From Strigamia acuminata (Eukaryota), in the NCBI GenBank assembly GCA_949358305.1, contig OX442314.1:15810001-15874000 (forward strand): DNA of 64,000 nucleotides, in the 5' to 3' direction. Shown piece by piece: positions 1 through 64,000 of the stretch (positions are counted from its first letter, which is position 1; every line of letters begins with the position of its first letter). A program made the translations under genes and the position numbers. The notes under the pieces are model-generated. The model was given only the letters and a program-made list of their open reading frames with translations. It searched no databases and was not told the origin of the DNA.

Positions 1-3000
1 GAAGAAATTCCATTTAAAAAATATATTTAACACATAAAATTTAAAATGCAGGCCAATTAACCGCAACTTGATTGTTGCAACGGCGCTTAATAGCATCAAT
101 TTTAACAAGTTAATTAGCATTTCCAAACAACAATTAAGCCATCAGATTATAGAACTAAGCTGAAGTAAATTTATTTTTAATTTTCCCACTAACTGAGCTT
201 GTAAACCAGTGCGGCTCCCGTTGAAAAACTTCAAATGGCATCAATTAAGACGAATACTTAATCTCTTAAGTGCTGGAAAGTCAAACTTTGGCAGAATACA
301 GAAGAAGAAGAAGAAAAAAAGATGGGAATAATTGTACAGTAATTTTAATAAGGTATGTCACTTGATAATCGAAAAGAAAATTAAATTCCTTCGTGGCATT
401 TCACCCTAATTACAATTATTCTCCTTTAATTGCTTCCATTCGGATGCTACTTACAAATTAATTCCTCATCAACAGTCGATTTTAATTTAAAACCAGTATC
501 TTGTACTCGCAATTATAAAAATCGATGTTTAAAAATGAATCAGTCGAGTTTTTATTTCAATTTTAAATTTAATCGCCCACCATGCGGGAAGTGAAACACC
601 ATTCAAGTATCGGATGACATACTAGAGATTAGGTCAGCTAAAATCTCATTCTTTCTATTCCTCAAGATAGAATTCTGTCGCGTCGACCATTAATCAGCCA
701 CACACGAGTTCAAAGTACAAAGGCAGCCAAAGCAGACAGCGATCCCCGTTCAATTGACAGTTTTCAAAACAATTCTAAATTTGGTAATTGGATCATTCAC
801 ACGTTAGTCACACAGAAAAGAAGGAAAAAAATATTCAATAACGTCTGCAATTCAATTTCACAATAAAATTTGATTTTACTCCTTTTTTCCCCACTTGTAA
901 TGAAATTTCATATCTGATTTCCAAAAAAATATACATAATAATGGATAAATAACGAAATAAAGATAAAAATACTCATTTTGATTCTTTTTCGATAGTTAAA
1001 GCATCGGCATTAAAAACTGAAACTTAAAACTTTATTATATCATTAAAATATCTGCTACTTGGGGTATATCAGATTTATCATCTTTTTAATAAAGTGTTAA
1101 TTTACCGATCATAGCAATTCCGAAGATTTATTGACAACAATATTTTTTTTTTCAAAATTTAAAAAAAAAATATTTATTCAATTTAAAAAATAAAAAAAAA
1201 TAAAAATAAAAAAAAATCAATCTTTGTCCCTTATGTTTATTCAATTAACAAAAACATTCAATTGTTTTACTTCAAATTGTTTACATCAACAAAGTTAAAC
1301 CTTTTCCCCCCCTTCACAGATTTAACCGTAATATATAATACACAAATTTCTATTCTTATTTTCCCGATCCCCAATTTCCCAATAGAGAATATATCTCCGT
1401 TCAACTCCCACCAAAGCCAAAGACCAACATATCAAAAATTCATCCGACACCAATAAAACGCAAAGCCAGCACGCTTAAAACCATAAACCATAACTTGGAA
1501 GCTAGACAAGAGCATTGTGTAAAACTTGATGAATATCACATGAAACTCAACCACAACAAACTCTTGGGAATTGGAATACCGCTAGTCACAGAGAAGAGAG
1601 AGGATTCCAGAAAAACAGCGCGAAAAAAAAACTATAAAGAGGAACCACCACCCACAGATCAATTTTAGTTCCTGACGTTACGACAAGTTGAAGAGGATGA
1701 AAAGAAATCGAACTGTGCTACCAGATAACCCAGAAAAGGAGTATTCGCCTAACGGAGGAGGGATTTAGGGGATCCCAACGTTTCAAATATGAAGAATAGA
1801 ATAAAATAAAAAAAGATAAAAAATATTATTTTTTATTTCCGAAGCCCAAAATCGAGTATTTTATCCCCAACGACAGGATGTTTTTCCGCATTAAGAGCTC
1901 ATTAAAGTAGTTAGTGTGGTAAATATGCCTAAAAATAATGCCCCGCTTCTTCTCGTTTCCAAAACAAACAGAAACGAAAATATACCTAACGAGGGATGTA
2001 TGAAGAAAAGAGGTCGAAATGTAAACAAGCAACATGCAACCGAGTTATTAAACTCCCCTTTGCAGTCATTCGTCTTCTCAATTTATTTCCAACCTTAAAA
2101 GGATTTCATTTCTCTCTTATTATGGAACCAATTGCCTGATATTTGATGTTTCTAGATATGGATGTGGGTGGTGCGCTCTGAACGAAAACAACAAACTCGA
2201 AAAAGAACTTTTCTACTTATTATTGCATGAGTCAGAAAAAGATTGGTGCAATGAAAAACTTGTGTTTGGTTAATGCATAAATAATCATTACAATTAAATT
2301 GATGATTGCAATCATTAAAAACATTAGAAGAGTTTAATCTAATACAATAATCATACATTTCAAGTCGAATGAAGGGCATCAAAAATTTTTTTTCTCTGTG
2401 TAAATAAAAATTGGATGGCTGCTATCCATCCATCAAATCAAAAATGATATAAAGAAGCCTAATAACCCCTTCATTCCAAGAATGAGCCTTGAAAAGCAGT
2501 CGTGAGTAAGGCAAGGCCAAGTAAAGCATCGGATGCTCGCTTGACCTTGTATTCTGATCTAAATGAAAAATAGCTTCGCAGATGCCACATTAACGAGAAG
2601 AAAAACTTTAAAACGTTTATTTTAAGAACTAAAGCAGGTTAACAATTTTCCATCCCTCACTAATTCTATTTTAATTTATCCTTTTCATTTTTTTTTCCCT
2701 TCTAATTTTTTTTTTCTTTTTGGGAAAAAATTAGTCCCAGTTAAAACAGACATTCACAACATTTGCTCGTGTCTACTTAACGGCATTGCCAATGTGAATA
2801 TGATGGATGTGTGTTGAGGTCGCAAAGCCGCTAACCTATATTTCTTTTCTTCTTTTCTTCATTTTCTTGGCCGTGGACCTTCTCTTCTGCTTTTGAACTT
2901 TTCCTTTCCACCAACCAATTTAAATTTTTAAATTTTTTGAATTGGAATTAAATGAAAACAACCAAAGTCACTCTTAATTTGAGGTCAATGAAATGAGAAA

Positions 3001-6000
3001 AGGCAGAAAAGAGAAAAAAATTCCACTCAATTGTATGTTTTTTATATTTTTTTTATCTTTACAGTTACTGAACTCATTAAACTCATTATTTCCTGGTAGA
3101 AAACAAGATAAACACGAATTTTGCCTCCCACTTGAAGCAGTAATTAAACCTCAGTAAATCATCATTACTCCACGCCATAAATCCTCATTATCAGGATGAA
3201 ATTTATCAATTATTTGAAAGTCTAATTAAAATTTCATTTTTTTCTCGATTTTTCATAACAATAAAAAAAACGACTCTTTGCACATCTCTTTGATTTAGAC
3301 CGAAAAATCAAAATTCAGCAATAAAAAAAGCAAAAATATTAACATTTTATGGGAAAAAAAAGATCACTATTAAATCCATCTATTTCCCCTTTAAAAACAA
3401 GAGGAAAATACTCCCAATATTTTCCATTTTTTTCCCCTTAAATTTTCAGTGCAGTACTGAACTGATTCCATCCAGAAGAAAAGAAAATGAAGAAAAGAAA
3501 AGAACAGTGAAAGACAATATTTTGAGTGCACTCAGTACTTTTTTTTGTCAGTCTGGCTTACATTTTCAAAATGGAAGAAAGGAAAGTAGAAAAAAAGAAA
3601 AAAAATATTCACTTAGGCACAAAATGCCACTCAAAGTCACTCGGTTTTGTACCCCACTCTGTCATTTACGTCACTTAACTGTATCCCGTGTACAAACTCA
3701 CAACTGTGCACATTGGGCAGATTAAATTTACAGACGAGATAAAAAAAAAATTATAACCAAAAAAAAGTTTGAAATTTCGGTGAAAAACAAAATTGAAATT
3801 CTAGGCAAACCGTTGGAAAACATCACGTAAATGCATTCCAACAGACACCTGATATTGATGAAATGTAACCTCCACAGCGTCTACAATAAAAACTTATAAT
3901 ATGCGGACATTCGTCTTGGCCAACCGTTGGCAATTGAACAGTAATGGCCGTTCCATGTCAACAACTTGACATAGCATTTCTCAAAAAGACACGCTTTTTC
4001 CATTTAGAGTCGCACACACTGTTTCAAAGGTTGAAATTAAATTGTTTTAAGACATGCGAGCAATTATTCCGGCTTTATGTACATCATAACAAACCACAAC
4101 CAAGGTACCGTAGTTTCCTAATCAACTTTCTCTGGTTACGACATGTGATTCATTTGAGCACTAATGGCCACCACATTGCCACACAAGCAAAGGTTAATTT
4201 TATGTAACATCTAATGCAGACACCTATCCTAGTCGTAATGAGAAAAATTACAATCTCCAAGGTCAAACGCACACAGGTTAAAAGTGTTGTCTTTAAACTG
4301 ATTTTTACTGCTAAAATTTTACCCATTTCATTAAGCAAATTCGGCTAAATGTTCCTGTTTATGCTTATTAAAACTACAATAAAAATAGCATCACTTAATT
4401 AAGCCATTTAATTAGTGCAGGTGTTTGGCTTGCAAGACGAATGTTGCACGACAACCGTTCAAACAATTCGATTCCATTCCTCCTTGAATGTTATTCCAAG
4501 TCCTCAGCAATTAAATTGATTCACCGTGGAATTTCTACGATGTAATACTAATAAAGCAATGTGGTGAAGCTGCCCACTTGGTATTGCAGGGGCTCAAGTA
4601 GACCTCTTGAAGCGCATTAAAGAACTCGAAAATCGCCAATCAGAGGACATAAACAAGCGAGATAAGTTTGACGTAAATATTTTACTTTGCAGCTAAGTTG
4701 ACAGAATCTCCACACGTGTGAACAGATGCGTTGGTATGCAATTTAAATATCTATCATAATAATCTCAATTCCCCGCGCGGCCATATTTCTTTAAACACCC
4801 TGTAAGTTGGGTGCAAAATGCAGCACATTTGCGAACATGCACCTACTTGTGCACCCACAGCAAATGAAAGATAAGTAAAACTTTAACCCATCAATCTGTC
4901 ACATTTATGCATGTAGCGTTTGCTAAGTTGCTTATCACATGTGAGCAACTGTTATAAACACGCACGTCAGCTTGAACTTCAAAAATCAGGTGCAAATCTC
5001 GGCTACACGTGCATTTTATTACCACATATACACATTACTTCTACCTATTTTATCACACACCATGCACACAATCGTGGCTCGAGTTGCATACATGTATCAT
5101 ACTTAAGACTAATCCTTTGGGTATGTTATACACAGTTAACTTTACCATAAGGGATTTTCACCAGCCACGTTTAAACATTCAAGACAAATGACATCTAGCA
5201 GAGAAAACCCTTCCAACTCTCGCTTCCCCTCCAAATTATAATTAATTTTACCGCCTAGCGATTTAATCCAGAAACCAAATACGTGTACAAAATAATTTCT
5301 CTCTTCCTGTCATTTAGTATTCATGTTAAATACTAGTCGTCAATTAAAAGCTGCTGCTCACACTATTAATGTAAATATAGAAAATATTGATTTCTCATTT
5401 TTAACATGATGTAAACCGATTTAATTAAAATAAAACTAAACATACTCGTTACTCAATACACTTCAATGCCCACTGTGATTTGTAATCCCACTAAATTAAG
5501 CTCTTAATTCGGGTTTCAACTATGGTAATGTGACATTTGCTACATCAAACAACAGTGTAAACAAACCTATATATACACTGCTGTACCTGGAATTAGAGGT
5601 ATAAAATTAAACATGAGGAATTTCGAAGAAATCATTGTTTACGTGCAACGTAAACAAATAAAACAAACAAAATAAAAATAAAAATACATTCGGCTCTTTC
5701 GAGGTTCATGACATCTCATTTCATTTGTTTCAACTCGAATTTTCTCCTCGTGTAAAATATTTTAATAATAATAAAAGTGAATCAATAAAAACCAATCATT
5801 TTATTTTATTTTTATTAAATTGCAAACAACTTAATATCTGATTCCATTGCAAATTAAGTCTTCTAAGTGTACTACACTAACTTAATCAATAAACTCCAGT
5901 GTTAAAGTGGAAAGAATCAGAATGGAGCAATTTAAATATTTTACCTTTTTGCTAACTCTGAACTTTTCAATTACCCTGTTCAATTCGAAAATACAAAATT

Positions 6001-6547
6001 TCCCCATTTCTTTTTTCAATCCTTCCCCATTAAACAAATCACGAAATAGGAAAAAAAAAAGAACCAACTCATTTAGCTTTTCAAAAAAAAAAAATTTAAA
6101 AAAAAATTCTTTTACATTCAGGAGAGATTTTGGGAATTGCACTTTCCCAAAACCAAAATACTCACAAAAATTGAGATTGCAAGTGCATGCACGCATATAG
6201 AATGCACTACATATATGCATAGTCAACTTGACCCAAGGTCATCTGATCTTATATATATATAAATAAAAACTATGACCGAATTGGACAGCAATTTGGCCGA
6301 ATCAGTTTCCAAGCCAACTGCAATTGCATTAATAATTCAGGTACAAAAACCCTTTGGTCAATTTACTTTGATTTTTTAGACAAACTTTTCACTAAAACCA
6401 AATTAAAATAAACCCTCACTAATTCCTTAGAGTAATCTAAAATTCTCAACAAAAAATAAATAATAATAAAACCCCAATAAAAAGTATGGAAAGAAAAAAA
6501 AAACCAGCGAGTAAAGAAAGAGAAAAAGAGCAAAAAAAGACACTTAC

Positions 6548-9500
6548 CTGATTCGGATTCTTCGACCAACAAACGTGCAAGAGTGGCTTCACATTCCAAT
6601 CTGGTCTTGTGTTCAAAAAATGGATCTTCGCAAGTGGAAATCGTATTGCACATGCACTGCATGTCAACCTTATTGCAGCCGCTGTAATGATGTAAAGTGC
6701 TGCAAGCATCCTGTGGTTCTGTAAAAAAAATTATGTGCAAAAATTTTTTTTTATTTCATTTCTGAATCTCGTACTACACCTCATGGACTCATTCAAAAAA
6801 TTGATTTTTATTTTACTTTTTTTTCTTCCTATTTTTTATTTTTTTTTGCCCCTTTCGATTTTAAACTCAGATAATTGCATTTTCTAAACTTTCTTCACTC
6901 CGCCCTTTAATTATTTTTTATAGAGGAAGATTGAGCTATAAATTTCTTTTTATTTAACCTGTAAAGTGATAGTGAGTGTTATTGGACAGTTATCAAAGAG
7001 TTAAGCAGGTCATCATGTCAAGTAATCGATTTTTTTTCCAGTCTTAATTTTTTTTTAAATCGGAAACCAAAAAAAAATAAAGTTTTGCCATTAAAAAGTT
7101 GAGATTACAATTTTAAAGCTTTAAAAGGCAAACTTTAGTGATTTTTTTTTAAAGAATTTCAGACAAAACTGTGTCAACGACCCTGATGTGTGTCAGCAGT
7201 GTTTTGGCAAAAGATTGAAAAATGAAATCTTATTTTTAGAGCTGTGAAAGTTAATGACTCTGCGTGACGTTGCTTGAGTTGCACGTTAGAAAAACGTTAT
7301 ACTTCCCCCTCGACTAGTGTTTGTTTTTCTTGGCTGCTTAATTTGATTAAAATCCAAGTCGAAAACAAGCAACAAAAATAAAGGAATAACTGTATACAAA
7401 AATAACTAAATTGCTTCAGCTGTGAAAGAAATGAGGTAATGACAGCAGCAAAATACTAATCTCGATAATTCGATTATGAAAATAATCAAAAATGTCCTAT
7501 TTTCGAGTTGCTAAACAAACTGTCTGTCATTTTAAAATGTCGATCACAAACCACGAAAATCCTAATTTTGGGCAATTACACCTAAGCGCATTGAGTGATT
7601 GGTTAAATCAGGTCACGTGATAATCACCCGCAATCTTGTTAGTGGCACAATCGTCACGTTGAAACTCCTTAATTAAGTATATGCCAAAAAATTAAAAATT
7701 AAAAATTTTCCATTCAATTTGAAAGAAAAGAGGAAGAAAAAACACCAATTAGATTTTTTTCTATCCTTTCTGTATTAAATTAACATTTTTCATGCTAATT
7801 ACAGAGCTTTTGTGTCAAGTCATTGAAATTGTGATACATTTAACTCAAAAAAAAAATTTTTTTTAAACATAATTGAAAATCACCTACTTAGTAAAACCTT
7901 AATGTTCTACTCAAGGAAAAAGGAACTAAAAATCTCCCCATCATAATCATTAAAATTAAAAATAAAAACACCCATTAAGATAAAAATCAAAATTCAAAAT
8001 ACCTCAATGCCCCCCCCTCCCCCCCCCTAAAAAAAAATGTCATTTACTGCTATCACCATCACAATCACTATAAACTCAAACCTTGCTTTTTATAACTCTC
8101 CTAAACTTCTCCTTTGAACTCAACCAGCTTACTAATTATATCATTTCAAACATACTCCTAACAACTTTTTATTCGACCAACTTTACGACATTAATATTAA
8201 AACTATAAAAATCTCCAAGCGGTCAGGTAGCAATTATCTACCAAAATTTCAATTTGCATTTCGGTAGCGAGATGCACGACCAAAATGTCTATTTACTCCG
8301 CACTTTTTCCATGCGCTATCATATAAAATGTTATGATTTTTTTTTCTTTCTTCCTTTTAGTGGCAAATCGTTCTTTTATTACCTGTACCATGTGGAACAT
8401 GTCTCTATTTTTATCGCATCCTGACGTTTTTATGAACTTTCCATTACGAAAAGTGAGAATCAAGATAAACTGTATGTAATATTGTGTCTCTCATCGCATC
8501 AGCTTATAGTGATTCTTACTTAATCGCCCAAATTTACTCAACTTTTGCCTTTATTGGACCACGCAAAAATAATTTACAACCTTCCACAACACATTTCATA
8601 TTTCATTTTCAATAGTAATATCCGAAAGCTTTTCTATATTATAGGGTTATGGTCCCAACTATTAATATTTTTATATCCCACACGCAAAATTAATTTCATC
8701 CAACGGCCAGATTAAGCCAAGGTTAATTAAATAACACGTTCATTTAAACTTCTAAATCCAATAAACCAAAGAAAAACCTATCAAATCAACTACCAAATCA
8801 ATAAACTCTACTCTTATACCCGTGTAGGATTTGGATTACCCAATAAGCACATGTCTGGACCCCATACCTATTTCAACAATAATCTCTGCCAGCACTAATG
8901 CCATCCAGTTCATTTTTCTTACATTTAATTTGCTGCAGTGAATATAAAAACAAACAAATACTAAAATTTCCAACTATTGCATTATTGGCACTTACAGCGA
9001 ACGAGTGTTATTATTATTATGTTTAGCAAAATACATAAAGCTGTCACGATATCATTGCAAATCAAGCTTAATTTATTACAATTATATCTACCGATGAATA
9101 ACTTAAACTGATCATGTTTGATACACCAACCAACTGTCGTTATCTCAATCACAATTAAATATTTGGAACCATCAAAATAAAATACCGCAACAAACCAACC
9201 ATACTTTGGAATGTGAGTATTGGACTGCTCAAACAACTCACACAAGACGCCATTTATTCGATATAATCGGCCCATTGTAGTCCTATACACAATAGGGAGT
9301 TTGTGTACATTGTATAAAATATTTGTAAAACGCAGAACTGGTGGGAAAAAATAGCATCGGCGTAACATTTTGCATTATCGAAGTGTTGCTCAAACTACCT
9401 AAAGATGACGCTTACGAAAAAATAAAACTAACTTCCTTTATTCCTGTCCATCAAAAAAAGTCAACCAAAAACAAAAGGAGAAAAAAAAACCAGAAGCTGA

Positions 9501-12062
9501 AATTAAAAAGGGAAATCTAATTCTCTTTAATTGCAGGGGCAGGATCAAACAAAAGGTTGTTGTCTGGAGGCAAGTCTCACTATCTCCTTTGATTTACCCT
9601 CGAAAAAAAACGACAAGTTTTTGCTTTCAAATCACTAGAAAACAAGTCGTTTAAAACATCGTCTTTAAATTTGAGGCGACTAAACCAAATTGCTTTAACA
9701 TACAATTTACACCATAAAGCAGTGGTTGAAAACACTTGAGCATGTCAAGGGCGTATTAAGGTGAGAAAAGGGCGCCATTGTCTCACTTGCGCTTCTTCCA
9801 AACCAAGACCGGTGTCAACAAACCAATAAGGTCTTAACGCCTTTACTCACGCTAAATTTCTAATAGTTGTTTTTTTTTCCTTCTAAATTTTCACTAAAAG
9901 AAATATCTGCGAGTGCAGAAATTAGTCTTCATTAGTGGCAAATTCTCCGCAGTATCAGTAATGTGATTACAGTAGAAAGCATTTTGTAATTTCTCAAGAC
10001 GAAGCCAAGCATTACACGCACCGAAAAGGGCTAAATAAGAAGAAATGAGTCAGCTCTCTCTATCTTCTTGCTATGGATGTGGCGCAAGGACATTGTGGTG
10101 TTTTCTGAAATGTCTGTCTGGCTGCCTCTTGGCTCGATTAGTATCTACAAAATGTCACCATTGATGGAACATGCTAAATCACAAGGTTGGAATTTGTCTT
10201 AATGTCTTCATTTTAAAAAATGTAGGGGAAAAAAAAAACCATTAAAATCCACGACATCAAAGATGCAGTTAAAGCAATGCTCATAAAAGCGTAACTAGCT
10301 AAAAACACATTAACATGAATAAAAAATGAACGTACCGAAATGGATGAGATATCAACTTACTTTTAATCCAATACTTATACAAGCAGGATAACAAAACTAA
10401 AAGCAGGTCACTATTATTTCCATATATTTTTTTTTTATATATTTTAAAACCTTTAAATCATCGTATGACTGAAATCTCAAGGAAAAGCACGACGCCATTT
10501 TTAGTGTTAAAAATCCTCACCAGACGAGATTTTACGATTCATTATTAATTTTTGCACTTAGCAACCAGAGGGAGAGGTGATTGCACTGTACTAATGTACA
10601 GTTCCATCCCAAGTAAACAAATAAAATAATTATGCTCGCGTAATGTGTACCTTACAAGTGATTACGTTACCATTACGAATTAGATAGGTCATTACACTTG
10701 TTACGATAGAATCTAATTTAAGCTAAACAAAAAAAAAACAAGTAAAAGAAATAGGAGAATTTAAAAATAAGTAGAGTTAAAGGATTAGATGAATAAGACA
10801 CTAGACACGCATGCGCCGAATGAAAGCGAATGTTTGAATACCTTGAGCTTATTTAGAAAACAATAAAATCGTGAGTATTTAATGTTGTTTAAATTTTCAT
10901 GTGTATGGAGTTGGTTAAAGTTATAGGAACAAGTCGTTGTTAGAAACTAGCCCTATTATACATTATTCATCGTTCAAACAAAACATCCGTTAAAGTTGCA
11001 CTTGAATTGAACAAACCTAGCGGACCATGGCGGAAATTCGTCTTTAGAAATCGTACTGTTTCTTGTTTTTTAAATTTGACATAAAAACTTGAACTAGACT
11101 CTCACCCATGTGCATAGTTCTAAAAATATGTTTGGTTTAATAATAATGTTTTCATTCCATTAGCTATTCATTCAATAATGATAAGAAATTGTGAAGAAAA
11201 AAAGCTAAGAGTCAAGTGAAAAATTGTTCTGCTCATCAGACACACTTACAAAGTTGGAATTTGAGTTATTCTATCAAGGGGAAAGAGTCAAACTCTTTGG
11301 TACACAATTCTAGTTTCCGCTTCACAGGACTGTACTGTGTAATGTGTACTTTCCTCAACTACCCTTTAACAAAAAAATAACCAACAAACAAACAAACTCG
11401 GACAACATGTCTTGAAGAGTTAATTAAATTCCAATGAATTAATTATTAATAGCTTGTTCGTAATTACATAAGTTTGAGTAATCACATGAAAAACGATTTT
11501 AATTAAACCGAGTTTTGTGGATTTAAATTGCGCTAACAAACGTACTAATTAGGCTTAGTAGCGTATAATTATAACAATAACCAGGCGATTTTTGCCTCGT
11601 TATTAAGACTGGAAATTGTAATCGATAAGTTTACGATGCAGTTTACAACTCTTTTCAAAGACGCAATTCAAAGATTTATTTACATAATTTAAATATTTAA
11701 GATAAAAAATATAGAATAAAATAAGTGTTCATACCTTTGCACATTCCTTCTTCGTCCCCGGTAATCGGCTGACCAGACTGAATTTTCAGAAGGCAAACTA
11801 GTCCTTGATCGCATTCCCCAAGAAGACCGAATTTACCGCCGCACGTCTCATTGGCGAGGCGGGCACAAGTGAGGCAACAACCGCATGCATCTTTCGTCGT
11901 TCCACCGGCACAATCGGTCGGAGTTTGGCACCGTGAATGGTCACAAGAAGCACACGAATGAGAATCCACCTCACTCACCATAAAGTTTGAAATTAAAAAT
12001 ATAATACACGTCGTTTTAACCGCTGTCTTGACATGAAACAAATTCGCAACGTCAATCAACAT
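6548..12062 (-). CDS. CRIM1: Cysteine-rich motor neuron 1 (CRIM1)-like protein, first two coding exons (11735-12062, 6548-6718); gene continues beyond the left edge
   Basis: Exon 1 has a signal-peptide-like N-terminus plus an IGFBP domain (CASCDHSRC...DACGCCLTCARLANETCGGKFGLLGECDQGLVC...GDEEGMCK) and a GTATGA donor. Exon 2 (EPQDAC...GCNKVDMQCMCNTISTCEDPF...ECEATL) is in matching phase 1 with TTACAG acceptor and GTAAGT donor, and resembles the CRIM1 segment after the IGFBP domain. Confidence 0.85.
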
Positions 12063-12439
12063 TTTTCCGTCGATTAAAAAGTAGGTGAAGTTTAGAAATA
12101 AGTTGTTCGTAGTTGGTAAAAAATTATTCAAAATTCGAAAAAACGCTTTAAGAAGAACGGCGCAAGCAACAAGAAACTAGGTTATATTCAACAACATCGA
12201 GTCCGAAAAAAGAATCAACTTGGAGCAGACTGCCAAGGTTAAAATCGTTTAATTTATCTCACCAGATCTTGAGTGGAGCAGAAAATACGCCACGTTCCCA
12301 CTCATCAGCACTCCGGCGTTGGTTCTCACACGGACGGCATGCGATCTGCTTGAACGAGCCTTCCAGATCATTCAAATCGACCGAACAGCTCGGTAACTTG
12401 CACGCGTAAGTGACAAACTTCCCCATTTACCTGCGCTCA

Positions 12440-12520
12440 CAGTGTCAGTGGGTGGGGTCACAGTCACGTGACTAAATAGTTTACGATTGGCCGATACGTG
12501 AAAAGATATGACGTCATTCC
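12440..12520 (-). promoter_or_regulatory. Probable CRIM1 proximal promoter
   Basis: Palindromic E-box AGTCACGTGACT (12462-12473), CCAAT box on the minus strand (ATTGG near 12486) and CRE TGACGTCA (12509-12516), clustered about 400 bp upstream of the CRIM1 ATG. Confidence 0.5.
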
Positions 12521-12647
12521 AAACGAGCAAGAAAGAACTTAACATTTCTTCTCCCCAACTCGAGAAAATATTTTCCTTCGCCGACACCGTGAATATTACA
12601 GTGCGTGCATGTTTTGTGTTAATGGATTCGGCGACGTGCCCTACAGA

Positions 12648-12661
12648 GCGACATCTGCTGA
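12648..12661 (-). promoter_or_regulatory. CTCF-like motif
   Basis: Minus strand reads TCAGCAGATGTCGC, close to the CTCF core consensus; lies between the SNX5/6 3' end and the CRIM1 promoter. Confidence 0.35.
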
Positions 12662-13301
12662 CAAAACTCTACCTCGCGTTTAACGTATCGCTATTCACTG
12701 GACAAAAAAAAACACCATTTCAGTCTCGTGTTCTATGAATAAATCATAATCGCAAAATATTTATTAAAGAACATGAAATAATCACTTGTTTATTACAATA
12801 ATTTAAATTTTTCATCCCCATAGCTCGCTACGAATAACAAATTTACAAATATTCATTACCTTTTGGAAATAAAATTTAACAGGCACATTTTTGTTTTCAT
12901 CAAAATAACATACGTAAAGAACAATAAACATGACTTATCAAACACATTCGTAAATACTATAGTGTTAAACCATCACTACAATCAGGAATTTCAAATTAAA
13001 AGTTAAATACAAAATGGATCTTAATTGCAATCTTAATTTTATGGAACGACTACATGTTTTCAAGCCTCGCTCGGTACGCAAATGTAAATATAGCGATTAA
13101 ATTTTAATTAAATACAAAGGAAAATAAAATTGCGGTATTTTCAACAACAAAAAAATCATCAATACATTTTTTTTAATTCATTTTTTCCCCCTTATCTCAC
13201 TTTTGTACTTCGGTTATTATTTAACTTGTTCAGAAGAGGCGCAAAAGCTTCCTTAATGTGGCCCGTGATTAATTTTTTTCGTCTTTTTATTACAATCGTG
13301 A

Positions 13302-16300
13302 TTACAGTTCTTCTTTAACAGCAACAAGGCAATTCTTCAACAGTTGCATCTGGGCCTAAGATGATAAAAAAAAATGACTATAAATATTTACAATTCGTTT
13401 TTCTATCCACTGGAACCCTTAAAGTTTTAAAATCTATTCCAAAAACATGAATTCAATTTACCACGCTATAAAAAATCAATTTCCTTTATGCCGTTTTTCA
13501 AAATTTCAAACTGATCAATAAGCATGCAACATTACATTTTTTCAAAATTTCATTTAGGGCACCTTTTACAAAAGCTACGCAATTTAAAAATATAAAAAAA
13601 TACATAAAAATAAAAGAAAGAAAAAATGTTAAAAAGATATTCTTACTGCAGTTATCATCTTACTTTTGCATGCTTCAATTCCAGTTCAGCTAAATCAACA
13701 AGGTTTTTTCGGAATGCTGCAACTAATCTAGCTTTAAAATCCGTTAACTCTGAAAAAAAAGCAACAATAATAAATAACAAATAATAAATTCAAAAAATAC
13801 AATTTTTTAATGCAATTACAATATCCAATTTCCCATAAATCCTCGCACTGAATCATGTTAAACTCTCCCATTTGTGTTCTCCAGCTATGCCCACCGGAAA
13901 CAACACAAACAAGAACACATTTCTATCTCGAGATTTACGGTAGACAAGCCACAAGTAAACAACATTTATTTACAAATATTGTACAATTACTTTTTCCACC
14001 TTCTGAATTATCACGTCGTCCAAAACCCTCTTTAAATAACTCACATCACAAAACTATTTACGTTTCCTTTATTATTCAAGGCGAATATAATGAGCCCTTA
14101 TCACAACATTTCAACGCAAGGTCCCACCACTTAACCGAATTTTAAACCATCGCCTTAATACCTCCTTCGCTTTTCATCTTTTCATAAAAATACTGCTATC
14201 AGGTGATTGATGAGCAAAGACCCTGCACTAATACATCATCATATCCTCGCTGAATAATTATTCGTCACATTTAACCCAATAGGGGTATATGAGAGCAGAG
14301 AGAGCGCGAAACCCCCCGTCACCCTCCCCCGACCCTAGTTTCTAAATTCACCTTTCTCAATTCATTTAACCACTCCCAACTTCAACAAATGAAACTCGAG
14401 TTTCTTTTTTGTGCAGGTTCGAAATTTTTTTTTAACGAAACCTTTTTTCCTCGCCACACCCAGTATATTAAAAGTGGCTCCCTGTAGGCTTTTGTAATTG
14501 AAATCCGGCGTAATTTCTCTTCGACAAACACACGCAATGAAGCGCAGTAAGAAAACGCTGTCAAGTTTGCTTTCTTTAGCCTCGCATCGACTCATGTTTT
14601 ATGCAACGTGCTACGCAAAACGTAGAAGCGTATCTCATATATCTCAATTAAGAGAATTTTAAGAAAACTCAACATCTTCAATTATACACACATTATCGCA
14701 TCATTTTCACTTACCCTCTTTGGCTTTTTCAGATATTTGTTCAAACTTCTCGCAAGCTTGTTGCTGAGTGAGTTCCGCCTGCAATTGACCAAAAAAAAAA
14801 AAAGAATTCAAGCAAATAATCATTTTTTCCAAAATTAATTAAATAATAAAATAAACATAAATCATTTCAGAAGCGCGGATAAATCTTTTTCAGTCCCGCA
14901 CACCCAAATTACCCCCCAATTTATTGCAATTGCACAACAACTTAAATTTCCCCACAAAATATGTATTTGTCAACCTACAAGAAAATATGTCGTGTCACGC
15001 AGCACCAAAGTGGGGCCACGAAGCACAATTGCCCTCAACGTGCCCTCCTACCGAGTCAATCAAGAAGTTCTTCTTTAAACCTTGCCTTATATTAAATATC
15101 TGATTAGGGTCTACAAAGGGCGCAAAGATAACGAGGAGTCACATTAGCACGTTTCTGATTAATCTTTTTTTGATAACGTGGTAAAATACAAGCCAGTTTT
15201 ATCCCTCGTGTGTTACAACACTTCGAGAGGGTGAAGGGGCTAAAAAAAAAAAAACATCTGAAAATCTGAGATTAAGCCCGAGGTTTGGATAAGTACGAGA
15301 TAGAAAAGCATTGCCTCAAGAACCTTATCAATCCCTTAGGATTGACGAGCAATTTTATTCTTGACATCTGGCTCAAACATGGGTATGTGGGTGTTGCCTC
15401 TTCAACTATTCCACCTTATAATGTGTATCAGATGGGCGAAAAGAAAAAAAAATTGAACCTGTTTTATTTCAAGGTTCACTGACCATATTTTAAGTCATTG
15501 AATTTCTTCAAACTGAGCAATAGAGATGAGAATTTTACAAGATGCTAATTATCTTATCACTTTTACGATTTTTAAAAAATCTTTTTAAAGGAGATATGGC
15601 CGTAAATCATGCAGTGGGTTCATTTCAAAGTCTGTCTGCAGTAATAATTAGATTCCAAGTCTCAAAAAATGTTTATTTTGGGGGTAAAACAACCTCCGAA
15701 AATAGATATTTATATAGTATTATTACAAATTAAAATTCCATGTTTATTTTCGTGTGCTCGCCCTCAAAACAAACATTATTCGCAAACCAGAGATTTCTCC
15801 TTGGCTCCAAGTTGGAACAACATTATCGGACACAGTTGCAAGAAGAAGCAACTAATGCCTTAATTTTTCACCGAGATTTAACAACCTAATTGAAAGAACA
15901 GAAGAGATTCACTTAAGTATTTAAGTGAGAAGACAAAAAAATCGACATAAAATTGTCTGAGGGAGAAAGAGGAAGTATTAAAAAAAAAATAGAAGAGAAA
16001 AAAAAAAGAAACTACTCCCACCAGGTTAGAACTGGTGGGAATTACAGTAATCATTCACACTTTTCACAATCACTTTGTGGCAACAAAAAAATAATTATTC
16101 CAAATGATTCCCACCTGCATAAACCACCCGCTCATTAACTTAATCTAATTCCATAAATATTTTTTAAATATTTTTTTCATTATTATTCTTTTACATACAA
16201 ATGAATTCCGAGCTAGAGAATGGTTTCACACTTAGCACACAATGCATTTCAAGCAACAACCCATTTTTCCGTAGGTTGCTGAAAGAAAACTCATTTTGAC

Positions 16301-19300
16301 ACTTCAATGGATGACTCCATTTTCCACAGCCACAACCAATACTTAAAATCCTGCAACAGGGGACTGAAAATTATATGCAATTACCGCGAACTGAGACCAC
16401 CCAGTTTATTTGTAACGGTAGAAGACTTTTTATAAAAAAAAATAAAAAAAAAAGGAGGAGAGATATTTCACTGACTTATGGCGTGCAAAAAAGAAATAAA
16501 TTATCAAAACGTAACATTACTTTCCGCAATTTTTCCAAACCACCATACTTCTCTTAAAGTTTATGTTTTAAAACCCTTCATGTACAACGTACAACTAAAT
16601 TTAAAACTTTCACTAAATAAATTTAATCAAATTTTTATTAATAATAAAACCAAAAAAAAAATTAAAAAAAAGCAAAAAAAAAAAAAAACAATGACTGATG
16701 CAGTAAAAAAAAATTACTTACTTCAGCCACTTCGAGTGCCTTTTGATAGCAAAAAGAAATCAAAAAAATAATAATCAATGTCACTAAAAACCAAAAAAAT
16801 AGACAAATGTCACGCTAAATGTTTATTCATAGTCACACAAACTGCAAATCATCGAATGCAGTAAACAACAAGAAAAAATTTACTGCACTTCAAATCAACT
16901 TTGTGATGTTAGCTCGAGATGTTGACCTGAACGATTTTTTTTTTTTATTCCAAGAACAGAGTTGAAGATCCTACTTAAAATTCAACACAATGATTTGAAG
17001 GCGTGACCATCGAATTACTCATCATCAACCCATGCAGCACTCAATTTGAGCAGTCTCAAAAATTACCAGATGCCCTTCAAATTTGCAGCATACTTTAAAT
17101 TGACCGTGTACCAACTCAAACTGACTGTGTTCCACGCACAAGAGATGACGCGCCCACACTCTGCACAAGATCAAGGTTAAACTGCAGACAGTTGTCTTGA
17201 AAAAACATTCAACAATAACCTCGCCTCGCCCACCACCAGCTTTTTTTCCTGCAAATTTTAACGTTCAGTGAACAGTGATGGATTTCAGTTGGAAATATAA
17301 ACATAAATTCATTAATCATCACAAAATCGATATTTCTTAAATAAATTCCATTCCAACCGAAGATTTTCTACACTGACTGTTGTTTTTTTTTCAAATAAAT
17401 CTATTTATTTATTTATTTAAACCCATCAACATGTCTTTATAGTCAATTACATTTTTAATCTTTCATTCTAGCTTAAGAACAGTTCCAGCGACCTTGAGTC
17501 TGTGTAGACGGAAAAAGCTCATAAATACTGGGCTTAACTAAAAACTATTTGTATAAATGTTTGTCTGAAATGTTGCTGGTCAGCTTTTAACATTTTTTAA
17601 TGTTTTACATGTGCATTCGAAAATAGAAGCGCCATAAATGAGTTTATCATCGATCTGATAGAGGGGGAAAAAACCTGCTAAAAATTTAGCTGCAAAATTT
17701 TGGCACAAACAAGCGAGTTTCTAATTTCGAATGCAGATATTAACTTGAGAAACATGACAAGCTGTTGAAAGTGTTCACGATTTATTATATTGTCTAATTT
17801 TTAATTTGTCGTTAAAACTCGTTTTCTCCTGTTCCGCTTACCTCCTGCTTTGTTCAATTAGTTTGGTCATGGTTTATCGCAATAACAATTCAACTTGATG
17901 ATTTAAATCAGCGTAAATGTCTTTAACGTCCATTTGTAGTATATTTTTTTCACAATTTCAATCAAATACCGGTACATTTTTAAATTTTTATGTACGATAT
18001 TTTAATTTATCACTCACCGTGTGCACTTCTTTGTTCTTCATTCTAGCTTTTTCCAAATTCCTATTTGCAGCTTCGTAATTCGCCAAGCAACGTAAACGGC
18101 GGTATAAAAGATCCTACGAGCAATAACGATTTTTTTTTTAAAAAAAATCATTTATAAAAAATATAAATCAGTTTGCTATCACCTTAGCAGCACTAGAATC
18201 CCTTAAGTAATATCGTAACGTGTCCGATAATTTTAAATCTTCATCCGAAGCTACACGCCCCTCGATTTTCTGAAAACAAATGCAAAAAAACTATAAAATT
18301 GCAAATTTAAACGAATAAAAATAACGGAGGCAATTTACCCTAACTTTTTCAAACGTTTCTGCTACTCTATTCAAAAACCTACCACACAAAAGCAATTTAC
18401 AACTAGAATTTTTAGCTTTTATCTTTACATTTACTTTTCTAGCTCGGTGCAGTCGAGAGTTGCTAACAGCGCCATACCAGTGGAAATTTTTATGTAACTA
18501 TCAGCAACGGCTACAAAAGAACAAAACGTCAAGTTATCGCCATTTTTATTTATATTTTTGTTGGGGTTTATACTTTTATGACATTTGGTCAAACGTTCGG
18601 CTTTGGCCGAAGCGTCCTTCAATCTGGAATGATATTCTAGCAGAAAATTACTTTCATTTTCAAAAAAATCGTCAACATCCTGCAAAGAAATAAAGAAATT
18701 AAATATTCAAGTATGGTATCCTGGAAAACACAAATGTAGCCACCTTCTGTGTCGATGAAAGCAGCATGTCGTCAGCAGACCTGTGCAAAGTTTTCATCCA
18801 GCCTCCAAGTTTCTCTTTCTTGTTTTTGTTTCTGACGCAAAGCTTAAAAAGTAACAACACATTCGAACGGATTGTCTCGAAAATTAAGGAAATTCGTAGA
18901 AAACATTCTTCTTACATCTTGGTCGTATTCCAAAAATACCCTGAAATTATTATCGTGTCTGAAAACCGGATGAGCCGCTAAACGAATAAGAAACACTTCG
19001 TGCATGGCGACAGTCTTTTTGAAAGTGGCAAGATATTCCCTAAAATAAATGTACAGAAAGTCAAGTTTAAAAAAAAATTAACATAACATTCTAATAAGTG
19101 GAATAAAGTGGAAATTTACGCCTCCAATTCCTGCTTCATTTTGCTAAACTCTTCTTTGGTCATCGTTCCTTCACCTTCGCCTAATTTTTGGAGTTTTTCA
19201 CGGGAAGCATCAAAATCGGGACGCGGCGGAGCAGGAGGGATCTAAATCACCAGTAATCAAATTATTTTCCATTTCAATTTTCCAGTTTATAAAAATAATA

Positions 19301-20019
19301 ATACAATATAGCCGGCGTAATCTTCGTTTTCCTCGAACTGATCATGAAGCCAAACAAATTCTTCGTGCTGTCTAACGACAGAAAATTCACTTTTCTGAAA
19401 CTCTGGCAGAGTTGTCTGTAATCAAAATAAGTGTTAATAATCTTTCATTCAATCTTTCGGCACTTTGCTCACCTTCGTGTGCACGGTGAACTTCACTTTA
19501 TCTCGTTCGCTCAACGCATCAGATATATCGACTATCAATGATGAATCAGTTAAATCCACGTTTTCTGACCTTGTGGTTTGCTGAAAAAAATAAACAGGTC
19601 AATTGGTTTTATGACGAAAACGTAAAAAAAAAATAAGAGAGATTACAAATGTATTTAGTTTCCATATTTTTATTCGTAGACTTTTTTTAAATTGTGCATC
19701 GTATTACTGCAGCTCGTACAGTTGTCTGAAACGTTGCAGGAAGCATTATGTTTCATTTAATTGTTGCTTCCTGCATTATTTCGCGTCTAAAGAGTTGTGT
19801 GAGGTTTTTTCGAATCTTTACTACATGTTGCTCTTCAAAATTAATCATTTTTCAAGTTCGGCTTTTTCTCTTCCAACTTACTTTTATTGGCACTTCTGAT
19901 AAAATATCAGGGCTGTCATCTAGTCCGTCCTTTAAAGAAAGACAACAAATATTTAGTAGAGATTAGCTTTTAAAAAAAATAAATAAATAGCAAAAAATCT
20001 AAATTCCACCCACCATCAT
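13302..20019 (-). CDS. SNX6: Sorting nexin 5/6 (PX-BAR), about 15 coding exons
   Basis: Assembled exons give [14 protein letters not shown]...|...[20 protein letters not shown]|...[12 protein letters not shown]...[24 protein letters not shown]...DVDDFFE...[17 protein letters not shown]...[10 protein letters not shown]. Distal exons: 14715-14778 ([21 protein letters not shown]), 13664-13749 ([28 protein letters not shown]), 13302-13355 ([17 protein letters not shown]). Junctions checked are GT-AG and in phase. Confidence 0.95.
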
Positions 20020-20304
20020 GGCTGCTACTATTTCACCGATTCTGCTAATTTACCGATTACTTACTCACGTGATAGTACTCTCGTTCCCAATACGTCGTAT
20101 CTCGGAATTAAATGTCAAATGATTTGTTGCATTTTTAATTTAAATTGTATAAATTATATTTACGGTAAATTATTTCAACAAACTAAATTTTGTCTATATT
20201 TTGAATAAATACTTCAAATTAAATTTATATATTTAATTTTGAAACCGAAAGTTAAAGTTGGGGTGCCATTGACATTTCCGTAGTTTCTCGTTCGATCTCA
20301 ATAG
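20020..20304. promoter_or_regulatory. Bidirectional promoter region SNX5/6 <-> uORF/MKKS
   Basis: Head-to-head arrangement; a + strand splice donor AG|GTGAGA at 20305 marks a non-coding first exon. Confidence 0.55.
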
Positions 20305-20379
20305 GTGAGACTTGGTGTTAATGTTTACCTTTAAATTTAGAGTAAAATTAAATTAATATTTTATTTTTATTGAATAGGG

Positions 20380-20580
20380 ATGTCTGTAAAAGGATCCATT
20401 TACAAATACAGAACTTCAATCGCTTGCCTAGCTGGAATTGTTGCTTTTCATGTAGCGTGGTATCAACTACAATATAATCCAGCTTTCGTGAAGGAACATG
20501 AAAGACAAGAGTTTCCACTTATAAAAATATATAAAAAATATATAAAAAAAGAAGAGAATGAGCACCAGGAGAAAAAATAA
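20380..20580 (+). CDS. 66-aa single-TM microprotein in the MKKS leader, similar to human MKKS uORF product (uMKKS1)
   Basis: Complete ATG-TAA ORF immediately after a splice acceptor (AG 20376-20377). Hydrophobic segment followed by HxxWY-x5-PxF, as in the human uMKKS1 peptide recalled from memory. Confidence 0.8.
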   Translation: MSVKGSIYKYRTSIACLAGIVAFHVAWYQLQYNPAFVKEHERQEFPLIKIYKKYIKKEENEHQEKK

Positions 20581-20695
20581 TATCACACAATAGGCTGATA
20601 AGCATTAGTTTTGTTGTTTTCGTCCTTTAATGTACGATTTGAATAACAATTTGAGTTGCCGGTGATAATTCGTTTAACTATTTTTATTCTAGATA

Positions 20696-22449
20696 ATGTC
20701 CAGAATTAAAATTGACCCTAGACAGGAGTCACAAATAATCCTAAATCCCACGAGTGAAAAGACTTTGCAGAAACAATTATTACTTTGGAAGCATTTAACC
20801 TCTTCATGCTACGGACCGTTTGGTAAAAGCATGTCCGTGCAAAACGTAATTGGTGGCCACGTGAGCATCACAAAGTCAAGTTGCCGATTATTGGAATTAA
20901 TTCGCCCATCCCATCCAATGACACAACTAGTTGTATCTGCTATTAAAAATCATATGAAACGTTATGGGGATTTTGGTCTTTTCGCGACGACTTTAGTGTT
21001 TGAACTACTAGACGCATATGAGAAAACGAACCTGCCCCAGTCCGCTAAATCTATTGCGAATGAATATTTCAGTAGAATAATTTTAAATCACCTATTAGAT
21101 GCAGAAAATAGTTGTTGTTGTTTAAAATTGGATTTCACGTGTGTGCATCAGTTAATGCCAGTTGTGAAATGTATTTTTAGAAGCAAGTTATTCGTATTAA
21201 CTGAAGATGAAATTTGTTTTATATCTAGTTTATCGTTAGAATCGTTTTTCTCACTGCTACCTTGTGATTTGGATCAAAACAATGTTTTTAAATTGGGCAA
21301 ACTTCATACAATACGTCAGGAGGGTGTTTCGATGAAACATTCTAAGTTTATTTCCGGTTTTCTTTATGCTTTACCAATTTCGCAGACAGCTTGGAAAGAT
21401 TTCAACTTGTTAAATTGTAAAATAGCTTTATTCAAAGTGTCCTTAGCTGGGGATTTGTCCTTAACCGATCTTACGATTGAAGTGAATCAAGATCACGCCG
21501 TTAAGGATTGTGTTTTTAAAATGTTGTTTGATTTAGTCGAAAAATTAATCGAATTCAGAGTTGAAATTGTCGCTTGTCAAAAAGTAGTTCATCCTAAAAT
21601 TTGTAAATTGTTAGAAAGTCAAAACGTGATCGTTTTACAGCGTTTGGGTGAAAATGGATGCCAGGAAATTAGTGAATTAACAAGTAAGAGTTTTTTGGCC
21701 AAAATAAGATTAAAAGAGATAACTTAAATTTAAATGAATTTCAGAAAGTGTTCCTATTGCTTCTCTAAATGCCGAAAACATTAGCGAAAATGATTTTGGA
21801 GTTGTTGGAAAAACAGAACTTCTGGCATTGTTTGGAAGAAATTACGTGAGATTTTTTGGATCGCCTGGTACAATAGTACTCTGTCATAACAACGAGGAGA
21901 ATTTGAATGAATTATCAGTAAGAAAAACAAAAAAATTTCGAAATATAAACATTTTATTTCCTGTATTTAATTTCAAATATAGACCGTATTTCAGCAAAGT
22001 TTTCGATCTTTGAAATTGTTATTGCACAACAATAAATTATTCATTGGAGGCTCCTGTTTAGAAGTCCATTTAGCATCAGTAGTAACTGACGAGGTAAATA
22101 TACAATCACAGCACTCAGTAACAATTTACAATATTCAAATATTTTGCAGGTTAATCGATCCAAACGTTTGGAAAATCATGTGCAATCATTAGGTATTAGC
22201 GCGGGACAACTGACAGAAGCTGTAACTACATTTTCAGCCGTTTTAAAAAGAATGGGTTTAAATTTACTCAAAAATAAGGATGTAACGAATGCAGAGCATG
22301 AATGCTGCTGCAGATGTTGCGGCAATTTGAAAATTGAAGAAAATTCAGTACTCGATGTCGCCGTAAGCAAACTGTCGGCATATAAGACCGCGATGGAAAC
22401 TGTATCGATGATACTTAAAATCGGCATTTGTATAATTGACAAAACTTAA
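20696..22449 (+). CDS. MKKS: McKusick-Kaufman/Bardet-Biedl syndrome chaperonin-like protein (BBS6); exons 20696-21683, 21745-21917, 21983-22093, 22150-22449
   Basis: MSRI start; SCYGPFG, GGHVSITKSS, degenerate ATP motif GDFGLF, IALFKVSLAGD, CQKVVHP, GGSCLEVHLA, and C-terminal VLD...KLSA...ILKIGICIIDK, all characteristic of MKKS. Confidence 0.93.
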
Positions 22450-22461
22450 TAAAAATCATTA

Positions 22462-23045
22462 TTATTCAGTGGCTTGTGAAAACAATTGCTGCGCAAATTC
22501 TTCGTCTATAAACTTTAGTTTGTTGCATTCACTTAAAAAACATTCTCTCAGATCTTCTAATGTTTGTGATTCCAAATATCTAACTGACTCGATGTTAGAC
22601 GGTGTAGAGGTGTCGCACGAAGCTGCAGCTAATTTCAAACGATTTTCTAAATCTGTGAATATTTTCGTCACTTCCTCCGACAATCCCGAATTGTTGGAAC
22701 TTATTGCGAGTGACCTACAATAATAAAGTTTGATACATTGTTTTTGTTTTTTATACATACTTTGACATCATACCATAAAATACCACGCAATCTTGCCACT
22801 TTATACACACTCGTGTATCCTATCGAGTAGCCTGTGTTAAATCCCTCTTGTAGGGAAACTTCTTGGCCATCAGTCACGCCGTCTCGATAACCATCCTGAA
22901 ATTAGATGAATTTTAAGTGACAATTTAAAATATCGTAAGGATACAACCATACCTTATAACGGGCATCGATTAATCTCCGATGAGTAGTTTCTTCAGTTGC
23001 AAAAGTATCATCGATGTTCGAATCGCCTTTATCTTTTTGCTCCAT
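22462..23045 (-). CDS. YAE1: YAE1-domain protein; exons 22953-23045, 22774-22895, 22462-22714
   Basis: Deca-GX3-type motif KDGYRDGVTDGQEVSLQEGFNTGYSIGY followed by ARLRGIL; in-phase GT-AG introns. Confidence 0.88.
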
Positions 23046-23149
23046 GTGGATGGAAATTATTATGACGTCATTCCGCATCAACTCCTTGATCCGGGACCTT
23101 CAGTTTGAATGAATGTTCCGTTTTATTCAGTGTCCCATATTCGTGAAAA

Positions 23150-25675
23150 ATGAAATTCGCGAAGTTGACACACATCTTTCAGGTAAGTACCAATATAAGA
23201 ATTCAGCGAACTAAATTCATAATTTTTTAAATATTAATTTCCAGATCCATGATAAAAAATGTGTTGTAAGTAGTGAAATAGATGTTGGCGAATGGAATCT
23301 TTCGTGGGACTGGTTCACCGACGGAATCTTTTTGGTAAGAAATATATATATCGCGTTGAATAACGAATGACTAATTTTTATCAAATAATGTAGATGGTTA
23401 AGGAACTGTTGACCCCAATTATAAAAGAATTTTTACAAGGTACTAAACACATACATTTCAACAACGAATTCGATTCATCTCCCATGGAATTTTTAGCTGG
23501 TAAATAATGCTGTATTCAAAACGCCATGTTTATGAACTAATATGAAAATATGTTATTGTGTAGGTTCACCGTTTCATGTTGCGTATTTTTTTAAAAAGGC
23601 AAATCTATCTGTCAATCCATGTTTAATTAGATGCGAACTAGGTACTAGGAACGAATAATATTTTCTTCATAGTCTTAATTTGTTTTTGCATTCAGAAAAT
23701 AAATATAAACCGGTCAATGTGAGTAGTGTTAAATTGTTCGCAAGTCTTTGCCAGACCTCTCTCACGGATGTTGAAATGCAACAAACATTTTTGAAAAATC
23801 AGGTAAATAAAAGGTTGCAGAAAATCATCACAAATTATAATATTTTATTTATTTTATATATTTGAGCAGCTAAAACCAAATTTTGGAAAGTCCAAATGGT
23901 CACCAGAATCAAATTATGGCATAAGCAGCTATTTCACGAAGACAGATGTGAAAAATCAGATTAAATCACAAGCCATTTCGTAATTACAACATTCATCATT
24001 AAATTGTGGAATAAAACTTACTAAAAATTGTTTATTGATTGAAGTTCCAGAGTTGAGGTTCCATTTGAATTTAAAAACCGATTGAACTGTGAGCAGACAG
24101 AAAATGACACCAAAACTGATTTAATCTCTGTTTGTGATCCATTTGTCAGTATTCAAGAAGATCTAAGAAGGGAGTTGTCTGATGACGATTTCGAAGTTCC
24201 ATTTAAAGAAATCCGAACGACGTCAAATTCAGTAGACCTCAGCAGGAACACTGGAACTACACTCCTTGAAATTCAACCAAACGAGGACCCAACTCCACGC
24301 AAATCAGTCCTCAATGTTTTGTCCAAACACGCCAAAACAGGCGGCGGTAAAGAAGAAAATTACGTGTCTCTCAGTGAAAATGTTTGTTACGATTTCGGTG
24401 AATTGGAAAGTAAAAAGGAACTGGAAGTGACTAATCAATATAAAATACTGAATGTGAAGGATGAAGAGAGTGCCGACAAAGCCAATGAAAAAACGTCAAA
24501 ATATTTTAATTCCAACAAACGGAAATTGGACAATGGTGCTAACAAAGCCATGGACATGAAAACGTTGGATAGTATTTTAAGTGAACTGGAAAAACCTGAT
24601 CCGGTAATCGACAGGCTCATAGCTGAATCCAAAACGAAGAAACTTGCTGCCGTTTTCAAAAGAGATTTCACCGACAGTTCTGGTAAAGATGACAGCTTTG
24701 AATTGGCTAAAAGTAATAGAAGATGCAGAAAGCTGAGAAAGCCGTCCGTTGCCAAAAGAAAAGACGATGGAAGTAAAGTGAAAAAGACGTTTCAACGTGA
24801 TAATGTGAAAAATAAAACACTCTTAGACTGGAAACTAAAAGAAACTCACGCAATAACAGTTCCTGAATGTGATAAATGTGAATCGGACAGTGACAACAGT
24901 TTGCCACCAGCACTTAGGATCGACGAAGACCATCAACCGAGTCGCAGTGATGTTTTAGAAAATTTAAGCGAATTAAGCAAGTCAAACGGGAAAGACACCA
25001 AAGTATATCGTGTGGATGAAATTGATTCTGATCTGATAGAAATTGATATAACCGATGAGAAAATTAGTGTAGTAAAGTGAGTATTAAACAGGTAACAAAA
25101 AAATTTTTTCCTAAAATTAATTTTCTGCTTTTTTTTCTTCAGAGAAATGCAGAATTTGACGACAGAACAACTCGGGAGTATGATTGCGCAAAATAAGGAC
25201 TATTTGAAGGAAATTCTCAAGGGGAAAGTATGCTTTGTTTTTATTTTTATTAAATATTTTCTCCACACGCAAATTGATCCGATTAACTCACTTTGCGATG
25301 TTTTAAAACTTCAAATTTATTAATAACGACTTTTTTTAAATCTCAAGAGTTCTAGTCGTCGACATCAAGATTATATCAAAGGAGGCAAAATAAGAAGGGA
25401 TTTGATCGATCACTTGTTTTTGACCATGTACACAGACAGCCAAGTAGACTTTATAATGGAAACTCTAATGGATACATTTAGCAAGAACACTAAAAAGGTA
25501 AGTCAATACTATTCATTACTGATTGTGCAGAAATTACAGTCTTGGTTTATTTCAGTATAACGATTACCTATTTAAAGTCTTATTAGCTGAAACGCTGATT
25601 AAAATTCTGATGGACTATAAAGATCTAAGTTACGATGAAGCTGAAAGAATGTCATTTTTAGCAAGAATCACGTAG
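23150..25675 (+). CDS. SLX4IP: SLX4IP-like protein with long disordered linker and helical C-terminal domain (10 coding exons)
   Basis: All exons join in phase. N-terminus (WDWFTDGIFLMVKELLTPIIKEFLQGTK...NNEFDSSPMEFLAGSPFHVAYFFKK) resembles the SLX4IP N-terminal domain (WF...V..LL...EYL...EF..S.P...G..F...YF.K). One long low-complexity exon (about 24045-25076) precedes three exons of a folded domain ending at TAG 25673-25675. Confidence 0.65.
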
Positions 25676-25778
25676 TTTTTATTTTTTTATTATCTGTATA
25701 AATTAACATCATAAAAGTTTGTTTTTCAAGTTATTTTCACAATTCTTAATAAATTAATTTGCTTCTGTGAAATTGTTC

Positions 25779-28081
25779 TCAATTTTTCCATTTAATGGCC
25801 TGTAAGTTTGAGAAAAAAGTTAAAAAGAGTTATGTTTTGTGCAAACATAATTTTAAATTACTTGTTTGAGGATGGCATCAGCCATTAACCGGTCTCCAGA
25901 CTGCGTGGGAAGCTTGCTCTTATAGCTGTACAATTGCTCCTTATCTTTCATTTTTGCCAAGGTCTAATAATAAAAAAAGGAAAAATAATAAAATGTCATC
26001 TTTCATACATTTCGATGACTTACATTAATAACTAGGTCGTGACAATTGAATCGTTTTCCGAAATCTAGTTTGAGATGAGAATCTTCTACGTAGCCGATGT
26101 ATCTTTTCAAAACATCTATCGGAGCATTTTTACTAGCGAGAATTTCGCAAATTCTCGTCATGTTCAAATCTGATTTCAACTTCAATGAACCTGTAAAACC
26201 CTGCAATTGATTTATAGTTTCAATGTGAACCATTCCAATTTGAAATTTATCATATATAATAATATACCTTCGTCAAAATCAAGGAATCCATTCTTTTCCA
26301 ATCTTGAAGTTCACCCAAAGCTGTTATTGCAACATATGCAAATTGTTTGCTCGATAAGCGGTGTTCTTTGGAAATGGCTAACGGACTCGCGAAGTTATTC
26401 TGAATTTGAAAAAAAATAATTGAACACAACATTTATATTTCCACATTTGAAAAAAATAAATAATGAAAATCACACCTCGCTTAAATCAAAATGATACAAA
26501 CAACAATAATACAGTGTGTCCAAAACCGACTGTCGCAATAACGAATTTTCACGCGGAATCTTTTTAAAAATCTCTGTTTTTCCTTCCCGTTCCAACTGGG
26601 AATCATTTTTCTAATAAAAGATAAAATAAAATACAAATAAATAACGTTTTATAAGTTCTTAAACAACAATTTCTTTCATACTTCAATAGGAAGCTGTTTC
26701 TCCAATAAATTTATGTGTTCTTGAATGGCTGCGGCTTCGTGGTTGAAGGTAGGATCTGGCTGGAAATGTATTCTGAAGTGAAATTCTAATTTTAATTTTT
26801 TTTTGCAATCGCAATTAAATGTCTGCATATTAACCTGATGCATTTGTGCAGCATTTTTATAGTTGTGTCAACATTTGAACTGCTGATGGCCATTTGATAG
26901 GACACCATCTAAAGAAAAAGGATTATACCTAAGACTTATTTTTGTTTTGCTTTAAGTGTCATTAAATTACAGCCGCTTCTTCATTTCTGCCAAACATGCT
27001 GCAAGAAATTAATTTTTTAATTAAAACTTTATTTTAATTCTTTTTCGGTTTTTAATTTACCCCAACACATCAATAAGCTCTTCGTATTCGGAATGTAGTC
27101 GCAGATATGCCAAGTAATGTTCCACAGCTTCCGGTTTCGATCTTAACTCGAATTGGAATATTGAGGGTTTTGTTTTTTCTTTCAGGTGTAACACGGTCTG
27201 ACAACATTAACATTAACATCGAATCAACAAACCGAACAAATAACTATTTACTCGTAAAATTGCATTTCCATCGTGGGAATCTATCGCTGCTTTTAAAAGT
27301 GCAACTTTGAGTTCTCTCGATCGAAATCCGTCAAAAGTGTAATACTACAAAAAAATCAAACATTTATCAATTAAAAAATGTACTGAAAAAAATCCCCCAA
27401 AAATTCATATTTTCTTACATCGTCATTTATTATTTTATTAACAACATCTCTGGGAGATGGAATATCCTAAAGAAAGATAAAAGCAATCAAAAAATTAAAC
27501 AAACTAGAAACTTCAGCTGTAAATTTACCTGTAAATTTCTTTTTAAATGCTGAAGTTCACTCTCTAGTTTTGCCACTCGTGTTGCAGGATATTTTGTCGG
27601 TGATGACAGATCCATTAACCCTACGTGTAATAATAAATACAAAATAATTAAGAAATACAAAAAATAAATACCTTGCAGATCATTTTGCATAGTTGTACTA
27701 TCAGAGCGGAAACGAGCGCTACCGATCGAGTCGTTTGATGTTGATTTACCTAAGTTAAATTCGTTGATTAAAATACGTACTCGTCGGTATCGTATGCATA
27801 TTTGTTTTTACATTCAGTACTCCATTCATTACTTTCCAGCATTCCCGAAAACAACACATTATTCTTTTTATCTTGTACGTCAGTATTTGTTATCTGCTTG
27901 CAATATGCTACTGGTACAATTGATTCGTTAAAATCTGCATCGAAGACATTTTTATTTTTCTCTTTCTTGAATTCTGACGCGTTCCAGTAAGCTTCATCAT
28001 CCTTTCTGCAATTTAAAATTGTTAACACCAAGAAGACATTAAATCGATTTTATTAAGCATAACTACTCACATATTTGTCAT
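25779..28081 (-). CDS. VIPAS39: VPS33B-interacting protein / SPE-39 (Vps16 C-terminal-like), multi-exon
   Basis: N-terminus MTNI|KDDEAYWNASEFKK and C-terminus IKWKN* match the VIPAS39 termini; internal TLYYCLYHF, ASPLAI and KQFAYVAITAL segments also fit. Confidence 0.9.
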
Positions 28082-28386
28082 CTTCTACCAAATTACTAAA
28101 ACGAAAGTGTGGTTGTATATACCACAAGCCTCTGATTATACATACGTCATGTCCAAACGTAATACTGTAGTGCCATCTATTGATGCATTTACGAATGACT
28201 AAAGGGGCAAGAAAATGACGCTTATTTGTGCAGCCAATGACAACAATTTGTGTGATGGCGATTTAAATCACATGAACCAATCACAAACGTGGTTCATTCA
28301 AAATTTCTTTAGCAACTTTCTTTAGTTCGTTCAAGGAGTTTGACATGGTTTGACGCTTGTTTTTAATTTATTTCAAAGGTTTTACG
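28082..28386. promoter_or_regulatory. Bidirectional promoter VIPAS39 <-> CENP-E-like, with CCAAT boxes and CHR-like element
   Basis: CCAAT at 28234 and 28277, TTCAAA (reverse of CHR TTTGAA) at 28297, and CTCF-like TCAATAGATGGCAC on the minus strand at 28170-28183. Confidence 0.5.
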
Positions 28387-31300
28387 ATGAGCGAGTTATC
28401 CCCGATTAAGGTGGCAATAAGAATTCGTCCCGTAATCGAGAGGTAAATAAACGAAAATATAATAAAACTTAAAATCTAATGTTTTGTTTTTCATTCTATA
28501 GGGAAAAAAATGAAAATTGTCCATTAGTTTGGACGCCGTCCGGTGATCAAGTTATCTCACTTTACAGCTCCAGACCAACTACGTTTACTTTTGGTACGAT
28601 TACGAAGGGATTTATTAAATTTAAATTCCTACGGAAATTTATTATTACATTTTTAATTTAGATACTGTGTTTGGAGAACAGGCAACCAATGCCGACGTTT
28701 TTCAGAAGGTTGTGCGTCCTGTGATTGATGATTTCTTAAACGGATATAATGGTATTTAAACAAATATGCAAAGCTTGTTGCCTTGAACGTTCAATAACGA
28801 AAAAGTTTTCAAATTTAGGAACGGTATTTGCGTACGGACAAACTGCGTCGGGAAAAACCCACACCATGATGGGCAATGAAATGAACCCGGGGATAATTCC
28901 GATGAGTGTTGATTATATTTTCCAGTTTATTGAAGCGGTAAATTTTGTAAGTTTTGTTTATTTGTTTAAAAGTTAAAATATTTTGTCGTTTTTAGACTCC
29001 TGGGCGAACGTCTTTGCTTCGCTTTTCTGTGATTGAAATCTATAACGAAAATGTAACCGATCTTTTGGCCAGTGACCCGATTCATCTGAAAATATACGAT
29101 AAGGTAAGTAAAATCGTGGGAAGTAGTTCCTTTTCACACCGTAATATTAAATTTATTTTTTGTTTCAGGATGGAACGACACATATAACTGATTTAAGTGA
29201 ACGAGTAGTTACTTCACGCGAGGAGCTATTGCAAGCTCTTATTGAAGGAGAAAGTAATTTATTTTATCATCGTTTTTATTATTATTATTATAATTAATTA
29301 ACATTATTTTTGTGTTCGTGCAGAGAGGAGACATTTTGGAGAAACGTGTATGAACGAAAAAAGTTCTCGATCGCACACTATCTGTAAAATGGTAAATTTT
29401 ATAATTTTTATTTTGGAAAAATGTGCTTATGGATTTATTCTTAACGTATTTTAGACGATTGAGAGTCTTGGATGTAAATTGGCTGACGATAACAGTGACA
29501 CTTCGGTTACCGTATCTCATCTTGTAAGTCGTGACTGCAAAAATTGTTAAAAACGTTGAACCGATTATTATTATTTTTTTAATTTAGAATTTGGTCGATT
29601 TGGCTGGATCTGAAAAGTGTGGGCAAATAGACTCGAAGGCACCACGTTTTAAAGAAGGTTGCAATATCAACCGCTCGTTATTAACATTGAGTACGGTAAT
29701 TTGTAAATTGAGCGAAGGAAATAGGTAAGAAAATATCGTACTGCACTGAAGAACGATTAAGTATTCATTATATTATTTCTTTTTTAGTGTTCACATAAAT
29801 TATAGAGATTCAAAGCTCACAAGGATTTTAAAATCGTCGCTCGGTGGAAATTCTAAAACAACTATCATTTGCAATATTACTCCAGTTGCGTATGACGAAA
29901 GTTTATCTACGTTAAAAGTAAATAGTTAATTTTTTTATTTATTTATTTAACTAGGCTTTTTAGCCTAGTTTAATATTTTAATGTGAAATCTTAGTTTGCA
30001 GAACGAGCCAAAGCAGTAAAAAATAAACCGAAAGTTAATGCCATTTTGGACGAAAATTCTTTGTTGAAGTGCTACGAAAATCAAATTCAACAACTTGAGA
30101 TGAAATTACAGGTTAATTCTCAAAAATTGTCCAGTTCTTATGATTTAAAATATTTTTTTAGAGCACAAAAAAATGTGAACAAGAGAAAATTGAAGAGCAA
30201 AGCAGCTACATAAACCACTTGCAAGAGAAGCTACGGACCTTAAGCGACAAACTTTTAGTATCGAACAGGCCTTTTGGGTTACCAGTCACTGCTGCGGTAT
30301 GAAAGATCTTCATCGACAGTGATTCGGTCATTTTAATGTTTATATTCTTCTTTTAATACTAGGCCCAGTCCAGAAGAGAAACTTGGGGTTGTGCTGCTAC
30401 ATTTAAAAAATTTTCTTTCGAAAGTGTTTTTATAACGGATGTGCCGGCTGTCTTTAATAAATGTAATGAATTATTAAGTTTCTTGTTAAATTTGTGGTGA
30501 TACAATTTTTTTTCGTTTTTGTTGCTACTACCAATATAGCTCTAAGTCATCCAACATTAAACTTTGAACAGCTTGCCAATACGAATAGCCACGATGAGGT
30601 AAGCAAATTAACAGATGTAATAATTTAATATTATACTATTTATTTAATTTCTTCTTTTTTTAGAGTCAGGAAGACTTTATTGGCGATGGAAATAGAGAGT
30701 TGTTTGATGAACTGAATGCAGTCAAAGAAGAACTCTCCTTGAAGAATTCTTTATTGGATGTAAATGTTTTTTCTTTCGAGATTTTTTTGTTACACACACA
30801 AACAGATACAGATATATAGATTTATATTTAAATGAATTAATAGGATTTAACTGGTCAGATTAAGGAATTTTTGAAAGAAGAGTTTGATATGGATATTATT
30901 TTGGACGAAGGTCGAGACAGCCAATTTAATGTAGAGGTTTATTTGAGGAGAGAAATGACAGTCAGTCCAAAAAAAGAGAACCCAGTATGATTTGAAGAGT
31001 TGTTATTTGTGTATTGTGTGTAGCAACATTTGAGTTGTTCTAGGTTGTAACAAAATTGGGAAACTACTCGCACGGGTGTAATAAATGTGCCGAGGAAAGA
31101 GAAAAATTCGATAAGCAAGAAAAAGATCTTTTACATCAAATTGCTGAGTTTACTGTTAATGCCGATGTGCGTATTTAAAAGTGTTTTATATTTTTATTTA
31201 TACATCTTGACTATTGTACAGAAAAATGCAGAAATAATGGATAAACACACCGACCGAATACGGTATTTAGAGAACAAAATTCGGAGTTTGCAACACGAGC

Positions 31301-34300
31301 GGGAGGAAAACGAAAGGGTTAGAAAATTATTTTGCACTTTTGAACGTAAGAGAATTAATTTTTTTGTTTTATTTAGGCTGTTGAAGAAAGATTGAAAGAA
31401 TGTTCAAATGACAACGAAAAAGTAAGAGAAATACTCATAAGCTTAGAAATACAAATTAAAAAAGAATATAAGGAAAATGAGCAAAAAATCCTTGAAAAGT
31501 GTCAAACTATTCGAGAATTAGAAAGCATGCTGAAAGAACGATCGACAAAAGTGATTCTTTTCTTTTTTTTACAAAAAATAAAAAGTAATAAAAGCAATAA
31601 CTGTATTCAAAACTTATTTTTTCAGGAATGTGAAAATCAAATGCATAAAGAGTTGATGAAGGTCCAAAACGAGTTTGCGGATTTGAAGGAAAAATACACG
31701 CTGTTGGTTGAGGTAAAAACTTGTACAAAATTACTATTTTTTTTTACTAATTGTTAAACTACTTTTAGCAACTTCATTGTAGCAGTGAAACGGCAGTTGA
31801 AAAGGATTTATTACAGAAAGAATTAGCCGAATTAAGACAAAACTACTCGGATTTACAAAGTGCTAACAACGTGCGTTATTTTCGTTTCTTTTCTTGATTT
31901 TTCTTAAATTCCAAATTTGATTTATTTTAGACTGAAGTGGTAAGGTCGCTACTACATGAATTGATAGAAAATTTGCCTACAGACGGTGAAGTGCAAGAAG
32001 ATACAAGCGGTCATCGTAACAGAATTTCAGAAATGGAAAAAGTCCTATGCAATGTGCAGACTGGTGACTGCAAGGAGGAACCGTTGGAGATAAAGGTCTA
32101 GAAAAATATGTTGTTTCATTATTTTGTATTTACTAAAGTAATTTTTAGGACTACAAAGCGCAGATACTCGAATTGAAAGAAACCAATCAAATATCTGATG
32201 ATATCATAAGTGATCTCAAAAGTGAAGTGGTAAAGTTGTTGGAAGAAGTCGATGCAAAAGATGAAGAAATTTCGAAATTAAAAGAGTTAGTTGAAACTCA
32301 AGAACAAACGGAGAAAAAAGTTGAAAAGGATGAAAATATTGAAAAGGTGCAATTAACAAATTTCTAATGTTTATTTCAATTGATTTTCGTTTCTTTTTCC
32401 ACTTTTGGTTTCAGCTTTTGGAATTGAAAGAACAAAGTTCAAATTTGAAAATAGAACTTGGAGAATTAAAAGCTGAAGTAGTCGAACGAGTTCAACTTGG
32501 AGTTGATGCAGAATCAAAATACGAAACAGAATTGAACCGTTTACTAGAGACACTCGAACAACTAAAAAAGGAGGTGGAAAATAAACAAACAATTCAAATG
32601 GTGCGGCTGTCAATTATTCGTTCTTTATTGCGATGTTAATTTATTTTTATTATTTTAAAGACACTTGAGAATCAGTATTCAACTATCAAAGAGGAAAATG
32701 CAAATTTGCTTAGTCAACTAGCAGAATTAAATGCCAAAGTAGCTGAAAGTGACCAACTTGCAGATGATGCGCAGTCCAAACATGAAACAGAACTCAAACA
32801 ATTACTTGGAGATGTAGAACAACTTAAAAAGGAATTGGAAAATGGGGAGACAATTCAAATGGTGCAACTGTCAATTATTCGATCTTTTGTGTTATATTAA
32901 TTTATTTTTATCATTTTATAGACACTTGAGAATCAGTATTCAACTTTGAAAGAGGAAAATTCGAATTTGCTAAATCAACTAGCAGATTTAAATAGGAAAG
33001 TAATTGAAAGCGGTGAACTAGTAGATGATGTGAAGTCCAAGCATGAAATCGAACTGGAACAATTACTTGGAGAAATAGAACAACTTAAAAAAGAATTGGA
33101 AAAAGGGGAAAAGGTTCTATTGGCAAGTTATTCAATTTTCTGTGTGTTAATTTATTATTTTATAGATTCTAGAGAATCAACATTCGGAAGAAAATGTTCG
33201 TTTGCAACTCCAGGTAGATGAATTAAGAGCTGAAACGGTTAGACTTGCAGAATGTGGTCAATTTAACACGGACATGGTATAATTAGATAAAATTTAACGT
33301 TTTGCTCTCACTAATTTTTATTTTATTTATTAGACTTTAGAGAAACAATGTACAGAGATGAAAAATGAAAATATAAAGTTACAAAATGAAATGGAGAGAT
33401 TAAAGCAAGAAATAGATGAAAAATCCAAACACGCGGATGAAGCTCAAACAGATTCGACAAAACTGAGTGAAACGAATGCTGAATTGATGCACAGAGTTAA
33501 CCGTCTAGATGGCTTACTGGTTCAGATTGAGATGGAAAGCCAGAAGAAAATATTAGACATGGAAAAGAAATATTACGCGAAAAAGGAAAAAATTGAGGTT
33601 TTATTGACGTTTTAAAAAAGTGTTAACTGGTAATTAATGCTTTTAATTCAATATTTAGTGCTATGAACAACAGGTATATGAACTGCTTGAACGGTATCAA
33701 CAGAAGTCGGAAAATATGAACACGTTGGCTATGGAATTAAAAGAATTAAGCATCACGCTGGAACAACAAAAAACATCAATGAGTGAACTGGAGAATAATT
33801 ATAAAACATGTTCTAAAGAGTTAAGTGCAAAAAAGAGTGAACTTGAATCGTGTATAGAATCAACGAGTAAACTGGAGTGTGATTACGAAGCTCTTACGCT
33901 GGAATTATCGACAAAAACGAGTGAACTTGAACGGTGTACAGAATTAATGAGTGAGATGAAGCAGACTCACGAGCTGCGTATCCAGGAGCTTTCGGACAAA
34001 AGAACTGAACAAGATACAACTATAAGTCAAATCTCGATTATGAAGAAGGGATTCGAGGATCTGAAATTTAAAATGGATCAATTGCAAACGGCTGTTGTTA
34101 AAGTAAATTGTTAGCATAGAAGTTAAATTAAATTAAATTTTTTGAAATTTACTATGTTTAGAAGGAATCTGATGCGAGTAACCTGCCAGTCACTAAATTG
34201 GAAGACGATCTGAAGACTCAAACGGAGAAATTAATTGAAAGCAATCATAAAAATTCAGTAACTATTAAAAATTTCTAAATTCATTTGAATACCTATTTAA

Positions 34301-36094
34301 TCATTTTAAATTTTGCAGATTCTGAAAGAGAAAATTGAAGCAATGGAAATAGAGTTGGGAACACTTCGGCACCAATGTGTTTCGGAAAATGAAGAGTCGG
34401 AAATTAAATCGAGCAAATTGACTAAAGAAATACAAGATCTCGAAGTCAAGAACTCAATCCTTGCCGATGATCTTACGGTACGAATTTTTAGATTTATTTA
34501 TTTGGATTTATTCTTTTCAATTTTTGAATTATTCACATTTCAGAGTTTGTCAAATCGTATTGAGAATTTAAATACCGAAAAGATGGATTTACGAAAGGAA
34601 TTGGACAACAACGCTGCGAGATTGAAATTAGAGCAGCATGAGGAAATATGCCAATATCAAGCCACCGTTGAAACGCTAAAGAATAGGATAATGGTAAAGC
34701 AGGATTTACAATGGCAAAGCCCAGAAAATGATGTATTTTATTTATTTATGAAATTATTTCTTTAGACATTTGCCGACCGTATAAACATTCTAGAAACGGA
34801 GAACAGCAATTTAGAACAGGAAATTGCTTCTTTAAAAAATCAACGTTTTTCTCAGCAAAGTACAACGGAGGAGGTTGAAAATAAGGCTCTTGAGGAGCGT
34901 GTTTCGACCTTAGAACGGGTTAGTGAACGATGGTTAACACGTTTTTTCTGTGTTTTGGTTAATTGTTTCCTTAACATTTTTAGACGCACGAAAATCAAGT
35001 ATTGGAGCTTACGACGGAACATGAAAAGAAAATTCAAGAGTTAGAAATAAATCACGAAAAGAAAGAAGAGAAAATGCTCTATAGGATTAAGTTTCTAGAA
35101 GACCGTGAAGATGTGAGAAATTTTCTCGTTCAGGAAGTTCTCATTTCACTTTACTAATTTTTTTAATCATTAGGAAACCGAACAAATCGTAAATGATTCG
35201 GAGCAAAAGTTGTGGTCAATGATTGATAAAGAAAAAGAGAGACATGAGAAAACTAAATCAGAATTGGAAACTGTGAAAAAGTTGTGTAAGTTTAAATATC
35301 TTTCGCTGCATCGAATAATGTTTCAATAAGGTGTTTGTTTATATTAGTGGAAAATGCACAGCTTACACGGACTCCTTTGCACGAAATTTCTCCGAACAGT
35401 GTGAGCAATGTTTTGTATTCCAAGGAAGAATGTTTAAGTAATCGTGATGAATTTCAAAAAGAGGTTGCGATCAACAAAACAAAACAAGTTTCTCAAGAAA
35501 ATGTAAGTATTTTATATTCCCACAAGTTATATGTTAAAGAAATGTTTATTTTTTTAAACAGGACTTGCAATTGACAGACAGTAACACCGAATTGCTGCGG
35601 AAAGAATGTGAAATAAACACACTGAAGATCGAATTAACTAAACGAGATTCTCCATTCATAGCAAAGTGTGGATTCGTTTTTATTCTTGCAAATTTTAATT
35701 TTGTCGTTAAAAATTTGTGTTTGTTTTCAGAATTGAATTGCTCACTAAGGAACGCGACAGTTGCGTGAAAAGGGAAAAAGAAATGAGGCAACAACTCTTG
35801 AAGATGCAGAAACAGTCATTTAATAGCACCAGTAAGAAATTGAATTTTTTTATTTAGTTATTTTATAGTAGTTATTGTTTTGAGTTATGGTAAAACAAAG
35901 TGATGAAAATTTCTGATTTTTTGAAATTTTTCTTTAAATTTTATCTAGCGAACGAATTTCAACAAGCTGGTAAAACGGCAGCTGTTGCACCAAATTTTGG
36001 ATTAGTTGACTCGTGTAAAATTGAACTGCTGGAAAGTCAATTAAATAAATTACAGCAGCAACTTAAAAAATGTGTTTGTAACAAACAAAAATGA
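28387..36094 (+). CDS. CENPE: Kinesin-7 / centromere protein E-like: N-terminal motor plus long coiled coil, many short exons; exact last exon uncertain
   Basis: [10 protein letters not shown]-loop [83 protein letters not shown], post-motor RRETW motif typical of kinesin-7, then extended heptad-rich exons. Confidence 0.85.
32415..33165 (+). repeat. Tandem exon+intron duplication (about 261-bp period, 3 copies) in the kinesin coiled coil
   Basis: Exons starting at 32661 and 32922 both begin ACACTTGAGAATCAGTATTCAACT; introns 32601-32660 and 32862-32921 are also alignable (GTGCxxCTGTCAATTATTCG...TTAATTTATTTTTAT). Confidence 0.9.
33781..34020 (+). repeat. Intra-exonic 84-bp (28-aa) tandem repeat, about 3 copies
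   Basis: GAGTGAACTGGAG (33781), GAGTAAACTGGAG (33865), GAGTGAGATGAAG (33949); GAGTGAACTTGAA recurs 84 bp apart. Confidence 0.7.
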
Positions 36095-36906
36095 ATTTTG
36101 CTGTTTTTTAACTATTTTTAATTTAGAAGAATAATAATATTTTTAATAACGTACAACAATAAATAAGTTTTAATTTGATTATATTAATTGTTTCAAAGAC
36201 AATAAAATATTTTCTTATAACAGGAATTATTATCGATAAAAGAAATTGACATACATGTTTAAAGTCAAAAGGTTTCCCTTTTTAACCCATTTTTTTTTTC
36301 ATTTATTCTTTATTTATTTTATCTGAAATGCATAATCTGTTCTTAATACAATAATGTAAAGTTAGAATATTGGCACAAATTTAACTGATTGTAAATTAAT
36401 TTTTTAATCAGAAATGAATGATGCGCAATAACGGTAGTGCACTAAGTCTCGGTTACTTAACCATACATTGTAAGATCTTCAACAAATAACAGTGGTAAAT
36501 GCTTTAGTTTTAGTATATTAAGACACTTAAATAAAATAGAAATATCTGGGAGAGCGGAGAGGCATGGACAATTGTTGGAAGTTATTGAAATCTTTGCATT
36601 CTTTGGCCCCATTCTCACAAACTCCACTTTGTGAGATTTAAATTAGATAGCTTTGATTATATTGTACGATGAAATAAATTATTAATACGGATTAGTTACT
36701 GGAAGTAACGAAATCTACCGTGAAACGAGATGCTAAAATGCTAAAATGCTAAAATAGGAACTTGGAAATAATAATGAACATCAACAATGAATTTAAAATA
36801 CAACATAAAATTTAAAAAAACCATAAAACGAGATAAAATTTAAAATGTTAAAAACAAATAAAACGAAAAGTTATGATATAAGGTCCTGAGTAGTTCCGGT
36901 CGATAT

Positions 36907-39900
36907 TTAGGCGTACATTGTAAGTTTAATCCACTGGAATAAAATAGAAAAAACACCATTGTGACATACTTTAAATTTATTTTTTTTAAATTATATTGCA
37001 TTACCTCATCCAATTGAAAAGTGGCACGGTTGCTTCCTGACGGATCCTTCTCTTTGAATAGTTCTGAGAATACGACGATAAATGTATTAACATATTAAGA
37101 AATCCGTTGCGGGGATTTTAATTTTACCTATTACATGTTTAAGCTTGACAGCGCACATGATGAAATCTTCAAACGTCATTGTGTTGTTTTTATTGGCATA
37201 TCGGAGTGTTAGTACTTTAAGTACGTGCGCATTCAAATGGTAACCTTGAAAGGAATTTTTAAAAATTAATTAAGAAAGTACTACACTCCCAGCCGCGTAA
37301 AATGACCATGATATTTTTTTTATAGATTCCCTTGGCTATGATTAAATTAGGTTAGCGTGAACATTTTATATGACCAGGATAGTACATCGTTTTCAGAATT
37401 ACCTGAAGATGCGAGTGCGTCTCTTAATTGAAATGTCGTAAGACTACCGGTGTTATTTTCATCGTACATCTTAAAAACTCTTTTCCAAGTGGCTATATTG
37501 AACCAGAGGGATTTGAACTCCTCCAATGCTAATTTTCCCGAATCATCTTGCTGTGTGTTTTGTCAAGTTAACATTTTAATTTTCATAATTTAAAAAGTTC
37601 AAATATAAATTTTTAAAAGATACGTCCATCATTGCGACCATTCCGCGACAGAGGTTAATTCCGAAACCGGGGAAATCAAATTCTGTTAAATTAATAAATT
37701 GCAATTATTAATAATTTTCTTAAACTTTGAATTAATTTAAAAAAAAAATACCTTTCTTGAGAACAAAATCTAAAACTTCTTTCAATTCATTGGCGTCAAC
37801 TTCCATATCTTCACCCGCAATTCTTTTGAAGCAATCGCTTATTGCATCTGCAGTGCCGGCTTCAGCCGCCTTAACTTCGTCCACCTTTTTCAAATATTAA
37901 ACATTATTTATTAGAAAAATAGAAAGAAAATGGTTTTCCTATCGTACCACATTTTCATCAGCCTCGTTTACTAAAATTTCGTCATCGTGTTCACTTGAAA
38001 ATTACAAAACAAAACGAAAAAAAAACATTTTAAAAATTGATATTTTGTCCATGCTAGCAAATAACTAACTGCATCTCGTGCTTCTTTTCGCTGTATACTC
38101 TTAAGATAAAATCCCCTGGTTGATGTGGCTCAAACGTTGATGGAACGACGCAGTATGTTCCAGGCGCTAATTTAAATCGTTGACTCACTTCGCGTAAATT
38201 AGTGAACGAGTCAACTTTAGCGGTAGATGCTGTGTATTCGAAGAACTTTCTTGGCAGAGGACGAGGCGCTGAATTTGGATTTTTTAACTAAAAGTAGAAA
38301 ATCCAAAATCTAAAAAAGTCCTCTAAAATATATGTATATATATTTAACCACATACGTGGTAAAGAACAAATCCAATTGTAAGTGCAGCTATTCCCATTTT
38401 CCTTTTGGCTCGTCGATTTTTCTGCATCAGCGATACAATCATAGTGCACGTCTGCTCATCTTCCTCCTCATCCGGGTCGTCTAATGTGATTCTGTATTGT
38501 GGATTGACGGCAAAAGTTTCTAAAAATATACAATTTTATTAGACGATAAGCGAAACAATTAAAAGTTGACTTACCTATGTGATTTCTACATCCTCCAGCT
38601 GTGACACCTTTCACCCAGGACCCATCAAAATTATGCGTTTCCCAGCACTTTTTTGGTTCATCCAATGAATCAGGGCTCAAATTGCAAATCTCAAGCTCGA
38701 CAAAGTTTTTAAGGAAATCCGCAAACGACATCCTATTGGTCATAACAATTTTATTCAAAACTTTAATTGATTTAATTGATTTCTTACCAAAACTCCCCAT
38801 CCGCTTCAAAAGTGATTCCAAGTTGATCTTTTTCATCAGCAGGAATGTAATTCCATTCCCGAGACCTACAACATTTATTTAACCATTTCAGATAATTAAC
38901 AGTTACCTAACTTGTAAGTAAATGCGAAATGTTTAATAACTTGTCGCTCCACGGTCCGTTCCATTCAGCTTCGTTTCCCCATGGATTTCTGATTCGAACC
39001 AACGGAATCTTGCCACTTACGCGTGGGGTTTTAATATCCACCTGACAATTCACAACACGCTAGTTAATAACTCTAATTAATTGACATATTCCGACATAGT
39101 AATCACCATTTTTACACACGTTACACTGTACGCGTGACCCTTAATTAACCCGTTTGGCAATCGAGCTTCTAGTGGTTGACCTGCTTCACCCGGAATAGAG
39201 CATCCCATTAAAGATGATCTGTCGTACGCTTTCGACATGATAGTAAACAAATTCGGAGGTGCCTGAGAAAGACTGTACTCTTCGGTCAATCCTCCCGTGA
39301 AATCGCACATTGCCTCGGCCATCTTCCCTGCTTTAAGGGATTCGTAGGAGCCATGAAGCCTTAATTAAATTTAGAAAATGTACCGTATTTATATTAACCT
39401 AAAAACTGTATTACTTTGCGTAAGCTTTCTCTAATAACGCGCTCCAAAATTCGTTGTTGTCTTTGGATTGAAGAAAAACTAGTTTTCCATAATAAGTGGG
39501 CAAACGGTCGTCGACAACCACATCAATCCATTTTCCGTACTGCCAAAATCTATACGAAAAAAAAGTAAACACGCAATTGAATGTTTTGTTTTTTGGAAAT
39601 GGGTTAATTGCAGTACCTAAAATGAAATATTCCCGCATATTTTTTGCTGCGCATGAACCCTTGGTCAGGTGGTACAACGCGATGGAATAGCTCTGTGTTT
39701 AAGGTCAAGTTGGCAACAGCAGCCAACAACCAACAATCTCCTGTTGTAATTTAAAATTAAAACTTTGATTAATATCTCGATCTCAAAGTAGATAAACAAA
39801 CAAAATGTTGTACTCTTGTTGTTTTAATTTAGAAAGAAGTTTAAATTCGTATTCTCTTACTCCGTGCCAAAACCAATTGCTTCCATGAATGTACAATTGG

Positions 39901-41369
39901 CAAACTCTTACTACTTCTTGTTTCAAATTTCAACAATATAAATCACTATTGTCAGAGAAGTAGATTTAATTTGAACGAATCAAACAAGTGGAAGTCGTTC
40001 AATAATCATTATTGACTTTTTAGTTGGTCTGATTTGTTCATTTCAGCAAAAAGTAAATCAAACAATTGTAATCAATTTAAACTTGTCTATGCAAACATCT
40101 AGAACAATATGTATCAAATCAGATGAGAGAATAGCAACGATCTGCTGATGTCGAGTGGTATTAATAACTTATCCATTTTAAATGGACATTAATCATTATC
40201 CAAGTGTAAATCACTTACACATTTCTACTTCTATATTTAAACAAACATTCTCTCTGTAAAATATGTTTTAAACATGTTTAAATGACTTTTCGAACCCGTC
40301 TGGTGTTCTCTCTTACCCAATTCTCCTTGCCGAACATCGAATCGACTTACACCTTCAACAAAAAAGTGAGGATCGTCAACTAGTTCCTAAAAATTAAAAT
40401 GTATTGAAGATAAGTATATTAAATATGAGCAAAAACAGGCATAGAAAATAGCAACAAAGATTATATCACAAGTGCACATCTGGTAAAAATATTAATTTTT
40501 GTGCCTTGAAAGTTCAGTTTGTATTACATTACCAAAGGCAGCTAGCTACTGGAATTTAATTTATTTCTCGAACTGAAACCACAAGGACAATACAGTTTAA
40601 ATATATTTACCCCAGGTCTTTTCCATTGGAAAGGTCTCGGTAATTTCTTGCTGTAAAATGCATTTTCATCAACCGCATCAAATGTCTTGTCTTCAAACAA
40701 ACGTCCTTCTGCGAAACACTGATCGCGAATTTTTTCGAAGTCTTGAATTTCAGTTCTAGCTCTGAAACCCGATCCCTTCTCGCCAAACTGAAATAAAGAA
40801 GGATTTGCCATCACATCTCACGACACATAAACATAATAAAATCTAAAATACATTCAGCATTAAGTCAATACATAGCGGATGGAGATTGATAAATGTGACT
40901 AAATAAACAACATTATTTTCCTGTTTAGAAAGTTTTGTTATTTAAATTTAAATGTTATCACGTCTAATGAAAAGAACGTCTTTTAACATCCTGTATTAAA
41001 AGGAAGTGTTAATCTGGAGACACGCAAAATTATCAATTTAATTTTTAAAAAACATGCATTTTTATTATTATGTAACAGTCGAGCCTTGATATCCTGGCAC
41101 ATTTAACTTGGTCGTGAAAAAAAAGAAGAAAAAAAAAACACTATTGAAACTCCACCTGGGATCCAGACCTCCGCACATTTATCTGATATTAATATGAAAT
41201 TACATTCATCAGTTTTTTTTATAAAAAAAAATAGAGTATTCTTCAAATAACATCACATCGGACTACATTTAACTGAATCCAACTCACATACCTTAAAACT
41301 ATCGGTTTTCACAGACAGATTTTGACCTTGTTTGGATGTGGTAAAGGTCCACGTTATGTTGCTGGACAT
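36907..41369 (-). CDS. Classical calpain large subunit (CysPc protease core, C2-like domain III, penta-EF-hand); first exon uncertain
   Basis: Catalytic triad motifs [19 protein letters not shown] and [55 protein letters not shown]-hand exons; ends WIKLTMYA*. Candidate first exon 41292-41369 splices in frame to 40787. Confidence 0.93.
37551..37623 (-). other. Probable U12-type (minor spliceosome) GT-AG intron in calpain
   Basis: Donor GTATCTTTT, branch-like TAACTTGAC just upstream of an acceptor lacking a pyrimidine tract (AAAACACACAG); junction MVAMMD|QDDSGKL. Confidence 0.75.
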
Positions 41370-44306
41370 GTTTGAAAACACAGCCAGCTACAACCCGTTC
41401 AACAGCGCTGTATTCATAAGTACAAAGGCTATGGAAGTCTGCGCTGTTTTCACTTAAGTTATTTATCCAAATGAAGCTGTGTGGCAGCACTGACTAAAGA
41501 TAATTTTTTTATCTAACTGCCGGGAAATAAAGTGTAACCAATCAACCAACCACAGTGTTAGAAATTACAGTCAAACATGTCACCACATACAAGAAAAGCA
41601 GGAAGCGATTTATTTATAGTTCGAGTATAGCTCCCAGATGGTGCAGGTTTGTATGACTCGTAAAAAGTTATCTTGAAACTCTGAAGTGACTCACATCATA
41701 CAAAATTTTAAATGTTTATCATCCGTTTGCAATGAATTCCTAATTGGATTAGTTTGTTTATTTTATTACATCATGCTTTATCTGATAATCAAAAACCGTT
41801 TGACCATCAAACAAATTTCGCCCACTAAAATGGGTTTCATTAAGGAATTAATATTTAAAAGCTCTCTGCCCTCTAGTCTAAAAATGAATTTTGTTTACTG
41901 TTTTTTTTTCTTAACTGTTTTAGTACTAACATTTTTATTTTTGGCCTTGGTCCAAGAGACCAAGACACGTTCTTTTTTATAGTGCTGGATATCGATAATC
42001 CTTTGTTTTGAATGTCTTTTTTAATTGTTCGAGCAACGACTATTGATAAGACATGGACTTGGCACACAAATGATTTTCATTCCAAAGGTGTAATCTTGCT
42101 TATCGTTTTATTGTGAGCGCATGAGCGGCGTAAAGGCCTGTTTGAAGTAGCATACATAGTTAAAATAATCTTAAAATAGCATCACATTTTTATCCACACT
42201 GATTCATTCACTGAACAGATTTCCTGTAATAATATAATAGCACATGGTCATTTGCGATAATTTCATAATATTTATTTCTTTTTAATGAAATTACAAATTC
42301 ATTTTTCAGCCGGATCCAATCTGCAATTTATCGCTGATATAAAAAAGGATCTAATTTTTTTACTATATGTTATCACACGTTTTAGGAGTGTAAAGTATTA
42401 ACGATATCCCTTTTAAGGACTTTGGTACAATTGCTGATAATCAGCTTACTGTAGAAATGAAAGGATGCTATTCAGAGCTCCACCCATTATTAAAAAATAG
42501 CATTGATTCATTTCATTTTCAAAACTCTTTCAAAAGGGTTTAATTAAGCAAATGGAAATGTGACATATAGCAGAAAAATACGGATAAAAAATGCTGAAAA
42601 TGGACTGGTGCCAGTCACATTTCAACATTGCACACACAGCGCATTGCAGTACATGGGCAGTAATGTAAATAGGTCAATTTTTAAACCTCAACATCCAAAA
42701 TTGTTGTTTTTATAATTATTATGTAGTAAAAATAAGAATAAAAATAAATTTGTTTAGAAAACTTGAACAATATTTATTTAAATTGTTGGCATTGAAAAAA
42801 CGGATGCAATCAACAAGTGACTTGCCACATTCCCACTTACGAGAGTCAATATTCATTAAATGATTTCCTATGACCATTTTGGTATGTTTCTACAAATGTA
42901 CTGATAAGATCCTGACTAAATTGACAATAGCACTGAAAATAAATGTCAAGTGCAGTCCCTCGATGGACTTTCCACTACATCCAACCCGTATTGCACTTTG
43001 GGTGCGCTTAACCACACATCTATCTAGTTAATTACCCCCATGGAGATTTTACATGATGTGAGTGCTTGTAGGATGCTCTCCATTTTTTCTATGTATAGAA
43101 GTGTATACTTTTGGTAATAAAAACTCATTAGGGGTGTATCATTTTAAACAATTTGAAATATACTGCTAATTTTTTATTTTTTTACACTAAACAATTGTTT
43201 CTTTGAGTAATTTTGTTGTGTAATAAGTAATTCTCTTTAAATGACAGATTTTATACTTTTTTTTGCACACATAGCAAACCAAGCGTGAGTTATCAAGGTC
43301 AGCTTTCCTGCATCACTTGCAGTTCTTCACATATTAAATTTCAGTGAAAAAAATTTTTTTAAACATAATAAACTCAATATGTCACATTGGTGGATTGAAA
43401 TCTCTCTCCTGTGGAAGAAAATAAAGGAGTATTTCTGGACCACACATTGAGTGTTCGCTAAGGTGTTGCCCGTTACGACATCTAAGCTTATATGCGATTC
43501 ATTGTCTGATGATTTCTAAATTATGACTAATTTATGCGATTGAATTGAGTTATGATGACTTACCAACCATACTTCATGATTGTTACACTTGTACGGCATT
43601 TTTCAATTGCACTTATGAGGAAAATTTACTTCTGCTTCCTACGAGGAGTTTCCCAGACGAGCGTGAGCTTTAATGCGCGTGCGTTGAATTCATTGATTTT
43701 CCTAATGACGTCACCGGTTTGAGTCATAAACACAAACATGAGAGACGAGGAGACATGGCATTTATATTTTTTTCTTGCAGAGAACACCACAAAACATTAA
43801 CAGCAAGTCAGCAAATTGCGTAAAAGTAGAAAAATGCTAATAGAGTCATATTGCTCAATTAATTTTTTATTCCGCTAGCAGCATCAGTTGTATTTAATAT
43901 GCTGCTGTGTTTCTGTTTCCTTTTCTTTATAGTTATATAAAAAACTAAAATAAAGTAAAAAATACCGGGGAAAAAGTGAAAAAAGTGTAAAACTTGTGTG
44001 TTACTGCAATAAAATTGTAGATTAAAAATTGATGAACGTGTTTTGTTTGTTTGAATGAGTGAAAAAAGTAATTGCAACAACAAATTAACAATAATTATCA
44101 CTAGGTGGAAAGTACATGTAATGGCGCAAACCTTAGAATAAGATGAAATTTTATGTGTGTAGAAACGAGTTGGAGTCACGGGACGGAGCGAAAATTAGAG
44201 CGACGAACGTTTAAATCTCTTTCTTTGACGATTAAATCTGAGAATTAAGAGAACATGCCCCTGACAAGCCAACTGCTGAAGAAACGTACTTCCTTTCCTT
44301 CGCAAG

Positions 44307-44654
44307 ATGAAGCTGGTATACTATAGGCTTAGAAATTTAAACTTTTAATCAATTGCATCTTGTTCATATAAGAAAAACGTGGTGCCGCCACCCAAACGAA
44401 AAAAGCTTCCACCTGCTAAAGTACTGCCACCAGCAGCAAATCCAAAACGTCCTCCGTATAAACGTGTGACGACAACCGATCGTCAAACCAGTGTTACTCC
44501 TCCAGCCAGAGAATCCTCGTTTAATGCTAAAACGATTTTCTTGACTTTTATTGGAATATTTGCAATATGTGCTGCAATAGCAACAACAACCTGTCTGTTG
44601 TCCGGTACTAATCTTATGTTTCGGAGACTTCTGCGGTTTTTGGGTCATTTATGA
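44307..44654 (+). CDS. Hypothetical small protein: Pro/Lys-rich N-terminus plus transmembrane segment; structure uncertain
   Basis: ATGAAGCTG|GT (44307-44315) splices in frame to 44373 (KNVVPPPKRKKLPP...TIFLTFIGIFAICAAIA); a further acceptor lies at 44672. No family recognised. Confidence 0.4.
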
Positions 44655-45559
44655 TGCGTGTTGTTTACCTAGGAAAAAATTCGGAGTTTGTCTATATTTA
44701 ACATGTTTTTTCCGTATGGTATGGACTGGCTTCTTACAATTGTTGTCGCCATGATGTTACTTGTACAAGCACTCTGTATCATTTCTTATTGGTTAATGAA
44801 TTAAAATTTTCTGAGCTAGAATTTTGTATTTTATAATAAATTATTTTATTTTTTGAAATCAATATTTTTTTACGCAATTGCTGTAGTCATCAAGTCGAAT
44901 AATAAAAACATATTTTTAATTTGAAAATACATCAACTCTTATTACATAGTTTATTAGTCGTTGTTTTGGATTTATGATGTTTTTACACGTTCGTAGCAAA
45001 CTTCTGTTTGTTTTAGTTATCATTACAACATTATATATATAAGAGATATTTTTATACAAGTCTTTATATTACATTGCTGCGGTTTTTTATATGAAGTCAT
45101 GTTTGTATTGCTGAATCTGAAGCTGAAGGTAGTTCGAAATGCAGACTTTAAACAGATATAAATATTAAGAACGCTTCCTTACAATGCACAAGTAACAAAT
45201 CAGCTTTTCGATGTGAGAAGCCTGTTGTTGCGTAATAAGATGGCGATTCGGAAATATTTGGTACCATACAAGAATGCAAGGAGAAATTGTATGCATTTTT
45301 CTTGATTATTTTATAGAGAAACATTTTTTTTCAATAAAAGGTACTACAGAACATTGCAAAATTATGAAATAATGAACCCAACTCAATTGAATTCTTCAGA
45401 CAGATATTAGCGTGAAAAGCTGTGCCAAATATTTAACTTTATACTAATAAAAGTGCTGATCGAAGAATTTTCAATATATAAGCAAGTAAGGTGAACAAAG
45501 TGATTGTAACATTATTGTTTCACTCGTAATGTGAAAATCTTTACTATATTCCCACAGAT

Positions 45560-46039
45560 ATGGCGTTTTCAGACGTGTCTGGGTATCGAAAATGGCCCAA
45601 AATTTCCCTCAAGAAATTTTCTGCCATCGCAATTGGAATTATGGCACTTACTGTTATTGCTATTGCTATTATTGCACTAACCGTCCTCACAGTTGTCATG
45701 GTCGCGTGTTCCATCGTTATCCTACTACTAATATTCGCCAATTTCTTTTTGAACTTGACCAGATTTCATTTTGTTGCCAAAATAATAATAATCATTGAAC
45801 TGTTAATGCTGTGCACGGGTGCGGCGATTGCTGCTTTAATACTTTTATCAAAAATTTCTATGCAAGATATGATGATTTTTATTGTAGTCTTTATATTAAC
45901 TGCCGTTATCCGGATGGATATAATTTTCGAATTCGGTTTATGTTTTGCTTTTGTACGCTGGTACGTGCTTACGTCGTTTAGTGCGATTGTATTTGTAGTT
46001 TTTGCATTTTCTGTTACATGCTCGTTGTTAGCGAATTGA
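45560..46039 (+). CDS. Hypothetical 159-aa multi-pass membrane protein, single coding exon
   Basis: ATG-TGA ORF just after an acceptor-like TTCCCACAG; four or five hydrophobic stretches; AATAAA-like signals downstream near 46145. No family recognised. Confidence 0.45.
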   Translation: MAFSDVSGYRKWPKISLKKFSAIAIGIMALTVIAIAIIALTVLTVVMVACSIVILLLIFANFFLNLTRFHFVAKIIIIIELLMLCTGAAIAALILLSKISMQDMMIFIVVFILTAVIRMDIIFEFGLCFAFVRWYVLTSFSAIVFVVFAFSVTCSLLAN

Positions 46040-46265
46040 TCTTTTCATTTCAAATTGCTGTTAGAATGCAAAACAAAAAATACAACCAGTAGAAATATTA
46101 TTGTAAATCAAAGAGTTTTAACTACTAGAAAGAAGGAAATTTATAAATAAATAAAAATTTCAAAACAATACAATTTAATTAGTCGTGTCGTGTCTTTTAT
46201 TTGATTTCAAATCATTTAATTGTGATTTTACAATCAATTTGAAGCCTTTTCTCAAAAAACGTACA

Positions 46266-47838
46266 TCAGTTATCTTCAATGTCTGGCTCCTCTAACGCGA
46301 GCATGGAGTCATCATCTTGTTCCATTTTACTTACAACATTTTTGAATAAACAAGTTTCATATTCTGGCCACGACGATAAATACAAAAACAAAGTCAAAGC
46401 TTGATGAGGTGTCAATTGGCCAAATTCCAACCTGGGATGAATTCCTTCCGCTGCTAATCGATCCGAAGAGCCCGCGATCCAATGACTACAATTTTCAATT
46501 ATTTAACGGAAATCAAATTTTGTGTCTCAGCTTCTTACTCTAGAGTTTCTGCGACTAGTCGTTTGCGTTTCATGAAAGTATGTCGAATGAACGATGTCAG
46601 CTCGTGTAATATATCTGGTGAAACAACATCTAGTAAATGCCTTTTAGGAGTGAGACGCACCAAGTGCATGAATTCTGGATTATCTGGAAACTGATTTCAC
46701 AATCAATTTAAATATACGAGTTCTTCTCGGGTCTATTCTAAAACTACCGTATCTTTAGGTGGAGGAAAAAATGAGGTTCTTGGTTCCTTGTACAACACTT
46801 CAATATCGAATAAAATTTGATATAAGACACTTATGGCCGTGTATTTCCTGTATTTATCTTCTGGTTGAGCTGTCATGTACTATAAGGTTACAAAATAAAA
46901 AATATTTTAGTGACTTCGAACCTTTTATTCTTATTTTTTTTTTACCATGAACTCCTTGTTCGACACGAATACTAAAAATTCAACTCGGCCAATACAAAAC
47001 AGAGATTCAAAATACGGATATCTTCGAAGTATATATCGAAAAAACACGTTCTCTGATGGAGCTGGAGCCACTGCAAAGATTTTAAGAGGAGGATCTAAAA
47101 TTAAATTTAAAAGAGAATTAAATTTAAATCATTTAACTATGTCTTATACTTGATATTTGCCTTCGATCCACGTTTTAGTTGCAACACCGTTCAGCAAAGT
47201 GTCTCGTACACTTATTAAATTATGTCGGCAGGCTGCATCGGATTTAGGAAGTCGAAAAAAATCGCTTTCGTGTATTTCTATTTTGTTTTTGTACGAGTTT
47301 TTAAGTTCCTAATAAAAAAAAGTTATACAAATATTTGATTAAAATAATATTATTATTTACATTTAAACGAGGTAAAAACTCCCGGTTCCTTTCAAAAACT
47401 CGTAATTTCGGAACACCGGCTTCCAGAATGGCTTCAGTTAAAATTCCCGGACCTAAAAATTAAATTTTTTATCAAATACTAAATTTAACATGTTTTTAAA
47501 ATCGTTTACCAGGATTTATTTCAAAAATATACGCATTTTCATTTCTTAGGTCTTCGCTCAGATGTTTGATTATTAAAGCTGCAAAAATAATCAACTTAAT
47601 TAAGAGGGAATATTTCAAGATATAAACGAGTTATTTAACATTTACCTGCTAAACTTTTATTTAGAATGTAAAGACTCATGGCAAAAGTCGTGGGTTTTGC
47701 CAATGTTTTCGGGTAAGTTTTAAGTAATCCATTCAAGTCATCCGATATATGTTTTATTTTATTGTTTTTCCGTTTGGATGGAGCAGTCGACAGTAGCCTA
47801 AATTTCTGCCATTTTAACAGCCCGCGTAAAACCAACAT
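46266..47838 (-). CDS. TFB2M: Mitochondrial transcription factor B2 / dimethyladenosine transferase 2-like, multi-exon
   Basis: Basic mitochondrial-presequence-like N-terminus; SAM-binding-type IFEINP|GPGILTEAILEAGVPKLRVFE; GRVEFLVFVS, ISVLYQILFDIEVL, LVRLTPK, LFLYLSSWPEY. Confidence 0.8.
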
Positions 47839-48660
47839 TTTTATTTTTCACACAGCATAAAAACGAGTAGCCGTGTAACCGCCATTTATTTGGACTTGAC
47901 GTTATAACTCTGAAACTCTAAATATATTGTGTTTTTTAACTGTTGATTGTACAAGTTGATTTATATTTATCACCGTCGCCATAATTTTTATTAGCATTAA
48001 TATGATACGTCTTTGTTAAAACTTTAGACAATAATAAAAAAAAATTTGATCACTTCCGATTCACGATTCCACAATTTCACCGTGTGTGGCGTGGCGTACT
48101 GCGTCAACTGACCAACTTCTACCCTCCGTCTCCTGATTTTCAAGATTATTGACTTATTTCCTTTAATTAATCTGTATTGTGATCAATTAGATGTAAGTTG
48201 GAGTACTAATTCCAGAACATAAACATCAATTCTCCCGCAAAATCAGTTTGATTGTGTGTGTATAGATTGTACGGTAAGGTGAGCCAGTTTGAACCACCGA
48301 AGCATGATATCACTCGAACCACTGAATTGAACGTCGTGGTACAAAAAAACCATAAAGTCTGTTTTTCGGTTTCTCAAATGTCCAAGTGTGTATTTGATTT
48401 TGAGGCGAAGCAAAATATTAATTTAGATTCCATTGTATTTAGCTTTGGATTAATTAATGTTTCGTTCGAAAAAATAATTTTTTGTTTGGCAGATTCAATT
48501 GATTTAAAAATTTAAAGAAAGCTTTCGATTTTTTAAGAAACTTATTATTTCGTATAGTAATTTGTTTAGTGAATTTTTAACGGATCCGGTTAAATTTTTA
48601 TTTTATTTCCGGTTATACAGGTTACACGACCGAGGACTGAAAACGCTTGACTGATTCAAA

Positions 48661-51600
48661 ATGTCTACCGAGGAGAATATCATGGATGTCTCGTCACCCG
48701 AAGAAATCCATGAAACCGAGCGCTCCAATGAATTAGAAGTTGAAATCAAATTAAATCAGATTATAGATAATGTGGTAGAAAATATTGATGAACCTATTAC
48801 GGGAAAGATTGATTCAATACTACATGACAAAGGTGTCAACGGACTAAGGAACAAGCTGAATGCGACTGTTGCAGACATTTTACGAGCAGAGAAAAATGAT
48901 CAACGTCGGTGTTGTGATAAAACTAATCACTTCGAGATAATTTTTGAAAGTAATGGAGATAATGAAGCCGCAGAGGAAAGAGAATTGCCAGACGACTTAA
49001 TCAATAAGCCTTCGACTTCGGTTGTAAACATTAACGAAAGTACAAATTTTACTTCACACAAATTTGATCATGGTTATAATCGAACTGAACCTTCGTCTAA
49101 AAAAGTCGATGTGAAGTATGTTTCATTTTATTTTATCTTTTTAAATGTTTAGTGTTCGTATATGGCGTTAACGCTTTTTCTTGTAGAGAAAAATTAAAAA
49201 TACGCGATGTTGCCGCGTCATTATTAATGCTCGGCGGTAAAAAGCAGTCTAAAAAGAGGAAGCAGCAATTTGATTCGAGCAATTTACGCAGTAATGAAAG
49301 TAAACCCGTTTGAATTTTTAAATTAAAATTAAATACAAACCAATATTTATAATGTAGATGATGTTAATCCAAGCAATACCGAAGCAAATCCGGCTAAGCG
49401 AAAACGGTTTCCACCTTTTGCTAAAAAACCGCAGAATAATTCAGCACGATGTGTAGAACCATTTAAAAAGGGTAAATCTTTCTAGAAAATCATTTTATAA
49501 ATTTTATTTTAAAAACGTTATTCCGGATTTAGGTTGGAGGCGTGAATTAGTTCATAGGAGGGTTGGTGCTACTGGTGGTGTACATTCGGATGTTTATTAT
49601 TTTTCTCCTTTGGGTGTCAAATTGGTATGTTTATTTTGCCACTTTGTTTTAATTATACATTTACGTTTTTTTTTTATTTCAGCGGTCCTATCGAGAAATT
49701 TCCGATTATCGTAAGTATTTATTCACAAATTGAGTTGTTGAAACCTAGTATTTGATTTTGTTTTTTTCAGTGAAAGAAATAAATGAAGACAGTTTGTCAC
49801 TAGATTGCTTCACGTACAAAAGGACGTTAATTTATCAACCACCCGAAGAAATCGAGCGAAATGCGGGTGAAAGCGGTCCAAAAAGCATTTCTTATAGGAA
49901 AAAGAAACCAAGTGGTAAATATATTTTCATTAAAAGTACCTTTTATTTATTTAATTTTGATTTTTTTTTCTTCCAGTTATTTCTCCTTCAACAAGTGCTC
50001 CAAAGGCACCGTCGAAATCACCCAAACAGCCTAAGCCTAATCGACCATCATTATTAACCAAAATTAACAAGATCAGAACGGCCACCAAGAAGATAAACAA
50101 GTATGGATCATTTAAAACGAAACGAACCAATTTTTAACGCTTTTTATTTGGCAGAACGGTTAAAAAAGTAAAACTCGATAGTGTACCGTGCTCCTTAAGT
50201 TGTCCAGGACAGCAAGGCATATTACCGACGTTGCTGTGTGATATTTGCCTGTGTATGTTTCATCCGCAGTGTGTTAACTTAACAAACGGCGAAACTTCTT
50301 TCCTTTGCATCGTAAGTAATTACCGCAACAATTCCTCGATCAAATCATAAAAAAATAATTTAATTTTTAATTTTTTAGAAATGCATTTATCAACGGACTT
50401 ATCTAAACAAAAAACAAAGAGGAAAACCCACGGGACAAGGGCCCGAATTACCAGCGGATTCGAATCACACAAATGGTGCAGACATTATAGAAATAGACAG
50501 TGATAACGAAACTCCAGTTTCCGTCGAAGTTCGCTCATCTATTATATCAAATAATAACGACACAAAGAAAATCGAAGTAGCACCTTCTTACCACCTTTTG
50601 CCGCGCTTGACCCCCGCACCGCAAGGAATTAAAACTTACTCAAAGTTAGATGGGCAAGCCGGGACGAATCGTCCACTACCGCCGCTCAAAAGGGCTCAAT
50701 TTGCATTGAACCAACCATTGAAACCAGTAAAAATCAGCGGGACTTGGATTCCTCCGAATCAGTTACCACCAAAAACGATTCAGCTAAGACAGCCACCACC
50801 ACTCAAAATGGTTATGCTGCCTCCTAAAGACACGATTGCTGGTCCCGTGACACACAGACCGCCTCCGCCTCTCATACAGCAACGCTCAATGGTGCCCGTT
50901 TCGTCTCAGTCTCGTCTGTTGATGGTTCCCATATCGATTCCATCAATGAGCAATATTCTGCAGGCAAACGCGCCCAACTCACAGGCTCCTGCATCTCCGT
51001 CGCTGCCTTTGAACTTGACCACATCGTCTCCGGTTGCAACGCCCAGTGACGCAGCTCAGAAACCGGGGGTTGTCACTATGATTAACAATATGGTTATAAA
51101 CAACATGGTGATGAACAATGTGGGGACGATGAAATTTTGTTTAAAAACAAACGGCGGAAATGTGACCGAAGTTTTAGTGCCGGAAATTAAGCCGACGAAT
51201 GCGGCAACTCCGCCGCAGCCAAAATATATCGTGACGGATAAATCTGGCAAGCCGAAGGGTCTGGTTGTTGGGTTTGGAAATTCTGTTATTCAGTTACCGA
51301 TTTTGAACAAGATAGATTCTTATCAGCATGATACTTCGGGTGGGATTATTTCTGTTCCTTTACCTAATTCGAGTTCGAGTATTCTTATGCCTAAGTTGCA
51401 AACGACGTCGAATGCGGAGGGATTAGCGAAGAAGGAACTAACTAAAGAAGAAGAGACTCAGTCTGACGGTACTAAAAATCAATGCTTTGGGAATGAGGAA
51501 TTCATTCTTCCCGATTGAAAATTGTTATTTTACTCGCGGTTATTTTGTATTTGATGTTATTTTATTTGTTGGATATTATTTACAATTTTTATTAAGCGTT

Positions 51601-53647
51601 TATTTCGTAAGATTTATTTATTTTTTTATCCTTTGAGCCACTGAATTTTGTTATCTCACTTTGTAATCGTTATTTTTCGTATTTTGTGTGTTAACAAACT
51701 TGATGACATCCGAGCGAATCGTTAAGTCAATCTTACTGTAAAGATTTTGTTTCCCACAATTTTATTTAAAATAAAAATGTATTGACGAAATTTTTGCCGT
51801 TCAAAATTATTCGTTCAAGTGGCTTAAAGGGTGAAAAAATTATTTTCAATTTGTACAATTTTGATTTTTCTCTAGGTGTTGGAAAAGTGGCTCGAGAGGA
51901 TAGTGATTGTGAGTTAAAGGAGGACGAGCCAAACAAATGTGATGTACGTCCAGTTGTACCCAATATAAAACGTTGTTTTGCTGGATGTACCGCGCTGCTC
52001 AGAGTATTTGAGTATCTGTCGCACGGCGATTTGTCTAGAGCTCGATGCGTGTCACAAAGCTGGAATTGGTGGGCTTCTGATGCGGCTTTGGTAAGGAGTA
52101 CATAGTCTCTAGAATATACAACTCATAAATAATGTTAATTTTAGTGGACGAGCATAGATTTAAGCGGAACTTGCGTGCATGATTGGAACAAATTAGCGGG
52201 GCTAATTAGAAAGTTTAAATCGACAAGATTGGTAATGGTTTTAATGATTTGTTATTAGGCTTTATTTAGTTAAGTTGGTTTGTTTTTAGGATTTGAGAAA
52301 AATGAAGGTGTTTGAAGATCAGAATAGAACTTGGCATTGTTTTCTTCTAGTTTTAAAAGATCTTGAAATGATCGAGCATATTGATTTTGGACACATCCCC
52401 GGTGCATTTCTGCAACCGATTGCTAGAAGTTTGTCTCGATTAAAAGTTTTAACTGCCGAATGGATAGTAGAATATACGTAAGCATCAATTGTTGAAGTGC
52501 TGCGGTTGGTTTTGAAATACTTTATTCTTATTTTTGTTTAGAAACAACAATTGTCGTTTGGATTTTGGAATCTTTGGAAAACTAAAATGTTTACGAAAGC
52601 TTCGATTAAGAGGAATTTCTGGTCTTCAAGTACAGAATATCACGACAGAAGGACTTTCCTCGTTGGAAGATCTGAATCAGTTGGTTCATTTGGTAAAGAA
52701 AATGGATTTTTTTTTTAAAATTTAAAAGTGGTTTGTTGATATTTTTTTTTCAATTAGTCAATAACTACTCTTCGTGACGCTCCTGCGTCTGATTTTGAAG
52801 TGATTAAGTCCCTAAAACAACTGAAGGAATTAGATTTGGGCGATTGCAAAAATTGGACAGCTGAAGTATGTGGAATCGAAATAGATTTTACATAGAGTTA
52901 TAAATCTGGTTATAAATTATCTGGATTTTAAATTTGGTGGAATCGTAACATGGGATGGGGTTTCTTTAACATTTTTTGAATTTTCTTTTGTAGACTTATA
53001 ATTATTTGAGCGAGTTAACTGAACTAGAAAAGTTAAGACTAGAAGTTGGTACTGCGTTTCCCGATGACTTATGCTATTCGTCGTTATCAAAACTGAGCAA
53101 GTGAGTTTTTTTTTACATGCGAGCTAATTTTTTACATTAAAAAAAAATTTCTTTTTCTTTTAGGTTGAATTATTTGGAGTTAAATGATTTTCAAATTAAT
53201 AACAACTTAATACCAGTGTTGAAGCACTTACCACAACTTGAACACTTAAATATTTCACCAAATTGTGAACAAAATGTACATGAAAAACGCTTTTTGATAA
53301 TATGTTCAACCGAAACTAATTGATTTTTGTTCATTAAACAGAGTGAAAGTACGAATACAATCATCTTTGAGGGATTGCAAGGTTTAAAAAATTTGAAAAT
53401 TCTCGAATGGAAACTGTTGACCAAACGTACCACCGTAAACAATTCAACTAATTTAGAAAATGGTATAGAAGAACTCACAGTTTCACCCTCTAGTGTTGAT
53501 AATTGTGATAGTAAAGGAGAAAAAGTGATCATTAAAGAAAATGACGCGTGCATTCCATTTGTACTGAACGGTACGAGCAAATGTATAACGATCGACGAGC
53601 TGTGGGATAAAGTGCAAGCTGTGTGTTCTAATGTAATATTTCAATGA
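48661..53647 (+). CDS. MBD + PHD-like finger + Pro-rich linker + F-box + leucine-rich repeat protein, multi-exon
   Basis: MBD: PFKKGWRRELVHRR...SDVYYFSPLGVKL|RSYREISDY...LSLDCFTY. Cys/His finger: CSLSCPG...LCDICLCMFHPQCV...FLCI|KC. F-box: LLRVFEYLSHGDLSRARCVSQSWNWWASDAAL|WTSIDLSG. LRRs: LRKLRL, LKELDLGDC, LEKLRLE, LEHLNISP. Linked by in-phase intron 51469-51875. Confidence 0.85.
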
Positions 53648-54082
53648 ACATTCGCAACAAATATATTTATACGAACTTTGCATCAATATCAATGAGAAAC
53701 ACTGTTAAATTTTAAGATTTTATAAAATATCACACTAAATGATATACTGGTGATAAGTATATATATATAACACAAATTAAAATGTGATATAATGTTGCTT
53801 TTTAATTCTTCTCATTTAAAAAATAAACACCAATTTTTTTTTTTAATTTTATTTACAAAATAATAGTTATTTATAAAATGTCATCTAGATGGTAAAAATT
53901 AAATAAAAATGACGGATTGCGTCAGCTATTGCAACTATCTGCATTATTCTAGTCGAATGCTCGTCATTGGCATGGCAGTAATAGCTGCAAAAAGCAAAAA
54001 TAACGATTTAGCTACGTCAATCAAAATTATAAAAATAAACGCTGTTTATTTTATACTTACATTGGATTAAATCAATTTTAAT

Positions 54083-54259
54083 TCAATACGGGGATTTCGA
54101 GAGCAACTCGATCCGTTTTTGAGTCTCAACAAGTTTATTAGTTAAATGTTCACGTCGCTTTTTCAGATAGTCTATTCTCCATTCTTTAACCATGTAACCG
54201 ACAAATACTCCGGATAAAAATGATGTAGCAAGCACCAAGACGAAAACGTTTCGATTCAT
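54083..54259 (-). CDS. MTLN: Mitoregulin-like 58-aa mitochondrial micropeptide
   Basis: MNRNVFVLVLATSFLSGVFVGYMVKEWRIDYLKKRREHLTNKLVETQKRIELLSKSPY aligns ungapped with human mitoregulin as recalled (FxSGVxxG...R..YL..R...L..KL..TQK...L); spliced 3' UTR (intron 53985-54060). Confidence 0.85.
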   Translation of the reverse strand: MNRNVFVLVLATSFLSGVFVGYMVKEWRIDYLKKRREHLTNKLVETQKRIELLSKSPY

Positions 54260-54564
54260 GACAAACTCGTCAATCGTACACAGCAAACCGCAGCAATTTC
54301 TATTTTTATCATAATTGTACCCAATCCTCGCGAGATGTCGATCTAGGCGCGTTACGTAATGAAAGTACGAATATGAGTAGTTTATGACGTCGATGAGTGG
54401 TTTTATTAGGAGTAAAATCAATTAGATACATAATAAATTTTTAAAAAATCCTGGTAAAGAATAGAAGTAGAAGCTAAAACGTTATACGCCCTGAAAGAAT
54501 TTCTTTAGAGTCAATTTACTCGAAACGAAATCTGGATGACATGTGTCTCGAGTGTCCGACGTTT

Positions 54565-54578
54565 CCACTAGAGGGCGA
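54565..54578 (+). promoter_or_regulatory. CTCF-like motif
   Basis: CCACTAGAGGGCGA is a near-consensus CTCF core, in the divergent promoter region between the MTLN-like gene and the next gene. Confidence 0.5.
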
Positions 54579-55532
54579 TAGACCGGTAAGTAGAACGGGT
54601 TTTGCCATGCTCGAAGAGGTTGGCAGCAGTCTGTATATTTATCCATCCTCGTGCAAACAACAGTAATATTTAGCCTATCCATACCTTAAAGTGTTAACAG
54701 GTACGTTTTAAGTTTAATTTTGTATATTAGATAATTTTTTTTAAAATTTAAAATCATTAGAATCCGCAAAATTAAATTTTTCTTACAATTTTCGTCTAAT
54801 TTTTAAGATCCGCATACTTAATTAATATTTTTTTTCTAGATAATTCTTACGTAAGAAAAAAGAATCAATTTCGCTTTATTTACGTAAATATTATTGAGAA
54901 ATTGGGCTTTGAAAACACAATAAATAGAATTACCCAAAAATTACGTAATTTTTTTGAAAAGAAATAACATTCGTCAATAACATTTGAATACTCCATTTTG
55001 TGCTTTGTGAGTGATGTAAATTACAGGTGTAAAAAAATGTTAATTCTACCACAACAGTAAAAAAAATATATAAAAATATTATTATCGGGCATTTAATAGC
55101 AACCGAATTACCGTGATATTTTAAAGCTGTTAATGTGTAATCTTTATCTAAACAAGATAATCATTGGCAGCTACTGAAATCACAACTAAAAGAGCAACGT
55201 TGACTTATTGCTGGACAGACTCAATCTCTTATCACAAGATCAAACCAAAACGCTTTGCATTCGTTTTAATTAATTTACAGAACCACCGAGATCAATATCA
55301 CGTGATAATTACTCCCACTTGAAAAATGATATTTTTATGTCAGAAAAAGTTTTTTTTTTTAAAACTAATTTTATTTTTTAACACTTGTATTTTTTCAGAT
55401 TGAAACCCGCTCGACTTTTATTCCGGCTTTTATTTCGTGCGTTTACATAACCATGGGAAAGAAAAGCGCACTTTCGGATTGGTGCGAGCATGAATTTCAG
55501 TAATAAATCAACCAAATGTGTTTGAGAATCAT

Positions 55533-56399
55533 ATGCCGGTATCAGTTATCAAGTACTGGTATATTGAGCTTCGAGTACATTCCTGTATGAATGTTGTGGA
55601 AATGGTTGTTGAACAGCTGTCAGTCGAAAGAATTGAATGCCAAATAGACATAGAAGCGAAACCGCACGTGAGAAGCAGTGAACCTAGTCACACATCGAAT
55701 GTTAGAAGATTGGTCGATTTTTACAATTCAGTATTTGAAAACAATTCGGATATGAAAGCGAGCAACGGCAAGATGTTTTCCTTGGACATCACCGTGTCGA
55801 ACAATCTGTACAAATCGTTTTCTTGGTCCAATCTGACCACCGTTGACAATTACGAAAGCGACGAAGGCTACGCGAGGACGAATCCGTCGAGTCCCGCGAC
55901 ACCGAACAGCCCGAATGATTTTCGACCGCGACAACAAAGCGGTTCGGATTTGCTGGACGTCCAGTTTAATAATACGAAATCTCGGTCTTGCTTCGATTTG
56001 ACGAGGAGACCGGCGTCGTTGTTATCGTTAAATATTGACTCGATGTTGAGGAAAACTAGATCGAACAGCTCGGATTCGGCCGTGGAGTTGCCGGGCGAAG
56101 ACGTGATGAGACTGACTAAATCGAAGCAGCCGAAAGGAGACCATATTGATGATAAAACTAATTCTGATCGATTGAGTATTGCACCAGAGGTGGTTATCAG
56201 TGATTTCAGCACGGTCGAATCGCCGGACTCGGATCCGTATAGTTCCGACAATGCTCTTAGTTTCGAGGAATTTGGCAATCAATGGAAGTTATCCATGAAT
56301 AGGAAACTATCGGACTGTAGCACGTGTTCCCTCGCATCGTCAACGTTGTCGCTGGATGAGGATTATGAAACTCAAGCTGAGGATCTGTCGCTCAATCGG
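55533..56399 (+). CDS. Large N-terminal coding exon of a probable inositol-trisphosphate 3-kinase (ITPKB/IP3K2-like); catalytic exons lie outside the window; start codon uncertain (55533/55587/55602)
   Basis: GC-richer Ser-rich ORF ending at CGG|GTGAGT. The segment IAPEVVISDF...RKLSDCSTCSLASST...DEDYE resembles the IPAVIITD...RKLSSSSASST...EDSEED segment preceding the calmodulin-binding and kinase domains of ITPKB. The family call rests on short motifs only. Confidence 0.5.
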
Positions 56400-59300
56400 G
56401 TGAGTTATGAAATTTATAAATACAAAAAATATTTTAAAAAATTTTAGAAATTGAAATATTTTTTTATTCTTATACTTTTTAAAGTTGGTGATTGAAATAT
56501 TTTTTAGAAATTGCGAAAGGTTTTATGAAAAATGAAGAATTGTGTACAATTATTTTTGTTTTTCATTTTGCAAGTTGAGATGTTTTTAGTGTTTTGCTTT
56601 TTTCCCCCACTAAAAAACAATTGAATGGAATTTAAGTTCTAACTAAAGGGCTTTTTGGTGTATCAAATTACCTTTTTGAGGATTATTTCGCGAGCAGATG
56701 TTTTATTTTTTAGCTTGGAAGAGATTGTGGTGTTGATACGAGGAGCTAGACTTGTAGTTTTTATTCAATTCAAATTAAAATACATCTACGCAGCTGTGCA
56801 CAGAAGTCGGGCCCGTGCGGTTAAGGGGCCTGTAATTTTAGAATTTAATGGTCAATTATTTAGCAGCATTAGCACTGATGGTGTGGTCCCACAAACCCAC
56901 TTGAAGGGTTTGATTTAGCTTGAAATAAAACAAGAATGGTTATAAATCAGACAGGAAAACGGGTCTTGACTTTTCTTTTGCTACATCCTTTTCGGAGCGA
57001 ACGATGGATGACACTAGTAAGAATAACAGGATTTTGCTGGTTTCCTGTTTAAACATCATCGGGGCCATTTAAAATAATGTGAAAGTAATCATAGCCGGTT
57101 TAAGGTTTTATTTTTTTTTGTTTTTAAATTTTAATCGTGGTGTGAATGGAGGAAATACATATAAAAATCAATTATTTCAAAATGATTTAAGAATTTCAAC
57201 ATTGAGTTTGTTTTTGTTTTTAAAAATTATTCTTGACGAATTTCCGTTGTTTGTTTTCTGCTAAATGACGTGGAATGACTGAAGAAAGAAAAAAAAACGA
57301 GTTAAGCAATACGGTATATGAAATATTTATGCTATAAATAGATCCGTTGAAAATAAATATTAAGTTATTTTGAAAGGCTTATTCTTGAAAAGGTTGCTTT
57401 GTTTCTCGTTTCTTGTAGCAACCACTTGAGCATGAGCAATGTTTACAACTTGTCATGCCAAGTGAAGTCTGAAATGAACTTTTTCTTAAAGGTCAGAGAT
57501 TGTTATAATTATACGGATTATATTCTAAATTCTCGAAGCTTAATAACTTTATGGCTGCATGGTTAGCTTGATAGTAAATAGTAATCGCGTTAAGAAGTTT
57601 GAAAATTCATTGAAATAAAATTTTCTCAAAGACACTAAAGTAGGCGCATTCCTATTTTAAACAATATATTTAAAAACTGCTTGTTTTGTTTTGTCACACT
57701 GGGCATGCGCGTGACATTTAAACAACGAAATATGCCCAACTGAATTGTGAATGTGCCCTGTATAATTTTGGGGCAGATTTTTGTGTAAAATCGACAAGTT
57801 AATGATAATGATATTGTTTCATATATATGTCATAAAAATGCCAATCGGTTCAGGTCCTGGGGAATTATTAGACTCGAACTACAGCTCCCCAATAATAACG
57901 CACTGCGCACTCCCAACAGAACAAAACCTTGTTAATTTGTTATGCAGTATATGTGACAAAATTAGGTCGGAGGATAAATTACTGCACACTGTCTGGTCTA
58001 TAATAATTTAATATAACATTTTGACAAATTTTGACAAATTTTCAAAAAATGAGAAGTTTGAGAAATTTTTGACAAATGCTGTTGGAAAATGACAAATTTG
58101 AATTTTTTTTTGTTTGGGGGCCCCCTGCAGGTGCGGGTGGTACCCAAGCTATGTGTGGTCTTTGGGGTGTTTACTGTGAAAGCTACTACTCAACTCCAGT
58201 AAATTACTTCTATAGCAAATGGGTGTTCAACTCTGCCCAAGGCTGGCGCTATTGTAGGCTGTGGTGAAAATTAATTTTTCGGTCATCGAGTTATTTTGTT
58301 TTTGGTTTTGGTTGTTGAAACTTGTTCGAAACTACTCGGATGAAAATGCTTTTTATTCTCATGGCTTTTTAATGTGGGATATGTCATTCTTTTGTACACA
58401 CCTTGCATCAATTCATAAATATCCAATCTGAATGAAATACTTTGTAGCAATTTTTTGAGTTTGTGACAAATTTATTGGTCTAAATACGTTCAGACTGTCA
58501 TGTACTTGAATTTTGAATTGATTCGTTGACTTTACAAACTGAGATATTTTTAATTCTAATAAAAAAATTACAACTTTAAAACGATGACATAATAAATGTA
58601 GACAATTTAATTAATTGCAGATACTTTTAGTCGTTTGACTTATGTTTTGATAGTGTTATTTTTGTATCGTATTGAATGCAAATTCAAAAGGAACATCTGT
58701 CTATTGTAAGTTATTTTAAAGGGCGTGATAAGACCTATCTTAAATAGGAAATTATAAGAAAATTTAACGGAAGTACCGTAATTTGAATAATGGATGATGA
58801 ATGAGATAACAAGTAGGAATTGTTATCCTGCTATTACGTCACGATGTAAATATGGATAGACACTTAACTGTGGCTAGCATCTAACATTCATTTCAAATTA
58901 ATAAAGGATGAAAGATTGTGGTTGAATACTGGAATTCAGAGAGAGTTTCTTCTCAAATTTTTTTTATTTTTTGTTTCGATTCGAATATTTTATTTGCTGA
59001 TTTTATTTTGGGTCAAATCACCTGCTGAGATTAAACCTCACATTTGTAACTCATTCTGTCAGAAGCTTAAATTGGAACACTAAATAAATCAGATGATTTT
59101 TTTTAAAATAAAGCAAAACATGTTGAATGAAAATGAAGATGTTCCAAAACAGTTAGTTACATGATTAAACAAAGCAATCGACTTTCCATTGGGCGATTAC
59201 CGATTTCTCTATTTTCATAATTAATTCGAGTATGTATCGCCATTAAAAGGCCGGTAACCCAATGGTAGATTATTGCTTTTTTTTGTTCCAATGTACTGGA

Positions 59301-59774
59301 AAAATTCTCCTTTTTTATTGGTTCTTAGGAAATTTGGAATATTTACGACCGATTTCTGCAGAATCATAATAATTTTGTTTTGTTTATGGTTTGATTGACA
59401 TATTTTTATATTTATGTTGTAATTATGTTAACAACGCTAATTACAGTTTGCTAAAAGGAAATGTATAGTTCATTAACACGACATATTTTATCACTAGCAC
59501 TACCGTGAAGAATTCAAATTTGTAAACATTTAAGCGAGGTGTTGACACGCGCGTATAAAGCAGGAAAAAAAGCTTTTTGAACGAGCATCATTCGTTGATA
59601 TCAATTAGTTACATCATTATTGCAAATGAGGTTTAGTAATCGGCCTTTTTTTGTTTGATTGTATCTCGGTTTTTAAGGATTTCTGGATTCGATATGTGCA
59701 TTGTAATAAAGAAGGCGTTTAAGGCGTGAAAATAATTTAACCCATTTTCAGAAACGTATGTGGCTGGTGTAGGT

Positions 59775-59947
59775 TTGCATAAAGCCAAACCTGTCCTGTA
59801 TGACGTAGCACATTTAAAAAATTAAATCCCTAAGTTTGTGTTGACAGCAAAAACTCAGATTTCATTTCATACGTTTTTATTTATTTATACCTGACGACAT
59901 GTGATACGTCATACGAGACAGGACTGACAGGTTTAGTATTTACGCAA
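59775..59947. repeat. Imperfect inverted repeat (foldback / MITE-like)
   Basis: Left arm TTGCATAAAGCCAAACCTGTCCTGTATGACGTAGCACAT (59775-59813) is complementary, with a few mismatches and indels, to ATGTGATACGTCATACGAGACAGGACTGACAGGTTTAGTATTTACGCAA (59899-59947). Confidence 0.65.
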
Positions 59948-62900
59948 GAGATCTCGCCTACTCGCTCGGATCTTTTATTAACTTCGAAAAAAGACTGACG
60001 TTCGAAGCCTTGGGATTATTTAGATGAAAAAAGGGACATTCATCTCGTATTTAAATATAATGGAATCATAACTCGTGAAGTCTTGTCACGTGGTTATGGT
60101 GTTCAAATAGTTTTGGTGTAGAGGGAAAATATTTTTACATTTGCATATTGTAACTGTAGATGTAAATGGGAGAGAAAAATACAAATATTAAACTTGATAA
60201 TAAAGAAATGAAACGAGCTTCTGTGATGACGTCAATCGGCACCTTGACATTTGCCACAAGCTTCCTGATTATGGCAGTTAGCCACACATGTGGGTATAAC
60301 GTAAAGGCCTAATGCAAATACACGTGTTGCGTGTTATTTTGTGCTTATCTCATTCATGTAACTGAGAATTGATCAATTACGATGTTTTTCCATTGAATGA
60401 ATAACAGTAATTTAGTTAGATTAACCTCCAGAACAAGGTGCTGACACCTGATGTGAATAAATTGGAGTTTTTAGAATCGATTTTAATTGAAATAATTGCA
60501 ATTTATGGGCGATTGATCTCTACTTGAATTGGCATTTAGCACACTTGCGAAATCGCGATTGGTCTTAAAAATGTGGCTATAAAACTGATATATGAATACA
60601 CTACAAGTGGTATAATTGAAAGTAATTACTCCACTAACCTTTGAGACATGGAATTTATATTGTAATAAGCAATGTCTTAAAGCAATTTTTTTTAATTGAA
60701 CGAAAAGGTGACTAATATGCGACATATCGGTTACGTGAACGATTCTTTCCTTCGGTTTTCTAATTAAATTTTTTAGGTGCAGTACTTTTTATTAATTTTT
60801 TTTGTTAGAAAATAATTTGATTTAATAAAACTATCACGTTCGAAAAATCATTTTAATTTTAGTTTTTGTATATTTTGTAATGTATTTTATATTCAACCAC
60901 AAGACATTAAACTCCACATGGGGTGAAAATTACTTTCTGCTTTTAATATCCACCTTAAGGTTCACTAAACTGAACTGGTAATGTTTTGTGCACCGGAAAG
61001 GAGACGAGGCAGAATTGAATTGCTTACAAATTATTTGATTAAAATGTGGATTTTGAATTTGTTCATGTCACGAGGAGGGGCAAAAAAAACGGGTGTTTGA
61101 GAGAGAAAAAAGAAAAGTTAAATTTACATCTTCATTTCGTAGTGTAATAAGTTTTTTGGGGACATACCTCTAAGCACGGTGTGAAAAATCTGGTTACGGT
61201 TGTTTACAAGCGCAGTTACACCTGTTGGTTGTCATTTGAATCAATTTGCTTAATGATATTATCAAATTAGAAAAAAAGTATAACCTTGATTGAAATAGTC
61301 GTGTTATTTTATTTTTTTTTTAAATGTAAACAGGATAGTGTGCGGATACACGTTTTTATTTTGCTTCAAAAGAATGTATCAAGTTGAGTTTTTTTTTTTT
61401 TAATGGGAAAAAAAATTATTTTGTAAGAACATGTGGCAATTTTCAAAAAATAAATTAAAATCTGGAGAAGCTAAAAAAAAAATTTTAAAATTAAAAAAAA
61501 AAAATCAAAATCTGGTTTCATATCTGTGATAATGGCTTAATTGATGGGAAAATAATCAATTTTTTCTTTCATTTTTTTAGATTAAAAAAAAAAGATTTTA
61601 TATTGTTTCAAAGGTTTTCTCATAGAAAACTACAATAAAAAATGGTGTACTCTCTCGAGATGTAATTATTACTTTTTATATTTCTATCCAATTGATAATG
61701 ATAGTGATTGTCACTCGCGTGTGCAAATTTGATAAAAACTAATTTATACTTTGCTTTGAAGAACTTGTGATTGCCAAATGAGTGTAATGAAGAATTTGTC
61801 GATAAAAATAGTAGAATCAAACGTAAAAAAATTCAAGAATGTTGTAATTACTGTCATAAAAATGAAGATTTACGACTATAATTTATTGAACTACATTTTT
61901 TAAAATGTTTTATTACAATATTTGCCGAAAAAGAATTTTTAATTATGACAAAAAGACGGAAAAAAATGAATTCTGGGGAAACCAAACAACACATGTTCGA
62001 TTCGCAGACAACACATGTTTTATCACTACGACATAAAAGTTTCCTACCAACGGTCCTATGTGGATGTGGTTCAGTAGGGCAAGGGTCTGATTGGGCATTC
62101 AACTATTAATAAGAGATGAACTTGCTGATTTTGACTTTCCCAAACTGGGAGGATGGGGGAGAGAAAGTGATTTTTTTTTAATCGAATGAGGTTAAAGGGA
62201 AAATTGGACGACAGATGCGTTAATAACTGAGAAAAAGCAGGGCTGTTCGCTAAATTTCGCTCACGCCCTTCACTTTGGAATCAAGTGAGGCTTCTGTGAC
62301 GTTTTCGGTCCCGTGTGTGTGTGTGTGCACTCAGAACAAGTTGCAAGGCCGGTCTAATAGGATTGAAAATAGCTGCAATTGGCGTCTAATGTGGTAAGAT
62401 TGATTTGGCTCACAATTCTAGGGTTTAATGGGAGGAAATTTGAATTTATTTTGACCATTTTGTACGAGAATTGTTGGTGTTAATGGGAATAATGTTTTAT
62501 TTATAGCAAATTCTTGCCAATATATTAATCGAGTTCAAATTTTGTGGCTTGAAATAAGGCGTAACCTAAATTAAAAGTTTTATAAGTGAATATATATATG
62601 ACCCATTTGGTTAATAAAGTTGGATTTCGGTGTGGATCCACTTCAGACACTGTCTAGTAGAAATCAAATGGGTTGGAATTAGTATTTCTTTCGTTTGTAA
62701 TGAAAGTAATTCGTATTTTGATGATTTATTTCTGAAGCAAAAGAAAACGTGTGAATTTTCTAACGAAAGTATTTTGGGGAAATAAAATTCACAACTTGTA
62801 GAATTCCAAATAAATCAAAATAATTCACTTATTTTTGCTCGGAGTTGCGTGCCCAAACTGGTTTGTTGCCCACAGACGTGTCTTTTGTGATGAACGATTC

Positions 62901-64000
62901 GATTGTGAGGTTTGATAAGGGAAGATTCATACCTCATTATTATATATTAAAGGTGTGAATCCATTAAATGTCATGTAACCCTTTTTTTTATTGCATTGGC
63001 TATTGGGCAATTTGGATCGGGGAATATCAACAAAAGATATTTGCATCGTTTATTTGTTTGGACGGTCAATGTCTGAAACATAAAATAGAAATATATAATT
63101 AAGTAATTTTTATGCTATTGCAATTTTATCGTGTTATTCAAAGACATGTTTGTCTGTGGTTGAAAATGTAAACAGTTATTCATATTTCAATGGAATAATA
63201 AGGAAATTTTTGATTATTATTTTTCTCGGAATTCTCTTTTTTTTTTCTCGGTTTTTAAAAAAAAACAAAAATTATGAAAATTGATATTTTTGTAATAAAA
63301 AAAAAAAGGTTACATACTTGAACTTTTTATAGATTTTCAAGTTGAAAATTACTCGAATGCCATTTAAAAAACGATTTATATCAGATTATATCGGAGTTAA
63401 CTCAACCCTCGTACAGATGGCGAGTTTGCGTATGACGCACTTGTGACGTCAGTAGATAATAGGTTCACTTGCCCGGGCAACCGGGGCTCCAAATGGGTGC
63501 AAAAATAAAAACAAAATACAAAAACATACACATTTAGATGAAACATAAAAATTAAAATACAGATATCAACAATTATACGATCCGATAATTTACAAATTCA
63601 AACATCCATGGCTTTGAATGGTTTTACCGAAGATTTGTAGTCGGGATAAAAATTCAAAATCAGATAATTTTTTAATTTTTGAAATTCGTGTTTGGGAATT
63701 GTAAAACAAGCAAAAGGACAAATAATCAACAAACCAATGATAAAAATCATTAGTAACGATGTAAAAAGCTATTTTCATGCTAGTATTTGATGATAGGGGG
63801 AGTTAGACGTGGCCATCTGGAATGATTTTCATCCCGCCTTTCCTCTTGTATTGACGTCACGATCGAGTTGAGTCCCAGCAGAATTTGAAAGTTTGCACAA
63901 TCCGACACAGACAACGATAGTTTTCTTTCAAACATCTTGTTTACTTCGAGTTGTCGAGCAATTCCGACTTAGTGACATCTATGGAGTGTTAATGTAAGTG

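Follow-up and report, generated by a model that had tools for sequence, protein, structure and literature searches.

The leader of human MKKS encodes proteins in its own right, and the locus described here raises the question of whether this arrangement, a microprotein followed by a chaperonin on one message, also exists in an invertebrate. The human microproteins are uMKKS1, of 63 aa (Q9HB66; LOC128706665; micro-MKKS63), and uMKKS2, of 50 aa. LOC128706665 is an ORF within the human MKKS 5' UTR (bioRxiv 2024.10.01.615885), and the microprotein is described as conserved across mammals (PMC11837024). It is mitochondrial, and its knockout lowers respiration; it was recently reported as the dominant product of the MKKS locus, as necessary for microglial respiration and as lowered in Alzheimer's brain, and a reanalysis of proximity-labelling data points to the outer membrane (PMC13577902). 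The window analysed here is a stretch of 64,000 nucleotides in which a 66-codon ORF lies upstream of a chaperonin gene. It appears fairly probable that the two, uMKKS1-like and MKKS-type respectively, form a single six-exon unit which yields mostly microprotein and little MKKS/BBS6, and which is toggled at its second intron.

The chaperonin gene was modelled on the forward strand as four coding exons encoding 523 aa with no internal stop. Exon 3 (20693-21683) begins with a 3 nt leader, followed by the ATG at 20696 (A at -3), and carries c.1-988. Exon 4 (21745-21917, 173 nt) ends at c.1161 and exon 5 (21983-22093, 111 nt) at c.1272, while exon 6 (22150-22453) contains the stop at 22449 and an AATAAA at 22448-22453. 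The Pfam family Cpn60_TCP1 matches exon 3 (E=1e-26), a C-terminal stretch of the same family in exon 6 lies below the curated cutoff, and a PDB search returned group II chaperonins. The gene thus has the intact Cpn60/TCP-1 frame of MKKS/BBS6, a family to which BBS10 and BBS12 also belong.

Intron positions help to distinguish between these relatives. In the model, introns follow c.988, 1161 and 1272, in phases 1, 0 and 0. Human MKKS has introns after c.985 and c.1161, enclosing an exon 4 of 176 bp (c.986-1161; PMC5618670), and its last exon begins at c.1273 (PMC11291329); it has six exons, four of them coding, for 570 aa (PMC5534436). The gene in the window shares the four coding exons and the introns at about c.985, 1161 and 1272, compared by coordinate and not by alignment, and this agreement constitutes the strongest new indication of an MKKS identity. 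Human BBS10, in contrast, encodes 723 aa in two exons, both coding, and human BBS12 encodes 710 aa in two exons, one coding (PMC5534436); at 523 aa the protein here is nearer to MKKS than to either. The ESM Atlas points the other way, since a cluster named BBS10 headed the best three for the 329-aa first coding exon (0.94), although the name is automatic and no alignment underlies it. Two protein searches with this exon returned no homologue and no MKKS orthologue. The sequence-only reading had called the gene MKKS. The intron positions, exon count and length uphold that name, the Atlas label and the blank searches do not, and by its introns the gene is very probably MKKS/BBS6.

The small ORF at 20380-20580 (forward strand) is present and complete as that reading had it, running for 66 codons from an ATG with G at -3 to a TAA. 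Out-of-frame ATGs inside it, at 20450, 20498 and 20558, open frames of 1, 8 and 11 codons. Shuffling 20020-20695 produced an ATG-started ORF of at least 66 codons in 98 of 3000 trials; the length by itself is therefore modest evidence and would suit a chance frame. A codon-usage score ranked the ORF 46th of 73 and did not single it out as coding. This score was dropped as uninformative because the mitoregulin ORF, the control, was likewise below zero.

The encoded protein is predicted to have a single transmembrane helix at codons 12-30 (20413-20469), following a basic N-terminus. Mean hydropathy is 1.9 over the 15 residues from residue 12, residues 1-12 carry a net charge of +3, and a single-sequence AlphaFold2 model of low confidence (pTM 0.30) places a helix at residues 4-32. 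The helix closes in H24-x-A-W27-Y28. In its 66 aa, basic N-terminus and one predicted transmembrane helix, the protein resembles uMKKS1, which has about 63 aa and the same features. Among 250 short ATG-started frames in the window, the small ORF is the only one in which H-x-[GA]-x-[YF] follows a hydrophobic stretch, a motif picked after the sequences had been viewed; this argues against an accidental resemblance.

In the ESM Atlas, the best cluster for the small ORF is 'uncharacterized LOC128706665 homolog', a mostly chordate cluster of 63 aa with a score of 0.95 (215 of 256 features; recognition 2910). A second chordate cluster also scored 0.95, a value that shuffled proteins attain about once in 100. 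That the top cluster among 7.7 million should represent the single family known to be encoded in the MKKS leader speaks against coincidence. A further cluster, dominated by arthropods and named 'hypothetical protein' (76 aa, 77 members), scored 0.93; this likeness comes with neither alignment nor genomic context, but suggests that invertebrate relatives of the microprotein are already in databases.

The human uMKKS1 peptide as given in the earlier note agrees with the published sequence (PMC7066179, supplementary file 3), and inspection by eye bore out the eight ungapped identities over 36 residues that had been listed (M1, S2, Y10, H24, W27, Y28, P34 and F36), an identity of 22%. The binomial tail for 7 identities in 35 is 0.004-0.055 at assumed chance rates of 6-10%. 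A histidine-anchored comparison with human uMKKS2, also by eye, gave 5 of 35; judged by language-model features together with shared residues, the small ORF stands nearest to uMKKS1. In human uMKKS1, human uMKKS2 and the small ORF alike, the hydrophobic stretch ends in His-x-small-x-Tyr (by eye; PMC7066179), and this common ending suggests that the two human proteins are tandem paralogues.

A word-seeded homologue search with the small ORF gave no candidate, Pfam no family above cutoff, a PDB sequence search no significant match (best E=1.9) and Foldseek, run with the low-confidence model, no match. Of the pattern matches from two metagenome scans, 0 of 64 were confirmed in one and 0 of 593 in the other, the latter being that for the small ORF, and exact look-ups found neither the small ORF nor the chaperonin. 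As alignment searches yielded no homologue of either protein, no E-value attaches to the orthology of the microprotein or of MKKS. The low identity and the blank alignment searches are what an unrelated membrane peptide would give. Of the earlier identification with uMKKS1, the Atlas match, the residue match by eye and the position upstream of the chaperonin hold, whilst these alignment searches recovered no relative; on those three grounds, a place with human uMKKS1/LOC128706665 is supported for the small ORF.

If the two ORFs share a message, the leader must be spliced in a particular way. The splice dinucleotides claimed for it are all in place: GT at 20305, AG ending at 20377, GT at 20632 and AG ending at 20692. 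They delimit a predicted non-coding exon 1 (20260-20304), which coincides with a patch of 50% GC within an ATG-free stretch (20230-20304); a predicted GT-AG intron 1 of 73 nt (20305-20377); a predicted exon 2 of 254 nt (20378-20631) with the whole small ORF inside; and a predicted intron 2 of 61 nt (20632-20692). All lie on the forward strand. Sites were scored with a matrix for which the sorting-nexin and chaperonin models, themselves predicted from DNA, supplied 15 donors and 14 acceptors. The outer pair is strong, with donor 20305 at 7.9 bits, among the top 1.2% of 6605 GT sites, and acceptor 20692 among the top 3.9% of 5970 AG sites. The inner pair is weak (acceptor 20377, 0.9 bits, top 17%; donor 20632, top 16%), though both fall inside the range that the training sites span under leave-one-out scoring. 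Donor 20662 outscores 20632 but was rejected, as it would leave an intron of 31 nt, shorter than all 14 modelled. Thirteen of those 14 are 56-84 nt long, a range into which both leader introns fall. The good acceptor ends 3 nt before the chaperonin ATG, so that a donor further upstream is required. With two leader exons, the predicted layout comprises six exons, four of them coding, as in human MKKS, and at the DNA level the uMKKS1-like ORF occupies its own predicted exon upstream of the chaperonin start exon.

Between the stop of the small ORF and the chaperonin ATG lie 115 nt, or 54 nt once 20632-20692 is spliced out. A uMKKS2 of 50 codons would not fit into this gap; neither the three forward frames of 20020-20700 nor the 250 short ATG-started frames found across the window contain a second such ORF. 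Candidate weak 3'-end signals are found at 20576-20647 (forward strand), consisting of two non-standard hexamers (20576 and 20642) together with a G/T-rich 16-mer (20608-20623), equalled in richness by 835 of 127968 windows. Neither AATAAA nor ATTAAA occurs between the small ORF and the chaperonin ATG; AATAAA is present in three of four other stretches scanned downstream of stops. Rfam has no match in the window, and the spacer folds no better than its shuffles (z = -0.17).

Upstream, on the reverse strand, lies a divergent sorting-nexin gene (18018-20019), which we take to be SNX5/6-like. It was modelled partially in 12 exons, with 341 codons free of stops; its PX match is partial and below cutoff (E=0.0018). 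Between its ATG and donor 20305 lie 286 nt. The interval includes an AT-rich stretch, with 15% GC over 20140-20259 (40-nt windows) and GC-richer patches on either side, and 20100-20259 is likely to be a bidirectional promoter core common to the sorting-nexin gene and the MKKS unit. A promoter scan was disregarded because its model is bacterial.

The window has about 32% GC, introns near 60 nt and dense genes, and is probably part of a compact invertebrate genome. In a genome so compact, adjacency alone says little about co-transcription. Contigs from two sequencing runs of one study span the locus, with introns kept and no splice joints; one record covers 19200-21091 with 0 differences, another 19200-23600 with 8. 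Either run may be the source of the window, and the contigs therefore argue only against a misjoin. A second mapping to 20230-21000, at 80%, placed no contig, which may be a filter effect. The chaperonin exon has seven variant sites, four synonymous and three non-synonymous, too few for a selection test. None fell in the portion of the small ORF that was compared, a stretch of it having been passed over as a repeat.

Other genes in the window include a 98-aa ORF (22462-22758, reverse strand), apparently a last exon, which lies tail to tail with the chaperonin gene, its stop 12 nt from the chaperonin stop, and has no Pfam match. At 28388-35300 (forward strand), exons for a kinesin motor precede a long coiled coil, in what is presumably a CENP-E-like gene. 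A calpain of the classical type, whose exons encode the protease, domain III and EF-hands, lies at 37350-39364 (reverse strand), and an exon with an IGFBP domain (E=8.4e-09), which we assume to be CRIM1-like, at 11697-12176 (reverse strand). The mitoregulin ORF (54083-54259, reverse strand, 58 aa; Pfam PF22002, 44.6 bits, cutoff 27) would be a second mitochondrial microprotein in the window. It is apparently stand-alone, with ATTAAA and AATAAA past its stop, and is convergent with a gene at 48655-53647 (forward strand) encoding an F-box and apparent leucine-rich repeats.

The alternative that survives best, though it is unlikely, is that these are two separate genes of one ORF each. The microprotein mRNA would then always end near 20600-20660, and the chaperonin would have its own start in the gap or receive a leader by trans-splicing at 20692. 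The non-standard hexamers and G/T-rich 16-mer in the gap, the weakness of donor 20632 and the very tight packing of the window's neighbours are all in keeping with this. Against it, a 3' UTR would have to share 115 nt with a promoter and a spliced first exon. At 25-33% GC, moreover, the gap is unlike the core at 20140-20259, and it contains no canonical poly(A) signal. As for trans-splicing within an operon, nematodes are the usual hosts of operons, and the EF-hand calpain in the window speaks against a nematode.

Nor is it likely that the genes are homologous to the human pair but that splicing switches output between them, MKKS being made from an isoform of its own. This could come about by skipping of exon 2 (20304 joined to 20693), as the sequence-only reading had proposed, or by use of an acceptor within the small ORF. 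The best-scoring acceptor of the leader is in fact the AG ending at 20455 (site 20436-20456; 9.2 bits, top 0.9%), and its use would remove the start codon of the microprotein. Skipping would likewise suit the two weak sites flanking exon 2 between strong outer ones, and the skipped leader would have no upstream AUG, where inclusion gives four. Nevertheless, the weak scores are within the range of the training introns, and the T-rich stretch encoding the helix may simply mimic an acceptor. In addition, human isoforms are reported to part at the exon 2-3 junction and not through loss of exon 2 (PMC13577902).

An accidental match, whether of an unrelated membrane peptide, a chance frame or a chaperonin that is a BBS10-type paralogue, as the Atlas label for the first coding exon would have it, is highly improbable given the identity of the top Atlas cluster, the three MKKS-type introns and the sole occurrence of the helix motif.

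We therefore return to a single message carrying both ORFs, which is the likely arrangement. Transcription would start near 20260, from the promoter held in common with the divergent sorting-nexin gene. On exon 2 the AUG of the microprotein comes first and has G at -3, so that most ribosomes would make the microprotein. MKKS would be reached only by leaky scanning combined with reinitiation after the three short internal ORFs, and this chaperonin of BBSome assembly would thereby be kept scarce. The microprotein may insert in a mitochondrial membrane by its one helix and support respiration, most likely through complex IV assembly; for the human protein, an association with components of complex IV or with its assembly factors is predicted (bioRxiv 2024.10.01.615885). 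Such scarcity of MKKS matches the human data on repressive uORFs and a dominant microprotein. Mutation of the MKKS uORF starts raises output from an MKKS reporter (PMC11837024, reporting Akimoto 2013), and repression by the uORFs is partly sequence-dependent (PMC7530721).

The balance between microprotein-only and long transcripts would most likely be set at intron 2, with splicing from the weak donor 20632 competing against 3'-end formation, for which the signals in the gap can be read as weak sites. By analogy with the human locus, intron 2 (20632-20692) is likely to be the decision point between short and long transcripts. The stop of the small ORF is 51 nt before the exon 2-3 junction, on the edge of the 50-55 nt rule for transcript decay. 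Human MKKS is among the transcripts predicted to be polycistronic and immune to decay (PMC3951408), three of its seven annotated isoforms encode the microprotein only (PMC13577902), and polyadenylation signals lie in its leader (PMC11837024).

The pairing of the microprotein with MKKS is likely, by these sequence comparisons, to be older than the vertebrates. The stronger claim of the earlier note, that it predates the protostome-deuterostome split, depends on the animal being a protostome; if it is an invertebrate deuterostome, the dating shrinks to 'older than vertebrates'. A bolder proposal, towards which we lean slightly on the side of doubt, is that a six-exon message was present in the bilaterian ancestor and has been kept because it provides an abundant respiratory microprotein together with a throttled, scarce cilia chaperonin. 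The window would then show that message pared down to a single uORF, 115 nt of spacer and one weak intron of 61 nt as the toggle between the two products.

[quoted passage not shown] What is new here is an invertebrate locus of like layout, which extends a known system and is not a new kind of biology. An invertebrate uMKKS1-MKKS pair was not found in the literature that was searched, nor is one described in the accessible portions of PMC8448870 and bioRxiv 2025.07.27.667088, although the species range given in PMC7530721 (Figure 2a and supplement) may already extend to invertebrates. If the reading is right, an invertebrate copy in the same position and with the same predicted layout dates both the protein and the message to before the vertebrates. 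It also singles out Y10, H24, W27, Y28, P34 and F36 as residues worth mutating, and the locus offers a natural reporter of small size with which to ask why one transcript should keep a mitochondrial protein together with a ciliary one.

The predicted unit, probably an invertebrate's, differs from its mammalian counterparts in several respects. The human locus has uMKKS2, which is absent from the leader here, where only the uMKKS1-type ORF stands ahead of the 115-nt gap. In the mouse, an MKKS leader is divided among exons contributing 112, 49, 228 and 421 nt, the last of which holds uMKKS2 (PMC4568590); uMKKS1 presumably lies on that of 228 nt. The corresponding leader of exon 3 here is 3 nt, and exon 2 is 254 nt. 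Introns of the chaperonin unit, at 56-73 nt, are unlike those of the human locus, and the C-terminus of the small ORF is rich in lysine and glutamate, unlike that of human uMKKS1. BBS6 itself was not found in the insects examined by one survey (PMC12491567). The leaders of SLC35A4, MIEF1 and ASNSD1 also place a uORF protein ahead of an apparently unrelated main ORF, as here (bioRxiv 2021.06.10.447896), but these proteins belong to other families and other host genes. With human MKKS, the likeness is closer. There too, a membrane-protein ORF, contiguous in the genome, has its exon ahead of the one in which MKKS begins (PMC13577902), as is predicted here. The two loci agree in six exons, four of them coding, the two leader exons here being predicted, and in matching intron positions and phases, and their small proteins can be laid against each other without a gap over 36 residues.
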